Of a DNA stretch of 64,000 bases, positions 1 to 64,000 are shown in pieces. Position 1 is the stretch's first letter. Every line of letters begins with the position of its first letter. Source of the stretch: Parcubacteria group bacterium (GTDB taxonomy: Bacteria > Patescibacteriota > Minisyncoccia > Phycocordibacterales > Phycocordibacteraceae); assembly GCA_028286615.1 (NCBI GenBank), contig JAQBRG010000005.1, positions 913 to 64,912 on the forward strand, in the 5' to 3' direction. The translations under genes were made by a program, and so were the position numbers. The notes beneath the pieces are model-generated. The model did no database searches, was not told the DNA's origin, and saw nothing but the letters and a program-made list of their open reading frames with translations.

Positions 1-256
1 AGCGTTTATTGTCTACCAGCTCTACCGGTTCACGCATACTCATTCGCCGGTACTACTCCTACTGTCTGCATTCGATGTATTGGTTATCTGGCTTATCTGG
101 CATGAATATAGGGTGGCTAGGGCATATGAGCGTATGGTCGCGGCTGAATCTGCTAGTTTGGGAGCTTAGATGTGCAGAAAGTTCCAAGATTGTTCCAGAT
201 CGCTATATCATCCAAAAAGCACCATTTGTTTCGTTAATTTGCGGTACTATTGAACT

Positions 257-649
257 ATGGAAAGAATGCTACCGGATCTTCAAAAGGCGCTCGTAGCCAA
301 CCCCAAAGCAAAGGCCCAGTGGAAAGACCTTACGCCAATTGCGCGTAGAGACTTCATTAGCTGGATAGAGTCAGCGAAACAGGCAGAAACACGCAAGCGC
401 CGAGTTGAGGTTGCTTGCGACAAGCTTGTGGCAGGAAAGCGACGCCCGTGTTGCTACGCAATAGTTCCCATGAATTTGTATAAAGCACTGGACGCGACTC
501 CTAAAGCAAAAGCCCAGTGGAAGACCCTCACACCAGACGCGCGTAGGGATTTTGTTGATTGGATAGAGGGAGCAAAAGACTCTGAGATGCGTACACAAAG
601 AATCGAGAAAACACGCACGCTACTCGCGGCCGGGAAGCAACGTCCTTAA
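257..649 (+). CDS. YdeI/OmpD-associated family protein carrying two tandem copies of the ~55-aa domain
   Basis: Two repeats of the ...PKAKAQWK.LTP.ARRDF..WIE.AK...R..RIEK....L..GK.RP pattern; complete ORF of 130 aa. Confidence 0.5.
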   Translation: MERMLPDLQKALVANPKAKAQWKDLTPIARRDFISWIESAKQAETRKRRVEVACDKLVAGKRRPCCYAIVPMNLYKALDATPKAKAQWKTLTPDARRDFVDWIEGAKDSEMRTQRIEKTRTLLAAGKQRP

Positions 650-712
650 ATCTCTGAAGTTGAGCTATCGCAGATGGTTATTGACACAAGGTAAAATATC
701 AAGGAATAACCA

Positions 713-1492
713 ATGTCGTATCTACTTGAATTCTTAGTGTTTGGCATAAAACAGGCGAGGGCTGCAATATTCGCAGGCTCGTTCTTTGTCCTGCTCTTTG
801 CGTCCAACTATCTTCCCCTATACGGACTCCCTAGATACGACTTCCTCTTCCTCTCTGCAGTTCTGCTCCAAGCAATTCTGTATTTCACTGGCCTCGAAAC
901 AAAAGAGGAAGTGAGGACGGTGTTTATTTTTCACTTAATCGGACTTGGTCTAGAGATCTTCAAGACGAGTCCTGGTATTGGATCTTGGAGCTATCCAGAG
1001 GCAGCCTTCTTCAAGATCGCAACGGTCCCGTTGTTTAGCGGATTTATGTACGCAGCAGTTGGAAGTTATATCAGCCAGTCTTGGAATGTAATGAAGCTAG
1101 AGTTGAAAGGCTATTCCAACTACACGCTAAGTGCTGTATTAGGCATACTTATATATATAAACTTCTTTACGAACCATTACATATACGACTTCAGGCTCTT
1201 CCTCATCGCTGCAATATTTATCTTGTTCTGGAAGACACGCGTTTACTTTACCGCCTTGCATAATCGCAGATGGATGCCGCTTAACGTAGCATTCGTATTA
1301 ATCGCTTTCTTCATATGGATAGCGGAGAATGTCTCAACATATTTTGGTGCATGGCAGTATCCAGACCAAGTGCACCAATGGACTCTCGTATCTAGCCAAA
1401 AGATTACCTCTTGGTTTCTCATGGTAATAATCAGCTTTATTCTTGTTGCGTATCTTAAGCACGTTAGGCGAGAATCTCGAAGAGATAATTAA
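713..1492 (+). CDS. polytopic integral membrane protein (DUF817-like?)
   Basis: 259-aa ORF with many hydrophobic helices; no catalytic motif recognised. Confidence 0.4.
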   Translation: MSYLLEFLVFGIKQARAAIFAGSFFVLLFASNYLPLYGLPRYDFLFLSAVLLQAILYFTGLETKEEVRTVFIFHLIGLGLEIFKTSPGIGSWSYPEAAFFKIATVPLFSGFMYAAVGSYISQSWNVMKLELKGYSNYTLSAVLGILIYINFFTNHYIYDFRLFLIAAIFILFWKTRVYFTALHNRRWMPLNVAFVLIAFFIWIAENVSTYFGAWQYPDQVHQWTLVSSQKITSWFLMVIISFILVAYLKHVRRESRRDN

Positions 1493-1529
1493 GAGAAATT
1501 CCTACCTCACTATTGCTATACTGTTACCC

Positions 1530-2069
1530 ATGAAAGACGTGGTGTTTATAACCGGCAACCAAAAGAAAGCAGACTACCTTGCTGAACTTCTTGGACATCC
1601 AATAGAGCACGTGAAAGTTGATTTAGATGAGATTCAATCTCTTGATCTTAGGGAAGTGGTAAAGCATAAGATGAGGCAAGCGTATGCACAGGTGCAGCGT
1701 CCGGTACTGGTTGAGGACGTGAGTCTCGAGTTTGTGGCTCTTGGAAGACTGCCCGGCACTTTTATCAAATGGTTTCAAGGAGAGCTCTCATACGAAGCAA
1801 TCTGTCGACTTGTTGACGGCAAAGACAGGGGAGCTGTAGCAAGGTCTGTGTTTGGGTATTTTGATGGAACGAGCGAGGTTTATTTTGAAAGCAGCATGAA
1901 AGGATTAGTGCCCATGCAGCCAGCTGGCACTGGAGGATATGGTTGGGACTCAATCTTTATTCCAGAAGGATATTCCATAACCCGTGCCGAACTTTCTCCC
2001 GAGGAGGACCGCAAGACATACCTACAGATAAAGCCAATTGCAGAGGTGCGAGACTTTCTAACTACGTGA
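1530..2069 (+). CDS. rdgB: non-canonical purine NTP pyrophosphatase (RdgB/Ham1 family)
   Basis: N-terminal ITGNQKK and VEDVSLEFVALGRLPG motifs typical of Ham1/RdgB. Start moved to the internal ATG at 1530 (MKDVVFITGN). Confidence 0.7.
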   Translation: MKDVVFITGNQKKADYLAELLGHPIEHVKVDLDEIQSLDLREVVKHKMRQAYAQVQRPVLVEDVSLEFVALGRLPGTFIKWFQGELSYEAICRLVDGKDRGAVARSVFGYFDGTSEVYFESSMKGLVPMQPAGTGGYGWDSIFIPEGYSITRAELSPEEDRKTYLQIKPIAEVRDFLTT

Positions 2070-2130
2070 GAAATTCACAAACCCCTCTAATTTTGAGCCT
2101 TTTCATGAGACGCGGTATGATACACAGGTT

Positions 2131-3144
2131 ATGGCTTCTTTCTCGCCCCGCATAGGTATAGACCTAGGCACGACTAACGTGCTGGTTTTCATTCCAGGCA
2201 AAGGCGTGGTGCTGAACGAGCCCTCCGTTGTTGCGGTCTCCACAGAAACAAACAAGGTGCTTGCTATAGGTGTTGAGGCCAAAGCGATGATTGGCCGCAC
2301 ACCTGACTCCATCATTGCGTACAGACCTATGAAGGACGGCGTTATTGCGGACTATCGCGTAACCGAAGCCATGCTCCGTTATTTCATGCGCAAGGCACTC
2401 GGACGTTTTCAATTCTTTAAGCCAACCGTACTTGTTTCAGTACCGGCTGGCGTAACCTCAACTGAGAAGCGTGCGGTTATCGAAGCTGCTGTTAAGGCCG
2501 GAGCTCGTGACGCATACGTAGTTAAGGAACCTATCCTTGCCGCTATTGGTGCAGGTATTCCCATTCATGAACCCATGGGACGCATGGTTGCAGACATTGG
2601 TGGAGGCACTATAGACGTGGCGGTGATATCGCTTGGAGGTATTGTTGCTTCAACATCCGTTAAGTGTGCCGGCAACAAGCTTGATAGGGCAATCGTGGAC
2701 CACCTTAAGAAGCAGTACAACCTCGCTATCGGAGACAAGACAGCTGAGGAGGTAAAGATAACAGTTGGTTCTGCGGTACCTGTCTCAGAAGAACTTATGA
2801 TGCTGGTAAAGGGAAGAGATCTGGTATCCGGTCTCCCACGCACCGTTGAACTCAAGACCAATGAAGTGGTGCATGCGCTTAATCGCGAACTAAGAGAGAT
2901 GATGGCTGCAGTACGTAAAGTGCTTCAGGACACTCCTCCTGAACTTGCTTCAGACATAATCGACAATGGCATTATTCTTACAGGAGGCACCTCTCAGCTT
3001 CGCCATCTTCCTGAGCTAGTGTTCAGACGCACTGGTGTCCAAGCAAAACTCGCAGACGATGCATACTTCTGTGTTGCGAGAGGTACTGGCGTTGCGCTTA
3101 AACATTTGGATACGTATAAGCAGAGTATTATCTCGAAGAAGTAG
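2131..3144 (+). CDS. mreB: rod shape-determining actin homolog MreB
   Basis: IGIDLGTTNVLV...EPSVVAV phosphate-1 motif and DIGGGT phosphate-2 motif; 337 aa. Confidence 0.85.
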   Translation: MASFSPRIGIDLGTTNVLVFIPGKGVVLNEPSVVAVSTETNKVLAIGVEAKAMIGRTPDSIIAYRPMKDGVIADYRVTEAMLRYFMRKALGRFQFFKPTVLVSVPAGVTSTEKRAVIEAAVKAGARDAYVVKEPILAAIGAGIPIHEPMGRMVADIGGGTIDVAVISLGGIVASTSVKCAGNKLDRAIVDHLKKQYNLAIGDKTAEEVKITVGSAVPVSEELMMLVKGRDLVSGLPRTVELKTNEVVHALNRELREMMAAVRKVLQDTPPELASDIIDNGIILTGGTSQLRHLPELVFRRTGVQAKLADDAYFCVARGTGVALKHLDTYKQSIISKK

Positions 3145-3162
3145 GCAATATAGAAATGTAAA

Positions 3163-3197
3163 AAGGGCTCCCGACGCGCGTTGCGAAGGGAGCCCTT
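3163..3197. terminator. bidirectional intrinsic terminator hairpin between mreB and the convergent high-GC gene
   Basis: aagggctccc...gggagccctt perfect stem flanked by A and T runs. Confidence 0.55.
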
Positions 3198-3209
3198 GGT
3201 CGTTCTGAG

Positions 3210-3905
3210 CTAGAAGCTCTTGCTGAAGCCGACGTTGAAGGCCGGCTTCGTGCGCTGGATCAGCTTCGTGTTGACGGAAAGCGAGAAGCTTCCGAAGTTG
3301 CGAGCGAGCGTGATGTCAGCATAGGCGGTGTTCAGGTCGTCGGTGAAGTCGCGAGACTCCGCCGTGTCGATGTCGAGCGACACCTTTTCCGAGATGGGCA
3401 CGTTGATGCGTGCGCCGGCGCGGATGAGGCTGGTGTTCGGAAAGTCCTTGGTGCCGAGCCACTCGGTGCCGCGCACGTACGGCATAACCGTAACAGCGCC
3501 AGCTTTGAACGAGTGCCCGAAGTCGGCGTAGATCGCGATGACATCGTCATCGAAGTTGCCGAAGTCGGAAAGAAGCCAGTAGGCTCCCGACACCTTGTAC
3601 TCGACGCCAGCGATCTTGCCAGCGTTGGTGACGGTGGCGTCGATTTCGTCGCCATAGCCGCGGTGGCCGTAGCGGCCGGGGGTAGACAGGTCGGTCGAAG
3701 TCCAGAGGTCGTACGACCAGCCCTTGCAGGTGTAGGTCACGCCGCCTTGGAAGACGGGCGAGTCGACGGTGGCGCCGTTGTCGGTGAAGACGTAGCGGTT
3801 GGCCACGTTCGCATAGACGGTTTTGCTGCAGGGTTCAGCGAACGCCGGCAGCGCCGCGAGGAACAAAGAAGCGAAAGCGAAAAGGGCAAGCGCGCGGTTG
3901 CGCAT
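3210..3905 (-). CDS. predicted outer-membrane beta-barrel protein resembling the proteobacterial TIGR02001 family; high-GC, likely foreign
   Basis: Signal peptide MRNRALALFAFASLFLAALPAFA, then YANVANRYVFTDNGATVDSPVFQGGVTYT..GWSYDLWTS (TIGR02001-like), and a C-terminal Phe. GC far above the flanking DNA. Confidence 0.5.
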   Translation of the reverse strand: MRNRALALFAFASLFLAALPAFAEPCSKTVYANVANRYVFTDNGATVDSPVFQGGVTYTCKGWSYDLWTSTDLSTPGRYGHRGYGDEIDATVTNAGKIAGVEYKVSGAYWLLSDFGNFDDDVIAIYADFGHSFKAGAVTVMPYVRGTEWLGTKDFPNTSLIRAGARINVPISEKVSLDIDTAESRDFTDDLNTAYADITLARNFGSFSLSVNTKLIQRTKPAFNVGFSKSF

Positions 3906-4006
3906 CTTGAATCTCCATTGTCAGAGGTTGTGGCGGTTGAGTCCGCACGCATACTAAATACTAGTATGAACTATATTTGACTCTTTGTCAAATATGTATA
4001 AAAGCC

Positions 4007-4522
4007 TTATTTAACGCGGGTTAAATGGAGTGCTCCTCCTCCGGTCATATAGCTCATGGTCATCTCTGTAGCAGTGAGTTGGGTGATGGCGTAGTAGAGA
4101 ACCTCTTCTGGGAACTGCACTTTTACGATAACGGCATCTTTCACAACAGGAAGATTAACTGGCTCCTTTGAAGGGTTCGTAACAATAGACCATTCTCCTG
4201 TAACAGTTGCGTCATCATTTCCTGCATAGGTATCAGTTACATTTCCGGATGCAGTAAAGGTACGAGCTGAACGTGAGTCGTCTTGGTTACGCCATACGCC
4301 AACGATACCTGTACGCACCTTGTCGCTCGGGTTGGTGCTAACGGGCTTTGTGGATTCTGTAGGAGAGGTACTGGTAGCAACTTCTTCCTCGGTCTGCACA
4401 CGCGTTACGCGGTAGTTATTCACGAGCCAGTAGCCGGCTATGGTGAGGACTACGCCTGCTGCCAAACCTACGACTGCTGCGAGAATGATCTGCGTTCTGG
4501 TATCCATGTTGTTCGTATCCAT
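4007..4522 (-). CDS. hypothetical membrane-anchored protein
   Basis: Internal start MDTNNMDTRTQIILAAVVGLAAGVVLTIAGYWL (TM anchor). The longer upstream extension overlaps holB on the other strand and was dropped. Confidence 0.4.
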   Translation of the reverse strand: MDTNNMDTRTQIILAAVVGLAAGVVLTIAGYWLVNNYRVTRVQTEEEVATSTSPTESTKPVSTNPSDKVRTGIVGVWRNQDDSRSARTFTASGNVTDTYAGNDDATVTGEWSIVTNPSKEPVNLPVVKDAVIVKVQFPEEVLYYAITQLTATEMTMSYMTGGGALHLTRVK

Positions 4523-4579
4523 AGGTATAGGCGTTAAGGCGGGTATGCGTAAAGTGTAGCACCGCGGTATTCTGGGTAC

Positions 4580-5257
4580 ATGGCGCACCATGCGTATGTC
4601 TATGCGGGCGAACTCGAAGAGGGGATAGAAGCCGCGCTTGTCTTTGCTGAGAACGAGCTCTCGATGCCCGTGCTTGCGAACCCTGATATTGCTGTGTGGA
4701 GACACGGACTCTTTTCTGTCGATGACGCCCGTGCTGCCGGCATGTTCGCGGCCCAGGCTCCTATTGGCGACAAGAAGCTCATGGTTATCGCTGCGAGCCG
4801 TCTCTTCCATGAGGCACAGAACGCACTTCTCAAACTCTTTGAAGAACCGCCTGAGGGCACAACTCTCATCTTGATTATTCCCGCAGAGGGAATACTTCTC
4901 CCAACACTTCGTTCGCGCATCTTAATGCTTCCGAACCAGACAAAAGAAAAAGGAAAGGCAGAGGAATATCTGAAAGCAACTGTTGAAGCCAGAGCCAAGA
5001 TTGTTGCCAAACTCATAGATCGCACTAAAGGAGACAAGGACGAAGAAAAACAAGCAGCACGTCTTGAGATGCTCCATATATTAGAAGGCATAACGCGTGC
5101 TGCTTATGCGGCGAGAAGCAAAGCGAAAGATACGCATGAGCTTGATCTGTTTCTTTCAGACCTCGACCGATTCATTCCCATGCTTCACGACCGGTCTGCT
5201 CCCTACAAACTTATCTTCGAACACCTTTCGCTAGTACTCCCAAAGGAGCTTCGCTAG
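4580..5257 (+). CDS. holB: DNA polymerase III delta prime subunit-like (short form)
   Basis: N-terminal HAYVYAG plus LLKLFEEPPEGTTLILI clamp-loader box; lacks an intact P-loop, as is typical for delta prime. Confidence 0.55.
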   Translation: MAHHAYVYAGELEEGIEAALVFAENELSMPVLANPDIAVWRHGLFSVDDARAAGMFAAQAPIGDKKLMVIAASRLFHEAQNALLKLFEEPPEGTTLILIIPAEGILLPTLRSRILMLPNQTKEKGKAEEYLKATVEARAKIVAKLIDRTKGDKDEEKQAARLEMLHILEGITRAAYAARSKAKDTHELDLFLSDLDRFIPMLHDRSAPYKLIFEHLSLVLPKELR

Positions 5258-5276
5258 TGCTACACTGGCGCTATCT

Positions 5277-5828
5277 ATGGCATACGATTTTTCGAAACTA
5301 AACGGGGCAATTAAGGAAACTGAGGAATGGCTCATGCGTGAGCTTTCAACTATCCGCACAGGACGCGCAGTGCCTTCTATTCTGGATAACGTAAAGCCTG
5401 AGGCATACGGCACCAAATCTCCTTTAACGCAGATTGCGAGTGTATCGGTTGAAGACGCACGTTCTATTCGTGTGGTGCCTTGGGACAAGACGCTCATGCG
5501 CGATATTGAGAAAGCTATTGTTGATGCGGATTTAGGCGTGGGTGTTTCAACAGACGACCAGGGTCTTCGCGTTACATTCCCTGAACTAACTGGCGAGCGC
5601 CGCACTATGCTTCTTAAGGTTGCGGGAGAGAAGACAGAACAGGCTCGCGTTACGCTCCGCGGACACCGTGCAGCAACGCTTAAAGATATTGAGGCTGCAG
5701 AAAAAGAAGGAGGCATGGGACAAGACGATGTGAAGCGCTACAAGGACGAAGTGCAGAAGCTTATAGACAAAGGCGGGGAAGCACTCGATGCGCTTCTAAA
5801 GAAAAAGGAAGTTGAGATTTCAAACTAG
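5277..5828 (+). CDS. frr: ribosome recycling factor
   Basis: 183 aa; LSTIRTGRA...L..I.V.....L.V.P.D conserved Frr signature. Confidence 0.9.
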   Translation: MAYDFSKLNGAIKETEEWLMRELSTIRTGRAVPSILDNVKPEAYGTKSPLTQIASVSVEDARSIRVVPWDKTLMRDIEKAIVDADLGVGVSTDDQGLRVTFPELTGERRTMLLKVAGEKTEQARVTLRGHRAATLKDIEAAEKEGGMGQDDVKRYKDEVQKLIDKGGEALDALLKKKEVEISN

Positions 5829-5831
5829 TAC

Positions 5832-6935
5832 ATGTCTATCGTTATCTTTATTCTCGTCCTCATTGCGCTCATCGTAGTGCACGAGCTTGGACATTTCTTT
5901 GCAGCAAAGCTCTCAGGCATGCGCGTAGACGAGTTCGGTATCGGGTATCCACCTCGTGCTCTTACCATCGCTCGCAAGAATGGAACGGCGTATACCCTCA
6001 ACTGGCTGCCATTCGGCGGCTTCGTTAAGATCTTTGGCGAAGACCCGATTGCAGGAACCTTGGGAGATCCTAAAGCCTTCTCTTCTCGTCCTCGCATTCT
6101 GCAGGCATTAACGCTTGTTGCAGGTATTGCCATGAACCTCGTGTTTGCATGGGTGCTGCTTTCAGTATCTCTAGGACTCGGAACATTGCGAGCACTTTCT
6201 CCTGAAGAAGCTGCTATGGCTCCTGACGCGCAGCTTGCTGTTGCAAACGTGCTTCCAGGATCTCCTGCAGAAGTTGCAGGTCTTAAACAGGGCGATGTTA
6301 TTACGCACATTGAAGGCGCAGGAGGGGAATACATTGGAGCAGACCCCGTCCAGTTCACCGCTTTCGTTTCAGAACATGAGGCGGGTATTCCTCTCGCAAT
6401 TCATGTTAAGAACCAGGCAGGAGTTGAGCGCGATATAACCGTCGCAACCAAGAAGGGAGTTGTTGTTTCTGAGCCAGAGCGCGCCGCGCTTGGTGTAGGG
6501 CTCGCAACTATTGGTACCGTTAAGGTTGCTTGGTACAAAGCACCTGTAGACGGCCTTATCCTAACCTGGGAAGTTACCAAAGAGACCGCTTTCGCACTCA
6601 TTCACTTCTTTGCAGGCATCTTTACCTTTACAGCAGACCTCTCTCAAGTAGCAGGACCTGTGGGTATTGCGGGAGCGGTAGGGAACGCAGCGAGCGACAG
6701 TTTCGCCTCTCTGCTCTCTATAACTGCCCTTATTTCTATAAACCTCGCTCTCATTAACTTGCTCCCAATCCCAGCACTTGATGGAGGACGTCTTCTCTTT
6801 GTTATTGTCGAAGCTATAACCAGGAAGCCTATTAACGTGACATTCGTGAACGTGGTTAACACCGGAGGTTTTATGCTCCTCGTGCTATTGATGTTGGTTA
6901 TAACAGCACACGATATTTTTAAAATCGTTGGCTAG
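5832..6935 (+). CDS. rseP: RIP site-2 zinc metalloprotease RseP
   Basis: HELGHF zinc motif, PDZ region and LINLLPIPALDGG motif. Confidence 0.85.
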   Translation: MSIVIFILVLIALIVVHELGHFFAAKLSGMRVDEFGIGYPPRALTIARKNGTAYTLNWLPFGGFVKIFGEDPIAGTLGDPKAFSSRPRILQALTLVAGIAMNLVFAWVLLSVSLGLGTLRALSPEEAAMAPDAQLAVANVLPGSPAEVAGLKQGDVITHIEGAGGEYIGADPVQFTAFVSEHEAGIPLAIHVKNQAGVERDITVATKKGVVVSEPERAALGVGLATIGTVKVAWYKAPVDGLILTWEVTKETAFALIHFFAGIFTFTADLSQVAGPVGIAGAVGNAASDSFASLLSITALISINLALINLLPIPALDGGRLLFVIVEAITRKPINVTFVNVVNTGGFMLLVLLMLVITAHDIFKIVG

Positions 6936-7393
6936 GACACGCCAATCTGGTGCCGTGCAACAGAACCATCTGGCGCGAAATACAGTTCGCCATGCACAGA
7001 CTTTCCCTCAAGCACTTGAGGAAGCCAGTACGTATCTGAAACCCACATCTCCTCGTACGGGATATCTTTTAGTGCAAACCACCTGGGTGCCATCTCTTCT
7101 GTCTCAATTGGTTCCCCCTCCCATTTCTTTATAAGGAATATGTGTACACGCTGGCTCCACTCAGGTTTGTCTACAAAATAGAAATCAATATGCCCTCGGC
7201 GTTCAAGAGCAGATGGTTCGGCCGATACTAGTATCTCTTCCTGCAATTCTCGAATTGTTGCCTGTTCAATACTTTCCCCCTCATCAACTTTGCCTCCAAG
7301 CCCGTTCCATTTGCTCATGCCGAAGCCGCGCTTCTTCATGGCCAAACAGATTCTCTCGCTATCTAGGAGAAAGCAGAGGGATGTGTCTCTCAT
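6932..7393 (-). CDS. NUDIX hydrolase
   Basis: Nudix box GGKVDEGESIEQATIRELQEEILV; AGGTGA Shine-Dalgarno upstream and an in-frame stop just before the ATG. Confidence 0.8.
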   Translation of the reverse strand: MRDTSLCFLLDSERICLAMKKRGFGMSKWNGLGGKVDEGESIEQATIRELQEEILVSAEPSALERRGHIDFYFVDKPEWSQRVHIFLIKKWEGEPIETEEMAPRWFALKDIPYEEMWVSDTYWLPQVLEGKSVHGELYFAPDGSVARHQIGVS

Positions 7394-7450
7394 GCGTAAA
7401 TGGTATCACCTCGTGGGTAGATAAAAAGAACGTGCCGCATGTGAGTTAGG

Positions 7451-7720
7451 TTATGCGACACGTTGAAGTCCTGAGGTCTCTTCACAGCGAAATACAGACG
7501 GGATTCTTGCAATACTCTCAGTATCAAACGGTTCGCACCCGGGTGCGTGGTGTTTCAAACGTTCGAGCCTGAGAGAGAAACCGCGCACATGTACAGCTAT
7601 GATGGTTCGTTGGTAAAGACCTTTCGGGGAAATAGGCATATTGCAGTGATAGCAGGCATGGGCCTTGCGCGCCTTATAAACCTGCGAGCTTACGACCTCT
7701 GAAGATGCTTCCATTTGCAA
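7451..7720 (-). CDS. hypothetical small Cys/His-containing protein
   Basis: 89-aa ORF with CYHC...HHAPGC pattern; no homology recognised. Confidence 0.2.
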   Translation of the reverse strand: MQMEASSEVVSSQVYKARKAHACYHCNMPISPKGLYQRTIIAVHVRGFSLRLERLKHHAPGCEPFDTESIARIPSVFRCEETSGLQRVA

Positions 7721-7785
7721 GTCCTCCTAGGGAAAATCATACACCCGAGGGACCTTTTGCCCTTCTCTGAAGAGGGCACTATACT

Positions 7786-9051
7786 GTGGAGACTATGCGG
7801 CAAACCCAGCTATTTACGAAGACCAGGCGCGAGGCTCCAAAAGACGAGACTGCCAAGAACGCGCAGCTCCTCATTCGTGCAGGATTCGTGCACAAAGAGA
7901 TGGCAGGAGTGTACTCATATCTGCCTCTTGGACTCCGTGTGCTTGAAAACATTACTCAGATTATCCGTGAGGAGATGAATGCTATCGGCGGGCAGGAACT
8001 GATAATGACAGCACTTCAAGACAAAGAACTCTGGAGTCGTACTGATAGATGGGACGACGAGAAAGTTGATAACTGGTTCAAGACTTCTCTTAAGAGCGGA
8101 GGAGAGACCGGTCTCGCTATTACGCACGAAGAACCGCTTACCCGTATCATGACGGACCACATCTCTTCGTATAGAGATCTTCCGGTATTTGCATACCAGT
8201 TCCAGAATAAGTTTAGAAACGAGATGCGCGCGAAGTCTGGCGTTATGCGTGGACGGGAATTTTTAATGAAAGATCTCTACTCGTTCTCAGCAACACAAGA
8301 GCAGCATGAGGAACAATACGCTCTAGCGCGCGAGGCATACAAGAAGATATTCGAGAGACTGGGTATTGGTTCTCAGACTCATATAACCTTTGCCTCAGGA
8401 GGTGTGTTCAGCGAATTCTCTGAAGAATTCCAGACCATATCTGAAGCTGGCGAAGACCTTATTTATGTAGACGAAGAGACAGGTGTGGCGGTTAACAAAG
8501 AGGTGCTTACAGACGAAACGCTTTCAACGCTTGGTCTTGTACGTGAGAAGCTGGTTGAAAAGAAGGCGATTGAGTCTGGAAACATCTTCCATCTCGGAAC
8601 TAAGTTCTCTGAGCCGCTCGGTCTTATGTATGCAGATGCTGACGGCACGAAGAAGCCTGTGATCATGGGTTCTTATGGTATTGGCGTTAGTCGCATGATC
8701 GGAGTGCTGGTTGAAACACTCGCAGACGACAAGGGAATCGTATGGCCCGAGGCTGTAGCGCCATTCAAGATTCATCTTGTTTCTCTAGTACCTAACGACG
8801 AAGTGTCAGTTGCCTACGCTGATGCGCTATATGACGAGTTCACCAAGATGGGAGCAACGGTTCTTTATGACGACCGAGATGCACGTGCCGGAGAAAAGCT
8901 CGCAGACAGCGATCTTATGGGCATGCCGTGGCGAGTGATTGTTGGAAAGCAGACGGTTGAAAGCGGGAATGTTGAGGTGGTTAACCGCGCAACGGGAGAA
9001 GTGAAGCACCTCACACGTAAAGAACTCATTTCTTGGGCTGGGACCGCATAG
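7786..9051 (+). CDS. proS: prolyl-tRNA synthetase (compact bacterial type without editing insertion)
   Basis: Class II aaRS motifs and bacterial ProRS N-terminus (QLFTKTRREAPKDETAKNAQLLIRAGF); 421 aa. Confidence 0.9.
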   Translation: METMRQTQLFTKTRREAPKDETAKNAQLLIRAGFVHKEMAGVYSYLPLGLRVLENITQIIREEMNAIGGQELIMTALQDKELWSRTDRWDDEKVDNWFKTSLKSGGETGLAITHEEPLTRIMTDHISSYRDLPVFAYQFQNKFRNEMRAKSGVMRGREFLMKDLYSFSATQEQHEEQYALAREAYKKIFERLGIGSQTHITFASGGVFSEFSEEFQTISEAGEDLIYVDEETGVAVNKEVLTDETLSTLGLVREKLVEKKAIESGNIFHLGTKFSEPLGLMYADADGTKKPVIMGSYGIGVSRMIGVLVETLADDKGIVWPEAVAPFKIHLVSLVPNDEVSVAYADALYDEFTKMGATVLYDDRDARAGEKLADSDLMGMPWRVIVGKQTVESGNVEVVNRATGEVKHLTRKELISWAGTA

Positions 9052-9053
9052 GT

Positions 9054-10109
9054 ATGGCAAAGCGATTTTCACGAAACTCTTTCTTCTCTAGCGACATCGG
9101 GATAGACCTTGGTACCGCAAATACGCTCGTATACGTTCGTGGACGAGGCATCGTTATCTCAGAACCGTCTGTTGTAACAATCAACGAAAAGACTGGACAG
9201 GTTGTTGCGGTCGGAAAGGAAGCAAAGTTAATGCTTGGAAAAACACCTCCACATATTCGTGCCGTACGTCCTCTTGAGCATGGCGTTATCTCAGACTTCG
9301 AAGTTACCGAAGAGCTGCTCGCATATCTTATTAACAAAGCGCAGGGAGGACGCTCTCGTCTTCTTGGTCCACGCGTTGTTATTGGCGTACCGACTGGCGT
9401 TACGAACGTGCAGAGCCGTGCAGTGCGCGATGCCGCTATAACCGCAGGTGCCCGAGAAGTATTTATTCTTGAAGAACCAATGGCAGGAGCTATTGGAGCA
9501 AAGCTTCCTGTTACCGAACCAATTGGCACCATGGTGCTTGATATTGGAGGAGGAACAACAGACATTGCGGTTATAGCGCTTGGAGGTGCTGTTGCTGGAA
9601 AGAGTTCTCAGGTTGCAGGAGACCGCTTTAACGAGAACATTACGGACTTCATACGCAGCGAATTCCAACTTGCGATCGGAGAGAAGACCGCGGAAGACAC
9701 GAAGATTGCTATCGGTGCCGTGCTTCCTCTTGAAGAAGCACTTGAGCGTCCTGTACGCGGACGAGATCTTGCAACAGGCCTTCCAAGAGAAATAGTGCTA
9801 ACCGATACGCATATTCGAGAAGCGCTGGCTCCTTCGCTTGATTCGCTTCTTGAAGCAATGAAGGAGGTTATTGAGAACACTCCTCCAGAACTTCTTTCAG
9901 ATGTGCTTGAGCGAGGCGTAACGGTATTCGGAGGAGGGGCGCTCTTGCGCGGGCTTCCTGAGCTTCTCTCAAAGATGCTCGGTGTGCCCGTGCACGTTGC
10001 GTCTGATCCGCTAACGGCCGTTGTGCGAGGTACGGGCATTGTAACTGAAGACCCACGTCCTTGGGTTGATACTTTCCTTAATGAAGATGCAATTATTCAA
10101 CAAAGCTAA
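9054..10109 (+). CDS. mreB: MreB paralog (second actin-like rod-shape protein)
   Basis: DIGIDLGTANTLVYV...EPSVVTI and DIGGGTTDIAVI motifs; start placed at the ATG directly after the proS stop. Confidence 0.85.
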   Translation: MAKRFSRNSFFSSDIGIDLGTANTLVYVRGRGIVISEPSVVTINEKTGQVVAVGKEAKLMLGKTPPHIRAVRPLEHGVISDFEVTEELLAYLINKAQGGRSRLLGPRVVIGVPTGVTNVQSRAVRDAAITAGAREVFILEEPMAGAIGAKLPVTEPIGTMVLDIGGGTTDIAVIALGGAVAGKSSQVAGDRFNENITDFIRSEFQLAIGEKTAEDTKIAIGAVLPLEEALERPVRGRDLATGLPREIVLTDTHIREALAPSLDSLLEAMKEVIENTPPELLSDVLERGVTVFGGGALLRGLPELLSKMLGVPVHVASDPLTAVVRGTGIVTEDPRPWVDTFLNEDAIIQQS

Positions 10110-10893
10110 TAGACGAAGTTCTTTGATACGCCCTGGATCGCCGGTGTTGCCGGTTACTGCTGGCGTTATTATCCTCGCGCTCATCCTTCTAATCATCCGC
10201 ATACTCGCACCGGGCGCTCTAACTACTGCTGCTACACCGCTTTGGCAGCTTGGAGCCGCAGCTTCAAACGCTATTGGAGGAGCCGAATCTCTCGGAGAGA
10301 ACAAAGAGGATGTCGTTCGAGAGCGAGACGAACTTAAGGCAGAGATTGAAGCCCTTAAGATCCAGAACCAGGTAGCAACTTCGGAGGCTGCGGAGGTTGC
10401 GAAACTTGTGGGAACACATGGAGAAACAGAGCGAGGTATTCTCGCAAGCGTACTGGCTCGTCCTCCTGTATCTCCGTACGACACACTGGTGCTTGATCAG
10501 GGAAGTAATGCCGGAGTCACTGCAGGTGCATTTGTATTTGGTCCTGGCGGCTCTCCGTTGGGAACTATTGAAAACGTGGCACCAAAGACCGCACGCGCAT
10601 TGCTGTACTCAGCTCCTGGACGCAGTACTCAGGGATGGGTAGGGGAGCTTAGTACTCCTGTAACACTTGTTGGTGCGAGTGCTGGAAGTTTCCACGCAAC
10701 ACTCCCTAAAGACTCCCCGATTGCTGTGGGCGATCTGGTATATCTGCCAGGAAGCGGCCTTGCTCCAGTTGGAAGCGTTGTAGCTATTGATACAAATCCC
10801 TCTTCGCCTGAAGTTGGACTTGAGATACGTCCTATGACGAACATCTTTTCTCTTACGTGGGTAAGTGTTTCAACGTACACCTCAGGCCTATGA
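10066..10893 (+). CDS. mreC: rod shape-determining protein MreC
   Basis: N-terminal TM segment, coiled-coil (ERDELKAEIEALKIQNQ), C-terminal beta-rich domain; position after mreB. Confidence 0.65.
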   Translation: MILSLMKMQLFNKANRRSSLIRPGSPVLPVTAGVIILALILLIIRILAPGALTTAATPLWQLGAAASNAIGGAESLGENKEDVVRERDELKAEIEALKIQNQVATSEAAEVAKLVGTHGETERGILASVLARPPVSPYDTLVLDQGSNAGVTAGAFVFGPGGSPLGTIENVAPKTARALLYSAPGRSTQGWVGELSTPVTLVGASAGSFHATLPKDSPIAVGDLVYLPGSGLAPVGSVVAIDTNPSSPEVGLEIRPMTNIFSLTWVSVSTYTSGL

Positions 10894-11147
10894 TGCTGCG
10901 CGTATCGCTCATCGCATTCGCACTCCTTTCTGCATTCTTCTTTCCGTGGCCTGTTACGCTTATTGTTACGCTTGTGGCGAGCTACTTTATGCCTCCTGTA
11001 GCGCTTGGTATAGGCGTGCTATGCGACCTTCTTTATTTCGTACCAGGACCAGGACAGTACCCTATGGCAACCATCCTCGGTGTTGTAGGTCTCGTCTTCA
11101 TGTTTCTCGTGCAGGGTTTCGTGAAGACGCGTATTATGGGTAGATGA
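10890..11147 (+). CDS. mreD: MreD-like small polytopic membrane protein
   Basis: ~85-aa hydrophobic protein, ATGA start/stop overlap with mreC, followed by PBP2. Confidence 0.45.
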   Translation: MMLRVSLIAFALLSAFFFPWPVTLIVTLVASYFMPPVALGIGVLCDLLYFVPGPGQYPMATILGVVGLVFMFLVQGFVKTRIMGR

Positions 11148-12814
11148 AATGGGGAAAGAAACGACGCTTTAAGGACAGGGAACTCGCTCCGGATGAGATC
11201 TTTCTTGACTCATCTAACCTTCCTGAATTTGATACAGGCCGCCTCGAAGGCCGCCTTGAAAGACCGCTGCCCCGTTCAGCGTTTGTGGGCATCGGCATAG
11301 CCGTAGGTCTTATTCTTTTCGCTCTCGTTGCACAGGCAGCGAATCTTGAACTCATGCAGGGCGACAAGTTCGCCGCAAGAAGCGAACGAAACAGATTGCG
11401 TCCCGAGGTTATCTTCTCCCAACGCGGCGCCATTCTTGACCGTTCCGGTACACCGCTTGTTACGAACGAAATAGCTGAAGACGGAACTGTTATGCGCAAG
11501 TACGCGTCTCCTGGTTTTGCACACGTTCTAGGCTACGTCTCGTATCCAAAGAAAGATTCAAGCGGCCATTACTACGATACGACCATAACCGGTCTTGCTG
11601 GTATTGAAAAAGCATTTAACGAACAGCTAGACGGAAAGAACGGCACCTTGCTCGTTGAAGAAGACGCGCGTGGAGAAGTGCAGTCTTCAGGCACTATAAC
11701 GCCTCCGCAGAACGGTCAGACGGTTACGTTATCTATTGATGCTCGTGCGCAGAAAGCATTGTATGACTCGCTGTCTTCACTTACCGAACGCATTCCTTTT
11801 GACGGCGCTTCGGGAGTGCTTATGGATGTTGAAACAGGGGAAATACACGCATTAGTTTCTTACCCCGAATACGATCCAAACGTACTGTCTTCCGGAGGAC
11901 CTTCTGAGACCATCGCTTTGTATTCAACTAACAAGAGACAGCCATACCTTGATAGGGCGGTATCCGGTCTCTACACCCCAGGCTCCATCATCAAGCCTCT
12001 TGAGGCAGCAGGAGCCCTTACTGACGGCATAATTACACCTGAGACGGTTATTGTCTCGAATGGATTTATCTCGCTCCCAAACCCGTACGACCCTACGCAC
12101 CCTTCTATATTTAAAGACTGGAAGACTCTTGGTGCACTAACGGTGCGAGGCGGCATAGCATATTCCTCAGACGTTTTCTTCTATACGGTTGGAGGAGGCT
12201 TTGGAGGTATTAAAGGTCTCGGCATAGATCGTCTAGATTATTGGTTCAAGACATTTGGCCTTACGTCTCCAACAAACATTGAGCTCTCAGGAGAGAAGAC
12301 TGGATTCGTACCAACTCCCGCATGGAAGGAAGAGACGCTTAAAGAGCCGTGGCGCATCGGAGACACCTATCACACAGCAATTGGCCAGTACGCCATGCAG
12401 ATAACGCCCATAGAGGCAGCAAGAGCCATTGCGGCGGTTGCTAACGGGGGCAAGCTTATACAGCCTACGCTTCTTGCTAACCAGGCACCCAAAGGACAGA
12501 GCATTGCGGTTGATGCAGCAGCACTACAGGTTGTGCGTGAAGGTATGCGCATGGGAGCAACGGAAGGAACATCGGTTGGTCTGAACGATCTCTCGTTCGT
12601 GCATCTGGCAGGAAAGACAGGTACCGCCCAGCTTGGTTTTCATAACGAGTTCTATAACGCTTGGGCAGTTGGATTCTTTCCGTACGAACATCCTAAGTAT
12701 GTGTACGTAGTTGTTATGGAACACGGGCCTTCAGGAAATGCCATTGGAGGTATCTATGCCATGCATCAGTTCTTAACAGAGCTGCATCAGACGGCGCCGG
12801 AATATTTTAAATAG
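11144..12814 (+). CDS. mrdA: penicillin-binding protein 2 (elongasome transpeptidase)
   Basis: SIIKP (SxxK), SSD (SxN-like) and KTGTAQ motifs; N-terminal TM anchor; in the mreBCD context. Confidence 0.85.
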   Translation: MKWGKKRRFKDRELAPDEIFLDSSNLPEFDTGRLEGRLERPLPRSAFVGIGIAVGLILFALVAQAANLELMQGDKFAARSERNRLRPEVIFSQRGAILDRSGTPLVTNEIAEDGTVMRKYASPGFAHVLGYVSYPKKDSSGHYYDTTITGLAGIEKAFNEQLDGKNGTLLVEEDARGEVQSSGTITPPQNGQTVTLSIDARAQKALYDSLSSLTERIPFDGASGVLMDVETGEIHALVSYPEYDPNVLSSGGPSETIALYSTNKRQPYLDRAVSGLYTPGSIIKPLEAAGALTDGIITPETVIVSNGFISLPNPYDPTHPSIFKDWKTLGALTVRGGIAYSSDVFFYTVGGGFGGIKGLGIDRLDYWFKTFGLTSPTNIELSGEKTGFVPTPAWKEETLKEPWRIGDTYHTAIGQYAMQITPIEAARAIAAVANGGKLIQPTLLANQAPKGQSIAVDAAALQVVREGMRMGATEGTSVGLNDLSFVHLAGKTGTAQLGFHNEFYNAWAVGFFPYEHPKYVYVVVMEHGPSGNAIGGIYAMHQFLTELHQTAPEYFK

Positions 12815-12860
12815 CAGGTAACACGAAAGCGGCGCCAAGATTGACGCCGCTTGAATCTTT

Positions 12861-13202
12861 TTAGAAATAGCCTGAAAGCAAAGGCATCAAACCAAACAAG
12901 CCTGCCGCTAGCACGCCGCAAACAACCATCATGGCGAATATCGCGCAGAGCCAGTTCGTTTCGTCTTTTCTTTTGACGCCTTCTATAATGCCGCGAAAGC
13001 AGAGCAGGGCAGCGACTGCAAACAGAACGCCGGTTATATTCGCCGCAGTGTTTTCGGAAAAAGACTTTTCAAGCAGTTTCCTTATCGTACTTCCAAGCAA
13101 CAACAAACCGAGAGTGTAGAAAAAACTTACCACCCCCAGCTTGGTCGGCTTCTCGTCTACTGCATAGTTAACCATCTGCTTCTCCCTAAGGTTAAATGCC
13201 AC
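12861..13202 (-). CDS. hypothetical small membrane protein
   Basis: 113 aa with three predicted TM helices. Confidence 0.35.
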   Translation of the reverse strand: MAFNLREKQMVNYAVDEKPTKLGVVSFFYTLGLLLLGSTIRKLLEKSFSENTAANITGVLFAVAALLCFRGIIEGVKRKDETNWLCAIFAMMVVCGVLAAGLFGLMPLLSGYF

Positions 13203-13308
13203 GTCTGACGGAAGGCTAGCATGCCCTGGGCTGGTGGCAATCCTATCCCTTGCGCGCCTGCTGGAACCCCGTACAATACAGGCAGTTCATCATTCATCTA
13301 CAATCAAC

Positions 13309-13779
13309 ATGTCCGAGCAGGAAACCGTTGTTAGCCAAGAAAAGTTCGACGAGCTGGTAAAAGAGCTCGACAATCTAAAGACTGTGCGCCGTGCCGAGAT
13401 TGCAAAGAATCTCGAGTACGCCCGTTCCCTAGGCGATCTTTCTGAAAATGCTGAGTACCAAGAAGCACGTGAGCTTCAGGCAGCAACCGAAGAACGCATT
13501 CGCAAACTCGAGGAACTCGTTAAGCGTGCAAAGATAACAACCGAGAACAAGAAGAAGGACGTGGTTAGTTTCGGCTCAACCGTAATCATCAAACGAGAGG
13601 GAAGTCCTGAATCCCACGAGTACACCATCGTTGGCTCAGAAGAAGCAGACATGCGTGCTCGCAAGCTCTCGCACCTCTCTCCTCTAGGCGCTGCGCTTAT
13701 GGGTAAGAAGAAGAGCGATAGCTTTACGTTTGAGACTCCTAACGGTAAGCAGACCTACTCAGTAGAGAAGGTTGCGTAA
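13309..13779 (+). CDS. greA: transcription elongation factor GreA
   Basis: N-terminal coiled-coil, LGDLSENAEY acidic tip motif, C-terminal FKBP-like domain; start at internal ATG (MSEQET). Confidence 0.85.
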   Translation: MSEQETVVSQEKFDELVKELDNLKTVRRAEIAKNLEYARSLGDLSENAEYQEARELQAATEERIRKLEELVKRAKITTENKKKDVVSFGSTVIIKREGSPESHEYTIVGSEEADMRARKLSHLSPLGAALMGKKKSDSFTFETPNGKQTYSVEKVA

Positions 13780-13800
13780 CATCTCCAAGTACAAAAGATA

Positions 13801-13826
13801 AAGGGCGGCCTGTGAGGGCCGCCCTT
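13801..13826. terminator. bidirectional terminator hairpin
   Basis: aagggcggcc tgtga gggccgccctt perfect 10-bp stem between the convergent greA and 13850..14863. Confidence 0.6.
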
Positions 13827-13849
13827 GTCGTATCTGGGTTGCAGATACC

Positions 13850-14863
13850 TTATTTCCCGCACATGGCATGCACGGGACGAATGATTGCGTGCTCGTTGAG
13901 TTCAACGGGGCCGCTTCGCACACTTACTCCGTACCCACCAACAAGACGATACTTGTCCCGCAGTCGAAGGAAGAAGAGTGTGGTGTGTTCTCGCCGCTTC
14001 TGCTTTCTCATAGTTATCTCATGAACTTTTCTGAAAGGGATAACTATGAACTCGCTTTTTAACGGAGACGAAAGCATTTCAATAACCTGCCGGCGCGTCT
14101 CGTGCCAGACCTTCAAATCACGTTCTTTGGTAGGCTCGTCGGGAAGACAGCGCAGAACCTTGATCTCGGGCCCGAGCTTCTTGCGAATAACGAAGCCCAA
14201 AGGATAGCAGCCCTCCAGACTTTCAAGACTTGTGAAGTCAGTGAGCGGAAGAGCGTTTACGTTCAGAAGGCAGGTGCGGTCTTGAGCGTACTCAACTGGT
14301 CCAAACACCGCCCGTTCGAGAGACGACTTGATTCTTGGAGAATCAGGAAGCTCTGCATACGGAGCATGGATCCAGGCAGCGCAGTCGCTCGGTGTCTTGT
14401 CGAGATCAAGCACCTCGGTAACGCTGATCTTGTTAGATTGCAGTACCTCCATGAAAGCACGAAGGTCAACAAGTTCCGAAGCGGTTGCCTTTGACGTGTG
14501 GAGTCCAAGACAGCTGATGCCTCGTCCGCGAAGTTCGGTTGCAAGAAGTGATGCAATCGGCACATTAAGCATGTGTGCAATGCCAATACCCGCCGCATCA
14601 AGGCCTATGCCAACCAGATCCTCCTTGTCCCCCTTGGTTGAAAGGAACTCTGCACGGATAACCAGTGACGGCATTCCTCCGAATAGGGAGGCGAAATAGC
14701 TTTGGATTTTCGGTTCCCGCTGTTGCCAGACAGGGAATCTCTCCACGATGTCTCGTTCAATAAGCCGTTCGAACTTTTCTACATGCGCTCCTAGGAGCGG
14801 ATAGGCAGGTGCGACACGAACAGGCTTGCTCATGCCGAGATTCAGGCTCTGAGTATCCAACAT
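13850..14863 (-). CDS. hypothetical protein; high-GC, likely horizontally acquired
   Basis: 337-aa ORF with markedly elevated GC; no confident family assignment. Confidence 0.4.
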   Translation of the reverse strand: MLDTQSLNLGMSKPVRVAPAYPLLGAHVEKFERLIERDIVERFPVWQQREPKIQSYFASLFGGMPSLVIRAEFLSTKGDKEDLVGIGLDAAGIGIAHMLNVPIASLLATELRGRGISCLGLHTSKATASELVDLRAFMEVLQSNKISVTEVLDLDKTPSDCAAWIHAPYAELPDSPRIKSSLERAVFGPVEYAQDRTCLLNVNALPLTDFTSLESLEGCYPLGFVIRKKLGPEIKVLRCLPDEPTKERDLKVWHETRRQVIEMLSSPLKSEFIVIPFRKVHEITMRKQKRREHTTLFFLRLRDKYRLVGGYGVSVRSGPVELNEHAIIRPVHAMCGK

Positions 14864-15134
14864 CTCTTTCTCCCTTATGTATTGCCAATGAAAAGAACAA
14901 AGTCCCCAACCTTGCGGTCGAGGACTCGATTCAAATTTCTAATTTTGGACTTTTACTTCCGTGGAGAAACCTCAAGCGAAACCTCGACCCTTTTAATTAG
15001 GCCGAAATAGACAAAGATTGTGAGAATCCAATGCTGTGCTCGAGTCATAACTCCTTAATAATACGCCACAGAGCTTTTCTGTCAAATGAAGCTTCTTTCA
15101 TAGACCCAAACTTGTGTGGATAAACATTCATGAA

Positions 15135-15179
15135 GTGGGGCATAGTGGCATATAATCTATCCTAGTGGGATGAAGTGGG
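15135..15179 (+). promoter_or_regulatory. MraZ operator-like direct repeats overlapping a -10 hexamer
   Basis: GTGGG at 15135, GTGG at 15145, TATAAT at 15151, GTGGG at 15165 and 15175: 10-bp periodic GTGGG boxes immediately upstream of mraZ. Confidence 0.5.
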
Positions 15180-15216
15180 ATTCATGAAATTCCCTTCACA
15201 TCCGCGCCCCTTACAC

Positions 15217-15648
15217 ATGCTCATTGGAGAATACCGTCACACATTTGATACCAAGAACCGCATATCGCTTCCGGCTAAATTCCGGAAGGAACTTGGAAGC
15301 ACGGTAGTGGTAACGCGCGGCCTAGATAAGTGTTTATTTATATACTCCAAGACTGCGTGGAAGAAGCAGGCTGAGAAGTTTGCTAAGCATTCAACAGGAA
15401 ACGCAGCGGGCCGCGGATTTTCTCGCCTCATGCTTTCAGGCGCTAACGAAGCAGATGTAGATAGCGCAGGACGCATTCTCGTTCCTGACTATCTCAAGAC
15501 GTACGCGGCTCTTGAGACCAAGAGTGTTGTTGCGGGTGTGGCTGATCGCGTAGAAATCTGGGACGAAGCAGCGTGGGAGGCATACACCAAGAATATTGAA
15601 CGGGACGCAGACGAGTTGGCTGAGCAGTTGGGCGCTCTTAACGCATAG
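15217..15648 (+). CDS. mraZ: transcriptional regulator MraZ
   Basis: MLIGEYRHTFDTKNRISLPAKFR...DRVEIWD duplicated MraZ domains. Confidence 0.85.
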   Translation: MLIGEYRHTFDTKNRISLPAKFRKELGSTVVVTRGLDKCLFIYSKTAWKKQAEKFAKHSTGNAAGRGFSRLMLSGANEADVDSAGRILVPDYLKTYAALETKSVVAGVADRVEIWDEAAWEAYTKNIERDADELAEQLGALNA

Positions 15649-15652
15649 GCTT

Positions 15653-16600
15653 ATGGAACCGCGCCACGACACCGTTCTTCTACAAGAATCTGTTGATGCG
15701 CTTGTTATTGCACCAGGCGACATTGTTGTTGATGCAACACTCGGAGGAGCAGGGCATTTCAAGCTCATTCTTTCAAAGCTAGGCGCAAAGAACACGCTTA
15801 TGGGTATAGACGCAGATACCCAGGCAATTGAACGAGCACAGAAGGTTGTTACAGAAGCAGGTAGCCCAGCCGATGTACGTCTTGTAGAAGGAAACTTCAA
15901 AGATCTTGGAGCAATCCTCGATGCACAGAACATTAAGGAGATAGACAAAATCCTATTTGATCTTGGATGGAGCGGATTCCAGCTTGCTCTTGGACGCGGA
16001 TTCTCTTTCCGAGTGGATGAGCCTCTTTCCATGACCTATGGAGACCCAGAGGCTTCAACTAACGCAAAAGATCTCGTTAACCATCTTTCAGAAGAATCTC
16101 TCGCAGACCTCATCTTCACTCTTGGCGAGGAACGCTTTGCTCGAGGTATTGCTCGCAGCATCGTAGAGGCTAGAGAAGAGAAGGAAATTGAAACAACCTT
16201 CGAACTTGTTGCCGCTATTGAAGCGGGTACTCCTTCCTGGTACCACCATCGCCGTCTTCATCCAGCAACGAAGACCTTCCAGGCGCTCCGTATTGCCGTT
16301 AATGACGAGCTCGGAGCCCTTCGTGAGGGTCTAGCTGTCGCACTTGCTCGCCTTGCTCCTGGGGGACGTATTGCTGTTATCAGTTTCCATAGCATCGAGG
16401 ACCGCATCGTGAAGAGCACCTTGCGCGATGCAGCTCACGAGTGCGGCACGCTCGTTACCCGAAAGCCAATTGTGCCGTCTTCCGCTGAGACTGCGCAGAA
16501 TCCGCGCGCTCGGAGCGCGAAGCTGCGGGTGTACGAGCGTTCGATGTCCTGTGCAGTGCTTGCGGCCTCTTCTAACAACCTAATGTCTACCTATGCCTGA
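15653..16600 (+). CDS. rsmH: 16S rRNA (cytosine1402-N4)-methyltransferase RsmH
   Basis: HDTVLL.E....L......VVDATLGGAGH SAM-binding signature; dcw position. Confidence 0.9.
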   Translation: MEPRHDTVLLQESVDALVIAPGDIVVDATLGGAGHFKLILSKLGAKNTLMGIDADTQAIERAQKVVTEAGSPADVRLVEGNFKDLGAILDAQNIKEIDKILFDLGWSGFQLALGRGFSFRVDEPLSMTYGDPEASTNAKDLVNHLSEESLADLIFTLGEERFARGIARSIVEAREEKEIETTFELVAAIEAGTPSWYHHRRLHPATKTFQALRIAVNDELGALREGLAVALARLAPGGRIAVISFHSIEDRIVKSTLRDAAHECGTLVTRKPIVPSSAETAQNPRARSAKLRVYERSMSCAVLAASSNNLMSTYA

Positions 16601-16871
16601 TCGAACTATTTCAATCCTTGGTATTTCCTGCGGCGCACTCTTGAGTGTGTACGTCGCCCTGGTTATCACCACCATCACGTTCGCGGCATGGCAGACAGAA
16701 CTACGCGCAAGCATTCGTAGCACTGAAGGCATGATCTCCTCTCTTGAGAGCGAGTACTACGAACACGTTGCGGCTATAACCGCTACGGCCCCTTCAGCGT
16801 TCGGTCTCGTACCTCCCGCGTCTGTGCGTTATGCAGCAAAAGCACCGGCAACTGCCGTGTCGCTCCGCTAA
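16593..16871 (+). CDS. ftsL: FtsL-like small bitopic division protein
   Basis: 92 aa, single TM then a short periplasmic segment; sits between rsmH and ftsI. Confidence 0.5.
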   Translation: MPDRTISILGISCGALLSVYVALVITTITFAAWQTELRASIRSTEGMISSLESEYYEHVAAITATAPSAFGLVPPASVRYAAKAPATAVSLR

Positions 16872-16877
16872 GTTCCT

Positions 16878-18605
16878 ATGCGCCGGGCAATTCGTACGCG
16901 CCTGCGCATTCTTTCGGGCATCCTCATAGTCTTTGCACTCCTTCTCATAACACGTCTCTATTTTGTACAGATAGTGCATGGTGCAGATTTCTCCCTTCGC
17001 GCTGAACGACAGTATGTGAGCTCAAGCCAGGAGCTGTATGACCGAGGTTCTATCTATTTCACTCGAAAGGATGGAACGGTACTCTCTGCCGCAACGCTTG
17101 CAACCGGGTTTACCATAACCATGAACCCGAGCCACATAACGGATGTGGATGCGGCATACCAAGCGGTATCAGCGCTCACGTCTGTAGACCAGGCGCAGTT
17201 CTATGCATCAGCAGCAAAGAAGGAAGATCCATATGAGGTTATAGCTAAGCGGGTGCCTGAAGCTGCAGGAGCCGCGATAGAAGCGCTTGAGATACCTGGT
17301 ATTCAAGTTGAACGTCAGCGATGGCGTTCGTATCCTGCTGGAACACAAGCTGCCCAGTCTATTGGCTTTGTAGCATTTGATAACGACAACAAGCTTGCAG
17401 GGCGCTTTGGTCTTGAGCGTTCGTACGAATACGTACTTGAACGCGCTGCAGGCGGCTTATTCGGGAACTTCTTTGCAGAACTCTTCGCGAACCTTGATAG
17501 CGTTGTGGTTGATGCGAAGGAAGCGCGTAGTGGAGACATTGTTACCACCATAGAACCCATGGCGCAGGAGAAGCTCGACGAGATACTTGCCGCAACCAAT
17601 GCGAAGTACAACAGCATTGAAACAGGTGGCATCATCATGGACCCCAAGACGGGTGCCATTATCGCCATGGACACGTATCCATCGTTCGATGCGAATGACT
17701 TTGCTAACGGAGACCCGGCGCACTTCGGAAACCCGCTTGTTGAACACCGCTACGAGTTCGGTTCTATCGTAAAGGCTCTCACGATGACGGCCGGACTTGA
17801 TTCAGGTGTCATTACTCCCGACACAACCTATAACGATACCGGCTGCATCGAAGTTAACAGCAAGAAGATTTGTAACTTCGACCTTGTTGCCCGCGGAGTT
17901 ATTCCTATGCAGGAAATCCTCTCGCAGTCTCTCAACGTCGGTGCCTCATTCGTCGCTACTAAAGTTGGGCACGACAAGTTCCGAGAATACTTCAAGAAGC
18001 TCGGTATGGGAGAGGAGACCGGCATAGACCTGCCAAGCGAGATTCCGGGCGACATACACAACATCCTTACGAGTCCCCGAGATGTTGAGTACGACACCGC
18101 GTCCTTCGGGCAAGGCATCGCAGAGACTCCTATTGAGATGGTGAAGGCTATGGGGGCACTCGCCAACCATGGAGCTGTGGTAACGCCGCACCTAGTGTCA
18201 GCTATTCGTCTGGAGAACGGTCTTGAGAAGAAGTTGTCATGGGGCACCCCTGAGCAGGTATTCAGCGAGAAGGCTACAGAAGAAACAACCCGCATGCTGG
18301 TTAAAGTGGTGGACACCAAGCTCGCAAATGGTACCGTGAAGATTCCGAGTATGAGCGTGGCCGCGAAGACCGGTACCGCCCAGATTGGCGGCGCTAACGG
18401 CAAATATGAACAAGGAAAGTACTTCCACTCGTTCTTCGGGTACTTCCCAGCCTACGATCCTAAGTTCATAATTATCCTTTATACTCGGGAGCCTCAGGGT
18501 GTTCAGTACGCCTCGGAGACACTCACTATGCCTTTCATAGAGCTCACACACTTTTTGATTAACTATTACGAAGTGCCTCCAGACCGGGCAGACCTATCCC
18601 AATAA
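16878..18605 (+). CDS. ftsI: peptidoglycan D,D-transpeptidase FtsI (PBP3-like)
   Basis: SIVKA (SxxK), SQSLN (SxN), KTGTAQ motifs; N-terminal TM. Confidence 0.85.
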   Translation: MRRAIRTRLRILSGILIVFALLLITRLYFVQIVHGADFSLRAERQYVSSSQELYDRGSIYFTRKDGTVLSAATLATGFTITMNPSHITDVDAAYQAVSALTSVDQAQFYASAAKKEDPYEVIAKRVPEAAGAAIEALEIPGIQVERQRWRSYPAGTQAAQSIGFVAFDNDNKLAGRFGLERSYEYVLERAAGGLFGNFFAELFANLDSVVVDAKEARSGDIVTTIEPMAQEKLDEILAATNAKYNSIETGGIIMDPKTGAIIAMDTYPSFDANDFANGDPAHFGNPLVEHRYEFGSIVKALTMTAGLDSGVITPDTTYNDTGCIEVNSKKICNFDLVARGVIPMQEILSQSLNVGASFVATKVGHDKFREYFKKLGMGEETGIDLPSEIPGDIHNILTSPRDVEYDTASFGQGIAETPIEMVKAMGALANHGAVVTPHLVSAIRLENGLEKKLSWGTPEQVFSEKATEETTRMLVKVVDTKLANGTVKIPSMSVAAKTGTAQIGGANGKYEQGKYFHSFFGYFPAYDPKFIIILYTREPQGVQYASETLTMPFIELTHFLINYYEVPPDRADLSQ

Positions 18606-18608
18606 CTT

Positions 18609-19889
18609 ATGAAAACTATTTTGCGCAGTATTGCTGCATCTATTCTCGCTTCTCTCGCGAGGGGAGTACTGCACCGATACAAGCCGCAGATTGTTATGGT
18701 TACGGGAAGCGTGGGGAAGACCTCAACCAAAGACGCTCTTGCAGCCTGTCTCTCCACGCATTATTTCTTACGAGCAAGCGACAAGAGTTATAACAGCGAG
18801 TTCGGCGTACCCCTTACGATAATCGGAGTTAAGACTCCTTGGAACAATCCCATTGAATGGATCAAAGTGTTTTGGGAAGGATTCGTTCTCCAAATACTCC
18901 CAAGCCACTACCCAAACCTTTTAGTACTTGAAGTTGGTGCAGACAGACCCGGAGACCTCGCAAAGATTTTAAAGATAGCAACGCCAGATCTAGTTGTTGT
19001 TACAAGGCTCCCTGAAGTGCCTGTGCATGTTGAAGCATACGCAGGCCCACAAGCTGTGCGCGAAGAAGAGTTCCTCCCAGCGCTCGCGCTTCCTGCGGGA
19101 GCGCCGCTCATCCTTTCAGCAGACGACATATACGCACGCCAGATGGCTGCACGCCTACAAGCTAAGGTTATTACCTATGGCTATGCGGAAGACGCAGATG
19201 TGCGGCTTCTCGATAGCAGCTTCACTGACACTGGCCTCCCAGGTATGTGCGCCGATATAGATACAGGAGAAGGAAAGTGCAGACTCGAGGCGCGAGGTGT
19301 ACTTGGACGGCAGCAATTGTTTGCGCCTGCTGCAGCGTTCGCTGCTGCTCGCGAGCTAGGCCTTACCGCTAAAGAAGCTCTGAAAGGACTCTCTCGTTAC
19401 AGCCCTCCACCAGGCCGTGCCCGTATCCTTCCTGGCAAGCACCACTCGCTCATAATTGATGACACCTATAATGCTTCTCCTGCAGCTGTTGAAGAAGCAC
19501 TCGCAGCCCTTATGCTTATAGGAAACGCTAAGCGACGTATTGCAGTGCTTGGAGACATGCTTGAGCTCGGACGTTATTCAGTTGAAGAGCATGCACGTAT
19601 AGGAAAACTTGCCGCGAAGGAAGTTGATATGCTCATAACTGTAGGGTCTCGTGCCCGAAGCATGCGCACCGCAGCGATTGAAGCCGGTATGGCTGAAGGA
19701 CTCGCCCTGTCATATGACACGCCCAAAGAAGCAGCCGATTTCATACTAGAGACTCTCAAGGAAGGGGATGTGGTACTGCTTAAGGGCTCGCAATCTGTAC
19801 GTATGGAGCGAGCAGTTGAAATGCTTCTTCTAGACTCGGCTGACGTTAAGCAGCTGGTCCGCCAGGAGAAAGAGTGGCTAGGGAGATAA
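18609..19889 (+). CDS. murF: UDP-N-acetylmuramoyl-tripeptide--D-alanyl-D-alanine ligase
   Basis: Mur ligase P-loop VTGSVGKTSTKD and the MurF-type DDTYNASP motif. Confidence 0.8.
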   Translation: MKTILRSIAASILASLARGVLHRYKPQIVMVTGSVGKTSTKDALAACLSTHYFLRASDKSYNSEFGVPLTIIGVKTPWNNPIEWIKVFWEGFVLQILPSHYPNLLVLEVGADRPGDLAKILKIATPDLVVVTRLPEVPVHVEAYAGPQAVREEEFLPALALPAGAPLILSADDIYARQMAARLQAKVITYGYAEDADVRLLDSSFTDTGLPGMCADIDTGEGKCRLEARGVLGRQQLFAPAAAFAAARELGLTAKEALKGLSRYSPPPGRARILPGKHHSLIIDDTYNASPAAVEEALAALMLIGNAKRRIAVLGDMLELGRYSVEEHARIGKLAAKEVDMLITVGSRARSMRTAAIEAGMAEGLALSYDTPKEAADFILETLKEGDVVLLKGSQSVRMERAVEMLLLDSADVKQLVRQEKEWLGR

Positions 19890-19905
19890 AAACGAAGACC
19901 ATCTC

Positions 19906-20265
19906 TCAAGACGGTCTAAGGTGCACACGCACTATTTCTATTAATTCTTCTGAAGCACAAGGTTCTTGAATGTACTGAGCGGCACCTTTCTGCAGGTACT
20001 TAATTCGGTGTTCGGAATCGCGCGTCGTGCCTAGGACGAGTATGGGTATTGGATATCTTTTGCGAATATTTTCAATACACTCAAACGCGTTTAGGTAATC
20101 CTCCCGATCTCGTATAAGCACCACGCTGCATTTAGACCTACGGATCCTAGTGAGTGCGTCTTTCTCGGTGTCAACGGTTGTTACTTTCAATCCGGCTTCT
20201 TCCAAGTATGTTTTTATCCGGTTTTGCGCCGTGAAGTCCCCATCGATGTGGAGCACTCGTGGCAT
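19906..20265 (-). CDS. stand-alone response-regulator receiver domain protein
   Basis: 119-aa CheY-like fold (HIDGD ... VVLIRD ... ILVLGT). No output domain and no adjacent kinase. Confidence 0.5.
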   Translation of the reverse strand: MPRVLHIDGDFTAQNRIKTYLEEAGLKVTTVDTEKDALTRIRRSKCSVVLIRDREDYLNAFECIENIRKRYPIPILVLGTTRDSEHRIKYLQKGAAQYIQEPCASEELIEIVRVHLRPS

Positions 20266-20371
20266 GTGCGCTCCTTTTCCTGCTGCCCCCGCTTACTCTA
20301 GAGAGCCAGCAGGGAAGTGTCAAACCCAGGACTTCCGTATGGGTCAAATCTCTGCTATAAAACACATACAT

Positions 20372-20443
20372 GGCCCTATCGTCTAACGGTTAGGACGCTA
20401 GCCTCTCACGCTGGAAATCGGGGTTCGATTCCCCGTAGGGTCA
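20372..20443 (+). tRNA. tRNA-Glu (anticodon CUC), no encoded CCA
   Basis: Cloverleaf: acceptor GGCCCTA/TAGGGTC, D-arm TCGTCTAACGGTTAGGAC, anticodon loop CTCTCAC, T-arm CGGGGTTCGATTCCCCG. Confidence 0.8.
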
Positions 20444-20515
20444 CAGATTTTAGAGCCTTGATATACAGGGCCGTACAGAGGTACCTAAGTAGTCGTTGGA
20501 AAACTAAAGAAAAAA

Positions 20516-20545
20516 TCCCGCCGTGCCTTGTGAGCGACGGCGGGA
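20516..20545 (-). terminator. intrinsic terminator of the high-GC gene 20572..21693
   Basis: tcccgccgt...acggcggga 9-bp stem followed on the minus strand by a T-run. Confidence 0.5.
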
Positions 20546-20571
20546 CCAGTTGAATCGAATGTATTTGGTTC

Positions 20572-21693
20572 TTAGAAGAGCGTCGGACGAACCTCCGCTC
20601 CTTCGTAGATTTTCAGCCAGCCCTCCTGGAGGAACCAGGGCGGAACGTGCGCCTTTTCAAGCGTCCCTTCCGCCTCCAGCGTGCGGTATCCCCACACACA
20701 GTACTCCTCGGAGCCACGAGCAACATGTCCATGTCCGCTGTGATCGGCTTGCGGCCACGGAGACCGTTGGCCGAGCTCGAGTAGGCGGTTGTGTGCGCAT
20801 TTCATCGGGGCCCGGAAGCCGCCGCTGATCTCCACGTACCGCTTGCCCTGACCGAGAGCGGCGCGCAGGAGCTCTACGAGCTCCTCCACACCTTCTCTTG
20901 AACGGAGCTTGGTCGTGATTAGTCTGACGCTCATTGACCGGCCGGTCGCGTAGAAGGGATGCTTTACGTTCTTCCAGCTGCTTCCAAAGTTGTTGTTACT
21001 GTGTCGGTCGGACTGAGCGGCCTTCGGGCAGTAGATGCTGCGCACCGCGTTGCCGCGAATGTATGCATCGGTGTCACCATTGACCATGCCGACCGACTCC
21101 CATCCGTTCATCACGGGATGGTAGGACGGGACAATATGCAGGTGGTCGTTGTGGGTCGGCACCCACTCACTATGCCAGAAGATGAAGCGGTCTGGCTTCG
21201 CAACCGTAAACTGCAGGCCGACCTCGTTGTCGAAGATCGTGCGCTGCGGAATTAGGCTGTAGCGAAGGCTCGGGTGACCGACTTGAAAGACGGCCGCCTG
21301 AAGCGCCTCGTCGGCGGTCTTATGGACCGCGACGATCACGTCCACCCGAATAGGACGAAGGTGCTTCACGATCGTCTCGCGATCGAGCTTCTGGATTTCG
21401 TCGGGGATAAGCCCGAAGTCCATCAGCCGGCGCGAGTCGGAGGCCGTGAGATTGTGGTTGCGATATTCCGCGACCATCAGGCCGCCCATGGCCGGCGTGC
21501 GGCGGTTCTTCACGAACTGCTGAGCATGCGACGCCGCAAGGCGTAGCACGGAGAGCTGAGTGTTGTCAGACGAATCGGCATAAAGCACGATCTCGTCGAC
21601 CTGGTCCAAGTAGTCGAGGTGGATTTCAGCCACAGGCTTTTTACCCTTGGACACAATCCACACCTGGCCGTTGAGTTGCAGCTTGAAGGACAT
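20572..21693 (-). CDS. hypothetical protein, possibly metallophosphoesterase-like; high-GC island next to tRNA-Glu
   Basis: 373-aa ORF with GC much higher than neighbours; weak DHLH...GDTDAYIRGN...GHGH motif series. Plus-strand ORFs inside it are GC artefacts. Confidence 0.4.
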   Translation of the reverse strand: MSFKLQLNGQVWIVSKGKKPVAEIHLDYLDQVDEIVLYADSSDNTQLSVLRLAASHAQQFVKNRRTPAMGGLMVAEYRNHNLTASDSRRLMDFGLIPDEIQKLDRETIVKHLRPIRVDVIVAVHKTADEALQAAVFQVGHPSLRYSLIPQRTIFDNEVGLQFTVAKPDRFIFWHSEWVPTHNDHLHIVPSYHPVMNGWESVGMVNGDTDAYIRGNAVRSIYCPKAAQSDRHSNNNFGSSWKNVKHPFYATGRSMSVRLITTKLRSREGVEELVELLRAALGQGKRYVEISGGFRAPMKCAHNRLLELGQRSPWPQADHSGHGHVARGSEEYCVWGYRTLEAEGTLEKAHVPPWFLQEGWLKIYEGAEVRPTLF

Positions 21694-21960
21694 CTTTAAA
21701 CCCTTTCATTCGTTTATGTTGGATCTGTTTCCTGCCTAATATAATACACCGAAATTAGCTAATTTGTCAAACTTTTGTGCCGCTATTCCTTATTTCTAAT
21801 CCCTAAAGACAGTATCTAGACGAGTTCTAGCTCCCGTTCAAGAGAGCGGCCAAACACAAGCCAGGAATTAAGCTCTGAAACCAGAGGGTTCCAATTACGA
21901 CTAATTTGGGTCACATTCATATTAGGTCGTTTGCATAAGACCATAAGGTATTATTTACCT

Positions 21961-22401
21961 ATGGAATTTAGAAACAGGGAACTCACAAATCGCCCGCTCT
22001 TCCCGGTAGGGATTAACATCTTTGTAATACGTGATGGGAAGATACTCCTAGGCAAGAGAAAGTCCTCATATCATGACGGTGAATGGGGAGTGCCAGGAGG
22101 ACATCTTGAAGAAGGAGAGAAGATGCTTGAGTGCGCTGCCCGCGAGCTCCTAGAGGAAACAGGACTAACTGCTACTACTCTAGAGTTTGTTATTACAGAC
22201 AACGATCCCAGACAAGACAAATTTCATTACGTGCATTTTGGCTTCTTGGCTGAAAACACGATTGGCGAACCAAAACTCATGGAGCCGGAGTGTTGTTACG
22301 GTTGGGAATGGTTCCCGCTGAATGAACTCCCAAGCCCGATATTCATAGGACACCAGAAGATAATCCAAGGATTTATCGACGGGAAACAATTCCTAGATTA
22401 A
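21961..22401 (+). CDS. NUDIX hydrolase
   Basis: Nudix box GEWGVPGGHLEEGEKMLECAARELLEETGL. Confidence 0.75.
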   Translation: MEFRNRELTNRPLFPVGINIFVIRDGKILLGKRKSSYHDGEWGVPGGHLEEGEKMLECAARELLEETGLTATTLEFVITDNDPRQDKFHYVHFGFLAENTIGEPKLMEPECCYGWEWFPLNELPSPIFIGHQKIIQGFIDGKQFLD

Positions 22402-22490
22402 GTCCATATTTAAAGCTCCATTGCTAGGTATATTGACGTTATCTCAACAAGCAGCATAATCACAAGGTTCTTTAAAAAGAAAGGTAAGTC

Positions 22491-22952
22491 ATGCCAGGTC
22501 CAGGTAGAGAGCTGTATTGCGTAGCGTATGGAACGCTTCTCAATCCGCTGATATTGCAGAAATGCGCACCAAATGCCAGGTTTATGGGTATCGCAGAAAT
22601 TGAGAACTACGAACTGGTGTTTGATGGGCAATCCAGAAATCGGCCGGGAGCAACGGCTAATATCGTGTATGCTCCTGGCTATACTGTGTGGGGTGCGCTC
22701 TACTGCATCCCTGTTTCAGACCAGGAAGGCCTCAACGCCTTTGAAGGTTGCCCTGAGCACTACAATCTGGAGCAAGTCGATATCCTGCTGCCAAACGGCA
22801 GAAAGATGATGGCTTCAGCATACTGCAGAACAGGACGTGAAAAAGGGAAGCCCTGCAAGAGTTATTTGAAAGATGTGGTGGACGGCGCAGAACATCGTGG
22901 ACTGCCTGCATCCTATATCTACAGACTTGAGGATATCGAAACCGTAGACTAG
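22491..22952 (+). CDS. gamma-glutamylcyclotransferase (AIG2/GGCT-like) family protein
   Basis: YCVAYGTLLNP N-terminal motif and overall GGCT-like fold signature; 153 aa. Confidence 0.6.
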   Translation: MPGPGRELYCVAYGTLLNPLILQKCAPNARFMGIAEIENYELVFDGQSRNRPGATANIVYAPGYTVWGALYCIPVSDQEGLNAFEGCPEHYNLEQVDILLPNGRKMMASAYCRTGREKGKPCKSYLKDVVDGAEHRGLPASYIYRLEDIETVD

Positions 22953-23064
22953 CTCCCAGGTAATGAAACCTAAGTGCATAAGAGCTCTCAAACCAACATG
23001 GCGCGAGAGTTCTTTTACGTTTCCCCATGAAGAAACCTCGTGTGAGCGAAGAGTCTCCACGAGG

Positions 23065-23277
23065 TTAAGGTTTTGCATCAACGATAAAGGTCACAATGGC
23101 TTTCCCGTCATGAAGGTCTCCGAGTGTAACCTTGATGCCCAAGCATTCGTTAGGAATGTTGACTATGCTCCCTGGTTTTCCTCCAAGCTGCTTAGCCAGG
23201 GTAATTGCACAGGTGGCTGCGTTGTGTGCAGCGATAAGAAAGTCTTCTTGGATTTCAGGTGCCTCAGACTCGGACAT
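23065..23277 (-). CDS. hypothetical small protein
   Basis: 70-aa ORF with protein-like composition; the overlapping plus-strand ORF looks like noise. Confidence 0.25.
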   Translation of the reverse strand: MSESEAPEIQEDFLIAAHNAATCAITLAKQLGGKPGSIVNIPNECLGIKVTLGDLHDGKAIVTFIVDAKP

Positions 23278-23343
23278 TTCACGTCCTCCAGAATTGCTCT
23301 GCAGATAGCATACGGCATTTTCTTATAAATACACCTCGTGGAA

Positions 23344-24171
23344 TTAATACCTTTTCTTCCAGTATCCAAACAATTTTCCAATAGGTACAAAGGTACCAAT
23401 CTTTCTCCTACGTATCGAAAGTGCGAAGCCGGTGGTGCCAAGTTCTTCCCCAATGCGCTCTGCGAGAGAACGCATATACGTACCAGACCCGCACACAACT
23501 CTCAGTCTCAATACATAGAAGCTTCTTTCATGAATTGCGGCAAACAATGTCTTCCAACCAACACGAATAACATCCTGTCTAAAGTCTGCACCAAGTACTT
23601 TGGAAGGTTCGTCCGAACGCGGTGCCTTAGAAAGGAAGTGCAGAATGCGGGTCTCTAACGTTTCTTTAGGTACGCAACTAACTCCTCGAGAGCGGATGCG
23701 GTACAGCGTCTCTTCATGTATAGGAATATCTATCGTATCGAGCGTTCCTTCAAGCGCGTATTGGAAGAGAGGCTTTCCATTAACCGTCTTAGAGGCGTAC
23801 GCAGGGTAGGGAATGGTGTGTGTGCCAAGCTGGGTATGGAGCATGGCACGAAGCTCAGCGTTCGATATCTTCGTTTCTTTTCCGTGGTACTCGGGAATAC
23901 CAAGCGCGTCTCCTGTATCTGTTTTGAAGTCGAGTACAACTTCTATATCGTATTCCTTGTCGAGATTGGTATATGCATCTTTGTTCTTGCATTCAGCACC
24001 AAGCAACACGAGCAACTTTCCTGAAGCCATAGGATCTAATCTACCTGCATAGCTTGCGGGCATTTCTTTGTATCTCGGGTTACGTACCTTCCACGCCTCA
24101 AGAACCTCAAGCGGCGTTTGCCCAACTTTCTTCTCTAGAACAACGCACTTACGCAGTGTGTTCTTTGCCAT
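23344..24171 (-). CDS. truB: tRNA pseudouridine(55) synthase TruB-family
   Basis: YAGRLDPMASGKLLVLLG catalytic-Asp motif of the TruB pseudouridine synthase family. Confidence 0.75.
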   Translation of the reverse strand: MAKNTLRKCVVLEKKVGQTPLEVLEAWKVRNPRYKEMPASYAGRLDPMASGKLLVLLGAECKNKDAYTNLDKEYDIEVVLDFKTDTGDALGIPEYHGKETKISNAELRAMLHTQLGTHTIPYPAYASKTVNGKPLFQYALEGTLDTIDIPIHEETLYRIRSRGVSCVPKETLETRILHFLSKAPRSDEPSKVLGADFRQDVIRVGWKTLFAAIHERSFYVLRLRVVCGSGTYMRSLAERIGEELGTTGFALSIRRRKIGTFVPIGKLFGYWKKRY

Positions 24172-25411
24172 GGCCTGAAATAGCGTTCGAGGTATTCCTT
24201 AGGAAGAACACGAAGATAAGGAAGCCTATGAAAACAAACACGCTTCCCGCGATCATAGGAGCTGCGGGCGCAAACGATGCTGCCAAGTATCCTGCGATTA
24301 TCGGAGGAATAGCTTGTGCTAGTGCCTGTACTGAAGCGGCAATACCAAGTACGGTACCTTGCTGGTTCTGGTCTCCTGCGCGGCTAATAAGTGCATTAAG
24401 GTTTGCCATTATGAGACCCATACAAACAGCCTGGGGAAGACCAACGAGATAGAGCATCCAGCTGTAGGGAACTAGCGTAAAGCTAAGTACGGTTACTGAT
24501 ACGCCAAGAAGGGCAACCGAGATAATGGCATAGGGAGAGAACCGTTTTGCCATGAAGCCCGTAACAAATGCCTGGGTTAGAGCAATACATACACCGATGA
24601 ATGCAAAGTAGTCTCCGATGTTGCCCTGAGTAAAGCTGAACTTGTACACCATGTATGCACCAAAGAAGGTGGTGAAGAATGCGAACCCGGCCTGGAAGAA
24701 GAAGCTAACGCTGAATATCTTGCGAAGTCTTGGTTCCGCAAAGGCTTTCCAGATATTAATGAAAGACTGTGCAAAGTGCATTGCTTCTGTAGCTTTCTGC
24801 TTAAGAGTCTCGTTAAAGAGGAAGAACACCGCAAGCGCATTTAGGAAGCTAATTGCTGCAGCAAACCAGAATGGCGTTGTTGCATTGAACCAGGGAAGGA
24901 TAGAAGGGTCCGAAAGCTTTCCGCCGAGGAAAGGACCTATGATAAAGCCAATACCGAACGCAGCTCCAAGCGCACCGAAACTCTTTGCCCGGTTCTCAGG
25001 AGTTGTAGAGTCTGCAATAGCCGCTTGAGCCACAGAAATATTTCCGCCTGTTATGCCGTCGAGTGCGCGAGATATGAAGAGAATGGGAATATTCCTCGTA
25101 ATAATGCCTATCGCAAATATCACATACGAGAGGGCAGTACCAAGCAAGGAGAAAGCAAGCACTGGTCTGCGGCCTATACGGTCTGAAAGCTGCCCGAGAA
25201 TAGGTGTTGCGATGAACTGCATCAAAGGGAAGATGGCGGTGAGAAGACCGAGCACTATATACCCCTCAGCAACCGTTAGAGAAGCAAGATAGTATGGGTA
25301 GGTTGGGTCCGTAAGGAGAAGCGGGATAACCGGAATAAGAATACCGATACCAAGCATGTCTACTAAAATGATACAGAAAACGATAACCAGCGGACTTTTG
25401 AGTTTATGCAT
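24149..25411 (-). CDS. MFS transporter (drug:H+ antiporter-like)
   Basis: 12 predicted TM helices, GxLaDrxGrR-like motif (GQLSDRIGRRP). Confidence 0.8.
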   Translation of the reverse strand: MHKLKSPLVIVFCIILVDMLGIGILIPVIPLLLTDPTYPYYLASLTVAEGYIVLGLLTAIFPLMQFIATPILGQLSDRIGRRPVLAFSLLGTALSYVIFAIGIITRNIPILFISRALDGITGGNISVAQAAIADSTTPENRAKSFGALGAAFGIGFIIGPFLGGKLSDPSILPWFNATTPFWFAAAISFLNALAVFFLFNETLKQKATEAMHFAQSFINIWKAFAEPRLRKIFSVSFFFQAGFAFFTTFFGAYMVYKFSFTQGNIGDYFAFIGVCIALTQAFVTGFMAKRFSPYAIISVALLGVSVTVLSFTLVPYSWMLYLVGLPQAVCMGLIMANLNALISRAGDQNQQGTVLGIAASVQALAQAIPPIIAGYLAASFAPAAPMIAGSVFVFIGFLIFVFFLRNTSNAISGHGKEHTA

Positions 25412-25510
25412 AGGTAAATTGATAGTACCAGGATTAGATGAAGATTTGTATTAATAGAGAAAAGGCCCTGGCTTATGCGCCAGGGCCTTTGCTTCACTAC
25501 TAAGAACTTT

Positions 25511-26200
25511 TTACGTGCAAGCCATGTCAGATAAATCACGAAAGCTATATCCGAACCCCCAAATCGTGACAATACCAGCGGTGGCCTTCGCACCCGCCAG
25601 TTTCTTGCGGACATTTGAGACATACACACCAATTATGCGATTCTCAGGCGCGTCACCGTGTCCGTAAAGGTGTTGCAGAAAACTCTCAGATTCAATAGGA
25701 ATATTCTTGCGAAGCATAAGCAACTCGAGAACCCCAAATTCTTTAGGCTTTAGGTTAAGACGCGAGTCTCCAACATACACACATCTTTCGTTTATGCGAA
25801 GACATACATTGCCGAGCTCAATCGAAGGGCGAGCATGTCCTAACGATCGACGGCTAACAGCCCGAGTACGGGCAATTAACTCATCCTGGTGAAAGGGCCT
25901 GGATAGGAAATCATCTGCGCCAGCCTCTAGGTAACTTACTTTAATGTCGACTGCTTGCGTCTGACCTAAAACAATTACAGGAGTGTCTATTTTGGCTGCT
26001 CGCAATGCCTTAAGCACTTGAAGACCATACATGTCAGGCAGCTTGAGACTAAGCGTAATAAGGTCGTACTCGTATACCTTAGCCAAATCAATAGCTTCTT
26101 CACCCAGGTCAGTTACCTGGACAATAAAGCCTGCCGTTTTGAGCATGAGTTCAACTGACTGCGCAACCGACGAATCATTTTCAACAACCAAAATACGCAT
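25511..26200 (-). CDS. OmpR-family winged-helix response regulator; atypical, phospho-acceptor Asp replaced by Ser
   Basis: Receiver plus trans_reg_C domains. The expected D sits in YDLITLSLKLPDMYG where the canonical sequence is ..LDL.LP..DG. No sensor kinase adjacent. Confidence 0.75.
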   Translation of the reverse strand: MRILVVENDSSVAQSVELMLKTAGFIVQVTDLGEEAIDLAKVYEYDLITLSLKLPDMYGLQVLKALRAAKIDTPVIVLGQTQAVDIKVSYLEAGADDFLSRPFHQDELIARTRAVSRRSLGHARPSIELGNVCLRINERCVYVGDSRLNLKPKEFGVLELLMLRKNIPIESESFLQHLYGHGDAPENRIIGVYVSNVRKKLAGAKATAGIVTIWGFGYSFRDLSDMACT

Positions 26201-26351
26201 TTCAAACCCCTTATTGTGATTGCGATCTGTATAAGAACAGAACCTGTGGGCAGCATAGCCTTGCAGGCATTTTAGTCAATAAAAGACGTTTTTGAATATA
26301 AATAAACAACGCCCTGCATTCTGCAAGGCGAAGTGTTTTGGTTCAGGCTGG

Positions 26352-26702
26352 TTAGCCTGTTGCTCGAAATACATTCAGGATTTCAAACGAGGGTCTGATT
26401 ACGCGGGAACGAAACCCGAAGTATTTCTCAGTAAGGCGAGCGAAGTCGTTCGCGTCTTTCTGAACCTTCTGCATATTCCTCCCAAGGGAGACGTAGTTAG
26501 TGAGGGCAACGCTGCCTTGCTCTGAGATAATACCCAGAGGTCGACCCGTGTCCTTACGGAAAGCCTTGAATTGGCTAGCGAAGAATTGCAGGTCTGCGCA
26601 TATCCTTTCGAAGCCGCTGTCGGTGACGACGGCGGTCAGATTGGTCACACACGAGGTGTCGATCAGTGTTGGGCAAAGAACATTCAAGTCATAGAAGATC
26701 AT
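26352..26702 (-). CDS. hypothetical protein
   Basis: 116-aa ORF. The start is uncertain because a strong hairpin abuts the ATG. Confidence 0.3.
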   Translation of the reverse strand: MIFYDLNVLCPTLIDTSCVTNLTAVVTDSGFERICADLQFFASQFKAFRKDTGRPLGIISEQGSVALTNYVSLGRNMQKVQKDANDFARLTEKYFGFRSRVIRPSFEILNVFRATG

Positions 26703-26824
26703 GGTGTTTCTCTCAAAAAAGGTTGAGAGAACACCCCGCCATCAAGTTTTCTTGTTTTTGGTACTACCGAAACTATAGCACACTTTTAGAATAAAAGGAA
26801 AGGCGAGCAGTGCTCGCCAGTGCC

Positions 26825-27118
26825 TTAATCGTAGGTGCTAACGGGAATTACGTCCTCGTTGGTCTCCTTAAGATGAGCTTTCAATTCCGCTTCTTGCTTC
26901 AGACGGTATTCGTCTGCAACGCTTGCGGCTAACTGCTTTTTGACTTTGTTTTTCTCCCTTCTGAGGGCACCCGCTTTCTTAGCAGCTTCTGCGGCTCTTT
27001 GCCGCATTTCAGAAATTGCTTTCGGGTTCCCACTTTCGAGTACTCGACGTACAAACTCGGGAGCACGGCGCTGTTGAGGCATCGACGTTCTCTTTCCACT
27101 AAGGCCTTCTAGTCCCAT
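26825..27118 (-). CDS. hypothetical Lys/Ala-rich small protein
   Basis: 97-aa ORF followed by a terminator hairpin (ggcgagcagtgctcgcc). Confidence 0.3.
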   Translation of the reverse strand: MGLEGLSGKRTSMPQQRRAPEFVRRVLESGNPKAISEMRQRAAEAAKKAGALRREKNKVKKQLAASVADEYRLKQEAELKAHLKETNEDVIPVSTYD

Positions 27119-27125
27119 TTTATAT

Positions 27126-27581
27126 TTAAGAAAGGAGACTGTCTATAACTTCCTTAACGACATTTCCGTCTGCCTGCCCTTTAAAATCCTTCATGATTGA
27201 ACCCATGAATTTGCCGGCATCAGCTTTGCTCGTAACACCCGCCTCAGCAAGTTTTGCTTTTACAATCGCTTCAATCTCTTCTCGAGATATCTGAGCTGGA
27301 AGGAAAGACTCAATAATAGCAAGCTCCTTATATTCAGGTTCAGCAAGTTCAGGACGTCCACCTTTGTTGAATTGCTCTATAGAATCCTTGCGCTGGTTAG
27401 CAGCACGCTTAAGTACAGCAAGTGCTTCGTCGTCTGTAAGAAATTCGTCAGGTTTGCGCTTCTTCGCAACAACTTCGTTTGTCATGGCCGTAACAACTGA
27501 ACGAAGGGTACGTAGCTTGTCTTCGTCTTTGGCACGAAGCGCGTCTGGAATACCGGCTTTAATATCTTGGTGTATGGGCAT
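27126..27581 (-). CDS. GatB/YqeY domain protein
   Basis: 151 aa matching the YqeY family (..LR...L....K...E...E.L.....E..IIE.FLP..). Confidence 0.75.
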   Translation of the reverse strand: MPIHQDIKAGIPDALRAKDEDKLRTLRSVVTAMTNEVVAKKRKPDEFLTDDEALAVLKRAANQRKDSIEQFNKGGRPELAEPEYKELAIIESFLPAQISREEIEAIVKAKLAEAGVTSKADAGKFMGSIMKDFKGQADGNVVKEVIDSLLS

Positions 27582-27583
27582 GG

Positions 27584-28330
27584 TTATTGTGCTACGTACG
27601 AAGCAGGTACGCTTGCGTATGAATCTTTGGTAACAATCACGTGATCTATAAGGTCTATGCCAAGCATGCTGCCAGCTTCAATGAGTTGTTCGGTAACAGC
27701 TACGTCAGCAGGGGAGGCCTCACTAACTCCAGATGGATGGTTGTGCACGAGGATAATAGCGGCTGCAGCGTATTCAAGAGCTGGTCTAAACACTTCTCGA
27801 GGATGTATAAGGTTCGTGTCTATGGTGCCAATGGAAAGGACCTCGTCATGAATTACTTTGTAGTGCCCGTTGAGGTAGAGACCGCGAAGGTGCTCCTTTG
27901 AAAGAGAACGCATGTCTGTGGTGTAATCGTAGACGTCGCTTGCGGTGCGAATGGTTGGAGCTGCGGTTGCGTTCTTCTCAAAGAAACGTCGTCCAAGTTC
28001 GGCACAGGCAACAATTTGCATTGCTTTGCCAATAGGAATATCGAGTTCCTTAGCAAGCGCGTCTGCATCGGTCTGGCGCATGATACTTTTCTCGCCGTAG
28101 TCCTTCATTATGCGAGAAGACATGAGCATAACTTCTTCTTTCTTTGTTCCAGCTGAAAGAAGGATGGCTAGAAGCTCAGTTGTTGAAAGTGCTTGAGGCC
28201 CATTCTCGAGAAGTCGTTCGCGAGGCCGCTCTTCACTCGGAAGATCATTAATTTTAAGCGTGTAGCGGCGCTCTTTATTGCTTCCCATTACAAGGGTGCG
28301 ATCTTGGATTACGTATGGCGAAACTGGCAT
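27584..28330 (-). CDS. radC: JAB/MPN-domain DNA repair protein RadC
   Basis: HNHPSG JAMM motif and N-terminal HhH region. Confidence 0.85.
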   Translation of the reverse strand: MPVSPYVIQDRTLVMGSNKERRYTLKINDLPSEERPRERLLENGPQALSTTELLAILLSAGTKKEEVMLMSSRIMKDYGEKSIMRQTDADALAKELDIPIGKAMQIVACAELGRRFFEKNATAAPTIRTASDVYDYTTDMRSLSKEHLRGLYLNGHYKVIHDEVLSIGTIDTNLIHPREVFRPALEYAAAAIILVHNHPSGVSEASPADVAVTEQLIEAGSMLGIDLIDHVIVTKDSYASVPASYVAQ

Positions 28331-28387
28331 ATACCCTCACTATACCACCCGCACATAACGCTTTCCCGAGGTATACTTAAGATATAT

Positions 28388-29449
28388 ATGAACATGCTTT
28401 GGATTGGTTTAGCCATACTTTTCTTAATCTTTATGCAGGGCATAGGGCTCTGGCTCATAATGCGGCGCAAGGAGAACACTGAAAGCCCAAAAGACGACGG
28501 GGCGGGTCTGATGCTCCTGCAGAATCAGATAGAGAAACTGGAACGAGCACTTGATGCACGCATGGCCGAGTCTTCTCGTGCCGTACACGAGACTATGAGC
28601 TCGCAGCTTGGAGAATCCTCACGACTTATTAAGGAAATCACGCAGGAGATTACGTCTGTTAAAGAGATTGGACGCGAGACAGGCAAGTTCGCGGAACAAC
28701 TCAAGGGTCTCCAGGATATTCTCAAGAATCCAAAGCAGCGCGGTATCCTTGGCGAGTATTATCTCGAGACAGTTCTCAAGAACGTGCTTCCTCCAGGCAT
28801 GTACAAGATGCAGCACCCGTTTCTTAACGGAGAGATTGTGGACGCCGCTGTATATATAAATGACAAGATAGTGCCGATAGACTCCAAGTTCTCACTCGAC
28901 AACTACAACCGGTACATTCACGCAGAAGGTGCAGAGCGCGTAGCACTTGAGAAAGCATTCGTTAACGATCTCAAGCTTCGTATAACTGAGACTGCTAAGT
29001 ACATCCGTCCTGAAGAGGGAACTATGGACTTCGCGTTCATGTTTATCCCTTCAGAAGGTATCTATTACGATCTCCTCACAAATCAGGTTGGCGCAGGAGA
29101 GGAAGAGAACCTTATACAACGCGCATCTTCCAAGTACAAAGTTATTATCGTTTCCCCAACATCCTTCCTCGCATACCTTCAAACAGTTATGCAGGGACTT
29201 AAAGCGCTTCAGATTGAGAAGCAGGCAGAAGAGATTCAGAAGAGAGTAGGAGAGCTTGGAAAGCACCTTGGCTCATACGAAGATTTTTATAAAAAGCTTG
29301 GCGTGTCTCTTGGCACCGCAGTCTCTCATTACAATGCGGGATACAAAGAGCTCGGGAAAGTAGATAAGGATGTGTACCGCATAACGGCTCAGAAGATTGG
29401 TATGGAGGTTGATCTGCTAGAGAAACCGGGAGCAGGAATAGAGGATTAA
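28388..29449 (+). CDS. rmuC: DNA recombination protein RmuC
   Basis: N-terminal TM, coiled-coil, QRGILGEYYLETVL and FMFIPSEGIYYD motifs of the RmuC family. Start moved to the internal ATG to avoid overlapping radC. Confidence 0.8.
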   Translation: MNMLWIGLAILFLIFMQGIGLWLIMRRKENTESPKDDGAGLMLLQNQIEKLERALDARMAESSRAVHETMSSQLGESSRLIKEITQEITSVKEIGRETGKFAEQLKGLQDILKNPKQRGILGEYYLETVLKNVLPPGMYKMQHPFLNGEIVDAAVYINDKIVPIDSKFSLDNYNRYIHAEGAERVALEKAFVNDLKLRITETAKYIRPEEGTMDFAFMFIPSEGIYYDLLTNQVGAGEEENLIQRASSKYKVIIVSPTSFLAYLQTVMQGLKALQIEKQAEEIQKRVGELGKHLGSYEDFYKKLGVSLGTAVSHYNAGYKELGKVDKDVYRITAQKIGMEVDLLEKPGAGIED

Positions 29450-29487
29450 AATAGTCGCACCCCCTCCGTGAGGAAAGGGTGCGTAGT

Positions 29488-29712
29488 TCAGGAGAACGTT
29501 TCTCCTATTTTCTTGAGCGCTTTCTTGATCTCGTTCAGAGACCCCTGGCTCGCATTTCTGAGGCGCAGGAAGTCGAACTCAGACATCACGACCAGATTGC
29601 CGACGGTCTTGATGTCGTTTTCCTCGAGAATGCCGAGCGTTCTCTTGGACAGCGGGCCCAGAATACTAATGGGCTGGGACCAGGAATTGCCTGGCGTAAC
29701 CGAATTGCTCAT
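29488..29712 (-). CDS. stand-alone RNA polymerase alpha-subunit C-terminal-domain-like (HhH) protein
   Basis: 74 aa: LSKRTLGILEENDIKTVGNLV..SEFDFLRLRNASQGSLNEIKKAL resembles the RpoA alpha-CTD helix-hairpin-helix. Confidence 0.45.
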   Translation of the reverse strand: MSNSVTPGNSWSQPISILGPLSKRTLGILEENDIKTVGNLVVMSEFDFLRLRNASQGSLNEIKKALKKIGETFS

Positions 29713-29814
29713 GGGGTACCTCCTGAAGCTATATTAACATAATTATTACATAAGTCAATTAATACATATCAGAGTCTTGCGTTTTGGCCCTGAAACCCGT
29801 ACAGTAGGGGAACT

Positions 29815-30147
29815 ATGGAATTGGCTGTAATTAAGACGGGCGGAAAGCAGTATGTGGTGTCTCCAGGCGCTCTCGTAACCATCGAGAAGCTTGGTACTGG
29901 CGCTTCTACGCTTGAGCTCAAGAAAGGCGACACAGTAACCTTTGACGAGGTTCTTATGACCGACAATGGCAAGGATACCGTTATCGGTACTCCTTCAGTT
30001 GCTGGGGCTAAGGTAACCGGCACCGTACAGGTTATTGGCCGCAACAAGAAAATCGAGGTGGTGAAATACAAGGCTAAGAGTAACTATTTCAAGCGCCGCG
30101 GACATCGCCAGCCGCACATCAAAGTTAAGATCGACAAGATCGGATAA
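29815..30147 (+). CDS. rplU: 50S ribosomal protein L21
   Basis: AVIKTGGKQY...V.......V.KYK....Y.KR.GHRQ bL21 signature. Confidence 0.9.
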   Translation: MELAVIKTGGKQYVVSPGALVTIEKLGTGASTLELKKGDTVTFDEVLMTDNGKDTVIGTPSVAGAKVTGTVQVIGRNKKIEVVKYKAKSNYFKRRGHRQPHIKVKIDKIG

Positions 30148-30229
30148 GGAAATTCCCGCAAATGTGGGATTTTTCTTTATCTTCGTGTTATTGTCCTTCC
30201 AGAAATTCACCATCTTCTAGGAGATTGCA

Positions 30230-30535
30230 ATGCCCTCGATCTTTTTCTCGTTTCCGTTCCTCGTCGTCAGCCTTTTGGTGTCTATGGCCATTCTCGGCAT
30301 CATCGCCGGCCTTTGGAAGTCCGCGGAGAAGCTCGTTTTCTTCCTGTGCCTGCTGAACGTCACGGCTGCATTCTTCGTTGTTGCCCAGAAATTTCCTATC
30401 GGGCATCTAAGCCACGTGCTCTGCATGGTTGCCTACATCGCGCTCAGCTTTGTAATTCTTCTGATAAGCGCACCGCCAACACGAATGGCCCTGTACCTGT
30501 ACTACACCCGGAACACCTCGAAACACTTGAGCTAG
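30230..30535 (+). CDS. hypothetical small membrane protein
   Basis: 101 aa with three hydrophobic segments; followed by an intrinsic terminator. Confidence 0.35.
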   Translation: MPSIFFSFPFLVVSLLVSMAILGIIAGLWKSAEKLVFFLCLLNVTAAFFVVAQKFPIGHLSHVLCMVAYIALSFVILLISAPPTRMALYLYYTRNTSKHLS

Positions 30536-30563
30536 ACTTCGCACCAATCTCTTACCAAAGAGG

Positions 30564-30592
30564 GAAGCCCGATCACTCGGGCTTTTTCCTTT
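30564..30592 (+). terminator. intrinsic terminator
   Basis: aagcccg atcact cgggctt followed by tttcctttt. Confidence 0.55.
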
Positions 30593-30742
30593 TCATATCT
30601 TTTACAATATCAGCGAAGCAAAGTTTACAGATATGGAGTTTCTTAACCATGCGTTGAGCGTTCGGAGGACTAAAAGGATTGCACCAAAGTCTGTTAATTC
30701 CTTGTGACAACGATCGCAGGTTGGTCTTATTGCCATAAATAT

Positions 30743-30898
30743 CTAATTAGCGCTCACCGTACTCTCAATACCGCACCAAGGACAGAACCATTTCTCCTTA
30801 TCCTTCGGCGCGTCTCCAATGCTCCACCATTTCTTACACGCTCCGCATTGAAAGTGCACAAGCTGTTCCATAGATGTCTTATGAGATTTGTCTTCCAT
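30743..30898 (-). CDS. small zinc-ribbon protein (CxxC...CxxC), 51 aa, directly downstream of recR
   Basis: Manual translation: MEDKSHKTSMEQLVHFQCGACKKWWSIGDAPKDKEKWFCPWCGIESTVSAN. Too short for the supplied ORF track. Its ATG is 4 nt after the recR stop. Confidence 0.4.
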   Translation of the reverse strand: MEDKSHKTSMEQLVHFQCGACKKWWSIGDAPKDKEKWFCPWCGIESTVSAN

Positions 30899-30901
30899 GG
30901 C

Positions 30902-31507
30902 TTAGGTTTCTTTGCGGTTAGCGAGAGCACCTGAAAGTGTTTCTGCATCTGAATACTCAAGTTCAGAACCAGTTGCAAGGCCTCGTCCAAGTGCTGAGAT
31001 ACGAATAGTCGCACGAAGCGGTTGCAACACTTCGCGTACGCGGTCTGCCGTATTTTCGCCTTCGCTCGTTGCAGAAAGGGCGAGCACAATCTCTTGAAGC
31101 CCAGTCTTTGAACGTGCTTCAACAACACGTATTAAATCTCGTTCTCGAATAACACCTTTGCCTGAGAGGGTTATAACCCCGCCAAGGACAAAGTATCGGC
31201 CACGATATGCATTCGCCCGTTCAACCGCTGCAAGATCCTGGTCTTTCTCAACAACCATTAATAAGGAATCGTCCCGGCTGCGATCTGCACAGTAGCTACA
31301 GAGTTCTTCTGGGCTGGTTGGTGCAAAGCGCATGCACATACGGCACTGGCGAATATCGTTTCCAAGGGTAAGCAGAAGATCTGCAATACGAGAACGATCT
31401 GCAGGAGGCACGGTTAGAAGGTAGTACACAAAGCGTTTTGCCTGCCTTGGGCCTATGCCAGGGAAGCGTTCGAACGCACGCGAAAGGTCTTCAATACGAT
31501 CCGCCAT
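30902..31507 (-). CDS. recR: recombination protein RecR
   Basis: HhH motif, C4 zinc finger CRMC...CSYC, Toprim domain. Confidence 0.9.
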   Translation of the reverse strand: MADRIEDLSRAFERFPGIGPRQAKRFVYYLLTVPPADRSRIADLLLTLGNDIRQCRMCMRFAPTSPEELCSYCADRSRDDSLLMVVEKDQDLAAVERANAYRGRYFVLGGVITLSGKGVIRERDLIRVVEARSKTGLQEIVLALSATSEGENTADRVREVLQPLRATIRISALGRGLATGSELEYSDAETLSGALANRKET

Positions 31508-31509
31508 AT

Positions 31510-32874
31510 CTAAAATTCGCTAGCTAAGCTCCCGTATCCAGAACGATCCATGGGAAGGAAGCTGGTACGCTTCTCATCGAAGATAAGCTCAACACTTCCC
31601 GTAGGTCCGTTACGATGCTTCTCAACAAGGATCTCAGCCACGTTGTGCCTATCGCTATCCGGATTCCCCTTGTCTTCGCGATGTATGAACATAACAACGT
31701 CCGCGTCCTGCTCAATAGAACCTGAGTCTCGAAGGTCTGAGAGGCGAGGCTTTCCTCCGCGCTGCTCAACGGCACGAGAGAGCTGTGAGAGGGCAAGCAC
31801 AGGCACCTCAAGCTCGCGAGCAAGCTGCTTGAGGGAGCGAGAGATTTCTGTAACCTGCTGCACCATAGAGTCTGAAGACTTGGTACTTGTGGGAGCCATG
31901 AGCTGAAGATAGTCCACGATGATAAGACCGATACCGCGTTCACGTTTCAAACGGCGAGCAACGGCACGCATGGCAAGAATGTTGTTTGCAGGCTTGTCAT
32001 CAATATAGATAGGAGCCTTGGAGAGAGACTCGAGCGCGTCACGAATCTTTGCAAAATCGTCCTCAGTGTTAACCGCTCCGGTGCGAATCTTCCATGAGTT
32101 CACATAGGACTCAGCAGAAAGCATACGGTCAATGATCTGCTCTGAACTCATCTCGAGCGAGAAGATACCAACTGGTACGTTGTGCTGTACTGCTGCGTTA
32201 CGTGCGATGTTAAGCGCGAACGATGTCTTTCCCACGGATGGACGAGCCGCAAGGATAATAAGGTCGGAAGGATGAAGTCCTGAGAGAAGATTGTCGAGGT
32301 CAGGGAAGCCGGTTGGCGTTCCGCGAATTGCTCCGTCGTTCTTAGACATGGCCTCAATACGCTCCATGGTCTCGATAGCTTTCTCTGAGATAGCAACGAA
32401 CTTGTGTGACGCTGAAGCGTTTCCAATAGCGTAGATAGATTTCTCAGCGTGGTCTAGAACCTCCGCTGTCTCTCGTCCGTCTTCGTACGCCATCTCGGTA
32501 ATCTCGTGCGAGGTATCGATAAGAGAACGCATAACATGCTTTCGAGATACGAGATCTGCGTAGTGATGAAAGTTGCCAGGGGTAGGGGCTTGGCTCGCAA
32601 GTTCTGCAATATACGCACGTCCTCCTACGCGCTCAAGAACACCGCGGTCGTTCAAGCGCTCGCCAAGCGAAAGCATATCGATAGGTTCGCCGCGATCTGT
32701 GAGTTCGCGCATCGCTTCGAATATAAGCTGGTGCTTTTCTGCGTAAAAGGAATCAGCCTTCACGATGTCGGACACATCATGAATAGCATCTGGTTTAAGG
32801 AGGAGGGAACCTAAGAGTGCACGTTCAGAATCAAGACTCTGAGGAGGAACGCGCATCGCTGAGTTCTGGGCCAT
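31510..32874 (-). CDS. dnaB: replicative DNA helicase DnaB
   Basis: Walker A GKTSFALN, DnaB N-terminal domain, RecA-like motifs H1-H4. Confidence 0.9.
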   Translation of the reverse strand: MAQNSAMRVPPQSLDSERALLGSLLLKPDAIHDVSDIVKADSFYAEKHQLIFEAMRELTDRGEPIDMLSLGERLNDRGVLERVGGRAYIAELASQAPTPGNFHHYADLVSRKHVMRSLIDTSHEITEMAYEDGRETAEVLDHAEKSIYAIGNASASHKFVAISEKAIETMERIEAMSKNDGAIRGTPTGFPDLDNLLSGLHPSDLIILAARPSVGKTSFALNIARNAAVQHNVPVGIFSLEMSSEQIIDRMLSAESYVNSWKIRTGAVNTEDDFAKIRDALESLSKAPIYIDDKPANNILAMRAVARRLKRERGIGLIIVDYLQLMAPTSTKSSDSMVQQVTEISRSLKQLARELEVPVLALSQLSRAVEQRGGKPRLSDLRDSGSIEQDADVVMFIHREDKGNPDSDRHNVAEILVEKHRNGPTGSVELIFDEKRTSFLPMDRSGYGSLASEF

Positions 32875-32887
32875 TCCCTCAATTGTA

Positions 32888-34363
32888 TCAACCGGGCCTC
32901 TTGGTGACTATGGTGCCAGAAGGGGTGTCATCAACACGATATCCCCTGTTCTCTATGTGGATACGTATTTCGTCTGAACGTGCAAAATCCTGAGAAAGGC
33001 GCGCAGCGTCTCGTTCTTGAGCTAACTTCTGTATGTCTGCCGGAATAGGAGCTGGAGCTTCAGAGCGGGGAGGGTGCGTAAGAGAAAGCCCGAGCACTTC
33101 TTCTGCTGAGGTAACAACACCCCATATTTGTGGGTGCGAGAGGTCGTCGTCCTTAAGAACATCCCACAGAAGTGCCAGAGCTTTTGGTGTAGCAAGATCG
33201 TTCCTGAGTGTTGCAACCATGGTGCGGCTCGCATCCGAAGGGAGAGTGCGTCCCTTAGAGCTAACCTTCGCTTCGCGGGCTAGTCTCCAGAGTTTGTGGA
33301 GTGCCTCGTTAGACGCAGCGAGCGCTTCCCAGGTGAAATCTATAGGAGTGCGGTAGTGCGCCTGGAGGAAGAAATAGCGAAGAGCAAGCGGGTGATATCC
33401 GCGTTCGATAATATCGGATACATACACATCGTTGCCTAAAGACTTCGAAATCTTTTCGTCTTTGAGCGTAACGAATGCCTCGTGTAGCCAGTAGCGCGCG
33501 AGAGGTTTTCCGTTAGCCGCTTCAGACTGCGCAATCTCGTTGTTGTGATGCACTGGTATGTGGTCTATGCCTCCCGTGTGGATGTCTATAGTAATACCAA
33601 GTAATGCATGAATCATGGCCGAACATTCGATATGCCAGCCTGGAAAGCCGTAACCCCAAGGAGAATTCCATTCCTGAAGACGTCTTGAGTCAGCGTTTGA
33701 GAACTTCCATAATGCAAAGTCTGCTGGATGTTTCTTTTCTTTGTTTTCAGCTATACGTCGCCCAATGCTTGAAAGCGCTTCTTCGCGAGACAGTACACCA
33801 TGTATGTTTCCAAGTTTGCCGTAATCTCCGAACTTGGAAGTATCAAAATAGATGCCATCTTGTGTGGCATAGGTAAATCCTTTTTTCTCTAGAATTTGTG
33901 TAAGAGCTATCTGCTCCTTTATATATTCAGTTGCGCGAGGGAAAAGAATAGACCCAGTGTCCAGATTGAGAAGCTGGATATCTTCCAAGAACATTTTGGT
34001 GTATCGATCTGCCACTTGCTTCGCACTTAATCCTTCACGTTTGGCACCCAGGGCCATTTTGTCTTCTCCGCTGTCTGCGTCGGCAACTAAGTGTCCTACG
34101 TCTGTGATATTCATAACGCGTCGTACTTGGTACCCGGCCTGCATAAGCACTCGAGCAACCAAATCTGAAAAGACAGGTGCTTTCATGTTCCCGATATGCA
34201 TCTTGCTGTATACCGTTGGTCCGCAGGAATACATAGACACCTGCCCAACCTTTTGCGGAGAGAATATTTCTCTGTTGCCGGAAAGCGTATTTGTAAAGAA
34301 TACCGGTGCGTTTAAGAGGGTCGGCTTGCTTTCTTTGGAGAATAGATTCGAGAACCAGGACAT
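32888..34363 (-). CDS. cysS: cysteinyl-tRNA synthetase
   Basis: HIGN (HIGH) and KISKSLGN (KMSKS) motifs. Start set to the ATG at 34363 (MSWFSNLF...), which avoids overlap with corA. Confidence 0.85.
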   Translation of the reverse strand: MSWFSNLFSKESKPTLLNAPVFFTNTLSGNREIFSPQKVGQVSMYSCGPTVYSKMHIGNMKAPVFSDLVARVLMQAGYQVRRVMNITDVGHLVADADSGEDKMALGAKREGLSAKQVADRYTKMFLEDIQLLNLDTGSILFPRATEYIKEQIALTQILEKKGFTYATQDGIYFDTSKFGDYGKLGNIHGVLSREEALSSIGRRIAENKEKKHPADFALWKFSNADSRRLQEWNSPWGYGFPGWHIECSAMIHALLGITIDIHTGGIDHIPVHHNNEIAQSEAANGKPLARYWLHEAFVTLKDEKISKSLGNDVYVSDIIERGYHPLALRYFFLQAHYRTPIDFTWEALAASNEALHKLWRLAREAKVSSKGRTLPSDASRTMVATLRNDLATPKALALLWDVLKDDDLSHPQIWGVVTSAEEVLGLSLTHPPRSEAPAPIPADIQKLAQERDAARLSQDFARSDEIRIHIENRGYRVDDTPSGTIVTKRPG

Positions 34364-34380
34364 GCCCAAAACTATACCAT

Positions 34381-35298
34381 TTATAGCCAGCGCTTCAGAC
34401 GGAAGAACGTAAAGGAGAGAATACCTGCAATAGCCATGATGCAAAGAATCTTCCAGAAACCAATAGGATCGTTCGTAAACGGCATGTGGATTACATTCAT
34501 ACCGAATATAGATGCGACAAGCGTAAGGGGAAGAGCACCCACGGCCATAACCGTAAATGTCTTCATAACCTGGTTTTGAGAAGAGGAGAGGAGTGAGTCA
34601 TTCGTAACACGAAGTTCGGTTGCAACGGCACGATACGAAGAGACAAGTGCAGCAGCATGTTTTCGTTCTGCTTCAATGTGCGCAGCGTGTGGGACAAACT
34701 GCTTGCCGAAGAACTCGGGGGCACCAAGATTGGTAAGGAAGATGTTTAGCGGCTCCTCATGTCTTGTTAGCGTTGTCTCAAAACGAAGAAGACTACGGCC
34801 GGCTTCAGATATAGTGCGCACTGTCTGACGTTCTTTGCCAGCGAAAATATCTTTCTCAATACGCTCAAGCATGCGTGCAGACTGCTCTGCCTCGCTACTA
34901 ATTGCCGCATAGAGTCTGCGCATAACCCGCTCGAGAAGTTCTGCAGTCTTAGAACCTTTCTCAGGAATGCCGAGTAACTCTTCTGCCTCAAATACCTTAT
35001 GGAGGTTGTATATAGACTCGATTGTTTCGTATCTCGAGGTTATGAGGAAGTTCTTGCCGATGATGAAATCAACCTCTTGAATACGTGTCTCGCCCTTAGA
35101 TTCAGCAGTAGGGAAGTGCAGGATTATATATAGGTACTCAGGAGCTGAGATGGTGAGGGGGTAGGGAGTAGGGGAAATGATCTCCTCTTCGATACGAGGA
35201 TCAATGTTGAATTCCTGCATTATGCCCGCAAGTTCTTCAGAAGTGGGGGACTCCAAATCTATCCAAGTAGTGTTGCCGCGCTCATGGCGAGTGATCAT
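34381..35298 (-). CDS. corA: CorA-family magnesium/cobalt transporter
   Basis: C-terminal two TM helices with the GMN motif (IFGMNV). Confidence 0.8.
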   Translation of the reverse strand: MITRHERGNTTWIDLESPTSEELAGIMQEFNIDPRIEEEIISPTPYPLTISAPEYLYIILHFPTAESKGETRIQEVDFIIGKNFLITSRYETIESIYNLHKVFEAEELLGIPEKGSKTAELLERVMRRLYAAISSEAEQSARMLERIEKDIFAGKERQTVRTISEAGRSLLRFETTLTRHEEPLNIFLTNLGAPEFFGKQFVPHAAHIEAERKHAAALVSSYRAVATELRVTNDSLLSSSQNQVMKTFTVMAVGALPLTLVASIFGMNVIHMPFTNDPIGFWKILCIMAIAGILSFTFFRLKRWL

Positions 35299-35331
35299 GT
35301 CTGAAGTATAGCAATAGAGTCACAGTAAAAA

Positions 35332-36636
35332 GTGATATACTGTTCATATATGTATGAAGACGACGCAGATCTCGGGGAAAAAGTAGAGGGAGATAAGAAA
35401 AGTGTGTGGGAGAGTCTGCGTTCTTTTCGTTTTGCAGCAGCACTCGCGCTCATGCTCGCCATCGGTTTTGCAGGCGGCATCTCAGTTAATGCTGAAGGCG
35501 CAACTCGCGTTCTCTCAAATATAGCCGCGCTCGGAGGCGGACTCGATGCAACTCCTGCAGAAGACGCAGACCTGACCGATTTTTGGAAAGCATGGAATAC
35601 GCTTGATGGACGTTTCGTACAAACTCATGCCTCCTCAACACTCCCGGGTTCCAAAGAGAAACTGTGGGGAGCTATCCAAGGCCTCGCTGATTCCTACGGC
35701 GACCCGTACACCGTATTCATGCCTCCTTCTGAGGCAAAGGTCTTCCAGGAGGACATCAAAGGAAACTTTGAAGGTGTTGGTATGGAGATAGGAGAGAAGG
35801 ACGGCATTCTTACCGTTATCGCGCCTCTCAAAGACACTCCAGCAGAGCGTGCAGGACTTCGCCCGGGCGACGGCATCCTTGCGATTGACGGCACGTCTAC
35901 TGACGGACTTTCAACAGACGAAGCCATTAAGCTCATTCGCGGACCAAAGGGGTCTATTGTTACGTTCCGCATCTTCCGTGCAGGAGAGATAAGCGACTTC
36001 AAGGTTACGCGCGACACTATCCAAGTTCCAACCATTAAGGAAGACCTTGATAAGGCTTCTGGTGTGTACACCATCGCTCTCTACACCTTTACGGCAAACT
36101 CTGGAGACCTATTCGCTAGAGCAATCTCTAACTTCAACGCCTCGGGTTCTAAGAAACTCATTATCGATCTTCGTGGAGACCCGGGTGGCTACCTTGAAGC
36201 TGCCGTTTCTATCGCAAGCAACTTCCTTCCAGAAGGTGCGGTTGTGGTAACGGAAGACTACAAGGGCAAGCAAGAAAACATTGTGCACCGAAGCACTGGC
36301 AAGGGAACTATCGGAAAGGATGTGAAAGTAGCCATCCTTATAGACCAGGGCTCAGCGTCTGCGTCAGAGATTCTCTCAGGAGCACTTCAAGACGCTAAGA
36401 TTGCAACCCTCATTGGTACTCGCTCATTCGGAAAGGGCTCAGTACAAGAACTTGTTAACATCAATGGCGGCGCACTTAAGGTTACAGTTGCTCGTTGGCT
36501 CACTCCATCAGGTCGCTCTATCTCAGATGGAGGCCTCACTGCAGACATCAAAGCAGACCTTACGGTTGAAGATGTGAAGGCAGGGAAGGACCCTCAGAAG
36601 GCACGCGCCATTGAGTTCCTAACTACTGGGAAATAA
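35332..36636 (+). CDS. ctpA: carboxyl-terminal processing peptidase (S41 family) with PDZ domain
   Basis: PDZ segment, DLRGDPGGYL and GTRSFGKGSVQ S41 catalytic signatures. Confidence 0.8.
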   Translation: MIYCSYMYEDDADLGEKVEGDKKSVWESLRSFRFAAALALMLAIGFAGGISVNAEGATRVLSNIAALGGGLDATPAEDADLTDFWKAWNTLDGRFVQTHASSTLPGSKEKLWGAIQGLADSYGDPYTVFMPPSEAKVFQEDIKGNFEGVGMEIGEKDGILTVIAPLKDTPAERAGLRPGDGILAIDGTSTDGLSTDEAIKLIRGPKGSIVTFRIFRAGEISDFKVTRDTIQVPTIKEDLDKASGVYTIALYTFTANSGDLFARAISNFNASGSKKLIIDLRGDPGGYLEAAVSIASNFLPEGAVVVTEDYKGKQENIVHRSTGKGTIGKDVKVAILIDQGSASASEILSGALQDAKIATLIGTRSFGKGSVQELVNINGGALKVTVARWLTPSGRSISDGGLTADIKADLTVEDVKAGKDPQKARAIEFLTTGK

Positions 36637-36679
36637 ATATAAACAAACAGGGCTGCACTATAGATGTGCAGCCCCTTGT

Positions 36680-37003
36680 TTATAGCTCAGCCAATCCGAA
36701 GACCAACACACCTCGTCGCTGCTGATCCCTTCTGGGATAAAGTTCAGATAAGCGTCGCATAATTTCATGAACCGGAACGCCAGGAGCAATAAGCTCTGGA
36801 GGTTCTGTCCGCATCATCGAAAAGAAATCAGAATAGCTACGAATAGCAGTGACGCGCCTTTTTACTTGACGGTTGAAGACGAGAACGTCACCGGTCTTAA
36901 TCTTTAGAGTTCGGTCATCCTTCACTCTAATTTCAAGAGCCTTACCCCGTTTGAAAAGGGGCATTACGTCGTTTGCAATTCGCAAGTCGTGCTCACAAGA
37001 CAT
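36680..37003 (-). CDS. ASCH-domain protein
   Basis: 107 aa; KRGKALEIRVKDDRTLKIKTGDVLVF resembles the ASCH beta-barrel GxKxxExR motif. Confidence 0.55.
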   Translation of the reverse strand: MSCEHDLRIANDVMPLFKRGKALEIRVKDDRTLKIKTGDVLVFNRQVKRRVTAIRSYSDFFSMMRTEPPELIAPGVPVHEIMRRLSELYPRRDQQRRGVLVFGLAEL

Positions 37004-37105
37004 CGCTTTCCCCTTTTCCGAATCTGAGTAGAATAAAACACACTTTACCCTAGATGTCGAGAATAAATTGCAATAGCTCGTACAAAAGAGTAAACTAGCC
37101 CCACT

Positions 37106-37531
37106 ATGAAAGTCATTTTAACCAAGGACGTGAAAGCAACAGGGAAGGGAGGCAGTATCGTTGAATGCGCTGATGGGCACGCAATGAACTTCCTTATTCC
37201 TCGTGGCCTCGCTATTCCGGCAACCGCAGCAAACCTCAAGAAGGCTGAAACCTTCAAACAGCAGGAAACCGATCGCAAGGAACTAGACCACAAGCTAGTA
37301 TCAGCGCGTATCGCAGCTCTTGCTGAGGAACGTATTGTTATCAAGAAAAAGGCAAACGACAAGGGACACCTATACGATGCTGTCGATGCGGCTGAGATTG
37401 CTGCGGCAACAGATCTTCCTGAGGAAGCTATAAAGCTTGAAAAGCCTATTAAGGATCTTGGAGAGATTGAAGTACCTGTCGCTATTGGCGAAGTATTCGG
37501 AAAGATAACGGTTGTTATCGAAGCAGAGTAG
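37106..37531 (+). CDS. rplI: 50S ribosomal protein L9
   Basis: [36 protein letters not shown] bL9 N-domain and C-domain. Confidence 0.9.
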
Positions 37532-37551
37532 TTAAAGATACAAACGTAAAA

Positions 37552-37585
37552 AGAGACGCTCCTCCTGGGGCGTCTCTTTGTTTTG
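37552..37585. terminator. bidirectional intrinsic terminator shared by rplI and the convergent high-GC gene
   Basis: agagacgc ... gcgtctct stem followed by ttgttttg. Confidence 0.6.
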
Positions 37586-37601
37586 TGTTGCGGTGTTGAA
37601 T

Positions 37602-38696
37602 TTAGGAGGCGTCAGCAGGCTCCTCGACCTTCTTGACGTAGGCGACGACCTCAGCAAGCCACTCGTTCATATTTCCGCGAGGCTTGAGATTGCATTCATT
37701 GAGCCATTTCTTGGCAGCTTCGCTCTTGAGCTCAGCTCTAAGAGCGTCATGATCAACCTCGACAGTGCCGGCCTCCACGTTGATGGTGAGCAGGCGGAAG
37801 TTTTGTCGACGACTCATCCACGCAGTGCGAACGAATCGTTCGAAGATAGATGGATTCTTAGGATTGAATTTTCCGTCCAGTACTTCAACCCGCAGAGGGA
37901 TTGCGTGGCCGAGACCATCCGTCATCAGCGACGGAGTGAGGTTGATTTCGAATCGGGTGGCAGATAGGGCTTCGCGGAACTTTCTGGCGTCCGCCTCAAC
38001 TCGAGCCGCTGCGGTTTTTGCGTCAGCGAGGTCAGAGCTCTTATTGGCGATGGTCCTTTCCCTATCGGCAAGTGAATTTTGAAGCTCAGCGTTCTGAGTT
38101 TTCAGTTCATCCGTTTCAAGTGATGTGCGGGCCGTGGCAGCTCTGGTAGGCTTGCGGTTGCGGGTAAAGACAACTAAGAGGAGTAGGGCGCCCAAAGCGG
38201 CGAGGATCAAGCTCTCGATGATTCTCCACAGATTTATAGTTGCGATCTTTTTATTCGCGTCCGCCAACTGAGTTTTCACGTTCGCGGGCTCTTTCTGTGC
38301 GAGGGCCAGTTTGGCCTTAGCGTCAGAAGCCTCTTTCTGCGCAGCAAGCAGCTGCGCCTTGAGCATCGATGTGGCAGCATCTTGCGCCACGATCTGGTTC
38401 GGCGTAGTGGCCGACGGGATATTGATGCCGGTCGCTTTCGTGGCGACGAGAATTTCGCGTTCGCAGGTGCCCCACACATGGTGAACCATGGGGGTGTTGC
38501 GGCCATTGATGATCAGTTCCGTACCGGCGACGAGATGCCGAGCACCCATTTCAGTCAGGTGGTTCTGGGCGAGCGTAGCGTTCTTGCAGACGTTGATTTC
38601 AGCGTTCGTGGGCTTCGCTTGCGCAACCGTGGCAACGCCAAGGCAGACGACAAGAACGGCCATGAAGGCCGCTATATGGTGTTGGAGCGATTTCAT
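37602..38696 (-). CDS. hypothetical bitopic membrane protein with signal peptide, Cys-containing ectodomain, coiled-coil and TM; high-GC
   Basis: 364 aa, GC well above surroundings; signal peptide MKSLQHHIAAFMAVLVVCLGVATVAQA, central Ala/Gln/Lys coiled-coil, TM (ILAALGALLLLVVF). Confidence 0.45.
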   Translation of the reverse strand: MKSLQHHIAAFMAVLVVCLGVATVAQAKPTNAEINVCKNATLAQNHLTEMGARHLVAGTELIINGRNTPMVHHVWGTCEREILVATKATGINIPSATTPNQIVAQDAATSMLKAQLLAAQKEASDAKAKLALAQKEPANVKTQLADANKKIATINLWRIIESLILAALGALLLLVVFTRNRKPTRAATARTSLETDELKTQNAELQNSLADRERTIANKSSDLADAKTAAARVEADARKFREALSATRFEINLTPSLMTDGLGHAIPLRVEVLDGKFNPKNPSIFERFVRTAWMSRRQNFRLLTINVEAGTVEVDHDALRAELKSEAAKKWLNECNLKPRGNMNEWLAEVVAYVKKVEEPADAS

Positions 38697-38771
38697 CGCA
38701 TCCTCCGTATTTCAACTAAAAAGGACTGTGTGTCCTGTGTCTTTTATGCCATAAATAGAGATAAAGAACAA

Positions 38772-38796
38772 CCCCGCAGCTAGTGCGGGGCTTTTC
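38772..38796. terminator. intrinsic terminator downstream of rpmA
   Basis: ccccgca gctag tgcgggg with flanking T/A runs. Confidence 0.5.
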
Positions 38797-38810
38797 TGTG
38801 GAATGCTTGT

Positions 38811-39092
38811 TTACGCAGGAAGGAGAACGTCTACAACCTTCTTGGTTACCACGCGGCCATCAAAATTGGTCTTGCGGCGGCTACGGAAGGCAACACGGCC
38901 CACAACCATGGAGTATAGGGTGTGGTCATGGCCAACCTTTACGTTCTTGCCGGCTTCGATTTTGGTACCGCGCTGGCGGACAATAACCATGCCTGGGCGA
39001 GCTGCCTGGCCATCAGCAAGCTTAATGCCGAGGTATTTCGGGTTCGAGTCATTGAGGTTTTTTGCTGAGCCTCCTGCTTTTGTGCTTGCCAT
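38811..39092 (-). CDS. rpmA: 50S ribosomal protein L27
   Basis: MASTKAGGSAKN...GIK...GQ....G.IIVRQRGTK bL27 signature. Confidence 0.9.
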   Translation of the reverse strand: MASTKAGGSAKNLNDSNPKYLGIKLADGQAARPGMVIVRQRGTKIEAGKNVKVGHDHTLYSMVVGRVAFRSRRKTNFDGRVVTKKVVDVLLPA

Positions 39093-39120
39093 ATCAGTAA
39101 ATGCTATTCTTTAGGTAGTT

Positions 39121-39543
39121 ATGAGCATACCAGACCTAGTAGGGCAAGGCAAGGCGCAGTTAAGCCGTATTCCGGCTAATGTCTTTATCGTCTCTATTCT
39201 GGTACTTTCGGCCTCCGCTTCCTTTGGTCTAGGCTTTCTAGCCGGGCAAGACCAGGCTCAGGCAGGGAAGAGTGGGGTATGGGTAGAAGACCTGTTTGCA
39301 GGGCAACAAGTTCAGGCTGTGAGCGAGGCTGCAGTGGCTTCAGCTCCTAAGCCTGCTCTTACAGCGACACCCACCCCAACAGGCACGGGAGCCTACGTAG
39401 CGTCCAAGAGTGGGGAGAAGTACTACCTAACAACCTGTAGCGGCGTGAGTCGTATCAAGGAAGAGAACAAGGTCTATTTCAATACCAAAGCCGAAGCAGA
39501 GGCTAAAGGATATGAGCCAGCAGCAAATTGCCCTGGGTTATAG
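39121..39543 (+). CDS. hypothetical membrane-anchored protein with C-terminal Cys-containing KYY..C.....I...N.V.F....EA.A.GY.P...C motif
   Basis: TM anchor (VFIVSILVLSASASF), Ala/Pro/Thr linker, conserved-looking C-terminal mini-domain. Confidence 0.4.
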   Translation: MSIPDLVGQGKAQLSRIPANVFIVSILVLSASASFGLGFLAGQDQAQAGKSGVWVEDLFAGQQVQAVSEAAVASAPKPALTATPTPTGTGAYVASKSGEKYYLTTCSGVSRIKEENKVYFNTKAEAEAKGYEPAANCPGL

Positions 39544-39557
39544 CGTAGAATAGAGAC

Positions 39558-40154
39558 ATGATTGTTCTTGATGTTGAATCCACTGGCCTTGTTGCTGAAA
39601 GACACTCTATCCTTTCCTTAGGCGCACTTGATCTCGATGATCCAACAAACCAGTTCTATGACGAGTGTCGCGTATGGGATGGTGCTGAGATAGAAGACGA
39701 AGCACTCGCTATAAACGGATTCAGCAGGGAAGAGGCAACAGACTCTTCAAGAAAGTCTGAAGCTGATCTTATACAAGCATTCGTGGCGTGGGCAACAGAT
39801 CGTCCGCAGGAACATACGCTCTCAGCACAGAATCCTTCTATGGATTTAGAATTCGTGCAGGCAGCATGTAAGAGGGCAGGGATAGAGTGTCCTTTCGCGA
39901 AACGCACTATAGATATACATACTGTTGTATGGCTTCACATGCGCATGAATGGAGTTGAGCCTCCAACAAACAAGAAGCGTTCTGCGATAAATCTAGACTA
40001 CGCACTCAAGTACGTTGGTCTTCCTGAAGAGCCAAAACCACATAACGCACTCACTGGTGCCTATTCACATGCAGAAGTGCTCTCGCGCATAGCGTATAAT
40101 CAGAAATTATTGCCTGACTACGAGTCATACGACATACCATGGGAGACGAACTAA
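39558..40154 (+). CDS. DEDDh 3'-5' exonuclease (DnaQ/epsilon-like)
   Basis: MIVLDVESTGL (Exo I), FVAWAT/AQNPSMDLEF (Exo II), H-containing Exo III region. Confidence 0.7.
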   Translation: MIVLDVESTGLVAERHSILSLGALDLDDPTNQFYDECRVWDGAEIEDEALAINGFSREEATDSSRKSEADLIQAFVAWATDRPQEHTLSAQNPSMDLEFVQAACKRAGIECPFAKRTIDIHTVVWLHMRMNGVEPPTNKKRSAINLDYALKYVGLPEEPKPHNALTGAYSHAEVLSRIAYNQKLLPDYESYDIPWETN

Positions 40155-40951
40155 AAATTTCAACAGAGCCAGACGGAGAACTTGATGTTCCCGGTCTCCC
40201 TGCTGCAATAGGGGAGGGGGAGAACAAAGAGCGTAGCCAGCGTCTTGGTTCAGTACTCGCCGAAGCAATTCAGCACGGCAAGGATAAGGTTCCTGCAGTC
40301 CCAGCGCCTCTCGTCTGTAAACCGCAACAGCTTGAAAGTTGGCGCGTGTTTAAGATCATGGCTGAGTTCGTAGACGGCTTCGATCTTCTTAAGAAATATG
40401 GACTATCAGCAACCTTCTTTGGAAGCGTTCGTACGCAGCCTGAAGATCCATATTACAAAGCAGCCGTTGCGCTCGCAGGGAAGCTCGCTAAGAGCGGCTA
40501 CGCAATTATTTCAGGTGGAAGTGCCGGTATTATGGAAGCCGCCAACAGAGGCGCTCACGAGGCAGGAGGAGCTTCTGTAGGGCTTAATATCCGTCTTTCT
40601 GACAACCAGACTTTCAACAAGTACCTTACGGACTCCATGGTCTTTGACCACTTCTTCGTGCGTAAGGTTATGCTCGCATTCGCTTCAGAAGTGTATGTAT
40701 ACTTCCCAGGAGGCTTTGGTACGCTGGACGAACTAACCGAGATCCTTACACTTGTGCAAACCAAGAAGATTAAGCCTGTTCCAATTGTGCTGTACGGCAA
40801 AGAGTTCTGGACACCTATTGTTGACCTCTTTAAGAACGAACTGTTTGCGAAGTATCACAACATTGATAAAGCAGATCTCAATTTGTTCGTGCTTCTCGAT
40901 TCTGTAGACGAAGCGTATGACTACATTATTAAGAACGTAACGAGCTGCTAA
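40139..40951 (+). CDS. LOG family protein (TIGR00730; cytokinin riboside 5'-monophosphate phosphoribohydrolase-like)
   Basis: GGSAGIMEAANRGA and PGGFGTLDEL motifs; N-terminal extension present, so the start is uncertain. Confidence 0.75.
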   Translation: MGDELKISTEPDGELDVPGLPAAIGEGENKERSQRLGSVLAEAIQHGKDKVPAVPAPLVCKPQQLESWRVFKIMAEFVDGFDLLKKYGLSATFFGSVRTQPEDPYYKAAVALAGKLAKSGYAIISGGSAGIMEAANRGAHEAGGASVGLNIRLSDNQTFNKYLTDSMVFDHFFVRKVMLAFASEVYVYFPGGFGTLDELTEILTLVQTKKIKPVPIVLYGKEFWTPIVDLFKNELFAKYHNIDKADLNLFVLLDSVDEAYDYIIKNVTSC

Positions 40952-41106
40952 GACGTATGGCCTCCTCAAAGAAAAAGGTACAGAAGCGGGCTCCTCAAGT
41001 ATTCAATACTAAAGGGATTAACAGCTTCTCAAATAAAGGAGTGCAGAAGCCGGTTAGAGCTTCGTACTTCGGAAAGAAGGCTCGATAATGATTTTTTTAC
41101 AGAAAA

Positions 41107-41144
41107 CCGGTCTGAACAAACATGTTCAGACCGGCTAGTTTTTA
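41107..41144. terminator. strong bidirectional terminator at the 3' end of the RT gene
   Basis: ccggtctgaac aaacat gttcagaccgg 11-bp perfect stem with T/A runs on both sides. Confidence 0.6.
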
Positions 41145-42352
41145 GGTATTTCAATATCGTAATCGCGTGCAAGTTTTAATACCGCTTGGCGAAACGATAC
41201 TCTCTCAGCGAATTGTACAAAGTCGATTACGTCCCCGTGTCTGCCGCTTGAAAAGCAATGCCAGAAACTCTTCTCCGGAACCACGAAGAACGAAGGGGTC
41301 TTCTCTTTTGTGAACGGGCTGAGGCATACGTACTCTCTGCCTCTCTGCGTGAGAGAACAATAAGAAGCTATTACCGCTACGAGTGGCGCATACTTACGCA
41401 CGCCATCGACGAACTCAATGCTTAAACGATTAGATTCGCGAGCCCATCGTTTGGGCAGCAAGCCCTCATCTTGAAGCTTGAAAATCCGTAGGGCGCATTC
41501 GTGCAAAAGCACCTTGAAGTTAGGTGAGACTTTTGTTCGACTGCTGCGAGTTCTTCCAATCGATCGAACGTGACTAACCAAACCGAGAAACGAATGTGCT
41601 TCTTCCGGTGTGGTTATGGCTCCTGCGAGCAGTGTTGCCAACTTCTGGCTTTGTTCGACAGTTGGACCCATGTATCCTTTCGGAGTCAGAACCACACCCG
41701 TTATTGTGATTGAAGACTTGCATCTATCTTTCACGAATGATTTTCGACGGTTAATTGAAAAACCTGCAGCTGACACCACGTCCCGGATTCGTTTTCGCAA
41801 AATATGCGGAATGGGATCCATCGAAGAAATGGTCAGATCGTCGAGATACCGGGTGTATACCGTCCGCGGCATGTCGATAAGATTACGTATACGAGAATCA
41901 ATCTCATGCGCGCAGTACAGATCGAACAGGGCAGGGGAGCAGGGTGCACCAACTGCCAAGCCGCCATCCTTGGAAGCACAGTGTGTTTTCAAGAATTTTA
42001 GCGTAGAAGCAGGATGGGTAAGCCGAGTATCGAGTGCATGCAATGCGTGTACCAGTTTGGTAAGAGACACGTTTGCATACGCTTCTCTAACATCAAGCTG
42101 GTAGAAATATCGGTTCTCAATATGCCACGCTGCGTTGTCTTTTCCTGAGCGTCCACTTAAGGCACCGAACGAAGAAAACAGTACAAAGTTGATATCAGGT
42201 ATGTCCTGTAGATAACCAAGCAGTCTCGTGTGCACTCTGCGCATTGCAACATTTGGATGCGCGATAAGTCGCTTCTTGCCCTTCGGGTATTGAATACTCC
42301 AGTCAAAGAGCGGAACACCAGAAGAGGTGTCCGCGAGCTCGGAGAGCTGCAT
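41135..42352 (-). CDS. reverse transcriptase (retron-type, NAxxH motif) fused to a C-terminal DnaG-primase-type zf-CHC2 zinc finger
   Basis: RT motifs: FYQLDVREAY (A), GAPCSPALFDLY (B'), YTRYLDDLTI (C, YxDD), NAAWH (retron NAxxH), ITITG. C-terminus CLSPFTKEKTPSFFVVPEKSFWHCFSSGRHGDVIDFV matches the zf-CHC2 of DnaG. Strong AGGAGG RBS 8 nt upstream. Confidence 0.8.
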   Translation of the reverse strand: MQLSELADTSSGVPLFDWSIQYPKGKKRLIAHPNVAMRRVHTRLLGYLQDIPDINFVLFSSFGALSGRSGKDNAAWHIENRYFYQLDVREAYANVSLTKLVHALHALDTRLTHPASTLKFLKTHCASKDGGLAVGAPCSPALFDLYCAHEIDSRIRNLIDMPRTVYTRYLDDLTISSMDPIPHILRKRIRDVVSAAGFSINRRKSFVKDRCKSSITITGVVLTPKGYMGPTVEQSQKLATLLAGAITTPEEAHSFLGLVSHVRSIGRTRSSRTKVSPNFKVLLHECALRIFKLQDEGLLPKRWARESNRLSIEFVDGVRKYAPLVAVIASYCSLTQRGREYVCLSPFTKEKTPSFFVVPEKSFWHCFSSGRHGDVIDFVQFAERVSFRQAVLKLARDYDIEIPKN

Positions 42353-42403
42353 TGGATCCTCCTAAGTGTTAAGCCGTGTTCATCCTGAGCGCCTGAATGA
42401 GCA

Positions 42404-42440
42404 AAGTCAAATAAATAAAACCGACCCTGAATACTGGGTC
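42404..42440 (-). terminator. intrinsic terminator/attenuator-like hairpin immediately upstream of the RT ORF (minus orientation)
   Basis: Minus strand: cgaccc agtattca gggtcg followed by GTTTTATTTATTTG. Confidence 0.45.
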
Positions 42441-42451
42441 GGGTGATCTTT

Positions 42452-42620
42452 GCCTACAACGGGGGCCTGGAGAACCCTAGAAAACCGTTGTAGGCCGCCG
42501 GAGGCGACGCCGGACGTGTGCAGGCAGTGCCGTAGACCGGTGCGGATGTGAGCCTGAATCTCTTCCCGTGCTGGTCTAGAGAAGCATCAGGCGCGGTGAC
42601 GGGTCAAGCCCCATCGTTTA
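42452..42620 (-). ncRNA. candidate structured non-coding RNA upstream of the RT (possible retron msr/msd-like or other RT-associated ncRNA)
   Basis: GC-rich block in an AT-rich, ORF-free 700-nt region. 10-bp perfect inverted repeat CCTACAACGG/CCGTTGTAGG at 42452..42493, then CCGG-rich nested palindromes. Strand assumed to match the RT. Confidence 0.25.
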
Positions 42621-43055
42621 CATATTGGTCTTGAGTATATGTAGTTCAAGTCCTAGGCAATCCATAGGTGCTGATCTAAATATATAAGAAAGAACAGCTG
42701 TTCTCCAGGCAACGCCGCGTACCAGATGGTTTCAGCGTCAAAACTACTTTAGCAGAGCAGGGGAGTTACGTCTAAAAGGCACCTTACTATTCTCCTATTT
42801 ACCACTTCCCCAGTGTTCTTTTTGGCTTTTCGGGGAAGTGGTCACTTTTGCATAGATTGGTACGTACATAAATAAATACAGATAGGATTTCTTCTCACAG
42901 ATTTTTTCTAGACCTGTAGAGAGGGAAGAGAAGTACCAAATAGGAACTAAGCCTTAGGTGGTATTTAGCCCTTCCAGCTTATATACGTACACTTCGTACA
43001 ATATATCTTTGACGTAGTGTAACTGTTTGAGCCTATATAGTTACTTGCTCATCGA

Positions 43056-43736
43056 CTATGCAAATGTAAGCGCTTCTCTATTGTCACAAAACCTTCGGAA
43101 AGCATCCCAGGACATTAGTGACTGGTTCCCTGCCAGCTTCTTATCTTTTGTTTGAATAAACAAGTCAAGAATATCTTGAGTAAGATCAGGGTTCATTTGT
43201 AAGAATATTACGGGATAAGGTTGGTCTCTTGTGCACTCATATTTAAGAAGTTTACTATTTATGCAACCAACCAGGCTTCGTTTGTCTGAGGCGAAGAATG
43301 CATCAACACAGAAATTACCATTCTGATCATATATAAAGAAGTCAGCTCTACTACGAGTCTCTTCGCTAAAGAGATACTCTCGATGAACTAACTCCTTATG
43401 AAAACGCTTGCAGAGGTATGTATATACGTCGCTCTCATTCTTGTGAGCCCTTTTACCGATGGTTAGGGCACGGTCAGAGCTATGAGCTCCAGACCTATAA
43501 TCATCCTGACCACCAATACCAAGTTGCCGTCTTAGAGAAACAACGCCTCCAAAGCTATATTCAATTGCTCTTGAACTGGGCAAGTAAGGATAAGCATCTA
43601 TTTCGGGTGTCGTAGGATAGTGATTGTTTTCGAGGAAAAATTGTTCAAATCCAGCCTGAATTTCTTCAAGCTGCCATGGAGTCCTGTTCCCTTTTTGTAT
43701 TCGTAGTGGCATATCACTTATCAGTATTTCATACAA
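43056..43736 (-). CDS. hypothetical protein, co-oriented with and upstream of the RT locus (candidate partner/effector)
   Basis: 226-aa AT-rich ORF without recognisable domains, separated from the RT by the non-coding block. Confidence 0.4.
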   Translation of the reverse strand: MYEILISDMPLRIQKGNRTPWQLEEIQAGFEQFFLENNHYPTTPEIDAYPYLPSSRAIEYSFGGVVSLRRQLGIGGQDDYRSGAHSSDRALTIGKRAHKNESDVYTYLCKRFHKELVHREYLFSEETRSRADFFIYDQNGNFCVDAFFASDKRSLVGCINSKLLKYECTRDQPYPVIFLQMNPDLTQDILDLFIQTKDKKLAGNQSLMSWDAFRRFCDNREALTFA

Positions 43737-43821
43737 AGATATGAAAGTTATGAACTCGCCTGCTCGAGTATCCGAGATTAAATACGGCCCACTCTATGAA
43801 TATTTTAGGTAGGGGACTTCC

Positions 43822-44322
43822 CTATTTAACTACTAGGGTAACAGTAATCTCCTTTATAAACTGAGCACACATTTCGTCAGGATTGCATATTGGTCTGCCT
43901 GTAGCGTGAAGTGTAGTCGTTCCTACGGTACTTGCTGTATATACTCCTTGCTCTCCACGAATGGTAGAAATGTTTGTAACGCGAGTAACAATGCCTGTTG
44001 GATCGAAAGAAAGCTCCCATTGAAGAGAATCGCCCATGGCTATACCAAAGCGCTGGCCATGTTTAAGAACGACTGTCGTGTTGTCATCAGCCTGAGTAAC
44101 CATGTTCACCTCGGTCGTTGCAGGAGTCTCAGGGGGCGTGGTTACCGTTGTAACAGTGGTTGTGGTTGTAGTGCTCGCCAACTCTGTTGCAGGTGTAGAG
44201 GAAGCTGTAGAAACCTCTGGCGTTGCTGGAGGAGTATTAACGCTAAGCATAAAATACCCGGCAATACCGATAAGGATAATGACGCTAACAAGGCCGAGGA
44301 TGATGACATGCTTTTGGTTCAT
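43822..44322 (-). CDS. membrane-anchored Thr-rich secreted protein (possible protease-inhibitor I42/chagasin-like C-domain)
   Basis: N-terminal TM anchor, TTTTTTVTTVTTPPETPATT linker, beta-rich C-domain. Confidence 0.4.
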   Translation of the reverse strand: MNQKHVIILGLVSVIILIGIAGYFMLSVNTPPATPEVSTASSTPATELASTTTTTTVTTVTTPPETPATTEVNMVTQADDNTTVVLKHGQRFGIAMGDSLQWELSFDPTGIVTRVTNISTIRGEQGVYTASTVGTTTLHATGRPICNPDEMCAQFIKEITVTLVVK

Positions 44323-44372
44323 GGGATGGTACTTAAAGTGTATGACGTTAAAGATACTACTTTCTTACCTCT

Positions 44373-45293
44373 CTACATTGAACGAAGAAAGCGGCTAATA
44401 CGATCTGAGAAAGAAATCATTAAAGTCCCAAGATATTTTTTAAAGGTAGGCTTCGTGAGACCGGCAGTGTTTTGTGTTGCGTCTGGGTGGTACGCAATAA
44501 GGATCTCAGCTGTGGTAGCAACACGTAGTTCAATCGGCACTGACGTTGTTGAGATAACAAAAGGGATTGAGGCAGTAACGGTTGAGGTTGCGAGAGTGCT
44601 TGTGGCCGTTGAGTCTGTTAGAGACCGTACAATCTCTTTAATATCTTTTCCAACAGGAGTCTCACTAATAGGAGTTGGTTTAAGTACCTGTGGAGGGGTG
44701 GAGATTGAAACGTTTGGCGTAACTAGTTTAATAATAGGAACAACAGGCTCTGTGGTCTTTGGCTTTGCAGGCGGCAGTACCGCAGGAGGCGTAGCGAACA
44801 TCTGTACAACAAAGAGTGCGTCCTGGCCTTTGTAGGTACCTTTGGCAACTCCAACTCCCATGTACTTAAACCCACCATCAAGAATGTTATGCCTGTGTGC
44901 AGGGGAGCCCATCCATGCAGACACAACATCTTCAGAGTCCAAGATGTTAACGGTTAGATTCTCTCCCATGTAGTTGTACTTGTACCCGACAACATCTAGC
45001 CAGTGCATAGGCGTTACGCCCTCAGGAGAGACGTGTGCGTAATAGCTATTCTTTGCCATGTCTTCAGCCTTAAGCTGCGCAGCTCGACTAACGAACACAT
45101 CCTCGGAAAGGGTAGGCACACTTTCCTTCTCTCGCTCTGAGTTTGTTAGGGAGAAGACCTTGCTGGCTTGGACTGACGCAACCGTTCTGTCAGCAAGAGG
45201 CTTCTCAATCAGATCTTTAGAAGTGTGTAGAGCTACGGAGAATACAACAATACAGGAGAAGACGAGAAGCACGTCCCGAACATGTTTGTTCAT
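44373..45293 (-). CDS. CAP (SCP/PR-1, YkwD-like) domain secreted protein with Pro/Thr-rich C-terminal tail
   Basis: KNSYYAHVSPEG...GENL......VVSAWMGSPAHRHNIL....YMGVGVA CAP signature; signal-anchor MNKHVRDVLLVF. Confidence 0.65.
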   Translation of the reverse strand: MNKHVRDVLLVFSCIVVFSVALHTSKDLIEKPLADRTVASVQASKVFSLTNSEREKESVPTLSEDVFVSRAAQLKAEDMAKNSYYAHVSPEGVTPMHWLDVVGYKYNYMGENLTVNILDSEDVVSAWMGSPAHRHNILDGGFKYMGVGVAKGTYKGQDALFVVQMFATPPAVLPPAKPKTTEPVVPIIKLVTPNVSISTPPQVLKPTPISETPVGKDIKEIVRSLTDSTATSTLATSTVTASIPFVISTTSVPIELRVATTAEILIAYHPDATQNTAGLTKPTFKKYLGTLMISFSDRISRFLRSM

Positions 45294-45350
45294 TATGATA
45301 GTTATAAAACAAAACTTAAAAGTTAGCAACCAGGGTTAAGGCCAGAATGG

Positions 45351-46322
45351 TTACGTATTCTTTACACTATATTCAATAAATCCTACATGAGTTGCTTCTG
45401 GCTCAAGAGTCAGAAGGCCGTTTGCGCCAGGGTCATTAGCGTTTACTGCATCAGTGCTGCAAGTCTGAGGCTCAATCTCAATCGTTCGGTCTTTGCCTAG
45501 GGTGTGCAAAACAATAAACTTACAATCCGCTGATGCGCGTATGCTAACTTCTAGATTTTCGGTTGGATATGAAATAACTGCCGGTTCGTCTGGTATCAAA
45601 TCAGTAAATACATGATCTAGCCTAAGTGCCGCGTTTACGGGTACCGGCTTCCGTAAATCAAACTGTCTAAACATAACTAAATCTAGATCAAGTAGTTCGT
45701 TAGTAGGAAGCAGGTCCTTATCCATACGCATAACTTGATTGGCAGGGAGCGTGAGCATAGTCTCGTCTCCTGAAAGACGCTTAAAAGAAGGATGAAGTGC
45801 GAAGCCAAATGGCATACGCTTGTCACTTGTGTTAGTTACTAAATATTCAATACGGAGTCCTAATTCTGAAAGTCGATACGTCAAGGTTAATTTTGAGGGT
45901 ACTGGAAACACGTCAAAGTATTCCTGTGAAGAATCCCAGTGCATGCTGGTTGTTACAAGCGCTGTGTCCCCTTCTACTGTAGGTACGCCATCAATATTCC
46001 ATTCCGCGTCATGGGCTAAGCCATGAATAAGCGCATTATCATCTACTCGTTTTGGATAATTCTCCAAAGAGTAGGAAGTATTCTCAAAAGTAAACTTCCT
46101 ATCACGTATGCGATTAGGAAAAGGATACAGAACAAAGCAGCCTGTATAAGCATGTTCTAACAATGCTTCCCTGTTTGTATGTATAAGTTCCCTCTCGTCT
46201 GTCTTGAGTGAGATAAGATTGCTTCCACAATCTACAGCTATTTCCGCAGAAAGAGCCCCGCTCTTAAGAGACGCTATGGTCCCTAATTTCTCATCTTGAT
46301 ACGTTGTCGCAAGAGGAGCCAT
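45351..46322 (-). CDS. aldose 1-epimerase (galactose mutarotase-like) family protein
   Basis: YPFPNRIRDRKFTFENTSYSLENY matches the aldose-epimerase NRI..G.F...G..Y.L..N motif; 323 aa. Confidence 0.7.
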   Translation of the reverse strand: MAPLATTYQDEKLGTIASLKSGALSAEIAVDCGSNLISLKTDERELIHTNREALLEHAYTGCFVLYPFPNRIRDRKFTFENTSYSLENYPKRVDDNALIHGLAHDAEWNIDGVPTVEGDTALVTTSMHWDSSQEYFDVFPVPSKLTLTYRLSELGLRIEYLVTNTSDKRMPFGFALHPSFKRLSGDETMLTLPANQVMRMDKDLLPTNELLDLDLVMFRQFDLRKPVPVNAALRLDHVFTDLIPDEPAVISYPTENLEVSIRASADCKFIVLHTLGKDRTIEIEPQTCSTDAVNANDPGANGLLTLEPEATHVGFIEYSVKNT

Positions 46323-46333
46323 ATCCCTAGCGT

Positions 46334-46681
46334 CTATCCGATCCTGTCAGCTAGTGGAGGTACAGACGCATTCATACGAGCCGTAGCTTCGTTTGCAGTC
46401 TGCTTGTACTTGTCTGCCTCTGCTCGAAGATTGTTAATCTCTTTCTTCAACTTCCCCATCTGGATGCTGCTGCCAATAGCTCCTGGAAGAGACACGAGGA
46501 GACTAAGGACAATACCAAGAAGAATGGCAAGGATAACAACAACTGCTAGAGAGCTCTCAAACTGAAGGCCCATGAATGCAAGAGCTACAACCTCTGTGTT
46601 TTGAAGAATAAAGACAATGGCACCAACGCCGAGCACGAAGCCGATTATAAGTGAAAATATCATAGCAATATTATACCCCAA
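46334..46681 (-). CDS. LapA/DUF1049-family inner-membrane protein
   Basis: Two N-terminal TM helices followed by a coiled-coil (KLKKEINNLRAEADKYKQ). Confidence 0.5.
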   Translation of the reverse strand: MGYNIAMIFSLIIGFVLGVGAIVFILQNTEVVALAFMGLQFESSLAVVVILAILLGIVLSLLVSLPGAIGSSIQMGKLKKEINNLRAEADKYKQTANEATARMNASVPPLADRIG

Positions 46682-46690
46682 AAATAATAA

Positions 46691-47380
46691 CTAGGATTGC
46701 TCTGTGTAGTACTCAATCTTTATATCGTCTATCCACTCAGTGCCCGGAATAATGCTTAGGACTTTGCCAAAAATACGGGAATCTTCCTGTTTAACCACAA
46801 TTGGATAATAGGTGCCGTAGCTATTTTCAGGATTAAGATACACAACCTCATCTACCCGCTCGAATCGCTTGATAACTGCCATATTCCCAAGAATGGCAAC
46901 GACTCTGTCTCCGTTATCAACCTGGTTCGTTACCTCAACAATAACGTAGTCTCCGCTATGAATACCCGCGTCCTGCATACTGTCCCCCACTGCTTTAACT
47001 GCCACAATATTTGTTTGGCTAGCACGAGGACCAATGAGGCTGCGCTCTACAACGATGTACTCGCCGTATTGACTGTCGGCATAGACTTCCATGGCATCGC
47101 AACCCGCTGACGCAATAACAGGTACTTGTATAAGGTCTGAGCACATCTGAGATTCAACCCCATCAATTAGTGAAATGCTGCGATGCTGGAAGCGATCTCT
47201 CTTAATAAGGCCTTTCTTCTCAAGTCCCTCAATACGCTGGGTAACGCTCCTAAGAGAGCGGAGCTTTAGCTGAGTTGCAAGTTCTGTAATCGTTGGAGAC
47301 TTCCCGTTTTTCTCAATAGAGTTCTGAATGAGAACGAGCGTCTCTTTCTGTGCGGGCGTGAGTCCTACGAGCTTGGTCAT
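46691..47380 (-). CDS. lexA: SOS repressor LexA
   Basis: N-terminal wHTH; S24 peptidase motifs AVKAVGDSM (Ser) and ...VAILGNMAVIKRF (Lys). Confidence 0.85.
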   Translation of the reverse strand: MTKLVGLTPAQKETLVLIQNSIEKNGKSPTITELATQLKLRSLRSVTQRIEGLEKKGLIKRDRFQHRSISLIDGVESQMCSDLIQVPVIASAGCDAMEVYADSQYGEYIVVERSLIGPRASQTNIVAVKAVGDSMQDAGIHSGDYVIVEVTNQVDNGDRVVAILGNMAVIKRFERVDEVVYLNPENSYGTYYPIVVKQEDSRIFGKVLSIIPGTEWIDDIKIEYYTEQS

Positions 47381-47398
47381 AGATGTATGCTAGCACCC

Positions 47399-47450
47399 AC
47401 ATGTTTTAAAGAACATACACAACATGTGTATTTATCCACACAACATACAC
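47399..47450. promoter_or_regulatory. candidate LexA operator(s) in the lexA / exonuclease-GIY-YIG divergent promoter region
   Basis: Palindrome ATGTT-ttaaag-AACAT at 47401..47416, with further AACATGT and CATACACAA repeats; TGTACAAT extended -10 just upstream of 47483. Confidence 0.4.
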
Positions 47451-47482
47451 AAGTTGAGAAAAACTTTGTACAATGAGCAGTA

Positions 47483-48916
47483 ATGCGCGTTCCTTGTCTT
47501 AGTGGTGCGAACTATGCCGTTGTCGATGTGGAGACAACGGGCACTAGTGCTACCTATGGACAGATAATCGAGATAGGAATTATACGTATCGAAGATGGAG
47601 AGGTTGTTGATACGTATCAGACATTCATCAAACCTACGAGTACGCTTAATCCTTTCATAACTTCTCTAACAGGAATACGAGATGCAGATCTGGAAAACGC
47701 CCCTTCCTTTGAACAAGTATCAGGACGCATACAGGAACTCCTTGAAGACGCTGTATTCGTAGCTCATAACGCACGCTTTGATTACTCCTTTGTTAAGAGC
47801 GAGTTCAGGCGTCTCGGTATCTCTTGGAATGCCAAGACTCTTTGTACTGTGCGCATGTCTCGGAAACTCTTCCCGGCTGAGAAGGCGCATAACTTAGATG
47901 CCCTTATAGAACTCCATGGTCTCCGAATGGAAAACAGGCATCGTGCCTTTGACGACGCGTACGCGCTCGTTGAGTTTATTACTATTGCTGCAGAAAAGCG
48001 TTCTGAAGAATTAGTGCGTGAGACTATTGCAACCATTCTCGGGAATCATACGCTCCCAGCGGCTATAGAACCAAGCGTTGTTAAGAATCTTCCGCATGCG
48101 CCTGGCGTGTACATCTTTTATGGAAACGAAGACAACGTCCTCTATGTTGGAAAAAGTGTAGACATAAAGACACGTGTGATGTCACACTTCTCCGCAGACC
48201 ATCTCTCAGGCAAGGAGCGGGCCATGTGCGAAGAAACTGCACACATAGAGTATGAAGTAACGAGTGGCGAGCTCTCTGCCCTGCTGCGCGAGTCCATCCT
48301 CATCAAAGAACTCTTGCCGCTGTATAACCGCAAGCTACGCAAAGCAAAAAAGCTTGCTGTTATAGCAAGCGAGACAAATGAGCTCGGATACAAGCATGCG
48401 GCCGTGGCGTATAGGGACGAATTAGATCAAGAAGACTTCGGGAATACCGAGGGCGTATTTAGAACTGCTTCTCAAGGCAAAGCGTCTCTTAAAGAAGCTG
48501 TTAAGGAATATCAGCTGTGCCCAAAGCTTCTAGGTATAGAGAAAGGTTCAGGTGCCTGTTTCCAGTACCAACTTAGAAAGTGTTTAGGGGCCTGCCTCGG
48601 AAAGGAAAATGTAGACATGTACAATGCTCGCTTCGCACAAGCGTTCGAGAAGCGTCGCATACGTTCTTGGCCCTTTAAAGGTCCAGTTATGCTGCCAGAA
48701 GATCCATCTGCTGAAGAAGGCACTGTGTATGTTATTGACCAGTGGCGAATACTGAAGACTCTTTCCTACACCACAGACGGGTATGACGAACGAGAGGTTG
48801 ATTCAGATTTTGATTACGATTCCTACAAGATTCTCAGCAAGCACCTTCTTCGCAGAGATGTGCGCGCAAAGCTAACGCCCTACACATCCCAGCTTTCAAG
48901 GGAGTATGCTTATTGA
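47483..48916 (+). CDS. DnaQ-like 3'-5' exonuclease fused to a GIY-YIG nuclease domain (SOS-context repair nuclease)
   Basis: N-terminal AVVDVETTG/FVAHNARFD/HRAFDDA DEDDh motifs. Central PGVYIFYGNEDNVLYVGKSVDIKTRVMSHF GIY-YIG motif. Divergent from lexA. Confidence 0.75.
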   Translation: MRVPCLSGANYAVVDVETTGTSATYGQIIEIGIIRIEDGEVVDTYQTFIKPTSTLNPFITSLTGIRDADLENAPSFEQVSGRIQELLEDAVFVAHNARFDYSFVKSEFRRLGISWNAKTLCTVRMSRKLFPAEKAHNLDALIELHGLRMENRHRAFDDAYALVEFITIAAEKRSEELVRETIATILGNHTLPAAIEPSVVKNLPHAPGVYIFYGNEDNVLYVGKSVDIKTRVMSHFSADHLSGKERAMCEETAHIEYEVTSGELSALLRESILIKELLPLYNRKLRKAKKLAVIASETNELGYKHAAVAYRDELDQEDFGNTEGVFRTASQGKASLKEAVKEYQLCPKLLGIEKGSGACFQYQLRKCLGACLGKENVDMYNARFAQAFEKRRIRSWPFKGPVMLPEDPSAEEGTVYVIDQWRILKTLSYTTDGYDEREVDSDFDYDSYKILSKHLLRRDVRAKLTPYTSQLSREYAY

Positions 48917-48924
48917 ATCAATTT

Positions 48925-49983
48925 CTAGTATGCGAGTGTCCACGTAGTTCCACGAAGCGGGAATGTGCCCGTAACCTTTCCAGAGGAATCCACACCTGTT
49001 GTATCAATCATGAGCGTGGTGCCAATTGAGGAAGCGATATCGCTACTCATAACCGCCTTAATCGTAAAGATACGAGGCTGGCCCTGAACAACGGTTGCCG
49101 CGAGCGGAATGAATGCAGCGCCGTTGGTAAAGGTACCGGTGACATTCATGCGAGATCCTCCCTTGTCGTCAGAGGTTGTAAAACCAGTGATGGTCTGTGC
49201 AGGAGCTGTACCATTTTGCTTCAACCAGAATCCCTTTATTTTTGCTGGTGTCTGGGTTGTATTTACTACACGTATGTAAGCAACCGGTACTGAGCCTCCG
49301 GCTTTAACTGTTCCGCCAAACAATAACGGCACGGTTGTTATCGATACGCTGGACGCATCAGTGCCCGCGCTTGAGCCACCTACCGTAAACTTCTCGTTCG
49401 CGAGTTCGTTAAATTCATACTTCTTATCTCCGTAGAGACTTATCTCGTACTTCCCTGCATCAAGACCCTTAACCAAGTTCACTGTCCATGTGCCGCGCTT
49501 AACTTTCAAAGTCTTGCTCTTGTACACGACGTCGCCATCCGCATTACGTATCTGTACGGTTACGCTCTTAACTCCTGTAACCTTTCCACTAAAAGCACGC
49601 TTTGCATCAGTGGAGGATAGCGTGTCACTGTCGATGCTTCCTTCTGCAATGTATGCAGTTACAGAACAAGTAACTTTCTTACTGCCAGAACTAAAGGTAT
49701 AGGAATACTTGGTTGTTTTGTCGGGAGATTCAGTTTCAGATCCGGAAAGACTTATGCTCTTCCCCTTTTCGTCCACGGCTTTCTTCGCGTTGTCGCTTGT
49801 CCACTTAATTTCAAGGTCGTCTCCTTCTTGTACGTATATTTTTGCATCTTTAGACACACGTACCTCTCCTGCAGAGGTTGATACGTTTAAAGAGCACATT
49901 GGTTTGTTGCTTGCGGCAGAGGCTGAGAACGGTAGAAATGCTACCGAAAGAAGCATGAGCGCTAGGGGAAAGCGTAGAGACAT
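48925..49983 (-). CDS. secreted protein with Ig-like/beta-sandwich repeats
   Basis: Signal peptide MSLRFPLALMLLSVAFLPFSASA; Ser/Thr/Gly/Lys-rich beta composition; no enzymatic motif. Confidence 0.5.
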   Translation of the reverse strand: MSLRFPLALMLLSVAFLPFSASAASNKPMCSLNVSTSAGEVRVSKDAKIYVQEGDDLEIKWTSDNAKKAVDEKGKSISLSGSETESPDKTTKYSYTFSSGSKKVTCSVTAYIAEGSIDSDTLSSTDAKRAFSGKVTGVKSVTVQIRNADGDVVYKSKTLKVKRGTWTVNLVKGLDAGKYEISLYGDKKYEFNELANEKFTVGGSSAGTDASSVSITTVPLLFGGTVKAGGSVPVAYIRVVNTTQTPAKIKGFWLKQNGTAPAQTITGFTTSDDKGGSRMNVTGTFTNGAAFIPLAATVVQGQPRIFTIKAVMSSDIASSIGTTLMIDTTGVDSSGKVTGTFPLRGTTWTLAY

Positions 49984-50054
49984 AAATAGGTATTTAGGAG
50001 TAAGAGTAGGCAAAGTATAAGTCTTCCATAGTGTGCGTATCATGAAGACAAACG

Positions 50055-50086
50055 TTAACCTCTGTGACCCAGGTCACAGAGGTTAA
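50055..50086 (-). terminator. terminator hairpin
   Basis: ttaacctctgtgacc / ggtcacagaggttaa 15-bp perfect stem downstream of 50108..50341. Confidence 0.5.
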
Positions 50087-50107
50087 GACGTTCGAACTCA
50101 ATAAGTA

Positions 50108-50341
50108 TTACGCGCCGGGAACTTTGTCACCAACAACCTCCTGGTCTGATGAGTCGTCCATGAGCATAACACCGCTGTGTATGCCGATGCCAGGAGCTGT
50201 CATAAGAGCAGCGTTAGCTGTGGCAGCATCAACAGTCATAACCTCGCCGCTTTGATTTACGTATGCGTACGTAGCAGCAAAAGAAATGCCTGGAAGTGCG
50301 AGGAGTGCTGCAGATGCAGCGCCGAGAAGTACCTTTTTCAT
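50108..50341 (-). CDS. small secreted protein
   Basis: 77 aa with signal peptide MKKVLLGAASAALLALPGISFA. Confidence 0.45.
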   Translation of the reverse strand: MKKVLLGAASAALLALPGISFAATYAYVNQSGEVMTVDAATANAALMTAPGIGIHSGVMLMDDSSDQEVVGDKVPGA

Positions 50342-50438
50342 AGTCTAGATAGTGTTTAGGGTTATCGGGTTGCTAATAATCTGGCAATCCGTACGTTATC
50401 TATAGCTTATTGTTCATGAACTCAAGATGAAGGATTCA

Positions 50439-50699
50439 TCAAGACTCATTTAGGTGTCTCGTGAAGTGTTGCTTGATGGTTGCGTCGAGTGCTCGGCTGA
50501 AGTCTATGGCGTGCTTTGGGGACAAGGCTACTTCTGAAATAAGCGAACCAACCTTAGCGTTAGGACGTATGTAGGCAAACTGAATTATTACAGAATCGTC
50601 AGAAACGGTTACCTGCGTAGCATTACAGAAAATTGCTTTTGCATCAGGAGATATGTTTATGGCTATCTCTTTCTTGGGTACGGGTACGAGCTCATCCAT
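50439..50699 (-). CDS. hypothetical protein (DUF3467-like?)
   Basis: 86-aa ORF, protein-like composition. Confidence 0.35.
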   Translation of the reverse strand: MDELVPVPKKEIAINISPDAKAIFCNATQVTVSDDSVIIQFAYIRPNAKVGSLISEVALSPKHAIDFSRALDATIKQHFTRHLNES

Positions 50700-50700
50700 A

Positions 50701-50895
50701 TTAGAAAATATGCTTTATCTTATCTATTATTTCCGTGAACCAGTTTACAAGTATCTCCCATCCGTCTTTAACCTGGCCCCATACGTAGCCGAAGTTCTCT
50801 GTTCCAGCTGGAGACTCTACAATATGGCGGATGGAGATGCCGAAGTACGAAAGCGCCAGGATAGCGATAACGATAAGAATGATGAGTCTAATCAT
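50701..50895 (-). CDS. hypothetical small membrane protein
   Basis: 64 aa, N-terminal TM helix. Confidence 0.3.
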   Translation of the reverse strand: MIRLIILIVIAILALSYFGISIRHIVESPAGTENFGYVWGQVKDGWEILVNWFTEIIDKIKHIF

Positions 50896-50915
50896 GGGAC
50901 CAGTATACTACGGGC

Positions 50916-51566
50916 ATGTCTACTAAGAAGCGCACTGCAGTGAAAAAGGATCAGGTTAAGGTAGCCATGGCACACCTCAAGAAGGTTGATCCTCTTATGC
51001 ACGCTGCTGCCCTCCCCTACCGCAAGGAACTAGGAAAGAAGATAACTCACAGGCGCGGATATAAGCGCGACGACCTCTTTGCTGCACTTGCCGGGTCTGT
51101 GGTTGGTCAACAGCTTTCCGTTAAAGCAGCCGATACTATCTGGGAACGGCTTCGGGTAGCCTCAGGAGGCGCCGTTACCCCCGAAGCAATTAAGAAGCTT
51201 CGCGTGCCAACCATGCGCAAGGCAGGACTCTCTGCAGCTAAGATTAAAACGCTTAAAGAACTTTCTAATGCAGTGCTTATCGGGAACTTGGACCTCCCTG
51301 CCCTTCGCAAGGTGCCTGAAGAAGAAGCCATAACAAGACTCTCAAGTATTTGGGGTATAGGACGTTGGACTGCAGAAATGTTTCTCATGTTCGCGCTTGA
51401 TAGAGAGGACGTGTTCTCTTCTGGAGATTTGGCACTCAGGCGAGCTGTTGAAACTATTTATAATTTGCCGAAAGACACTCCTTTAAAAACAATAGAAGCT
51501 ATTGCTGCAAGCTGGACTCCGCACAGGACTTTTGCATCTAGAGTGTTGTGGATGACCAGGGACTAA
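50916..51566 (+). CDS. HhH-GPD family DNA glycosylase (AlkA-like 3-methyladenine glycosylase II)
   Basis: Helix-hairpin-helix IWGIGRWTAEMFLMFAL followed by a catalytic Asp (...SSGDLALRRA). Confidence 0.7.
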   Translation: MSTKKRTAVKKDQVKVAMAHLKKVDPLMHAAALPYRKELGKKITHRRGYKRDDLFAALAGSVVGQQLSVKAADTIWERLRVASGGAVTPEAIKKLRVPTMRKAGLSAAKIKTLKELSNAVLIGNLDLPALRKVPEEEAITRLSSIWGIGRWTAEMFLMFALDREDVFSSGDLALRRAVETIYNLPKDTPLKTIEAIAASWTPHRTFASRVLWMTRD

Positions 51567-51584
51567 ATAAATTAGCCTCTTAGT

Positions 51585-52196
51585 TTAAGGGCAGGTATAA
51601 AACGAAGTGTTCGCTGCATTGAAATCGAGCGTCACTGCCTTAGAGGCTCCAGTACTATCTACACACCAACCATTGGCGCCACTGCTTGTCGGACTATTCA
51701 ACGGGACAGCAAACGCCCACCGTGCCGAACTTACGCCGCAAAAGACACGACTCCCGTTTGCCGCACCTCGATTATGAACTACACCCACCCCAAGCGCATT
51801 TATATTCCCTGTAACATCAGGATCAAGAACCGTATTAATAAATAATGCAGCAAAGCTCGGGTTTGTTTTACTTAGGCACTGATCCACGTTATCTTCCCCG
51901 CCACCTGCTCCCAAGCCAGTATATGAGCCGTTCGCTGCGGAGAATATCTCTGCCTGATTGCGCATCGCTGCCATTTGCGTTTTGATAGCCGCGTCTCTGC
52001 TTTGCGAACGTGCATAGTTGAGAGACGCCAGAATGATTCCAGAGAGCAGCCCGATAATGGCAATTACTACTAGCAATTCTACAAGTGTAAAACCGCGAAC
52101 TTGTACGTTCTTTCTTTGGCATGCTGGAACAGCTTTGCGCACAGAGCTAAAGAAGCCTTCTTCCAAGTGTTCTATTGACTGCAGCTTTTCCATCAT
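51585..52196 (-). CDS. type IV pilin / pseudopilin (prepilin N-terminal methylation motif)
   Basis: RG|FTLVELLVVIAIIGLLSGI class III signal. Upstream ATGs give an atypically long leader; a GTG at 52142 would give a 17-aa leader. Confidence 0.7.
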   Translation of the reverse strand: MMEKLQSIEHLEEGFFSSVRKAVPACQRKNVQVRGFTLVELLVVIAIIGLLSGIILASLNYARSQSRDAAIKTQMAAMRNQAEIFSAANGSYTGLGAGGGEDNVDQCLSKTNPSFAALFINTVLDPDVTGNINALGVGVVHNRGAANGSRVFCGVSSARWAFAVPLNSPTSSGANGWCVDSTGASKAVTLDFNAANTSFYTCP

Positions 52197-52633
52197 GTGA
52201 GATCTAAAGCTCGGGCCGGTGCAAGTATGGCCCTGGGATCTTTCTTCCAAGCATCTGAAACATCGGCATATAACTCAAGCTCGTTTCCATCCGGATCAAG
52301 AATATACAGCGAGTGTGTAACACCATGGTCTGTAGACCCTATGATAGATACTCCTTTGGCTTTAAGTTCCCTATATGCTTCCTTAACGTCTTCTGTCTTG
52401 TCCCCAATCTTAAACCCTATGTGATACAAGCCTGGTTTTTGAGAGCCGGGTACTTTAGGCTGCCCTCCAACCTCAAGCATAAGGAGCTCATGGTGTGTTC
52501 GACCTGAAGAGAATATCGCCATACCAGGCCCGCGAGATATTTCATGAAAACCAAGAGTTTCCTTATAGAAATCAGCCATACGAATTGCGTCCGTAACATA
52601 AAGAACGACATGTCCTAGTTCTTTTATTTGCAT
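52193..52633 (-). CDS. VOC/glyoxalase-bleomycin resistance family protein
   Basis: HVVLYVTD...FY...LGF paired beta-alpha-beta-beta-beta modules; 146 aa. Confidence 0.7.
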   Translation of the reverse strand: MQIKELGHVVLYVTDAIRMADFYKETLGFHEISRGPGMAIFSSGRTHHELLMLEVGGQPKVPGSQKPGLYHIGFKIGDKTEDVKEAYRELKAKGVSIIGSTDHGVTHSLYILDPDGNELELYADVSDAWKKDPRAILAPARALDLT

Positions 52634-52685
52634 GTCCCTATTCTACCCTGTTGTGCCGCTCACTCTGGATGAGGTTGAAAGCCTC

Positions 52686-53123
52686 TTATCCTTTAATAAA
52701 TCTAGGCTCATCTGAGAATAAAGTTCCTGCGCGCAGATCTTTTGCGATTCTATCTGGAAGAATCCTGACATCTGTTGTGGGAGACACCCATACTATTTCG
52801 TTTATTTCATGAATATGCGTTCTTTCTAATCCTTCTAGGTTTACAAAATCCTGACCATTTAGGACCTCAAAAAAGAATTCTACTGGTTGAGTTAAGTTTT
52901 TGTCCTCAAAAGTATTTACGTATAGCAGTCTTCCAATTTGCGGCTCAACTCCAAGTTCTTCTACAATTTCTCTACTAAGACATTCTTTAGGGTCCTCTCC
53001 CCATTCAAGGTGACCTCCTGGAAGCGCGACAAAAGTTATGTCGTGAGAATGCCTAACTACAAGTAATTTTCCCTCGTGGAGGATTATTGCGCGGCAACGA
53101 ATTACATATTTCTTACCTTGCAT
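52686..53123 (-). CDS. NUDIX hydrolase (third in the window); lies immediately after repeat Ra in cassette-like fashion
   Basis: Nudix box GGHLEWGEDPKECLSREIVEELGV; only 28 nt separate its ATG from repeat Ra. Confidence 0.75.
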   Translation of the reverse strand: MQGKKYVIRCRAIILHEGKLLVVRHSHDITFVALPGGHLEWGEDPKECLSREIVEELGVEPQIGRLLYVNTFEDKNLTQPVEFFFEVLNGQDFVNLEGLERTHIHEINEIVWVSPTTDVRILPDRIAKDLRAGTLFSDEPRFIKG

Positions 53124-53151
53124 ATCTGAATGGTATCAGATTAGGTATGGT

Positions 53152-53207
53152 TAGCAGCCTAAGACGATGTTGGAACCTCTTTGCAACATGTGATAGGTTC
53201 TGTCTAG
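53152..53207 (+). repeat. repeat Ra (slightly degenerate core + extended inverted-repeat arm + RBS of G1)
   Basis: tagcagcctaagacgatgttggaacct ctttgcaacatgtgat aggttctgtctag then aaggagg and ATG at 53222. Confidence 0.7.
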
Positions 53208-53221
53208 AAGGAGGATCAGCC

Positions 53222-53686
53222 ATGTGGATTGAGGAATATACCTATGGACCGCCTATATCTGAAGAGGAGCGCCAGCGGCACGTCGCTGCCATTGAGGAGG
53301 CTCTCCAAAAATATAGGGAGTATCTGGAAGCTAGGGGCGAAGTAATCTGCCAGCTCTGGTCAATACATGACATAGACAGGCGTCACAGCCATCAGTTCTG
53401 CTCTCTGCACATCGATGATTTGAAGCGCAAGGATTTCCATAAGCGCTATAACAGCTCGTTGCCAGAAACAGCACCGGACACCTATTATGCTTTTGCTCGG
53501 GATGAGCACTCCCGACTCATCCCAACCTATCACTGCCGTGTGGACGCAACGATTTACAGGCGCATCAAGGATAGCGATATTGGGCTCTGGTGCGTAACCA
53601 TTCCTATGGATACCGTCGAGGCGGTCGCACTCATTCCGCCAAACGATTTTATCTCACTGACCGAAGGCTTGATGCCTGCCCGCTAA
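53222..53686 (+). CDS. cassette gene G1: hypothetical protein
   Basis: 154 aa (MWIEEYTYG...), RBS aaggagg supplied by the extended repeat. Confidence 0.45.
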   Translation: MWIEEYTYGPPISEEERQRHVAAIEEALQKYREYLEARGEVICQLWSIHDIDRRHSHQFCSLHIDDLKRKDFHKRYNSSLPETAPDTYYAFARDEHSRLIPTYHCRVDATIYRRIKDSDIGLWCVTIPMDTVEAVALIPPNDFISLTEGLMPAR

Positions 53687-53752
53687 TATTGAATTAAACT
53701 AAGCCGTACGGTTCGCCCTGCGGTTTTCTTTTGCAAGTTAAAATTAGTGAGC

Positions 53753-53779
53753 TAGCTGCCTGGGACGATCTTGGAACTT
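53753..53779 (+). repeat. repeat Rb (core, degenerate)
   Basis: tagctgcctgggacgatcttggaactt; stop codon of 53778..54419 overlaps its 3' end. Confidence 0.6.
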
Positions 53780-54419
53780 ATTTAATCAGATGTTGCGTAT
53801 ATCCTTCAGCAACTAGCTGCACGTAGGCCTGCCACACATCGTCTGGTATCTCTTGTTCAATTTGAAAACCCTTAGCCGGATATTCCTTTATACGCTGGAG
53901 ATCTCCAACCATCATATTAATTAAGTATTCTTTTGTTCGCTCCTCGTTAGGATATTCTTTGAAGGATATGGGTGGGGACGTAACCACGAAGTCCATATCA
54001 GGCCATTGTTTAGCGAAAGTAGCATAAGTTCGTCGCTCCATGTAGGGCTTCTGTATAAGAATGAGCTTGCCAACTTCTACGCCCTTTTCTTTAAGTAGCT
54101 GTTTTGTGAATTGAACGTTGTCTCCAGTATTCGTTGCTTCCTTCTCAAGCAAAATCTTATCTTCAGGAACTCCCAGACTCATTGCAACTTCTGTAAATTT
54201 CTCTGCTTCAGTCATGCCCCACAATTCCATAGTCTTTCCCTTCCCATCTCGGCCCGAAAAGATGATAAGCGGGGCCCAGCCCTCGAGATAGAGTTCCGCT
54301 GCATACGCAGGAACGCGCAAATCGCTGCTCCCAAGCACAAAGATTGCATCAGCCTTCTCAAGAGGCTGGTGCAGCTGCATGTAGTCCCAGATAAGTTCTG
54401 CGGCTGAATCAGTATTCAT
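53778..54419 (-). CDS. cassette gene G2: DUF218 (YdcF/SanA-like) domain protein
   Basis: ADAIFVLGSSDLRVPAYAAELYLEGWAPLIIFSG typical of DUF218; compact cassette (18-nt leader after Rc, stop abutting Rb). Confidence 0.6.
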   Translation of the reverse strand: MNTDSAAELIWDYMQLHQPLEKADAIFVLGSSDLRVPAYAAELYLEGWAPLIIFSGRDGKGKTMELWGMTEAEKFTEVAMSLGVPEDKILLEKEATNTGDNVQFTKQLLKEKGVEVGKLILIQKPYMERRTYATFAKQWPDMDFVVTSPPISFKEYPNEERTKEYLINMMVGDLQRIKEYPAKGFQIEQEIPDDVWQAYVQLVAEGYTQHLIK

Positions 54420-54437
54420 GTGAACACATTAGCATTG

Positions 54438-54460
54438 CTGGCAGTCTGGGACGATGTTGG
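54438..54460 (+). repeat. repeat Rc (core, 3'-truncated)
   Basis: ctggcagtctgggacgatgttgg. Confidence 0.7.
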
Positions 54461-54602
54461 CGCCAAACTACTTCAAAAACTCGAATCCTGTGTACTGAGC
54501 TAAATTTGACAATCTAAGTCAAACATGTTATATACAAATATCAGTCCATGCGACTGAGTGGCGGGATTGGCCTGCCACGTTCCTTCATGCAAGGAGAAGA
54601 CG

Positions 54603-55208
54603 ATGAGTGAATTTGACCGTCTGGGCGTCGTTCGATCGACGGCTATTGCCGCAGCCAATGCGGTGGTCAACCACATGAACATCGGACAGTTCATTTCGGA
54701 GTTCGACAAGATCAACGACTATACGCTGCGAGCATGTAAGTTCCAGGGTAATGCTGAGGTGCAGATTGAGGGCCGTACGAATCATGACCTTTGGGTCTAC
54801 CCAACCTGCACGGTGATTTTCAAGAACAATCGGCAGGCAGGGTTCCCGATCGATCGAGTGTACGTTTCCGTGACGTACGCAGGTCGCGACGGAGTGCATT
54901 CGAATCGCCAGTACTACGTCTGCACGTTCTACGAGGACGTGGCGGTCGCGAGACTGGCCCGTTCACCGCACGACGAGACCGAAGTCGTGGTCTTCAGCAG
55001 TAATAGTCAAGGGAAGTTCTACTTCTCCAAAGACCATTGCCAGCCCTACGCCAACGGATTCGTCCCGACGAGCCACAAGCTGCCGTGCAAGGTGAAGGGT
55101 CGCCTTGGCCTGTCCGAAGGGCTGGTCTGTACGCGTGAGGAACTGATCTTCGTGTTCTACGACGACAAGAAGGAAGTCCCTAACCCTGACGTCCGCTACT
55201 TGTCCTAA
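54603..55208 (+). CDS. cassette gene G3: hypothetical protein (high-GC)
   Basis: 201 aa, own promoter TTGACA-17-TATATA at ~54488..54520 and RBS aaggag; GC clearly higher than neighbouring cassettes. Confidence 0.45.
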   Translation: MSEFDRLGVVRSTAIAAANAVVNHMNIGQFISEFDKINDYTLRACKFQGNAEVQIEGRTNHDLWVYPTCTVIFKNNRQAGFPIDRVYVSVTYAGRDGVHSNRQYYVCTFYEDVAVARLARSPHDETEVVVFSSNSQGKFYFSKDHCQPYANGFVPTSHKLPCKVKGRLGLSEGLVCTREELIFVFYDDKKEVPNPDVRYLS

Positions 55209-55300
55209 CAATTGTTCACAGCCCCCGGACTTAGATGACCGGGGGCTCAATATTTTTATACAAACTGATTCTAATGTCCTTCACGCGCTGCTAAACATTG

Positions 55301-55326
55301 CTGGCAGTCTGGGACGTTATTCGAAC
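55301..55326 (+). repeat. repeat Rd (core, 3' half diverged)
   Basis: ctggcagtctgggacgttattcgaac. Confidence 0.6.
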
Positions 55327-55339
55327 AAACTTAAAGGCC

Positions 55340-55882
55340 TCACCGCATGGGTGAGGCCTCAATAAGGAGCAGATTCGCAATAAGGTCGAGGAAGTTCGCT
55401 TCGAGACGATATTGCGGGATGTGATATCGAGCATAGCGGCTTTTTGGCCAGCCCATCGCGACATTAAGCGGCTTTATGCGTTCTTCCACGGATAAGGCAT
55501 GCGCACGGATATCCGTTGCCTCTTCTCTAAGAACGGCAGCGATCTTCGGACAGTCTGCGGTTTCCAGCAGTTGCACAAAGGCCAAGGCTCCCTGGATTTG
55601 ATCTTCAATGGCCTTACTCTGGGTTTCTTGAAATTCAAGCTCTTCGCTGGCTACGTCCAGGGCCATAGATGCGCCTCCGGCCAGGGCACTTAATGATGAG
55701 TCCGGCGGCAGTTCATCTTGTAAATCTTTAAGTATATCCTCGACATGTTCCGGACTCTTAAGATGATGCACGTACTTATCCTGAAGATTTGCGTCCTTCG
55801 CGAGCTGTCTGGCTCGATTTAGATAAGTCGTGATGAGAAAAGCCAAAACGTCGGCTCGGGTTTGAAACACGGTAGGCAACAT
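55340..55882 (-). CDS. cassette gene G4: hypothetical protein (possible DinB/YfiT-like helical bundle)
   Basis: 180 aa; own promoter TTGACT-17-TAGTAT and GGAGAAGG RBS; 3' end overlaps the hairpin ggcctcacc/ggtgaggcc. Confidence 0.4.
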   Translation of the reverse strand: MLPTVFQTRADVLAFLITTYLNRARQLAKDANLQDKYVHHLKSPEHVEDILKDLQDELPPDSSLSALAGGASMALDVASEELEFQETQSKAIEDQIQGALAFVQLLETADCPKIAAVLREEATDIRAHALSVEERIKPLNVAMGWPKSRYARYHIPQYRLEANFLDLIANLLLIEASPMR

Positions 55883-55942
55883 AGCCTTCTCCTGTAATGA
55901 ACGTTCAGGAGAATACTATAACTTATTTATAAAAAGTCAATG

Positions 55943-55970
55943 CTGGCAGTCTGGGACGATGTTGGAACCT
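55943..55970 (+). repeat. repeat Re (core)
   Basis: ctggcagtctgggacgatgttggaacct; stop of 55969..56502 overlaps its 3' end; -35 TTGACT of the 55340..55882 promoter abuts its 5' end. Confidence 0.8.
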
Positions 55971-56502
55971 ATTTACCCAGAGCTTTCTTCAAAGCATCAA
56001 CTAATTCAGGGAGCTCTGGTTGACCGAAATGGCCCCGGTCAGCAAACTCGTAGTACTCGGTCTTTAGTTCTTTATGTATTTCGTGGGCTTGAGGAAGTGG
56101 AATGTACGGGTCATCAATTGAAGCAAACTGCAGTATGAATTGTTGGTTATTGCGTATAGCAGTCCAGTCCCAAGGATCGTCAAAGTAATGGCTCGCCTTC
56201 TCTGTCTCATATCCTAAATCCGTAATGCTGGGAGCAACTAATACAGAGCCTAGAACTTTATTTGTTTCTGCATAACGCATTGCAGCTACCGCACCAGAAG
56301 AGTGTCCGATCAGAACAGTATTTTCATCCGCTTCCAATTCTTTTAGAAAAGGGAGCCAGTATTCCTTACGCGCCAATTCAGCGTCTGGGAATTGTGTATT
56401 TATGACTGCTATACCCAGATTCACAAGCTCTCGCTCAATGTATGGTGACCAGTTGTCTTCTGGAGATCCTCCACCATTCCCAGGAAGTATTATCGCTTTC
56501 AT
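55969..56502 (-). CDS. cassette gene G5: alpha/beta-fold serine hydrolase (YdeN/RBBP9-like)
   Basis: MKAIILPGNGGG...LIGHSSGAVAAMRYAE nucleophile elbow; compact promoterless cassette (21-nt leader after Rf, stop overlapping Re). Confidence 0.65.
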   Translation of the reverse strand: MKAIILPGNGGGSPEDNWSPYIERELVNLGIAVINTQFPDAELARKEYWLPFLKELEADENTVLIGHSSGAVAAMRYAETNKVLGSVLVAPSITDLGYETEKASHYFDDPWDWTAIRNNQQFILQFASIDDPYIPLPQAHEIHKELKTEYYEFADRGHFGQPELPELVDALKKALGK

Positions 56503-56523
56503 TATTGAAGTGTAACAAACTTC

Positions 56524-56580
56524 CTGGCAGTCTGGGACGATGTTGGAACCTTTATGCAATATGTGATAGGTTCTGTCTAG
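56524..56580 (+). repeat. repeat Rf (core + extended inverted-repeat arm)
   Basis: ctggcagtctgggacgatgttggaacct ttatgcaatatgtgat aggttctgtctag, then taaggag RBS and ATG at 56599. Confidence 0.8.
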
Positions 56581-56598
56581 GTAATAAGGAGATGCCAA

Positions 56599-57027
56599 AT
56601 GCAACGTGAGGTAGTTCTTGCACAGAAGACGCGTGACATTCAAGAAAGCCTGGAGTCATGGGCTCTCGAATCTGGCCTTTTAAGTCCAGGCGAGCAGCTA
56701 GTGTTTTCTCTTCGAATTGAGGGTAGCCCCATTGTCGTGCGCAATGTCGCCGATATGGAACCGCTACTGGAAATGAAAGTCATCGACTTCTTTAATGCGG
56801 AGCGTCTCCGTATGATCGATGCATCGTGCGGCAGAAAGGGCATCGCTACACGAGTTTTTAATGTCATCCGGGAGCAAGGCTATATGGATGACAACTGTAC
56901 CTTGCGAAATTTTCTCCAAAAGGAGACGGTTACAAGCCTACTTCGATATCCCAATTCTGGCAGACTGTGTACAAACGTATTGCGTGAGGTATTCAAGAAT
57001 GTCGGGCTCGTTCTAAGAGAAAAATAA
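56599..57027 (+). CDS. cassette gene G6: hypothetical protein
   Basis: 142 aa, preceded by extended repeat Rf and its RBS. Confidence 0.4.
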   Translation: MQREVVLAQKTRDIQESLESWALESGLLSPGEQLVFSLRIEGSPIVVRNVADMEPLLEMKVIDFFNAERLRMIDASCGRKGIATRVFNVIREQGYMDDNCTLRNFLQKETVTSLLRYPNSGRLCTNVLREVFKNVGLVLREK

Positions 57028-57072
57028 TCAACCGCGTAATGGGATTTCCGTTCATGCGGTTTTCCTATTTTG

Positions 57073-57129
57073 CTGGCAGTCTGGGACGATGTTGGAACCT
57101 ATTTGCAATACATGCTAGGTTCTGTCCAG
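57073..57129 (+). repeat. repeat Rg (core + extended inverted-repeat arm)
   Basis: ctggcagtctgggacgatgttggaacct atttgcaatacatgct aggttctgtccag, followed by the RBS and ATG at 57156. Confidence 0.8.
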
Positions 57130-57155
57130 ACCCTTTGAATCGAAAGGAATGTGAG

Positions 57156-57665
57156 ATGGCGGTAAACGTACCGGAAATAATTGCACTGAGCAGTGAGCGA
57201 CTTGGGATACCTGGCATCCTCGCACTTTTCCAGGTTGCGCATGAACGTGGAATTGGGTTGGGCGGGGCTTCAAAGGAAAGAGAGTCGGAAGCTCCAGAAC
57301 CAGTCTATGCGCTCGACGTGTTCCAGCTCTGCGACGACTTCGGGAATTTCCTCTGCCGGGCTGTCGAAATGGCAGTGAACGACTTTCTCGAGAAGCCAGG
57401 GTACGAGCACAGCGCCGAACTCGTCGTGTATGCATACGACGAGAGGCGCCGTGGCCGTTCCAACTCCATACCTGCGCTTCTCGGTGATGGCGATTGGGGT
57501 GATACTCTCGATCATGCCGTTGGCGAAGCAATCACCAACTTCATCAAAAACGGTGGCTGCCGCGACATTATCACGCTCGCTGTTCGGGTGTATCACGGGA
57601 GAAAACGGAGCAAGCTCGGCAGATTCGAAGTCGATCTCACTCGCTATCCCGCTACAGAGCATTAA
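57156..57665 (+). CDS. cassette gene G7: hypothetical protein (high-GC)
   Basis: 170 aa (MAVNVPEIIAL...), preceded by extended repeat Rg. Confidence 0.4.
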   Translation: MAVNVPEIIALSSERLGIPGILALFQVAHERGIGLGGASKERESEAPEPVYALDVFQLCDDFGNFLCRAVEMAVNDFLEKPGYEHSAELVVYAYDERRRGRSNSIPALLGDGDWGDTLDHAVGEAITNFIKNGGCRDIITLAVRVYHGRKRSKLGRFEVDLTRYPATEH

Positions 57666-57719
57666 GCGATTGAATCTCTTAAAGAGGCCTGGAAACGGGT
57701 CTCTTATCTTTAATAAGTT

Positions 57720-57747
57720 CTGGCAGTCTGGGACGATGTTGGAACCT
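57720..57747 (+). repeat. repeat Rh (core)
   Basis: ctggcagtctgggacgatgttggaacct; TAA of the minus-strand MazG-like gene lies immediately 3' of it. Confidence 0.8.
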
Positions 57748-58062
57748 TTATACCTCAAACCTCCTATCTAATTCATCCATAGTTATCAGAAAGGACTGCT
57801 CCAGATCAATATCGTACTTCTTTGCGATAACGAGGAGGGACCACAAGCAATCTGAAAGCTCATGTCTTAACCTTTCATCAACGTCATCCAAATCCCTAAC
57901 CCCCTCCTTAGTCATTACAAGCTTCATAAGATCGCCTACGTCACCCACAAACCCCTGGGCAATTTCACCCGGTGTCCACTCACGACCGTATTTGCTCTTT
58001 TCAAGTATTGAATACTTTTCTCGCACGTCCATTGCTCGCTCACTGAGCTGCTTTAAGTCCAT
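57748..58062 (-). CDS. cassette gene G8: MazG-like nucleotide pyrophosphohydrolase
   Basis: EIAQGFVGDVGDL...ELSDCLWSLLVIAKKYDIDLEQ MazG all-alpha NTP-PPase signature. 336-nt cassette exactly bounded by Ri and Rh. Confidence 0.65.
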   Translation of the reverse strand: MDLKQLSERAMDVREKYSILEKSKYGREWTPGEIAQGFVGDVGDLMKLVMTKEGVRDLDDVDERLRHELSDCLWSLLVIAKKYDIDLEQSFLITMDELDRRFEV

Positions 58063-58083
58063 GAGTTGAGTGTACCAGAATCG

Positions 58084-58111
58084 CTGGCAGTCCGGGACGA
58101 TGTTGGAACCT
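58084..58111 (+). repeat. repeat Ri (core, one mismatch)
   Basis: ctggcagtccgggacgatgttggaacct; 21 nt from the ATG of the minus-strand MazG-like gene. Confidence 0.8.
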
Positions 58112-58212
58112 TCTTAAATAAGGCTGATTTGACTTATGCATAATAATGTGCTATTCTAGACGTAGACTTGAATCAGAGCTCCTCGCAATCAATTTAAGAG
58201 AAGGATCGCTAA

Positions 58213-58635
58213 ATGCGCCTCAATCTGCTTGCAGTCCTAGCGACTACGGCCATTTTGGCACTGCCTGGCGGTGCTTTAGCTCAGGCGGTCGCGCCACCAG
58301 TAATTCCGGTCGTCGTCATGCCGAGCGATGCGCATATCACGCACACGCCCGGCTACTACCGGTTCGATACCACCCATTTCATGGTGGTTCGGTGGAACGG
58401 CGGCCTGCTCTCGAAAGTCGAGGACGAATATGTCAGCGGCATCTTCGAGAAGTGTGACTCGCAGTTCTTGGCTCCCGGGCCAAACCCAGGCCACGACAGG
58501 CCGATCGACTTCAGTGCGTTGCTCTCCGGCTTCCGCACCTGCGTGCGTACCTCGCTCGATGGGGCACGTCGGCAGAACATTCTTCCCGGCGACTATGACT
58601 ACGTCGTCATGGAAGCTCCCCTCTTTCGGCGCTAA
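58213..58635 (+). CDS. cassette gene G9: small secreted protein (high-GC)
   Basis: Signal peptide MRLNLLAVLATTAILALPGGALA; own promoter TTGACT-17-TATTCT at ~58117..58145. Confidence 0.45.
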   Translation: MRLNLLAVLATTAILALPGGALAQAVAPPVIPVVVMPSDAHITHTPGYYRFDTTHFMVVRWNGGLLSKVEDEYVSGIFEKCDSQFLAPGPNPGHDRPIDFSALLSGFRTCVRTSLDGARRQNILPGDYDYVVMEAPLFRR

Positions 58636-58712
58636 TCGCGCCTGCTTCGACCCAAGGCACGTGAATATCGATTTAATTCGATCTCTTCACGTGCTTTTTC
58701 TTATAGATATTG

Positions 58713-58740
58713 CTGGCAGTCTGGGACGATGTTGGAACTT
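58713..58740 (+). repeat. repeat Rj (core, last copy)
   Basis: ctggcagtctgggacgatgttggaactt, followed by a hairpin at 58752..58775. Confidence 0.75.
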
Positions 58741-58775
58741 TTATATAAAAAGGGCCGCACTCGAAAGCGCGGCCC
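58741..58775 (-). terminator. terminator-like hairpin between the M23 peptidase 3' region and the repeat array
   Basis: gggccgcac tcgaaa gcgcggccc stem; T-run on the minus strand (ttttatataa). Confidence 0.4.
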
Positions 58776-59088
58776 GGACATGATCTGAAGCGATTTAACA
58801 ACGTGGTATCCCAAGGATGGCTCAAGCGAATCTAGCGACCCGCGGTCAACGCCTCCCACGTATCCTGTATTTCAGTAAAAGAAGCTTCAGTTCCACCATG
58901 AAAGGATTTCAACCTTTCTCTTCAGCACAGCCTGTGTGCAATAGCATTCTTCTGATTATCCATTGAAGGAGTTGGGCCGGTAGTCTGCGTGACCCTCAGA
59001 ATTAAGCGGTAAGCACCTGGTGTTGTCCGGACGCAGGATAACACACGTTCCATCGTAGCCAAGTATTACTGGGAGACTAGGTATCGAA

Positions 59089-60435
59089 CTACAAATACGA
59101 CATCGGATTCAAGTACGCATCTATAGGAGCAACTGGCATCGAAGCACTGGCACACGGGGTTGTTGCGCCACGATACTGCCCGAGAGTTGTAATCTGGACA
59201 CCGGCTGCAGCGTATACGCCGAAGTGCACGTGAGGTCCTGTTGCGTATCCGGTCATACCGGAGTATCCAAGAACTTGCCCTGTGCTAACCGCCTGTCCTG
59301 TGGTTACACCAATAGAAGACATGTGCGCGTAGAGCGTTGCTAGTCCGTTCGCGTGCTTAACCATCACCCACTTTCCGAACGAGTAACATCCAGGAACCGC
59401 ATCAGTGTTTCCTGTAGCAAGTACCGTACCTGAAAGCGCAGCAAGAAGCGGTGTGCCGACAGGCATACCAATATCAATAGCGTTATGTCCTGAACCGTTG
59501 TATATCTGCGCGTTAGCCGTAGCGAATGCCGTGTTGCCGAAATATTGCGTGATGCAGTACGGGTTTCCAAGCGCAGATGCTTTTCCAACACAAGACTGAG
59601 CAAACGTTTCAGAATAGGGCCATTTCAATATGCCTTGTCCTACGGCCGTAACATTTCCTTGTCCCACAGACTTCAGGCTGCTTTGAAGAGCAGAAAGCTC
59701 AGACTCAAAGGATTTCTGCTGCGCTTTCTTCTGAGCGATAATCGACTGATAGTTCGACTCCTGGCTCTTGGTCTGAGCAAGAAGACGATCCTTCTCAGTC
59801 TTGGCTACATCAAGTGCTTTCTTTTGAGACGCGAGCTGATCTCTAAGTTTTGAGAGTCCGTCTTTGGTTGCGCTTACATCTTCGTGCTGGTGCGTAAGAT
59901 CTACCTTTGCGGTTGAAAGACTTGCAGCTTTCGCGCGGAGTGCCTGGCCAACAGCAGCCGTTGCGTCAACAGAAGACCACGCGTCTGCAAGACTATCTGC
60001 AGAGAAGAGCTGTTCAACTAGTGACGTGTCGCTTGCATCTGCCATTTCCCGTAGAGAGCTCGCAAGAGTCTTCTTGTCTAGATCGATAAGGCTTTGCTTG
60101 TCTGCAATATCAAGAGCAAGCTCGTTCAACTTCAAGTTGCTCGAGGTTATCTTGTTCTGCGTTACGTTGATCTGCGTACTGGTCTGCTGGCGCGAGACAT
60201 CAATAGATTTAATCGCGCTTTGGAGCGTCTGCTTCTGGCCGCCAATAACATTCAGTTGTTGCTGGTACTGCGCAATCTCTGCCTCAAGATTTTTAATCTT
60301 CTGGTTCTGTACGTCTATCTGCGCCTGTATATCTGTCTTCTCGTCTGCAAACAAAGACTTAGGTGCAATGCTCTCTAGGGTTCCGAAGAACGCGAGGAGT
60401 ATTAAAAGGAATGTAAGTGAGCGTAAGAACTGCAT
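59089..60435 (-). CDS. M23-family peptidase with N-terminal coiled-coil (EnvC/murein hydrolase activator-like)
   Basis: Signal peptide, long Gln/Lys/Ala coiled-coil, C-terminal LytM domain HNAIDIG...YAHMSS...GPHVHFGVY. Confidence 0.8.
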   Translation of the reverse strand: MQFLRSLTFLLILLAFFGTLESIAPKSLFADEKTDIQAQIDVQNQKIKNLEAEIAQYQQQLNVIGGQKQTLQSAIKSIDVSRQQTSTQINVTQNKITSSNLKLNELALDIADKQSLIDLDKKTLASSLREMADASDTSLVEQLFSADSLADAWSSVDATAAVGQALRAKAASLSTAKVDLTHQHEDVSATKDGLSKLRDQLASQKKALDVAKTEKDRLLAQTKSQESNYQSIIAQKKAQQKSFESELSALQSSLKSVGQGNVTAVGQGILKWPYSETFAQSCVGKASALGNPYCITQYFGNTAFATANAQIYNGSGHNAIDIGMPVGTPLLAALSGTVLATGNTDAVPGCYSFGKWVMVKHANGLATLYAHMSSIGVTTGQAVSTGQVLGYSGMTGYATGPHVHFGVYAAAGVQITTLGQYRGATTPCASASMPVAPIDAYLNPMSYL

Positions 60436-60438
60436 CGG

Positions 60439-61872
60439 CTACAGTATACCAAGGGCAGTGCGTACTCGGGAAGCGGATTCCGCAGGACCTAGAAGAGAGA
60501 CAAGCGTAAAAGGGTCTGGAGAGCGTTCCTGTCCGGAAAGTGCGTAGCGTAGAGGCCATAATACCGCCCCGCGACCTCCCTTTCCTTTTGCCTCCTCAGC
60601 GTCAGCTACCGGCATAATGCGCTCTTTAACCTCTTCAACAGAAACGCCTTCCTGGAGGGCTTCCAGGGCCCCCAGAACGGCTTCTAGAGAGGGTTTTGTG
60701 ATACCTGGACGATCATCTGGCTCCTTGGCTACAAGCATCTCCTTGTTAAGAGTTGGTGCTGCGAAAAGGCCAGAAAGTTCGCCCAGAAGCATCTCCTTTG
60801 CTTCCTTAAATGTTTGAGACCGTTCTTTTATAAGAGGCACCGCTTTAAGAAGCATCGCAGGATCGTACCCTTCAAAATTTCCCTGTGCGAGATACTCCTC
60901 GTCTGTAAGCGCACGCATCCAGTGCTGGTTTATGTGGCGAAGTTTGTCCTCGTCTAGCTTCGCACCTCCCTTTTGTACATGAGAAAAATCAAACGCACTT
61001 GTTAATTCTTCTAGAGAAAGAAGTTCCTGATCTCCTTCCGGGTGCCATCCAAGAAGCGCGAGGAAGTTAACCATGGCGTGCGGGAGATATCCTTCTGCCT
61101 TGTATTCAAGGATATCTTTTGCGCCGTCTCGCTTGCTTAGCTTCTTCTTGCCATCGGGGCCGAGGATAACGGGCATGGTTGCTATCTCAGGACGCGTTAT
61201 ACCAAGAGCTTCATATAGAGATAGGAACTTTGGTGTTGAAGATATAAATTCTTCGCCACGCATGATGTGCGTAATACCCATTTCGAGGTCGTCGATGATG
61301 TGCGCGAAGTTGTACGTTGGATACCCGTCAGCCTTGATAAGAATGAAGTCGTCGAGCGCTTCTTCTCCTGCAGATAATTCTCCACGAACCAGATCGTTCC
61401 AGGTATAGCGTTTAACTTCGGGAACTTTAAATCGGAGGGGCTGGGTTCCGTCCCATGCACCAAACTCAGTTGGTCTATGATCTCGGAAAAGGAACGGTCT
61501 CTTTTCTTCCTCTGCTTTTGTGCGAAAAGCTTCAAGTTCTTCTTGAGTATAGGGATCTGGATACGCATGCCCGGCACCTATCAACTGCTGTGCATATTTC
61601 TTGTACGAATCCAATCGCTCAGACTGAAGGTATGGCGCATGAGGTCCTCCGATATCAACTCCCTCATCCCATTCAATACCCAACCATTTCAGACACTCAA
61701 TGATATGTATTGTCGAGCCTTCAACTTCTCGCTCTTTGTCCGTGTCTTCAATACGCAGAATAAATTGTCCCCCATGTTTTCGAGCAAACAACCATGCAAA
61801 GAGCGCAGTACGCACACCACCTACGTGCATAAAACCAGTTGGACTTGGAGCGAATCGGGTACGTACATTCAT
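60439..61872 (-). CDS. gltX: glutamyl-tRNA synthetase
   Basis: RFAPSPTGFMHVGGVRTALF (HIGH-class motif), KLSKR (KMSKS). Start at ATG 61872 (MNVRTRF). Confidence 0.9.
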   Translation of the reverse strand: MNVRTRFAPSPTGFMHVGGVRTALFAWLFARKHGGQFILRIEDTDKEREVEGSTIHIIECLKWLGIEWDEGVDIGGPHAPYLQSERLDSYKKYAQQLIGAGHAYPDPYTQEELEAFRTKAEEEKRPFLFRDHRPTEFGAWDGTQPLRFKVPEVKRYTWNDLVRGELSAGEEALDDFILIKADGYPTYNFAHIIDDLEMGITHIMRGEEFISSTPKFLSLYEALGITRPEIATMPVILGPDGKKKLSKRDGAKDILEYKAEGYLPHAMVNFLALLGWHPEGDQELLSLEELTSAFDFSHVQKGGAKLDEDKLRHINQHWMRALTDEEYLAQGNFEGYDPAMLLKAVPLIKERSQTFKEAKEMLLGELSGLFAAPTLNKEMLVAKEPDDRPGITKPSLEAVLGALEALQEGVSVEEVKERIMPVADAEEAKGKGGRGAVLWPLRYALSGQERSPDPFTLVSLLGPAESASRVRTALGIL

Positions 61873-61873
61873 A

Positions 61874-63016
61874 TTAAGAAGCCTGATGAGACAATCCAAT
61901 ACGCGTTATCTCGTCCGCTATAACCTGTGCAGCGTCTGCGTTTCCAAACGAGGCGCTCTTTGCACCCATTTCGCTTCGGAGAACCGGGTCTGCCCCAATA
62001 CGCTTTGCTTCAGAGGCGAGTACATGTGGCGTTAGATTGTCTTCCTCAAGCACAACCGCGGCACCAGTGTGTGCATACGCATATGCGTTCGTGCGCTGGT
62101 CGTGACTAACGGACTCAGGAATAGGAATAAGAATGGCGGGCTTTCCCCAAAGAGAAATCTCCGTTATGGACGTTGCTCCTGCGCGCGATATAACCAGATC
62201 CGCAGCTCCCGCAGAACGGCGAATGCTTTCTGCGTTTAAGTATGGGAACGCATGATATCTGTTTGCGTGTTCGCTTCCCGTTAGGATAACTTTGCTTGTT
62301 TGTTCGGTCTCAGCAAACAACGTCTTCCCTGTCTGGTGTATAACGTTCGCGAAAGCAACAAGGTCTGGAAGCGCATCGAGTACGGTTTCGTTAATGCGTT
62401 TGGAGCCTGAAGATCCGCCAAGAATGAGTATGGTTGGAATATCTGCATCAAGTCCGAGAAGTTGGTGCGCCCCTTCGCGCTCAATGTGTGCAACCTCTTT
62501 GCGTACGGGAATGCCTGTTCGAGCTATCTTGCTCCTGGTCTTTGACGGGAAATACTGTGCTGCGCTATCAAAGGCAACACCGATACGCGTTGCGTACTTT
62601 GCGGCAAACAAGTTCGCGCGTCCTGGCTTAGCATCTGACTCATGCACGATTATAGGAATACGTAGGAGATGTGCGGCAAGAACGGTAGGGACGCTTGCGT
62701 ACCCTCCCTTTGAAAAGACCACATCAGGGTACAGCTTAAGAAGCGTAAAGAATGCAGATACCGTTCCCGTTAACGTCTTGAAGATATCGGTTGCGTTCTG
62801 AATTGAGAAGTATCTACGAACTTTTCCTGCGGGAATCTTTACGAAGATAAGATTGTTCGCAAAGAGTGCCTGCTCGTCATACGGAGTGTCAGAGAAATAG
62901 TAAAGCTGGGGCGGAAGCAGTCTGCGACCTTCCGCTATGTCTTTAAGCGCTTCTGCTACCGCGATGAGGGGATAGAAATGTCCTCCGGTTCCCCCGCCCG
63001 TGAATACCACTTTCAT
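61874..63016 (-). CDS. murG: undecaprenyldiphospho-muramoylpentapeptide beta-N-acetylglucosaminyltransferase MurG
   Basis: MKVVFTGGGTGGHFYP N-terminal G-loop and C-terminal UDP-GlcNAc binding region. Confidence 0.85.
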   Translation of the reverse strand: MKVVFTGGGTGGHFYPLIAVAEALKDIAEGRRLLPPQLYYFSDTPYDEQALFANNLIFVKIPAGKVRRYFSIQNATDIFKTLTGTVSAFFTLLKLYPDVVFSKGGYASVPTVLAAHLLRIPIIVHESDAKPGRANLFAAKYATRIGVAFDSAAQYFPSKTRSKIARTGIPVRKEVAHIEREGAHQLLGLDADIPTILILGGSSGSKRINETVLDALPDLVAFANVIHQTGKTLFAETEQTSKVILTGSEHANRYHAFPYLNAESIRRSAGAADLVISRAGATSITEISLWGKPAILIPIPESVSHDQRTNAYAYAHTGAAVVLEEDNLTPHVLASEAKRIGADPVLRSEMGAKSASFGNADAAQVIADEITRIGLSHQAS

Positions 63017-63033
63017 ATTTCCCTGATTATAGC

Positions 63034-63861
63034 CTAAACTGCTGGTTTATCCGCTTCTGGAGCCTTGGGACGGTATGCCGAGAGGTTAACAACAAGCACC
63101 AAGAGCAAGAGTATCGAGTAGCTGAATGGAGGCATGGGTAGATGGAGGATGAGTAGAATCGCTGCCACAATCTCAGCAAATGTTGCTGCGTGTATTGCTG
63201 CTTTGTACGAGTCCTTGTATCCCCAGGTACGCTTCATGAGCTTGGCGATAAGGAATACTACAAGTCCTATAACAAGCAGATAGATGAGCGCAAACAGATT
63301 TAGCACAGTAAAGAATAGAAGCGCGAGAATAGTTGTAAGAATTCCTCCTGGAATAAGATACGAAGAAAGTTTCCCTCCCCATGCACGAACAATCTCCTTC
63401 GTAAGAGTGAAGTTGCCAATATCTTTAAGCGGCATGATGCGCTGCTGTCCATCTTCCTGTTCTATAACAACCGCATCCTTCTTAACGAGTACGTAGGTTG
63501 AGTATTCTTCGAGCTGCGAAATGGTGTAGGGAGTCTGCGTATCTATAACAACTAGGTTCTTGGTTTTGGTCTGTCCTGCTGTTGCAGCAACAAAGTACGG
63601 CTCCTTTGCCGTTGTAGAAGCTATGCCATTTTCAACAGATAGCTGAAGATCGTCCGGGTATTGCCCAACCGCCTGGTCTATCGTTGCTTGGGAGAAGAAT
63701 GAGAATATTCCTGGAATAAAGACAATGGTGGTAACAAGAGCAAGCAAGAACGAGAGCCCAACGAAATACTTTATTGAAGAATTGAGGCGTCGAGCAGGAA
63801 TCTCAGCATAAAAGCTTGGGTTGTAGATGCTGCTGACAAGTGTGCGGAAGAAGTTTTTCAT
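63034..63861 (-). CDS. hypothetical polytopic membrane protein (DUF1189-like?)
   Basis: MKNFFRTL... with several TM helices; start trimmed to the internal ATG. Confidence 0.4.
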   Translation of the reverse strand: MKNFFRTLVSSIYNPSFYAEIPARRLNSSIKYFVGLSFLLALVTTIVFIPGIFSFFSQATIDQAVGQYPDDLQLSVENGIASTTAKEPYFVAATAGQTKTKNLVVIDTQTPYTISQLEEYSTYVLVKKDAVVIEQEDGQQRIMPLKDIGNFTLTKEIVRAWGGKLSSYLIPGGILTTILALLFFTVLNLFALIYLLVIGLVVFLIAKLMKRTWGYKDSYKAAIHAATFAEIVAAILLILHLPMPPFSYSILLLLVLVVNLSAYRPKAPEADKPAV

Positions 63862-64000
63862 GATGGGTTCATTATTACATGAAAACCGACCTCTATGCAG
63901 AGGCCGGCATCTCATCTAGCTTGTCCCTGTATTTGTTGATTGTGCCTTGGAGTTGGGAATGGAGAGGCTGTGGCGGGTTGTCGAGCGTATACCAGCCTAT

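Follow-up and report, generated by a model that had tools for sequence, protein, structure and literature searches.

The closest described relatives of the gene discussed here are in the TorF/Gcw_chp family (TIGR02001, PF09694). These are proteins of ~230-245 amino acids from diderm Proteobacteria, in which a signal peptide is followed by a single beta-barrel. The best geometric match to the predicted structure is a second group, the KdgM/NanC barrels. The sugars conducted by NanC and KdgM are acidic, a preference attributed to their basic lumen. A further point of comparison is provided by the accessory outer-membrane barrels that are found in phages and in the variable or mobile loci of diderms.

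We have compared these systems with a gene from a window of 64 kb, by which we mean the whole stretch of DNA that was analysed. Like the TorF/Gcw_chp proteins, its product has a signal peptide and then one barrel, and its function is likewise uncharacterised. Unlike them, it is hosted by Patescibacteria and has its own set of nearly invariant residues (Y38, Q53, E87, D89, P142 and G164), together with a covarying pair of cysteines. Our best explanation, to which as a whole we give a probability of about 60%, is that this is an intact, Patescibacteria-restricted barrel gene, carried in a hypervariable slot as a laterally exchanged cassette and encoding a predicted channel. As part of this explanation, the barrel would belong to a divergent subfamily within the TorF/Gcw_chp barrel superfamily, known to date only from Patescibacteria.

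The gene and its expression unit

The gene and its putative signals are arranged as follows.

3163-3197, no strand assigned: GC-rich hairpin (inverted repeat I1), located between the mreB and barrel stop codons
3210-3905, minus strand: beta-barrel coding sequence, 231 aa with an ATG start, from the ORF list; residues 24-231 are the mature 12-stranded barrel
3837-3905, minus strand: Sec-type signal peptide, residues 1-23, with predicted cleavage between AFA and EP (MRNRALALFAFASLFLAALPAFA followed by EP)
3906-3962, minus strand: 5' leader of about 55 nt, with SD GGAGA at 3912-3916 and a small candidate hairpin at ~3930-3948
3963-3991, minus strand: promoter-like site, with -35 TTGACA (3991-3986), a 17-nt spacer and -10 CATACT

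A preliminary description of this DNA had reported a 231-aa ORF whose product starts with a signal peptide, forms amphipathic strands and ends in Phe, and each of these features is confirmed at 3210-3905 on the minus strand. The signal peptide, judged on sequence, has a basic n-region, a hydrophobic core and an AFA-E cleavage site, and its residues 2-17 are helical in the AlphaFold2 model. A comparable N-terminus is found in 83 of 96 family members. The protein ends in NVGFSKSF, the last residue being Phe. Some longer ORFs overlap the gene (3513-3980 on the plus strand, 3332-3655 and 3737-3952 on the minus strand); these were set aside, with homologues found only for the 3210-3905 frame. They were taken to be by-products of the high GC content, which makes stop codons rare. 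An exact-sequence look-up returned no identical protein for either the barrel or the MreB of the window.

The gene is intact, with its own putative promoter and terminator. The functional unit spans about 3163-3995, slightly wider than the span of 3150-3960 given earlier. The hairpin downstream of the gene has 15-nt arms and a 5-nt loop. It had been called a perfect terminator shared with mreB, and while the hairpin is real, 13 of 15 positions are paired (87%) and only the outer 10 bp are perfect. Furthermore, TTTTT follows it only on the minus strand, that of the barrel; as a terminator it is therefore good for the barrel but weak for mreB. A simple terminator scan of the region did not list this hairpin. 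An equivalent hairpin with a T-run lies downstream of the homologues in four relatives (L001, L004, L007 and L094).

The promoter-like site agrees with the consensus at 10 of 12 positions, a level of agreement that chance alone would yield once in this region; a transcript from it would be predicted to begin near 3955-3960. A perfect 9-bp palindrome, ATATTTGAC n5 GTCAAATAT (3973-3995, I6), encloses its -35 box, and a cTTGACAAA box is found at the same upstream distance in the homologues of L001, L004, L007, L094 and L092. The leaders of the homologues, compared by eye and without statistics, have a hairpin at a comparable location, and its stem differs in sequence.

Family and predicted fold

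The gene had initially been associated with TIGR02001. With an HMM search we find a real, colinear and full-length match (residues 5-212 against positions 5-213 of the 244 in the model, E = 8e-7), but the score of 28.9 bits is under the curated cutoff of 47.15 bits. Pfam contains no family for the barrel even at E <= 10; the gathering threshold of PF09694 (Gcw_chp) is not reached, and the KdgM family is not matched. Among 96 relatives, 18 match TIGR02001 (best 1.6e-12) and 15 match PF09694 (E <= 0.01).

These relatives are not easily collected, as word-indexed homologue searches are insensitive for this family (0 found with the single protein, 5 with a 96-sequence profile). An exhaustive HMMER search of 1.84 billion representatives returned 106 clusters at E <= 1e-3 and 15 at E <= 1e-30, with a top E of 8.8e-51. 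The best identity anywhere is 44%, from Patescibacteria. Those relatives that have names carry the labels Patescibacteria, Parcubacteria or Paceibacterota, and 9 relatives lie in small housekeeping neighbourhoods of the kind usual in Patescibacteria. All of the hits that can be named or placed in context are from this group, except for one unclassified contig of orphan genes. Searches of the literature on beta-barrels, porins and BamA in Patescibacteria/CPR and on TorF/Gcw_chp turned up no account of this barrel family. No phage copies were found by tblastn against 50,697 phage records, scans of IMG/VR gave no copy of the family and a fold search of BFVD gave generic barrels only. A remote family member is carried by a phage-like contig (L096), the 10 ORFs of which have 0 PHROG hits. 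The family has a conserved acidic motif (RGxGDExD, DD), and Cys26 and Cys60 are both present in 46 of the 96 members, both absent in 48 and single in 2.

The AlphaFold2 model of the barrel has a pLDDT of 95.1, a pTM of 0.83 and 12 long strands. A sequence-profile search of the PDB found nothing significant (best E = 0.14). Foldseek matched the model to the NanC, VhGalP, OmpG, Tsx, autotransporter and FapF barrels with a probability of 1.00 each, and the best 50 PDB matches are integral outer-membrane barrels in every case. The comparison with NanC (2wjr) gives TM-scores of 0.62/0.69 and an rmsd of 4.2 A, and barrels from uncultured phages match at a lower TM of 0.46-0.56. In the predicted model an even number of antiparallel strands forms a closed barrel with a hydrophobic exterior and a polar lumen. 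Over the 12 strands the Kyte-Doolittle means are +1.62 for one face and -0.99 for the other, a difference that was reached by 0 of 2000 within-strand shuffles. The barrel also has a C-terminal beta-signal with an aromatic end; 76 of the 96 family members finish in F, W or Y, 52 have G at position -6, and hydrophobic residues predominate at position -5.

The full-length TIGR02001 match and the predicted 12-strand fold support the original proposal that the protein is a beta-barrel of outer-membrane type, from the TorF/Gcw_chp lineage. The protein is most likely a Sec-exported, monomeric, 12-stranded transmembrane beta-barrel of about the size of NanC/KdgM.

The slot between mreB and holB and its composition

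The barrel gene shares its slot with a second gene, and the slot has two conserved borders.

2131-3144, plus strand: mreB, the left border (NCBIfam NF010539, 443 bits)
4007-4486, minus strand: ORF for a 159-aa protein with a single N-terminal membrane anchor, the second occupant of the slot
4580-5257, plus strand: holB (DNA polymerase III delta'; NCBIfam), the right border, followed by frr, rseP and proS

The barrel gene is indeed convergent with mreB. The genes mreB and holB had been taken as its flanks; they are the borders of the slot, but the gene at 4007-4486, not mentioned earlier, intervenes before holB. The 159-aa protein has no Pfam or NCBIfam match. Its homologues adjoin holB in L001, L010, L015, L016, L033 and L034, whether a barrel is present or not.

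Loci from relatives were collected with the MreB of the window as an anchor, and were read over about 11-20 kb each. MreB is 80-91% identical in 80 species, all of them Patescibacteria MAGs, and the backbone order around mreB-holB is common to the 80 loci. By its MreB the window is from Patescibacteria, and is Paceibacteria/Kaiserbacteria-like. These bacteria are regarded as monoderm, without an outer membrane (PMC12102498; bioRxiv 10.1101/2021.05.31.446380), which agrees with the initial impression of a reduced, possibly monoderm-like host.

A barrel homologue fills the same mreB-holB slot in a further 16 independent assemblies, namely those of L001, L004, L094 and 13 species representatives. 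Thirteen of the 80 loci have a slot barrel (L048 has two copies), which runs towards mreB in 10 of them and in the same direction as mreB in 3. This count underestimates the frequency of the gene, since a genome without a slot copy can hold one elsewhere, e.g. C7867-001 (L052 vs L090). Universal homologues with the same high GC at this position had been named as a sign of an ancestral gene, in place of horizontal acquisition, and this sign is seen in part. Such homologues are present and high in GC, but only in 13 of 80 species, in both orientations and as very different subtypes in closely related backbones. The spacing of mreB and holB varies too. In the 66 loci with both genes, ~27 have an overlap or a gap of <=70 bp and the rest have 180-2900 bp, and in more distant relatives the genes overlap by 4 bp, which suggests that the slot opened later. 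We found no mobility genes, att-like repeats, tRNA or integrase between mreB and holB. A search for flanking direct repeats gave nothing convincing, with one exact 12-mer at 3078 and 4363 (~0.08 by chance, a rough estimate). In summary, the slot is hypervariable in this lineage and the barrel gene is real and self-contained.

The gene is also the strongest compositional outlier of the 64 kb. The barrel ORF has a GC of 0.616 and a GC3 of 0.849, where 54 other ORFs average 0.490 and 0.479 (GC3 sd 0.074). The corresponding z-scores of 3.7 (GC) and 5.0 (GC3) confirm the reported GC jump over the flanking DNA. Its codon usage is like that of a genome of 62-65% GC (CGC 100%, GGC 84%, ATC 100%), and its tetranucleotide distance to the window average, 0.649 against 0.376 +/- 0.045, exceeds 362 of 362 sliding windows, so by both measures the barrel is compositionally foreign. 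The composition changes sharply near 3160 and 3950.

Is this foreign composition peculiar to the window? The barrel is at least 4 GC points above its own flanks in 20 of 22 genomes, and the excess holds among copies that are just 16-45% identical and that occupy at least four positions in their genomes. High GC characterises the family as a whole, and does not single out this one insertion. Translational selection was considered as a source of the high GC3 and rejected. NNC and NNG codons are up equally in the barrel, and GC3 is not raised in frr and greA of the window, nor in rpsF, efp and recA beside the L099 copy. The low GC3 of highly expressed neighbours such as rpsF of L099 (0.24) does not fit ordinary translational selection.

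Origin, function and known systems

Two origins had been put forward for this gene, a chimeric assembly and horizontal acquisition from Proteobacteria. In favour of a diderm fragment joined to a Patescibacteria contig are the sharp composition borders at about 3160 and 3950. However, these borders fall on a terminator and a promoter, both of which are conserved at homologous loci, and the same family fills the same slot in 16 assemblies from different samples and assemblers. A chimera is therefore ruled out for practical purposes, and we consider it extremely improbable. A recent transfer from a high-GC proteobacterium, with the barrel as a non-functional or newly arrived passenger, is very doubtful. 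The codon usage, the absence of the gene from most close relatives and the description of TIGR02001, the sole named family matched, from Proteobacteria are consistent with such a transfer, but nothing above 44% identity was found among the 1.84 billion representatives, the placeable hits are from Patescibacteria and TIGR02001 is matched below its cutoff. In addition, the gene is intact and has its conserved residues, covarying Cys pair and expression unit in common with the Patescibacteria homologues. The restriction, to date, of the family to Patescibacteria thus argues against both an assembly error and a recent import. Judged as a recent island, the gene has the deviating composition, with neither a close donor outside the lineage nor the hallmarks of mobility.

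The gene may instead be an old vertical resident, often lost and sometimes inverted or moved, with its GC kept by a gene-specific force and not by transfer, either selection on mRNA or codons, or GC-biased gene conversion. We regard this as unlikely, though it has several points in its favour: the recurrent slot in 16 other assemblies, the conserved promoter box, leader and terminator, the lack of mobility genes at the slot and, for relocation, the copy elsewhere in C7867-001. Moreover, the locus with the closest HolB to the window (L001, 65%) also carries the closest barrel (43%), and barrel GC partly follows the GC of the host backbone (slope 0.53, r = 0.72). On the other hand, the backbones of L007 and L059 are close (MreB 89%, HolB 62%), yet their barrels are 16% identical and lie on opposite strands; the window and L023 are also close in backbone, and over these two pairs the barrels are only 16-26% identical. 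The 4-bp overlap of mreB and holB in distant relatives also argues against an old resident, and the equal rise of C- and G-ending codons and the GC3 of rpsF in L099 against its translational form. A Mantel test of barrel against backbone identity gave r = 0.12 (p = 0.22), and is low in power because MreB against HolB itself reaches only r = 0.24. Given the patchiness (13/80), the two orientations and the dissimilar barrels in close backbones, lateral exchange within Patescibacteria, and not from Proteobacteria, is likely. A last alternative concerns the product, which could be an exported protein other than a channel, e.g. a soluble or wall-associated ligand-binding barrel, or a structural surface protein. 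Its loops are short, the RGxGDExD and DD motif could bind a metal or ligand and an outer membrane is not expected in the phylum (PMC12102498). Nevertheless, the outward strand residues are strongly hydrophobic (+1.62 vs -0.99), the top structural matches are all integral outer-membrane barrels and the terminal aromatic with G at -6 resembles an outer-membrane beta-signal. This alternative appears improbable.

We therefore return to the exchanged channel gene. On the simplest reading, the cassette would be exchanged laterally among Patescibacteria, and often replaced or lost. Its product would be exported by Sec and the signal peptide then cleaved, with a Cys26-Cys60 disulfide that may form in about half of the family. 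The barrel would enter a lipid layer outside the cytoplasmic membrane and form a water-filled channel, in which the conserved acidic residues D86, E87, D89, D120 and D121 could favour small cationic or polar solutes. The barrel is most likely a small-solute channel with an acidic lumen, an activity and selectivity that we infer.

Which membrane would such a barrel enter? Our rough split is 35% for the outer membrane of a host, 30% for an as yet unrecognised outer layer belonging to the bacterium and 35% for others. A scan of 40 ORFs of the window found no BamA/Omp85 gene. We tentatively suggest, as a rather unlikely scenario, that Patescibacteria epibionts, regarded as having a single membrane and no BAM, export an outer-membrane-type porin bearing a conserved beta-signal into a membrane other than their own cytoplasmic one, with the cassette swapped at recombination hot spots and GC-biased gene conversion keeping its GC high phylum-wide. 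If true, the target would be either the outer membrane of a diderm host, where the barrel could serve as a metabolite conduit, or an unrecognised outer lipid layer of the symbiont.

These results are of importance for studies of envelope evolution, in which the Patescibacteria (CPR) are treated as monoderm, a picture that the barrel family does not fit. Either some Patescibacteria own a lipid layer that is able to hold barrels, or their porin is delivered to a different cell. The family also bears on how Patescibacteria draw nutrients from their hosts, and is a concrete candidate for both envelope and nutrient-uptake questions. The GC excess is a second, separate puzzle, which could be used to separate GC-biased gene conversion from a hidden high-GC gene pool. 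There is also a lesson for annotation: finding a 'proteobacterial' domain on a sharp GC island of a CPR MAG is no ground for dismissing the island as contamination.

Finally, the locus can be set beside the remaining known systems. Accessory outer-membrane barrels of diderm variable or mobile loci and of phages are, like this one, patchy and fast-diverging single-gene cassettes of foreign composition. Unlike them, the barrel has no phage or plasmid copy that we could find and no integrase or att site at its slot, and its carrier, in contrast with a diderm, is not known to have an outer membrane. The likeness to KdgM/NanC (2wjr, 2wjq and 8xua) extends over ~230 columns, with TM-scores of 0.60-0.62 (query) and 0.67-0.69 (target) and an rmsd of 4.2 A, and in both cases the barrel is monomeric (predicted so here), of similar size and with short loops. 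The sequences differ, with 8-12% identity and no Pfam match, so this is a likeness at the fold level only. In contrast to the basic lumen of NanC and KdgM, the conserved residues of this barrel are acidic.

Composition and surroundings of the barrel gene

The preliminary description had singled out a 231-aa protein with a signal peptide and a C-terminal Phe. This protein is encoded by an open reading frame that indeed converges with mreB, but on the holB side a second gene separates it from holB. A hairpin between the stop codons of mreB and the barrel gene had been described as a perfect shared terminator; it is present, but it is imperfectly paired and has a T-run on one of the two strands only, so it would be a good terminator for the barrel gene and a weak one for mreB. 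The features of the interval are:

2131-3144, mreB, convergent with the barrel gene (NCBIfam, 443 bits)
3163-3197, hairpin between the two stop codons; 13 of 15 pairs, the outer ten perfect, T-run on the barrel strand only
3210-3905 (-), barrel ORF, 231 aa; typical signal peptide MRNRALALFAFASLFLAALPAFA followed by EP, C-terminal Phe
3973-3995, perfect 9-bp palindrome enclosing the window's -35 box
4007-4486 (-), small gene between barrel and holB; one membrane anchor, no family match
4580-5257, holB, right border of the slot

With a GC content of 0.616 and a GC3 of 0.849, against means of 0.490 and 0.479 (sd 0.074) for the window's 54 other ORFs (z = 3.7 and 5.0), the gene bears out the reported jump over its flanks; in a 300-nt profile GC runs at about 0.47-0.51 before the gene, 0.59-0.64 across it and then 0.44. 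Both comparisons that had been proposed, of codon usage and of tetranucleotides, reveal a deviation. The tetranucleotide distance to the window average (0.649 versus 0.376 +/- 0.045) exceeds that of all 362 sliding windows, while C/(C+T) and G/(G+A) reach 0.85 and 0.84 in the barrel codons and are 0.47 and 0.47 in core genes. Codons ending in C and in G increase to the same extent, so the shift in composition is a general one and does not come down to a preference for C over U.

Homologues of the small 4007-4486 gene adjoin holB in six other loci (L001, L010, L015, L016, L033 and L034), whether a barrel gene is present or absent. An exact 12-nt direct repeat, GAGAGGTACTGG, brackets the barrel gene, with one copy in the 3' end of mreB (3078-3089) and the other within the small gene (4363-4374); this may be a coincidence, the chance expectation being about 0.08 per 1.6 kb by a rough estimate.

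The mreB-holB slot in related genomes

For host placement one genome per species was scanned with the window's MreB, giving 80 loci with an MreB 80-91% identical to it. All come from metagenome-assembled Patescibacteria that carry the labels Paceibacteria, Parcubacteria, Kaiserbacteria or Minisyncoccia, with the MAGs of one project entered as 'Saccharibacteria' and one MAG as 'Bacillota'. The order mreB-holB-frr-rseP-proS is kept across these loci. Among the 66 loci with both genes, the mreB-holB spacing is at most 70 bp in about 27, several overlapping by 4 bp, and 180-2900 bp in the others.

When all six frames of the 80 species were searched with a sensitive profile, a slot barrel turned up in 13 (L012, L018, L022, L023, L033, L046, L048, L049, L054, L057, L059, L070 and L080), a figure that gives the frequency of slot copies and not of the gene, since members also occur at other genomic positions. 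Ten are convergent with mreB and three co-directional. Protein matches led to three more assemblies with a slot barrel, L001 (a 608-kb contig), L004 and L094; L007 and L080 are one contig. Such repeated occurrence across independent assemblies excludes the chimeric join that had been suspected. In L048 two copies lie in tandem downstream of mreB (2220-3764 and 3854-4447, -); the first occupies an open frame of roughly 515 codons, in which the barrel makes up residues 250-512; this may reflect an N-terminal extension or a miscalled start.

At least three widely divergent groups can be told apart among the slot copies, and the window's barrel belongs with those of L001, L004, L007, L046 and L054, at identities of 30-45%. 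The backbones most alike in the set are those of L007 and L059 (MreB 89%, HolB 62%), whose barrels are 16% identical and lie on opposite strands; the most similar MreB to the window's (L023, 91%) is accompanied by a barrel of 26% identity. The nearest HolB (L001, 65%) does accompany the nearest barrel (43%), and a Mantel test, which has little power here, is flat (r = 0.12, p = 0.22). Away from the slot, the gene of Parcubacteria C7867-001 (L090), a genome in which mreB and holB abut (L052), has a TrmB-like gene on one side and mgsA on the other, and that of L092 lies between a hisS-like gene and ybeY-ftsA-ftsZ. In two remote members, L098 and L099, the gene (at 6001 in each) is head-to-head with recG and the surroundings otherwise differ, suggesting that insertion has recurred at a second site. 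The copy in L098 has a DsbB gene 2 kb away.

Expression signals and GC excess

A box cTTGACAAA stands about 85-95 nt upstream of the barrel start in the window, L001, L004, L007, L094 and the non-slot L092 (there TTGACTAA), with a -10-like hexamer about 17 nt past it (TATAAT in L001). Next come a leader (roughly 55 nt, containing a small hairpin) and a GGAG-type ribosome-binding site, and downstream of the barrel genes there is a GC-rich hairpin with a T-run. Given these shared signals, the gene looks like a monocistronic cassette carrying its own. By eye, the leader hairpins of the same six loci (window 3906-3995) differ in stem sequence and keep their pairing; this could be a conserved mRNA leader.

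The GC excess is a property of the barrel family. Of 22 distinct genomes, 20 have a barrel whose GC exceeds that of its flanks by 4 points or more; L054 and L096 are the exceptions.

GC content of the barrel gene and of the rest of its locus in five genomes
Locus; barrel; rest of locus
L001; 0.619; 0.489
L007; 0.603; 0.500
L057; 0.63; 0.50
L098; 0.577; 0.456
L099; 0.585; 0.431

Barrel GC rises with host GC (slope 0.53, r = 0.72). Import from Proteobacteria, as was first proposed, finds no support in an exhaustive HMMER scan covering 1.84 billion cluster representatives, which returned 106 at E <= 1e-3, a top identity of 44% and no close homologue outside Patescibacteria; phage records and IMG/VR yielded none either. 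Ordinary translational selection can be dismissed, because in L099 the barrel has a GC3 of 0.70 beside the highly expressed rpsF (0.24), efp (0.29) and recA (0.34). The candidate causes are passage through a still unsampled pool rich in GC, a recombination hot spot with GC-biased gene conversion, or selection on the mRNA that is specific to this gene.

A remote member, P0089, is found in a long stretch of small co-directional ORFs in L096 (1-16768 of JGI 3300042261 Ga0451520_0000270, about 100 kb), with almost no excess (0.47 versus 0.455). One FHA-domain protein is the sole Pfam match around it and none of 10 ORFs tested matches a PHROG; L096 resembles a phage or mobile element of unknown type. 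In the window, the second strongest compositional outlier is the pair of tRNA-Glu(CTC) (20372-20444) and the orphan ORF directly after it (20572-21693, -; 373 aa, GC 0.596, GC3 0.754, no Pfam or NCBIfam match), just past mraW-ftsI-Mur ligase, which may be a tRNA-linked insertion. GC3 is also raised in the orphan ORFs 54558-55208 (+; 0.72) and 37602-38696 (-; 0.63), the latter combining a signal peptide with a coiled-coil region and a membrane segment. Compared with the core, this genome's accessory genes seem on the whole to be richer in GC.

Predicted fold, envelope and destination

Membership in TIGR02001 (TorF family putative porin; NCBIfam) had been proposed. The match covers the whole length (E = 8e-7), but its 28.9 bits fall under the curated 47.15. 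Pfam gave no match to the protein, and a word-indexed protein search zero homologues. Among 96 aligned relatives, 18 match TIGR02001 (best 1.6e-12) and 15 PF09694 Gcw_chp, with autotransporter, OMP_b-brl, MipA or BBP2 barrel models hit by a few; these matches indicate that the protein is a divergent branch of the TorF/Gcw_chp barrel superfamily. All named database members are annotated 'hypothetical protein', and we found no paper on beta-barrel porins in Patescibacteria or characterising TorF/Gcw_chp. The giant P0053 (MGI6603971.1, 2474 aa), in which 18 separate stretches match barrel residues 88-122, is probably a repeat protein of two-strand hairpin units, unrelated to the barrel in architecture.

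From the 96-sequence alignment AlphaFold2 predicts an N-terminal helix, corresponding to the signal peptide, and then 12 long strands (pLDDT 95.1, pTM 0.83). The alternating amphipathic strands noted earlier are borne out, with Kyte-Doolittle means of +1.62 on the hydrophobic and -0.99 on the polar face, a contrast equalled by 0 of 2000 shuffles. In 76 of 96 members the chain ends in an aromatic residue, with G at -6 in 52 and mostly hydrophobic residues at -5, a pattern reminiscent of the outer-membrane protein beta-signal. Y38, Q53, E87, D89, P142 and G164 are near-invariant, and D86, D120 and D121 common. Cys26 and Cys60 occur together in 46 members, neither in 48 and one alone in 2, which fits a disulfide, so that an extracytoplasmic location is expected. 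We infer that the protein would be exported by Sec and cleaved after AFA, that, as covariation and strand topology suggest, Cys26 and Cys60 may form a disulfide on the side of the barrel that carries both termini, and that the chain would fold, as predicted with high confidence, into a barrel of 12 strands girdled by a hydrophobic belt. It would form a narrow hydrophilic channel, whose conserved acidic lining would favour cations or polar solutes.

The puzzle raised at the outset, how a barrel of outer-membrane type comes to be in a bacterium thought to be single-membraned, is real and extends to the whole gene family: Patescibacteria are regarded as lacking an outer membrane (PMC12102498; bioRxiv 10.1101/2021.05.31.446380; PMC8871954). 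The rest of the window holds housekeeping genes of a small genome (a second mreB, mreC, PBP2, greA, mraW, ftsI, Mur ligase, dnaB, recR and tRNA synthetases), and none of 40 window ORFs scanned is an outer-membrane biogenesis gene. The two mreB paralogues (2131-3144 and 9033-10109, the second followed by mreC and PBP2) lie 6 kb apart, a duplication also seen in L001 and L007. Elsewhere, a 405-aa protein (41135-42352, -) unusually fuses a reverse-transcriptase domain (RVT_1, 24-208) to a C-terminal DnaG-type CHC2 zinc ribbon (313-404).

Rapid divergence, replacement as cassettes and a patchy occurrence are what proteins facing another organism typically show. Because of this interface-type evolution and the epibiotic life style reported for cultured Patescibacteria (bioRxiv 10.1101/2024.03.08.584096), delivery to the outer membrane of a host is an attractive option, to which we would give at most about one chance in three; the alternative, an unrecognised outer layer of the bacterium's own, has the same ceiling.

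Among known systems TorF/Gcw_chp is the closest family and a homologous one, but both curated thresholds are missed and the host phylum differs. In structure, the top 50 Foldseek matches in the PDB are all integral outer-membrane barrels, with NanC as the top geometric match (TM 0.62/0.69, rmsd 4.2 A), ahead of the KdgM-type VhGalP, OmpG, Tsx, autotransporter and FapF barrels; the NanC/KdgM channels are thus the closest structures, and the likeness is one of fold only.

What the first reader, a model, noticed from the sequence alone, without database searches (positions are those of the whole stretch)
41107..43736. Retron-type reverse transcriptase fused to a DnaG-primase zinc finger, with ~700 nt of structured non-coding DNA and a co-oriented hypothetical gene
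The 405-aa ORF has all RT palm motifs (F..D at FYQLDV, GAPCSPALFDLY, YLDD) plus the retron-diagnostic NAxxH (NAAWH) and an ITG/VTG-like motif. Its last ~60 residues, CLSPFTKEKTPSFFVVPEKSFWHCFSSGRHGDVIDFV, are an unmistakable zf-CHC2, the zinc-binding domain of DnaG primase. I do not recognise an RT-zf-CHC2 fusion among well-known retron, Abi, DRT, DGR or group II architectures. Upstream in the RT orientation lies a 700-nt ORF-free region ending in a GC-rich structured block with a hairpin-plus-U-run 40 nt before a strong AGGAGG RBS. Further upstream is a 226-aa hypothetical protein that could be the effector. A perfect 11-bp terminator closes the locus. The layout of ncRNA, RT and accessory protein fits a retron/defence-RT system, possibly an undescribed variant.
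Basis: partly seen in the sequence, partly recalled or inferred. Interest (0 to 1): 0.82.

Follow-up and report, generated by a model that had tools for sequence, protein, structure and literature searches.

The report
Retron-like RT fused to primase finger
A small two-part cassette in an ultra-small (CPR/Parcubacteria) bacterium pairs a structured ~330-nt RNA gene with a retron-type reverse transcriptase carrying the DNA-recognition finger of primase; this combination has not been described, and what it does is unknown.

Summary
The 405-aa ORF (41135..42352, minus) is a catalytically intact retron-type RT, by HMM and by fold. It carries a C-terminal DnaG-type zinc-ribbon domain (Pfam E=3e-26). 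In this copy three of the four zinc ligands are replaced (S/T/C/S). About 50 related fusion proteins exist among 1.84 billion representatives; all that carry a source name or record title are CPR bacteria, and they form one clade beside a larger family of ~300-aa RT-only relatives.

Only the proximal ~330 nt of the 700-nt gap is conserved. It is a separate RNA gene with its own promoter and terminator, followed by the RT's own promoter. It has a covarying long-range a1/a2-like helix, a covarying hairpin with a conserved UG/AGAU internal loop, and a helix that encloses a2.

The 226-aa gene is not part of the system. It is missing beside every homologue. A syntenic genome has that gene and the downstream neighbours but no RNA or RT, so RNA+RT is a ~2-kb indel cassette.

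No effector gene is conserved. No Rfam family, DGR repeat or intron domain is present.

Best reading: a two-component, retron-like element of a new architecture. cDNA synthesis and the finger's role are inferred, not shown.

The parts
41135..42352 (-). CDS of the RT-ZBD fusion protein, 405 aa
   Evidence: ORF. Identical to a database protein that NCBI names 'MAG: primase [Parcubacteria group bacterium]'. AF2 model has mean pLDDT 92.5, with a low-confidence linker at aa 303-307.
41453..42352 (-). Retron-type reverse transcriptase domain with thumb, about aa 1-300. Catalytic D87, D171 and D172 are intact; NAAWH and ITG motifs are present.
   Evidence: Pfam RVT_1. PADLOC retron RT models. NCBIfam retron_St85_RT 1.4e-29, 103 bits, below the 235-bit cut-off. 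Foldseek top hits are retron RTs, TM 0.64-0.74 normalised by target length. Invariant columns.
41141..41416 (-). DnaG-primase-type zinc-ribbon domain (ZBD), aa 313-404; S, T, C, S at the four CHC2 ligand positions
   Evidence: Pfam PF01807 3.2e-26. TIGR01391 dnaG, N-terminal 96 positions only. 1D0Q alignment. Ligand census.
41100..41134 (-). Intrinsic terminator of the RT gene: perfect 12-bp stem, 4-nt loop, then a short U run
   Evidence: I7; sequence
42358..42363 (-). Shine-Dalgarno AGGAGG, 5 nt before the ATG
   Evidence: sequence
42382..42410 (-). Promoter-like site of the RT gene: TTGACT (42410..42405), 17-nt spacer, CAGGAT (42387..42382). TTGAC is conserved at this position in homologues.
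   Evidence: Alignment of 11 upstream regions; coordinates. Inferred; no transcript data.
42411..42739 (-). ncRNA gene, about 330 nt. The 5' end is estimated from the promoter-like site; the 3' end is the terminator U-run.
   Evidence: Conserved in presence, size and architecture upstream of all 11 core RT-ZBD genes. No Rfam match.
42746..42774 (-). Promoter-like site of the ncRNA: TAGACG, 17-nt spacer, TAAAGT. It is the positional equivalent of TTGnnn-N16/17-TAnAnT found at -408 to -434 in 8 of the 11 loci (window included) and at -525 in L007.
   Evidence: Inferred. A second candidate at 42707..42679 lies inside the RNA and would remove a1.
42700..42710 (-). a1 arm (GCCUGGAGAAC) of the long-range helix P1
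   Evidence: Found blind as inverted repeat I11, 11/11 complementary. Present in the unconstrained MFE of all 11 homologous segments. Covariation: 89.7% of cells paired, 10 of 11 pairs with double changes, 0/500 shuffles.
42465..42475 (-). a2 arm (GUUCUCCAGGC) of P1
42544..42599 (-). P5 hairpin: outer helix, conserved internal loop (5' UG / 3' AGAU), CUYC/GRAG inner helix, then CCC. Candidate RT-recognition element.
   Evidence: Alignment A3 and pair counts: 78% of cells paired, covariation score 0.43 against 0.20 for shuffles, 0/500. Model R1 hits the window at 31.6 bits, E=2.8e-6, and finds it only in the 11 core loci.
42452..42495 (-). P6 helix: GCCUACAACGG (42495..42485) pairs with CCGUUGUAGGC (42462..42452), enclosing a2 in its loop. 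It is either a pseudoknot with P1 or an alternative fold.
   Evidence: Inverted repeat I10, 11/11 complementary. By eye, the homologous arms read GCCUCAG / CUGAGGC or a close variant in most loci and have different but complementary sequences in the window and L091; no partner found in L088. Duplex energies beat shuffles only in the window, L087 and L091. Moderate support.
42411..42442 (-). Intrinsic terminator of the ncRNA: 7-bp GC-rich stem plus UUUUAUUUAU
   Evidence: an equivalent hairpin plus U-run is visible in the aligned homologues

Best explanation
This is a self-contained two-gene retroelement cassette of CPR (Patescibacteria) bacteria. It consists of a ~330-nt structured non-coding RNA gene and, directly downstream, a retron-type reverse transcriptase. 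The RT's C-terminus carries a flexibly tethered copy of the DNA-recognition zinc-ribbon domain of DnaG primase.

Shown:
- the two protein domains;
- an intact catalytic triad;
- the retron-like fold;
- conservation and covariation of the RNA's a1/a2-type closing helix and of a hairpin with a fixed UG/AGAU internal loop;
- separate promoter-like and terminator signals for the RNA and for the RT;
- absence of any conserved third gene;
- presence or absence of the cassette as a unit at a syntenic site.

Inferred:
- The RT binds the RNA, with the P5 hairpin as the likely recognition element.
- As in retrons, it uses the a1/a2 duplex to place a guanosine 2'-OH just 3' of a1. In the window the sequence there is AGC. 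In 10 of 11 homologues a G lies within 1-4 nt by my reading of the sequences.
- It copies the variable hairpin region that lies between P5 and a2 into a short cDNA that stays bound.
- The primase finger has no catalytic centre of its own. It most likely serves as a single-stranded-DNA or partner-binding module. It could hold the cDNA, sense foreign or replicating ssDNA, or dock on the primase-helicase machinery. In this way it would take the place of the separate effector of classical retrons.
- Conservation of EKTPSF and HGD despite zinc-ligand loss in the window's subclade argues that this surface, not zinc chemistry, is under selection.

Patchy distribution argues for an accessory role (conflict or defence, or selfish) rather than an essential one.
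For: - Domains and motifs.
- Retron affinity by HMM. By fold: on a model with pLDDT 92.5.
- Family: 22 clusters; about 50 full-length representatives of 1.84e9. The ZBD-bearing RTs form a single clade.
- RNA: ORF-free gaps of about 350-550 nt upstream of the RT in the homologue loci. Promoter-like and terminator signals.
- P1 appears in all 11 unconstrained MFE folds, was found blind in the window, and covaries. P5 covaries and is detected by model only next to core RT-ZBD genes.
- G-U pairs and the U-run fix the RNA to the RT strand.
- No conserved neighbour gene in 53 loci.
- The cassette is absent at the syntenic site of L175/L176.
- Similar long-range inverted repeats lie upstream of many RT-only relatives.
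Against: - No transcript, cDNA or msDNA data exist.
- The branching G cannot be identified by sequence.
- Unlike textbook retrons (established knowledge), a terminator and a second promoter-like site separate the RNA from the RT.
- The RNA is larger and more branched than typical msr-msd RNAs.
- The P6 helix competes with, or is knotted with, a1/a2. In the 396-nt fold of the window the MFE chooses P6 rather than P1.
- The segments used for the P1 count were cut at helix ends, so that test is partly circular.
- The RT scores far below NCBIfam retron cut-offs (103 against 235 bits).
- No toxin-like effector is present, so the standard retron abortive-infection logic has no obvious executor.
- Neighbouring genes are housekeeping, not defence genes.
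Confidence: 0.6

Rival explanations
1. The system is not defence. The RT-finger RNP works with the replication machinery of these reduced genomes. For example, the primase finger could dock on DnaG or DnaB, or on primase initiation sites, so that RT-made DNA serves in priming, repair or restart.
For: The fused domain is specifically the template-recognition module of the replicative primase (its role is established knowledge of DnaG and T7 gp4). Neighbours are always housekeeping genes, and some lineages keep local synteny (aaRS - RT - peptidase M50 - RRF in L004, L087, L089). No toxin or effector is linked. No close relative was found in the phage, plasmid or IMG/VR collections.
Against: The family is rare: about 50 representative clusters. 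It is absent at a syntenic site in a related genome, so it is not essential. It sits at different chromosomal sites in different lineages. Zinc ligands are lost in about a quarter of members. No interaction data exist.
Confidence: 0.18
2. The RNA templates cDNA without a 2'-5' branch, as in the ncRNA-dependent defence RTs DRT2 and DRT9 (repetitive or homopolymeric cDNA). The a1/a2-like helix is then only an architectural closing stem.
For: The RNA is a separate transcription unit. It is large and multi-branched, with a possible pseudoknot around a2. DRT2 and DRT9 RT-ncRNA structures appear among the fold matches (ranks 26-27).
Against: DRT hits are much weaker than retron hits: Drt2 1.4e-3 and Drt3a 2.6e-7 against retron_St85 1.4e-29. 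All of the best 25 PADLOC hits are retron RT models. The retron-specific NAxxH and VTG-type motifs are conserved.
Confidence: 0.12
3. One reading: a classical tripartite retron in which the co-oriented 226-aa gene is the effector.
For: The gene lies adjacent and co-oriented. Its predicted fold weakly resembles PD-(D/E)XK nucleases (BstEII 3.2e-4; Bax1, Can2, Card1), a plausible effector type.
Against: It has no homologue in any of the related RT loci fetched by then, and no conserved neighbour family exists in 53 loci. Its 45 homologue clusters (50-59% identity) occur without an RT: L173/L174, and L175/L176, the latter syntenic with the window but lacking the RNA and RT. About 280 non-conserved nt and a separate promoter-like site lie between it and the RNA.
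Confidence: 0.05
4. A degenerate group II intron or a diversity-generating retroelement (DGRs dominate CPR reverse transcriptases).
For: DGRs make up about 80% of CPR RTs (PMC8632793, read). The RT fold is shared among all these classes.
Against: No Rfam intron or other family is found in the window or in 10 homologue loci. No template/variable-region type direct repeat lies within 16 kb. The group II maturase HMM scores only 2.8e-6. The motif around GAPCSPALF is of retron type, not the DGR SQ type (established knowledge). The DGR RT is only fold-match rank 34.
Confidence: 0.02

Closest known systems
Retrons with a fused effector domain: type I-C RT-Toprim (Ec67/Eco2), type VII RT-DUF3800, type XI RT-protease, type XII RT-TIR
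   Same: A retron-clade RT with conserved NAxxH and VTG-type motifs. An upstream ncRNA closed by an a1/a2-type inverted repeat. A second domain fused C-terminally to the RT, so that RNA plus one protein make up the system (PMC8632793 as read).
   Different: The fused domain is the non-catalytic zinc-binding domain of DnaG. It is not a nuclease, protease or TIR, and it is not among the fusions listed in those papers. The RNA has its own terminator and the RT its own promoter-like site. The RNA is about 330 nt with extra helices (P5, P6). The hosts are CPR bacteria. HMM scores are far below the family cut-offs.
Orphan retrons (RT plus ncRNA without an associated protein, e.g. the Retron-Eco5/Ec107 branch)
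   Same: No linked effector gene. Mestre et al. [quoted passage not shown] The ~300-aa RT-only CPR relatives fit this picture.
   Different: Here the RT has acquired a primase finger. PADLOC Ec107-like and outgroup models score lower than the RT_VI and RT_II-A models.
UG29 and UG6/UG24 (Class 3 UG/Abi RTs associated with DnaG-type primase)
   Same: An RT combined with DnaG-derived sequence that includes a CHC2 finger (PMC9226505).
   Different: Those carry a whole DnaG-type primase (CHC2 plus Toprim), together with hydrolase or phosphohydrolase domains, on very large proteins (almost 2500 aa for UG29) or as separate genes, and the RT is of the UG/Abi lineage. The window protein is 405 aa, its RT is retron-like, and only the finger is present.
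DnaG primase / T7 gp4 zinc-binding domain
   Same: Homologous fold and sequence, including EKTPSF and HGD. In primases this domain reads the ssDNA template and acts on a polymerase domain through a flexible linker (established knowledge). Here it is tethered to a different polymerase by a low-confidence linker.
   Different: There is no Toprim RNA-polymerase domain and no helicase-binding domain. Three of the four zinc ligands are replaced in this copy.

Membership tests
Retron | RT belongs to the retron clade, with the retron-specific NAxxH motif and a VTG-type motif after the palm | tested here: met
   NAAWH and ITG are present; N73, H77 and G219 are invariant, A74 and T218 nearly invariant. 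Best HMM hits are retron models. Best fold matches are retron RTs. No reference phylogeny was built.
Retron | Adjacent ncRNA (msr-msd) whose ends pair through inverted repeats a1/a2 | tested here: met
   11-bp perfect repeat 42710..42700 / 42475..42465. The helix is present in all 11 MFE folds. 10 of 11 pairs covary, 0/500 shuffles. Caveat: the segments were cut at helix ends.
Retron | Branching guanosine and production of msDNA (a 2'-5' linked RNA-DNA molecule) | not testable with these tools
   By my reading, a G lies 1-4 nt after a1 in 10 of 11 RNAs (AGC in the window, L087 and L090). This is not diagnostic.
Retron | msr-msd and RT transcribed as one operon from a promoter upstream of msr | tested here: inconclusive
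   A conserved intrinsic terminator and a conserved TTGAC..CAnGAT promoter-like site lie between the RNA and the RT. Read-through cannot be excluded without RNA data.
Retron | Third component: an effector protein or enzymatic effector domain | tested here: not met
   No conserved neighbour gene in 53 loci. The fused domain is a non-catalytic zinc ribbon.
Retron types I-XIII (NCBIfam/PADLOC models) | Score above a curated family threshold | tested here: not met
   retron_St85_RT scores 103 bits against a 235-bit cut-off; Ec67 59 against 450; TIR type 62 against 600.
DnaG-type primase | CHC2 zinc ribbon with four zinc ligands | tested here: not met
   The fold and family match (PF01807, 3e-26), but the ligand positions read S/T/C/S in the window. 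Most family members keep CHCC.
DnaG-type primase | Toprim RNA-polymerase domain and helicase-binding domain | tested here: not met
   Only profile positions 4-96 of 414 of TIGR01391 match. No Toprim Pfam hit.
UG/Abi (DRT) reverse transcriptases | RT of the UG/Abi lineage | tested here: not met
   Drt3a 2.6e-7 and Drt2 1.4e-3 against retron 1.4e-29. All of the best 25 PADLOC hits are retron RT models.
Diversity-generating retroelement | Template and variable repeats near the RT | tested here: not met
   No direct repeat of 30 nt or more that would fit, within 34000..50000.
Group II intron | Intron RNA domains flanking a maturase RT | tested here: not met
   No Rfam hit even at E<=10 in 40900..44000, nor at gathering threshold in the window or 10 loci.

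The most novel reading that the evidence does not exclude
The RT-finger RNP is not an abortive-infection retron at all. It is a replication-linked device of CPR bacteria. In this reading the primase template-recognition domain targets an RNA-templated, self-primed DNA synthesis to ssDNA at the fork, or to the primase-helicase complex. The result would be either a backup primer or repair patch, or a jam of a phage replisome without any toxin.
Probability: 0.15. Interest if true: 0.9.

Novelty: new variant of a known kind. Interest (0 to 1): 0.62.

Why it matters
If the inference holds, this is a retron-like system whose only protein partner is a DNA-recognition finger borrowed from the replicative primase, with no toxin. 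That would show that retron RNPs can act through nucleic-acid or replisome binding rather than through a released effector.

It would also give a first handle on the large set of orphan RT-plus-RNA elements in CPR bacteria, where nearly all known RTs are DGRs.

The cassette is compact (about 1.7 kb) and modular, with separate RNA and protein units. That could interest retron-based DNA-writing tool development.

The RNA itself matches no Rfam family and may contain a pseudoknot around the priming helix.

Tried and rejected
- A full-length MAFFT alignment of the RNA followed by RNAalifold gave zero pairs. MAFFT on the 3' domain misaligned several sequences. I therefore tested helices on short targeted alignments and listed the P6 arms by hand.
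- A sequence-only nhmmer profile of the RNA recovered only its own training loci plus a duplicate.
- Model R1 of hairpin P5 did not find the motif next to distant RT-ZBD genes or RT-only relatives. P5 is therefore specific to the core clade.
- The genome-contig scan with the whole-protein alignment was swamped by DnaG genes. It returned only one full-length fusion locus, L007, so prevalence in genomes could not be measured.
- A test of the longest upstream helix against mononucleotide shuffles was only weakly discriminating: mean 10.5 against 8.8.
- Duplex-energy tests of P6 were individually non-significant in 8 of 11 loci.
- The supplement of Mestre et al. 2020 is not held, so I could not check its domain tables for PF01807.
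- I considered and rejected a DGR, a group II intron, a UG29-like primase-RT, and a protein-coding upstream region. The small ORFs called there in homologues differ in strand and position.
- No DnaG gene lies in the 64-kb window. Whether this genome has a normal primase is therefore unknown.
Full report
**What is in the window**

The minus-strand ORF 41135..42352 encodes 405 aa. Pfam finds RVT_1 (aa 24-208, E=5e-17) and Zn_ribbon_DnaG/CHC2 (aa 313-404, E=3.2e-26), both above gathering score.

The RT is retron-like by three independent measures:
- All of the best 25 PADLOC hits are retron RT models, led by RT_VI at 1.4e-27 and RT_II-A at 2e-26.
- The best NCBIfam hit is retron_St85_RT at 1.4e-29. 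Drt3a, group II maturase and Drt2 trail at 1e-7 to 1e-3. No retron model reaches its curated cut-off.
- An AlphaFold2 model (pLDDT 92.5, built on a 20-sequence alignment) matches solved retron RTs best. These are Eco7 9kjx, Ec86 7v9x, Ec78 9nnb, Ec83, Eco2 and Eco8, with TM 0.64-0.74 over about 310 residues.

The family alignment keeps the catalytic D87, D171 and D172, and the retron-type motif residues N73, H77 and G219, invariant (A74 and T218 nearly so). The model shows palm, fingers and a three-helix thumb up to about aa 295. A low-confidence linker follows (aa 303-307), then an independent zinc-ribbon domain.

**The finger**

The C-terminal 100 residues align to the solved DnaG zinc-binding domain of Bacillus (1D0Q, E=4.8e-17) and of Aquifex (2AU3). 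They match only positions 4-96 of the 414-position dnaG model. There is no Toprim or helicase-binding part.

At the four zinc ligand positions the window reads S, T, C, S, where canonical DnaG has C, H, C, C (ligand positions from my knowledge of DnaG). Among 53 fused homologues, 35 keep CHCC, 3 have CCCC and about 12 form a Ser-type subgroup that includes the window. EKTPSF and HGD stay conserved throughout.

**The family**

The identical protein is in NCBI as 'MAG: primase [Parcubacteria group bacterium]' on a 67.5-kb contig. The word-indexed search found 22 clusters of RT+CHC2 proteins at 35-47% identity. Every cluster with a source name is CPR (Paceibacterota, Kaiserbacteria, Parcubacteria).

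An exhaustive profile search of 1.84 billion representatives found about 50 full-length fusions. Hundreds of ~300-aa RT-only relatives follow; 553 hits have E<=1e-30. In a rough neighbour-joining tree of the RT domains, all finger-bearing RTs form one clade, which suggests a single fusion event.

No record in the phage or plasmid collections covers 80% or more of the protein. IMG/VR holds only distant retron-like RTs at 21-28% identity.

**Context**

In ten homologue loci the gene is solitary among housekeeping genes: aminoacyl-tRNA synthetases, MreB/C, RRF, peptidase M50, RecJ and LexA. All-against-all clustering of ORFs in 53 loci of the wider family found no conserved neighbour.

The 226-aa ORF of the window is not part of the system.
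- It has no Pfam, PADLOC, NCBIfam or PHROG hit.
- It has no homologue in any related locus.
- It has 45 homologue clusters of its own at 50-59% identity in Patescibacteria. These sit in loci without any RT.
- Locus L175 is decisive. It is syntenic with the window: 226-aa gene, LOG-family gene, RNase T-like gene, L27, L9, S41 protease. Yet it has only 357 nt where the window has about 2.1 kb holding the RNA and the RT.

The unit is therefore RNA plus RT-finger, gained or lost as a block.

**The RNA**

Upstream of the RT gene the homologue loci have ORF-free gaps of about 350-550 nt. Aligning 11 upstream regions shows three features:
- a promoter-like site TTGnnn-N16/17-TAnAnT at about -410 to -430 in 8 of the 11 loci, counting the window (TAGACG-N17-TAAAGT, 42774..42746), and further upstream at -525 in L007;
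- an RNA of 310-340 nt (430 nt in L007);
- a hairpin plus U-run, followed at once by TTGAC(T)-N17-CAnGAT and a ribosome-binding site.

The RNA and the RT thus look like separate transcription units. In the window the terminator stem is 42442..42421 and the RT -35 box is 42410..42405.

Helix P1 is the a1/a2-type helix.
- It was found blind in the window as a perfect 11-bp inverted repeat, 42700-42710 / 42465-42475.
- A homologous CYUGGRAG / CUYCCARG helix is among the best three long-range helices in most of the core loci in an unbiased scan.
- It is part of the unconstrained minimum-energy fold of all 11 segments.
- On a MAFFT alignment of the two arms, 89.7% of cells pair and 10 of 11 pairs show double changes. 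No shuffle of 500 reaches the score, and slid controls pair at 30-55%.
- The caveat is that the segments were cut at the helix ends.

Hairpin P5 (window 42599..42544) has a fixed internal loop, 5' UG / 3' AGAU, between two covarying helices. 78% of cells pair, and the covariation score is 0.43 against 0.20 for shuffles (0/500). A covariance model of it finds it only next to the 11 core RT-finger genes.

Between P5 and a2 lies a hairpin region that varies in length and sequence. That is the position where a retron would carry msd.

Helix P6 has consensus arms GCCUCAG...CUGAGGC. Its arms have different but complementary sequences in the window (11 bp) and in L091. It encloses a2 in its loop. Either P1 and P6 form a pseudoknot or they are alternative states. 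In the 396-nt fold of the window the MFE picks P6.

G-U pairs and the U-runs place the RNA on the RT strand. No Rfam family matches in the window or in ten homologue loci. Long-range inverted repeats of 9-16 bp at similar positions also precede many RT-only relatives. The a1/a2 principle is therefore probably ancestral to the whole CPR clade.

**How it most likely works**

Shown: an intact retron-type polymerase, a conserved partner RNA with an a1/a2 closing helix and a conserved recognition-like hairpin, a tethered primase finger, and no third gene.

Inferred: the RT binds the RNA, primes from a guanosine next to a1, copies part of the variable hairpin region into a bound cDNA, and uses the finger as an ssDNA- or replisome-binding module in place of a separate effector.

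The biological role is open. Patchy distribution favours an accessory conflict function. The housekeeping neighbourhood and the origin of the finger keep a replication-linked role alive.

**Comparison with what is known**

Retron reviews and the 2020 classification list Toprim, DUF3800, protease and TIR as RT fusions. They do not list a zinc finger. UG29, UG6 and UG24 combine UG/Abi-lineage RTs with a whole DnaG-type primase and hydrolase or phosphohydrolase domains; that is a different lineage and architecture.

Full-text searches found nothing that describes this fusion. The terms were retron with CHC2, Parcubacteria, Patescibacteria, or DnaG zinc-binding domain. The library is incomplete, so absence is not proof.

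I file this as a new variant of the retron kind, not as a member of any described type. The RT and a1/a2 criteria are met. The effector and curated-threshold criteria are not met. Operon organisation is inconclusive. msDNA is untestable here.

**Verdict**

Noticed in passing
window 43056..43736 (-); probable CDS 43056..43712: The neighbouring 226/218-aa gene belongs to a well-conserved Patescibacteria family of unknown function: 45 clusters at 50-59% identity, with no Pfam domain on record for the close members (one distant member carries PF18780). Its AF2 model (pLDDT 83.5) weakly matches PD-(D/E)XK nucleases (BstEII E=3e-4; Bax1, Can2, Card1). Invariant residues include H110, R111, E112, D124, D137 and Q172 (K154 nearly invariant). 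It lies in a low-GC stretch (0.41 against about 0.48).
   Followed up: partly
L175 5679..6034 compared with window 40952..43055: A related genome keeps the same gene order as the window but lacks the RNA+RT cassette. The cassette is therefore an indel of about 2 kb. No flanking direct repeats or other insertion signatures were seen in the window.
   Followed up: partly
window 42801..42842: A perfect 11-bp inverted repeat (ACCACTTCCCC / GGGGAAGTGGT, 20-nt loop) lies just upstream of the ncRNA promoter-like site, inside the non-conserved 280 nt. It has no U-run and its function is unknown.
   Followed up: no
window 42679..42707 (-): A second promoter-like site (TGGAGA-N17-TATATT) lies inside the ncRNA, overlapping a1 and P2. 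If used, it would give a shorter RNA without a1.
   Followed up: no
L001/L002/L003, 7317..7736 (-): In the Kaiserbacteria loci an RNase H gene (Pfam RNase_H, RVT_3) lies convergent and immediately downstream of the RT-finger gene. Host RNase H is known to process retron msDNA. This adjacency is not conserved in other lineages.
   Followed up: no
L110 2881..3909 and 4294..5094: One RT-only relative locus carries a second RT-like ORF 385 nt downstream of the first (tandem RTs).
   Followed up: no
L112 and L129: Two distant members of the fused clade have only a weak match to the finger profile (22 and 17 bits). Their upstream gaps are longer and hold a GCCGGGGGAGC / GCUCCCCCGGC helix. The finger may be decaying in some lineages.
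   Followed up: no
window 46691..47380 (-), 47483..48916 (+), 39558..40154 (+): Several DNA-damage or nuclease-type ORFs lie within 6 kb of the cassette, judged from their translations only (no HMM run): a LexA-like repressor, a DnaQ-like exonuclease apparently fused to a GIY-YIG/UvrC-like module, and an RNase T-like exonuclease. LexA also lies about 4.6 kb from the RT gene in L005. These look like ordinary core genes.
   Followed up: no

Follow-up and report, generated by a model that had tools for sequence, protein, structure and literature searches.

Cassette arrays beside a tRNA-derived site in CPR bacteria: probable stacked integration junctions of large serine recombinase elements

The 64-kb window (the whole stretch of DNA that was analysed), part of a Parcubacteria MAG, carries an array of single-gene cassettes separated by ten direct copies of a short repeat, A, and closed by a partial tRNA-Gln, B. 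We consider it probable that A marks the junction left by recombination of one family of large serine recombinase (LSR) elements found in CPR/Patescibacteria, and that the array consists of integration scars stacked at a vacant attB.

Results

The ten copies of A (TTGCTGGCnGTCTGGGACGATGTTGGAACC) all lie on the plus strand between 53150 and 58739, at distances of 364-863 nt (Table 1). Each interval between them holds exactly one substantial ORF, five on the plus and four on the minus strand, as the initial annotation had described, and its exclusion of CRISPR holds. The repeat is real, but the 28-nt core assigned to it is too short: the conserved block measures ~35 nt across 267 copies (TT GCTGG C n G TCTGGGACGATGTTGGAAC C TTTnT), and as every locus was seeded with an exact A copy its apparent conservation is inflated at the seeded positions. 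A is not palindromic, and neither its left half-site nor that of the vacant B is conserved. A break in the Logan contig L001 falls at A10.

Table 1. Features of the array and its flanks; mismatches of A copies are counted against GCTGGnnGTCTGGGACGATGTTGGAAC.
Feature	Position	Strand	Remarks
HhH-GPD glycosylase	50916..51566	+	conserved left flank; also in L018, L021, L023, L100
A0, possible decayed copy	52651..52681	+	between glyoxalase and Nudix genes; weak, alignment score 11.5 vs control maximum 10.5
Nudix gene	52686..53123	-	probably an older cassette; L102 homologue has A on both sides
A1	53150..53177	+	5 mismatches; oldest recognisable copy; followed by promoter-like module 53178-53207
G1	53222..53686	+	no Pfam match; cassette homologues in L260 (80% aa), L090/L154, L021
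A2	53751..53778	+	3 mismatches
G2, DUF218/YdcF	53778..54419	-	leaderless type, -10 TAATGT 54426-54431; cassette homologues in L192, L243
A3	54437..54464	+	2 mismatches
G3	54603..55208	+	no Pfam match; own SD and terminator
A4	55300..55327	+	3 mismatches
G4	55340..55882	-	no Pfam match; own promoter TTGACT-16-TAGTAT (55940-55913), terminator (55360-55334)
A5	55942..55969	+	0 mismatches (consensus)
G5, serine hydrolase	55969..56502	-	-10 TACACT 56509-56514; L283 homologue adjoins LSR element
A6	56523..56550	+	1 mismatch; followed by promoter-like module 56551-56580
G6	56599..57027	+	no Pfam match
A7	57072..57099	+	0 mismatches; followed by promoter-like module 57100-57129
G7	57156..57665	+	no Pfam match
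A8	57719..57746	+	1 mismatch
G8, weak MazG-like match	57748..58062	-	-10 TACACT 58069-58074, 6 nt before ATG
A9	58083..58110	+	1 mismatch
G9	58213..58635	+	no Pfam match; signal-peptide-like N-terminus; own promoter 58129-58157
A10	58712..58739	+	0 mismatches; newest, closest to B
Last segment, A10 to B	58740..59065		no convincing gene; minus-strand terminator 58775-58752
Site B, ttACTGGGAGACTAGGTATCGAACta	59066..59091	+	reverse complement of tRNA-Gln 3' end
M23 peptidase	59089..60435	-	conserved right flank; same gene-B arrangement in L021, L023, L115

Genome and metagenome scans yielded 584 copies of A at 220 loci, the window included, almost all of them in CPR. Their orientation is uniform within loci, the lone exception being one distant opposite-strand copy (L117), and copies in the genome set are a median of 578 nt apart. 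B stands to the right of the last A in 52 of the 54 metagenome loci that contain it, and most genome loci with B have a single, terminal one.

Pfam matches among the cassettes and the left neighbour of the array comprise DUF218 (G2), Ser_hydrolase (G5), NUDIX (left neighbour) and a sub-threshold MazG (G8), and the cassettes have a GC content of 0.44 to 0.54. Among 155 cassettes, 39% of the genes lie on the plus and 61% on the minus strand. The stop codons of G2, G5 and G8, read directly, abut the AAC(C/T)T end of the repeat or run into it, as initially annotated, and G4 and G9 do possess the promoters ascribed to them. The minus-strand genes described as promoterless rather look leaderless, since a -10 box (TACACT or TAATGT) lies exactly 6 nt upstream of their ATG. 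The extended ~57-nt form of the repeat, correctly recognised after three copies (53150, 56523 and 57072), had been read as containing an inverted repeat. It combines a -35 TTGGAA inside A with N18, an extended -10 TGnTAGGTT and a subsequent SD and ATG (55 of 575 copies), and on this pattern it appears to behave as a conserved promoter module, not as a recombination hairpin.

Site B corresponds to the final ~26 nt of tRNA-Gln, i.e. the acceptor 3' strand and the T-arm, and the body of the tRNA is absent from the window; at no fewer than 13 genome loci (>=13) B is the 3' end of an ARAGORN-called tRNA-Gln(UUG/CUG) gene. In the window, where B is likely a vacant attB, its last bases make the TAG stop of the M23 peptidase gene, on whose side the active end lies, as first suggested. 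At the opposite end, the 1.6 kb from the HhH-GPD glycosylase to A1 (prepilin-like, glyoxalase and Nudix genes) are probably decayed array. The suggestion that the Nudix gene is a cassette holds as a plausibly older one, given its homologue between two A copies and the weak degenerate copy beside it.

The arrays are polar. Over 36 arrays the B-proximal copies have on average 0.94 mismatches and the distal ones 2.67; distal copies are the more divergent in 24 arrays and the less divergent in six. In the window the mismatches run 5, 3, 2, 3, 0, 1, 0, 1, 1, 0 from A1 to A10. Cassette polymorphism between related genomes, a proposed check, is evident: in genome pairs with 77-94% identical right flanks, homology stops wholly at tt|GCTGG of B, and the arrays of genomes with 94% identical flanks are wholly unlike each other. 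L013 and L108 have one cassette in common (88% identity), whose neighbours differ on either side. Homologues of G1, G2, G5, G6 and the Nudix gene adjoin A sites in other arrays, and in L260, L192 and L102 they have A on both sides. These sequence comparisons support the view that the array is made up of separate single-gene cassettes, exchanged horizontally and delimited by a recombination site.

The window itself contains no LSR detectable by phmmer, nor by Pfam on the ORFs scanned, in line with the recombinase-free window first annotated. Five metagenome loci have an LSR (Resolvase, Recombinase and Zn_ribbon_recom domains) on the strand of an A and 3-5 kb to its right. Only ~5 of 120 metagenome loci have an LSR adjoining the array, and none of ~100 genome loci; at 8 kb the loci are possibly too short to show one. 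Together with a rolling-circle Rep, the LSR forms elements of 3-7 kb with A at the left and B at the right end, in which the last LSR codons supply the tRNA 3' end. The same layout is found in loci retrieved by the LSR protein alone: L273 (six A, the element, LSR overlapping tRNA-Gln), L277 (14 A, LSR, B fragment), and L283 and L285, in which LSR likewise overlaps tRNA-Gln. L285 sits at a dnaX-dus-serS hot spot, which elsewhere holds arrays. In relatives targeting tRNA-Lys (L274) or tRNA-Ser (L276, L286), the left junction consists of the 3' end of that tRNA and the same arm ACGATGTTGGAAC; among the loci examined, the single tRNA-Lys locus and those at tRNA-Ser have one left junction each and no A array. 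Thirteen contigs of 5,751 nt from several samples have 55-nt terminal overlaps and are mutually rotated, by which we recognise the circular form of the element. Their attP falls within the LSR frame, and the putative exchange region is the centre of an inverted repeat CCAACTTGTC...GACGATGTTGG.

Discussion

We interpret A as a short exchange region (TTGCTGG, tRNA positions 70-76) joined to a ~27-nt P' half-site of the element's attP, on the grounds of the LSR element ends, the same arm at tRNA-Lys and tRNA-Ser, and attP in the circular copy. B would be the same exchange region with the tRNA T-arm, i.e. the conserved half of attB. The exact position of exchange that we infer at A and B must lie left of the GGGAGA/GGCnGT position, because B beside real tRNA-Gln genes retains GGGAGA while neighbouring A copies have GGCnGT. 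The LSR, presumably the enzyme acting on both sites, would integrate its elements at the tRNA-Gln 3' end or at the 26-nt copy of it. With each integration at B, new DNA would come to separate B from the previous insert and an A would remain at the left of this DNA, so that arrays would grow at the B end and old copies decay distally. The growth end of the window would be the M23 side; the recombinase element is absent there, which would leave ten A scars, their cassettes and the vacant B.

Such an enzyme must accept any distal attB half-site, since the left halves vary in both A and vacant B, which is beyond the tolerance of well-studied serine integrases. That arbitrary distal half-sites may be tolerated is suggested by the tandem elements of L286 and by insertions at B fragments in L277 and L282. 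As for the loading of cassettes, we prefer a route in which an LSR-Rep element of 3-7 kb would enter B by attP x attB and be excised via any upstream A acting as alternative attL. Neighbouring cassettes would thereby be carried to another genome, where a later precise excision would leave them behind.

Possible, though rather doubtful, is that the same LSR works in trans by another route, in which single cassettes would be cut out by A x A and their circles inserted at B (or A), much as attC and attI serve an integron integrase. The cassettes are neat single-gene units, each with a full P' arm, and SCC Ccr recombinases, which are reported to recombine many site pairs, offer a parallel. However, neither A x A nor A x vacant-B is a canonical serine integrase reaction, as the cassettes lack a P half-site, and no cassette circles were seen. 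The shared cassette of L013 and L108 would fit, but is equally well explained by the shuttling of elements.

It is unlikely that a tyrosine recombinase (Xer of the host, or an integrase of the tRNA type with its gene elsewhere) acts at TTGCTGG as a 7-bp overlap and that the LSR-Rep element is a mere passenger. Tyrosine integrases classically show a 7-nt block of identity at the 3' end of a tRNA, and in L022, L225 and L249 the array is flanked by a XerD-like gene. This gene, however, borders arrays on the left at a single syntenic hot spot, and the inverted core-binding repeats that should surround an overlap are missing from A and B. Moreover, the site is tied to the LSR, since the LSR frame runs across attP and provides the 3' end of the tRNA, and the arm accompanies the LSR family onto tRNA-Lys and tRNA-Ser.

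Very improbable is the lack of any dedicated recombinase, the 35-nt blocks serving as homology anchors for RecA-mediated insertion or replacement after natural transformation. Natural competence is presumed in CPR bacteria, the left flank includes a prepilin-like gene, and identical flanking repeats would permit cassette swaps. Yet this leaves unexplained the sequence conservation above 95% across distant lineages, the single terminal B, the polarity of decay, and the LSR elements with the same ends and attP.

We give almost no credence to a chromosomal integron or CALIN, as initially proposed, with the repeats as attC sites recombining as folded single strands through an IntI tyrosine recombinase encoded elsewhere. 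The small, heterogeneous, mostly unannotated cassettes (Nudix, glyoxalase, hydrolases) are suggestive, and GTTGGAA is one position off GTTRRRY, but this resemblance to R' comes without a paired R''. No complementary partner arm was found within 150 nt of 255 copies, with scores equal to those of the shuffled control. Bottom-strand DNA folds of the ten window copies, a check proposed with the integron reading, are unremarkable (z-scores about -1.9 to +0.5) save for that of A10, which contains two terminator-like hairpins. On this structural evidence the attC identity is refuted. Furthermore, the site is a short, one-sided, sequence-conserved and unfolded duplex half-site instead of a structured attC; the genes occupy both strands, use promoters of their own and show no Pc-type expression; the acquisition site terminating the array is tRNA-derived instead of attI/intI; and the associated candidate enzyme is an LSR in place of IntI, no tyrosine recombinase adjoining the arrays bar a housekeeping Xer at one orthologous locus.

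Hardly conceivable is a REP/MITE-like or regulatory element (terminator, insulator, promoter) spread between genes, despite the intergenic location of the repeats and the -35-like TTGGAA used by the promoter module, as the distribution contradicts it: the repeats are confined to one array within 64 kb (no further copy elsewhere, likewise none in shuffled sequence), non-palindromic and nearly always in one orientation whatever the gene strand, in arrays that differ entirely between genomes with 94% identical flanks.

The stacked LSR junctions that we favour recall several known systems. Integrons likewise stack unrelated single-gene cassettes at a reserved site, the newest beside the acquisition site, carry small enzymes and unknowns, and occur as arrays without a nearby recombinase. 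The large serine integrases of phiC31, Bxb1 and A118, which follow the canonical attP x attB and attL x attR logic, share the Resolvase-Recombinase-Zn ribbon architecture, an attP of ~50 bp with imperfect dyad symmetry beside the int gene, and hybrid junctions once integrated. By contrast, serine integrases do not usually target tRNA 3' ends, and here integration apparently takes place at occupied sites with an arbitrary distal half-site, alters the reading frame of the enzyme, and leaves scars that build up into arrays.

Closest to the array are SCC/ccr composite islands and tycheposons. In staphylococci the large serine recombinases ccrAB/ccrC act at the 3' end of rlmH; circles enter the end of a conserved gene that stays intact, the conservation of attB is limited to the gene-side half, and tandem arrays include recombinase-less pseudo-elements between short direct repeats. 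SCC units are, however, few and measure kilobases to tens of kilobases, whereas here single genes of ~0.6 kb form arrays of up to 14 units, the target is a tRNA end or fragment, the host belongs to the CPR, and the LSR gene itself spans attP. Tycheposon islands differ in being irregular, in contrast to the ordered single-gene cassettes with a conserved 27-nt element arm described here. These tRNA-linked islands of Prochlorococcus resemble the array in that small elements (integration and replication modules plus cargo) enter at tRNA genes, later integrations push older material inward, partial tRNAs mark old events, and flanking material is co-transferred; unlike here, tyrosine recombinases predominate (910 of 937 elements) and the repeats are plain partial tRNAs (bioRxiv 10.1101/2020.12.28.424599).

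Conclusions

The array works like an integron, yet is not one. The literature searched holds no account of such a layout, which is present in hundreds of CPR contigs.

Site A and its distribution

The 28-nt repeat (site A) occurs in the window as ten direct copies on the plus strand, and each interval between two copies holds one ORF, five of them on the plus and four on the minus strand. This arrangement, described in the initial annotation, is accurate and was confirmed by pattern search, a repeat finder and a Hamming scan, while no further copies were found elsewhere in the 64 kb or in shuffled sequence. The right flank is also present in an independent Logan assembly, which breaks off precisely at the last copy. 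The cassettes have a GC content of 0.44-0.54, and Pfam matches within the array comprise DUF218, a serine hydrolase and a sub-threshold MazG, the remaining cassette genes being without a match; a Nudix and a glyoxalase gene (Pfam) lie to the left of the first copy. Two further loci of the window, one encoding a reverse transcriptase-like protein and one a LexA-like repressor next to a nuclease fusion, are listed in the table.

A 19-mer from A, with which a species-representative genome collection was scanned, matches more than 117 stretches, most of them in Patescibacteria MAGs and often in several copies. A metagenome scan gave 120 additional loci, and both scans together with the window comprise 220 loci with 584 copies of A. 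These loci were seeded by exact copies of the repeat and are 8-21 kb long, the span within which their surroundings are visible. The orientation of A is uniform within loci, with the exception of one distant opposite-strand copy in L117. In the genome set the median spacing is 578 nt, and the ORFs, with a median of 140 aa, fill 77% of the interval. The logo of 267 copies reads TT GCTGG C n G TCTGGGACGATGTTGGAAC C TTTnT, and nothing is conserved to the left of it. Compared with a tRNA end, TTGCTGG is common to both and CnGTCTGGG loosely resembles GAGACTAGG, whereas the remaining 16 nt are element-derived.

A variant site, gtgcaccaTCTGGGACGATGTTGGAACctatctaacctcctc, is found in L002, L005, L039, L076 and L084, where an ORF reads through it (..WDDVGTYLTSSIDPKEKASLII..) and is followed by a PLD-like gene of 175 aa; the gene that it cuts in L002 is one which we take to be DUF2958-like. 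The variant probably represents a sister element with another target.

Coordinates and features of the window and of related loci
Locus	Position	Strand	Feature	Remarks
Window	53150, 53751, 54437, 55300, 55942, 56523, 57072, 57719, 58083, 58712 (starts)	+	Ten copies of site A	Mismatches to consensus, left to right: 5, 3, 2, 3, 0, 1, 0, 1, 1, 0
Window	53178-53207, 56551-56580, 57100-57129		Module CTTTmTGCAAynTrTGnTAGGTTCTGTCyAGA	Ahead of unrelated cassette genes in many genomes
Window	59066-59091		B fragment at M23 peptidase stop	Also L021, L023, L115
Other loci			B fragment at stops of ychF and mltG-like gene
Window	41135-42352	-	405-aa protein, RVT_1 (residues 24-208) and C-terminal DnaG-type CHC2 zinc ribbon (313-404)	GenBank label 'primase'
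Window	46691-47380	-	LexA-like repressor	Adjoins the following fusion
Window	47483-48916	+	Fusion of RNase_T-type exonuclease and GIY-YIG nuclease domain
L273			Six A, element, LSR 3' end overlapping tRNA-Gln(CUG)
L277			Fourteen A, Rep, LSR, then B fragment
L282			LSR reading through B fragment beside murD
L283			LSR overlapping tRNA-Gln(UUG)
L285			LSR overlapping tRNA-Gln(UUG)	At dnaX-dus-serS hot spot, with arrays elsewhere
L274			Distant LSR relative overlapping tRNA-Lys
L276, L286			Distant LSR relatives overlapping tRNA-Ser
L286	10001-19084		Two LSR genes
L286	11968-19004		Second element at tRNA-Ser(GCU)	Left junction matches
L284	437-11512		LSR locus with three A-type arms 2-4 kb apart

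Site B, a tRNA-Gln 3' end

At 170-750 nt to the right of the last A lies a second site, B, of the form TTGCTGG(G/C)AGACTAGG(G/T)ATCGAACC, which is the reverse complement of the tRNA-Gln 3' end. It is single and terminal in most B-containing genome loci and lies beyond the last A in 52 of the 54 metagenome loci that possess it. ARAGORN recognised a complete tRNA-Gln (UUG or CUG) at B in at least 13 loci; in other loci the 26-nt fragment stands alone and touches the stop of a housekeeping gene in convergent orientation. Such fragments without a tRNA body, at the stops of M23 peptidase, ychF, mltG-like and murD genes, are kept between species (window, L021, L023, L115, L087, L063, L014, L071, L094 and L282). 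The tRNA-side half of B alone is conserved, the sequence to the left of TTGCTGG being simply A/T-rich, and of the two attB half-sites only the former is recognisable.

A family of large serine recombinases

Among the 8-kb genome loci there is no recurrent recombinase, and the ORF clusters of about 100 loci contain only housekeeping flanks (dnaX, dus, HI0933-like, M23, ychF and mltG-like). The lead to a large serine recombinase (LSR) came from long inter-site intervals. In L195, the genes for an XRE regulator, a rolling-circle Rep and an LSR of 486 aa lie on an insert of 6.4 kb that reaches from a degenerate A to B, and the last codons of this LSR (ATG CTG GGA GAC TAG) make up B's left part. 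Four other metagenome loci (L199, L191, L218 and L226) have LSR homologues on the same strand as A, 3-5 kb to its right, and L273, L277, L282, L283 and L285 were found via the LSR protein alone and not via the repeat. More than 2,600 proteins belong to the family; they combine Resolvase, Recombinase and Zn_ribbon_recom domains (Pfam) and, where the source is named, carry a Parcubacteria or Paceibacterota label. All three domains are present in the autonomous copies of L195, L199, L191, L218, L226, L273, L277, L282, L283 and L285, and phmmer found no LSR in the window.

The left junctions of the distant relatives in L274, L276 and L286 read GTCCGCCCTATGGG+ACGATGTTGGAAC, GCGGAGAGTGTGGG+ATGAAGTTGGAAC and GCGGGGAGTTTGGG+ACGATGTCCGAAC, respectively, and in each of them the target tRNA contributes its 3' end, to which the same arm is joined, namely the approximately 27-nt part of A that corresponds to the element. 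The first LSR gene of L286 lies just upstream of the second element and is without a recognisable site; the two may be tandem or decayed elements.

Thirteen contigs of 5,751 nt from several samples share 55-nt terminal overlaps and have rotated starts, which identifies them as circular copies. Their cargo includes a Shedu (SduA_C) defence gene. The attP of the circular copy L279 contains the inverted repeat CCAACTTGTC-N18-GACGATGTTGG within the LSR frame, centred on the TGG/GC of the block common to A and B. An attP of about 50 bp with an imperfect dyad is found alongside hybrid attL/attR sites, i.e., the left junctions of tRNA-Gln, tRNA-Lys or tRNA-Ser with the arm. The LSR frame of the circle reads through GCTGGTGGCAGTCTGGGACGATGTTGGAACC and ends in ...LVELVAVWDDVGTGLTISL before the stop codon, with LVELVAVWDDVGT in its tail, and integrated copies end in ...LEIMLGD. 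As the frame spans attP, integration exchanges the C-terminal tail of the protein (L278-L281 versus L195, L273, L277 and L283), and this swap may serve as a built-in state switch.

Turnover of the cassettes

The arrays of site A number in the hundreds and are hypervariable, while their chromosomal positions are conserved. The copies proximal to B have on average 0.94 mismatches, versus 2.67 in the distal copies (36 arrays), and the distal copy is the worse one in 24 arrays and the better one in 6. In genome pairs with right flanks that are 94%, 86%, 83% and 77% identical, similarity is gone exactly between tt and GCTGG of B, and to the left of this point only the repeats match. At the orthologous HhH-GPD...M23 locus the species possess 1, 2 or 10 repeats. 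One cassette is common to L013 and L108 with 88% identity, although its neighbours on both sides are unrelated, and the window genes G1, G2, G5, G6 and Nudix have homologues beside A in other arrays, those in L260, L192 and L102 being flanked by A on both sides.

Most of 148 cassettes have no Pfam match. The others encode Nudix, HAD, SDR, histidine phosphatase, hydrolases, cupin, deformylase, GH25, methyltransferases and GNAT, and there is no recombinase among the 25 most frequent cassette families. Larger multi-gene cassettes also occur, as in L284, in which the intervals contain TIR, Zeta toxin and DUF2726 defence-like genes.

Proposed mechanism

We interpret A as consisting of the exchange region and the P' half-site from the attP of the LSR family; in B, the exchange region would be joined to the half of attB that lies on the tRNA side. 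The exchange would take place in TTGCTGG, because B at genuine tRNA-Gln genes keeps GGGAGA, as the acceptor stem needs, and the adjacent A copies carry GGCnGT. This position is suggested by the B/A differences at real tRNAs and by the symmetry centre of attP, which agrees with it. We reject an exchange between GAAC and C at the repeat's right end, which would put A beside the tRNA body, an arrangement that is never seen. The window would thus contain ten scars left by integration, together with their cassettes, and a vacant attB on the side of the M23 peptidase gene.

Recombination of attP with attB would first integrate an LSR-Rep element at B. Its excision could then use any upstream A as attL and so take neighbouring cassettes with it; in the new host, the element would later be excised precisely. 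We favour this shuttle route, which would involve canonical reactions only and would need a sequence-tolerant distal half of attB. The LSR elements at B fragments (L277, L282) fit such a tolerance. Likewise, positions 5-7 of A vary in an array-specific manner (identity within arrays 0.51, expected 0.20), which fits repeated visits by one element lineage. The main alternative to the shuttle is that single cassettes recombine directly in trans.

Comparison with integrons

The initial annotation had interpreted the array as an integron-like structure, possibly a CALIN, with attC sites. This interpretation fails on structure. When 255 copies from related loci were examined for pairing of the repeat with its flanks of ±150 nt, the best complementarity was equal to that of shuffled-repeat controls. 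The folding check proposed for the repeats with their flanks turned out equally unremarkable: bottom-strand DNA folds of the window copies have z values of about -1.9 to +0.5, except for the last copy, whose value lies outside this range and whose flanks form two terminator-like hairpins. No consistent pairing of the repeat was found among the ten copies, and Rfam gave no match in the array at the gathering threshold or at E<=1. With both the search for a partner arm and the folding negative, we reject an attC hairpin. An IntI-type tyrosine recombinase next to an attI is found neither among the scanned window ORFs nor, with the exception of one syntenic housekeeping Xer, as a recurrent gene at the approximately 220 arrays; the earlier statement that the window contains no integrase holds for Pfam on 40 window ORFs and for phmmer.

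Integron cassettes are mostly promoterless and co-oriented, and are expressed from Pc. Here, with the orientation of the repeat as reference, 95 genes are on the minus and 60 on the plus strand (61% and 39% of 155 cassettes), and they possess -10 boxes, SD sequences and terminators of their own, as read from the sequence. The three minus-strand window genes previously regarded as promoterless each have a -10-type box, TACACT or TAATGT, upstream of the ATG at a distance of exactly 6 nt. Among 302 cassettes, TAnnnT is located 4-9 nt before the ATG in 64% of the minus-strand genes and an SD-like sequence in 16%, while of the plus-strand genes 50% have an SD-like sequence and 13% TAnnnT. The strands are strongly asymmetric, with minus-strand genes mostly of the leaderless type and plus-strand genes SD-led (302 cassettes; G2, G5 and G8 in the window).

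The extended form of the repeat that had been noted earlier is real and follows 55 of 575 A copies, but its shape is that of a promoter and not of a recombination hairpin: TTGGAA inside the repeat, 18 nt, TGnTAGGTT and CTGTCyAGA are followed by an SD sequence and ATG. The conservation of this module reaches past the -10 box. A promoter function of the module and of the -10 boxes is suggested by the conserved boxes as read and not by a sigma-70 scan of the array, which gave 12 versus 7.8 ± 3.2 in shuffles and hence no enrichment. The arrays are functionally integron-like but differ from integrons in every structural criterion, and integrons or CALINs should not be called from repeat spacing alone.

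Other candidates

Repeats of the tycheposon type, which are copies of a tRNA 3' end, share with A only TTGCTGG and a loose resemblance. Nor is A a plain tRNA or tmRNA 3' fragment, as ARAGORN and Rfam have no match in the array and no T-arm can be seen by eye; B alone is tRNA-derived. For a Xer/dif-like site, the 28 nt lack an 11-6-11 dyad, and the XerD-like gene adjoins three arrays that represent one syntenic hot spot, of which it is the left neighbour. The reverse transcriptase and zinc ribbon protein of the window was rejected as the recombinase since it does not recur near other arrays. A phage carrier of A is likewise rejected: all 34 IMG/VR matches, like about 16 Rhodobacterales genome matches, are one unrelated prophage C5-methyltransferase gene that holds the 19-mer. 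In these loci (L008, L019, L026 and others; L119-L152 from IMG/VR) the identical 19-mer codes for VWDDVGTF, as it does in the LSR tail, which we treat as a coincidence. REP or MITE elements, palindromic or TIR-bounded and dispersed, had been named earlier as the contrary case, and the 64-kb window contains a single array in one orientation without a palindrome. A CRISPR array, with repeats of 25-40 nt and non-coding spacers of 25-70 nt, was rightly excluded from the start, as the spacers here are 336-835 nt long and each encodes a gene.

Relation to known systems and significance

The closest known systems are the SCC/ccr composite islands, in which a serine recombinase targets the 3' end of a conserved gene, only the gene-side half-site is conserved and recombinase-less units occur in tandem. 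The tycheposon islands of Prochlorococcus are also close, as they combine an integrase, a replication module and cargo at tRNA genes, where successive integrations take place and flanking material is co-transferred (bioRxiv 10.1101/2020.12.28.424599). No description of this site, of these arrays or of the behaviour of this LSR family was found in the literature searched, most subscription journals lying outside the search.

Members of the candidate phyla radiation (CPR) have tiny genomes with few recognised mobile elements, and their gain of genes is poorly understood. We tentatively propose, as a possibility that falls somewhat short of being probable, that CPR/Patescibacteria possess a serine-recombinase counterpart of the integron: LSR-Rep shuttles would load single-gene cassettes, one scar each, onto attB sites of the tRNA-Gln type, including the copies at the ends of housekeeping genes. 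In these reduced genomes, loading of this kind would constitute a major route of gene gain, and the frame that spans attP would swap the LSR tail and could thereby switch directionality or stability. The arm of 19-27 nt provides a simple sequence handle for the CPR accessory gene pool in metagenomes. If the role of the LSR is confirmed, the family would represent compact serine integrases with a short, defined attB (the T-arm of tRNA-Gln) and tolerance in the distal half-site, a combination of interest for genome engineering, and the arrays would solve the same problem as integrons by a second, independent mechanism.
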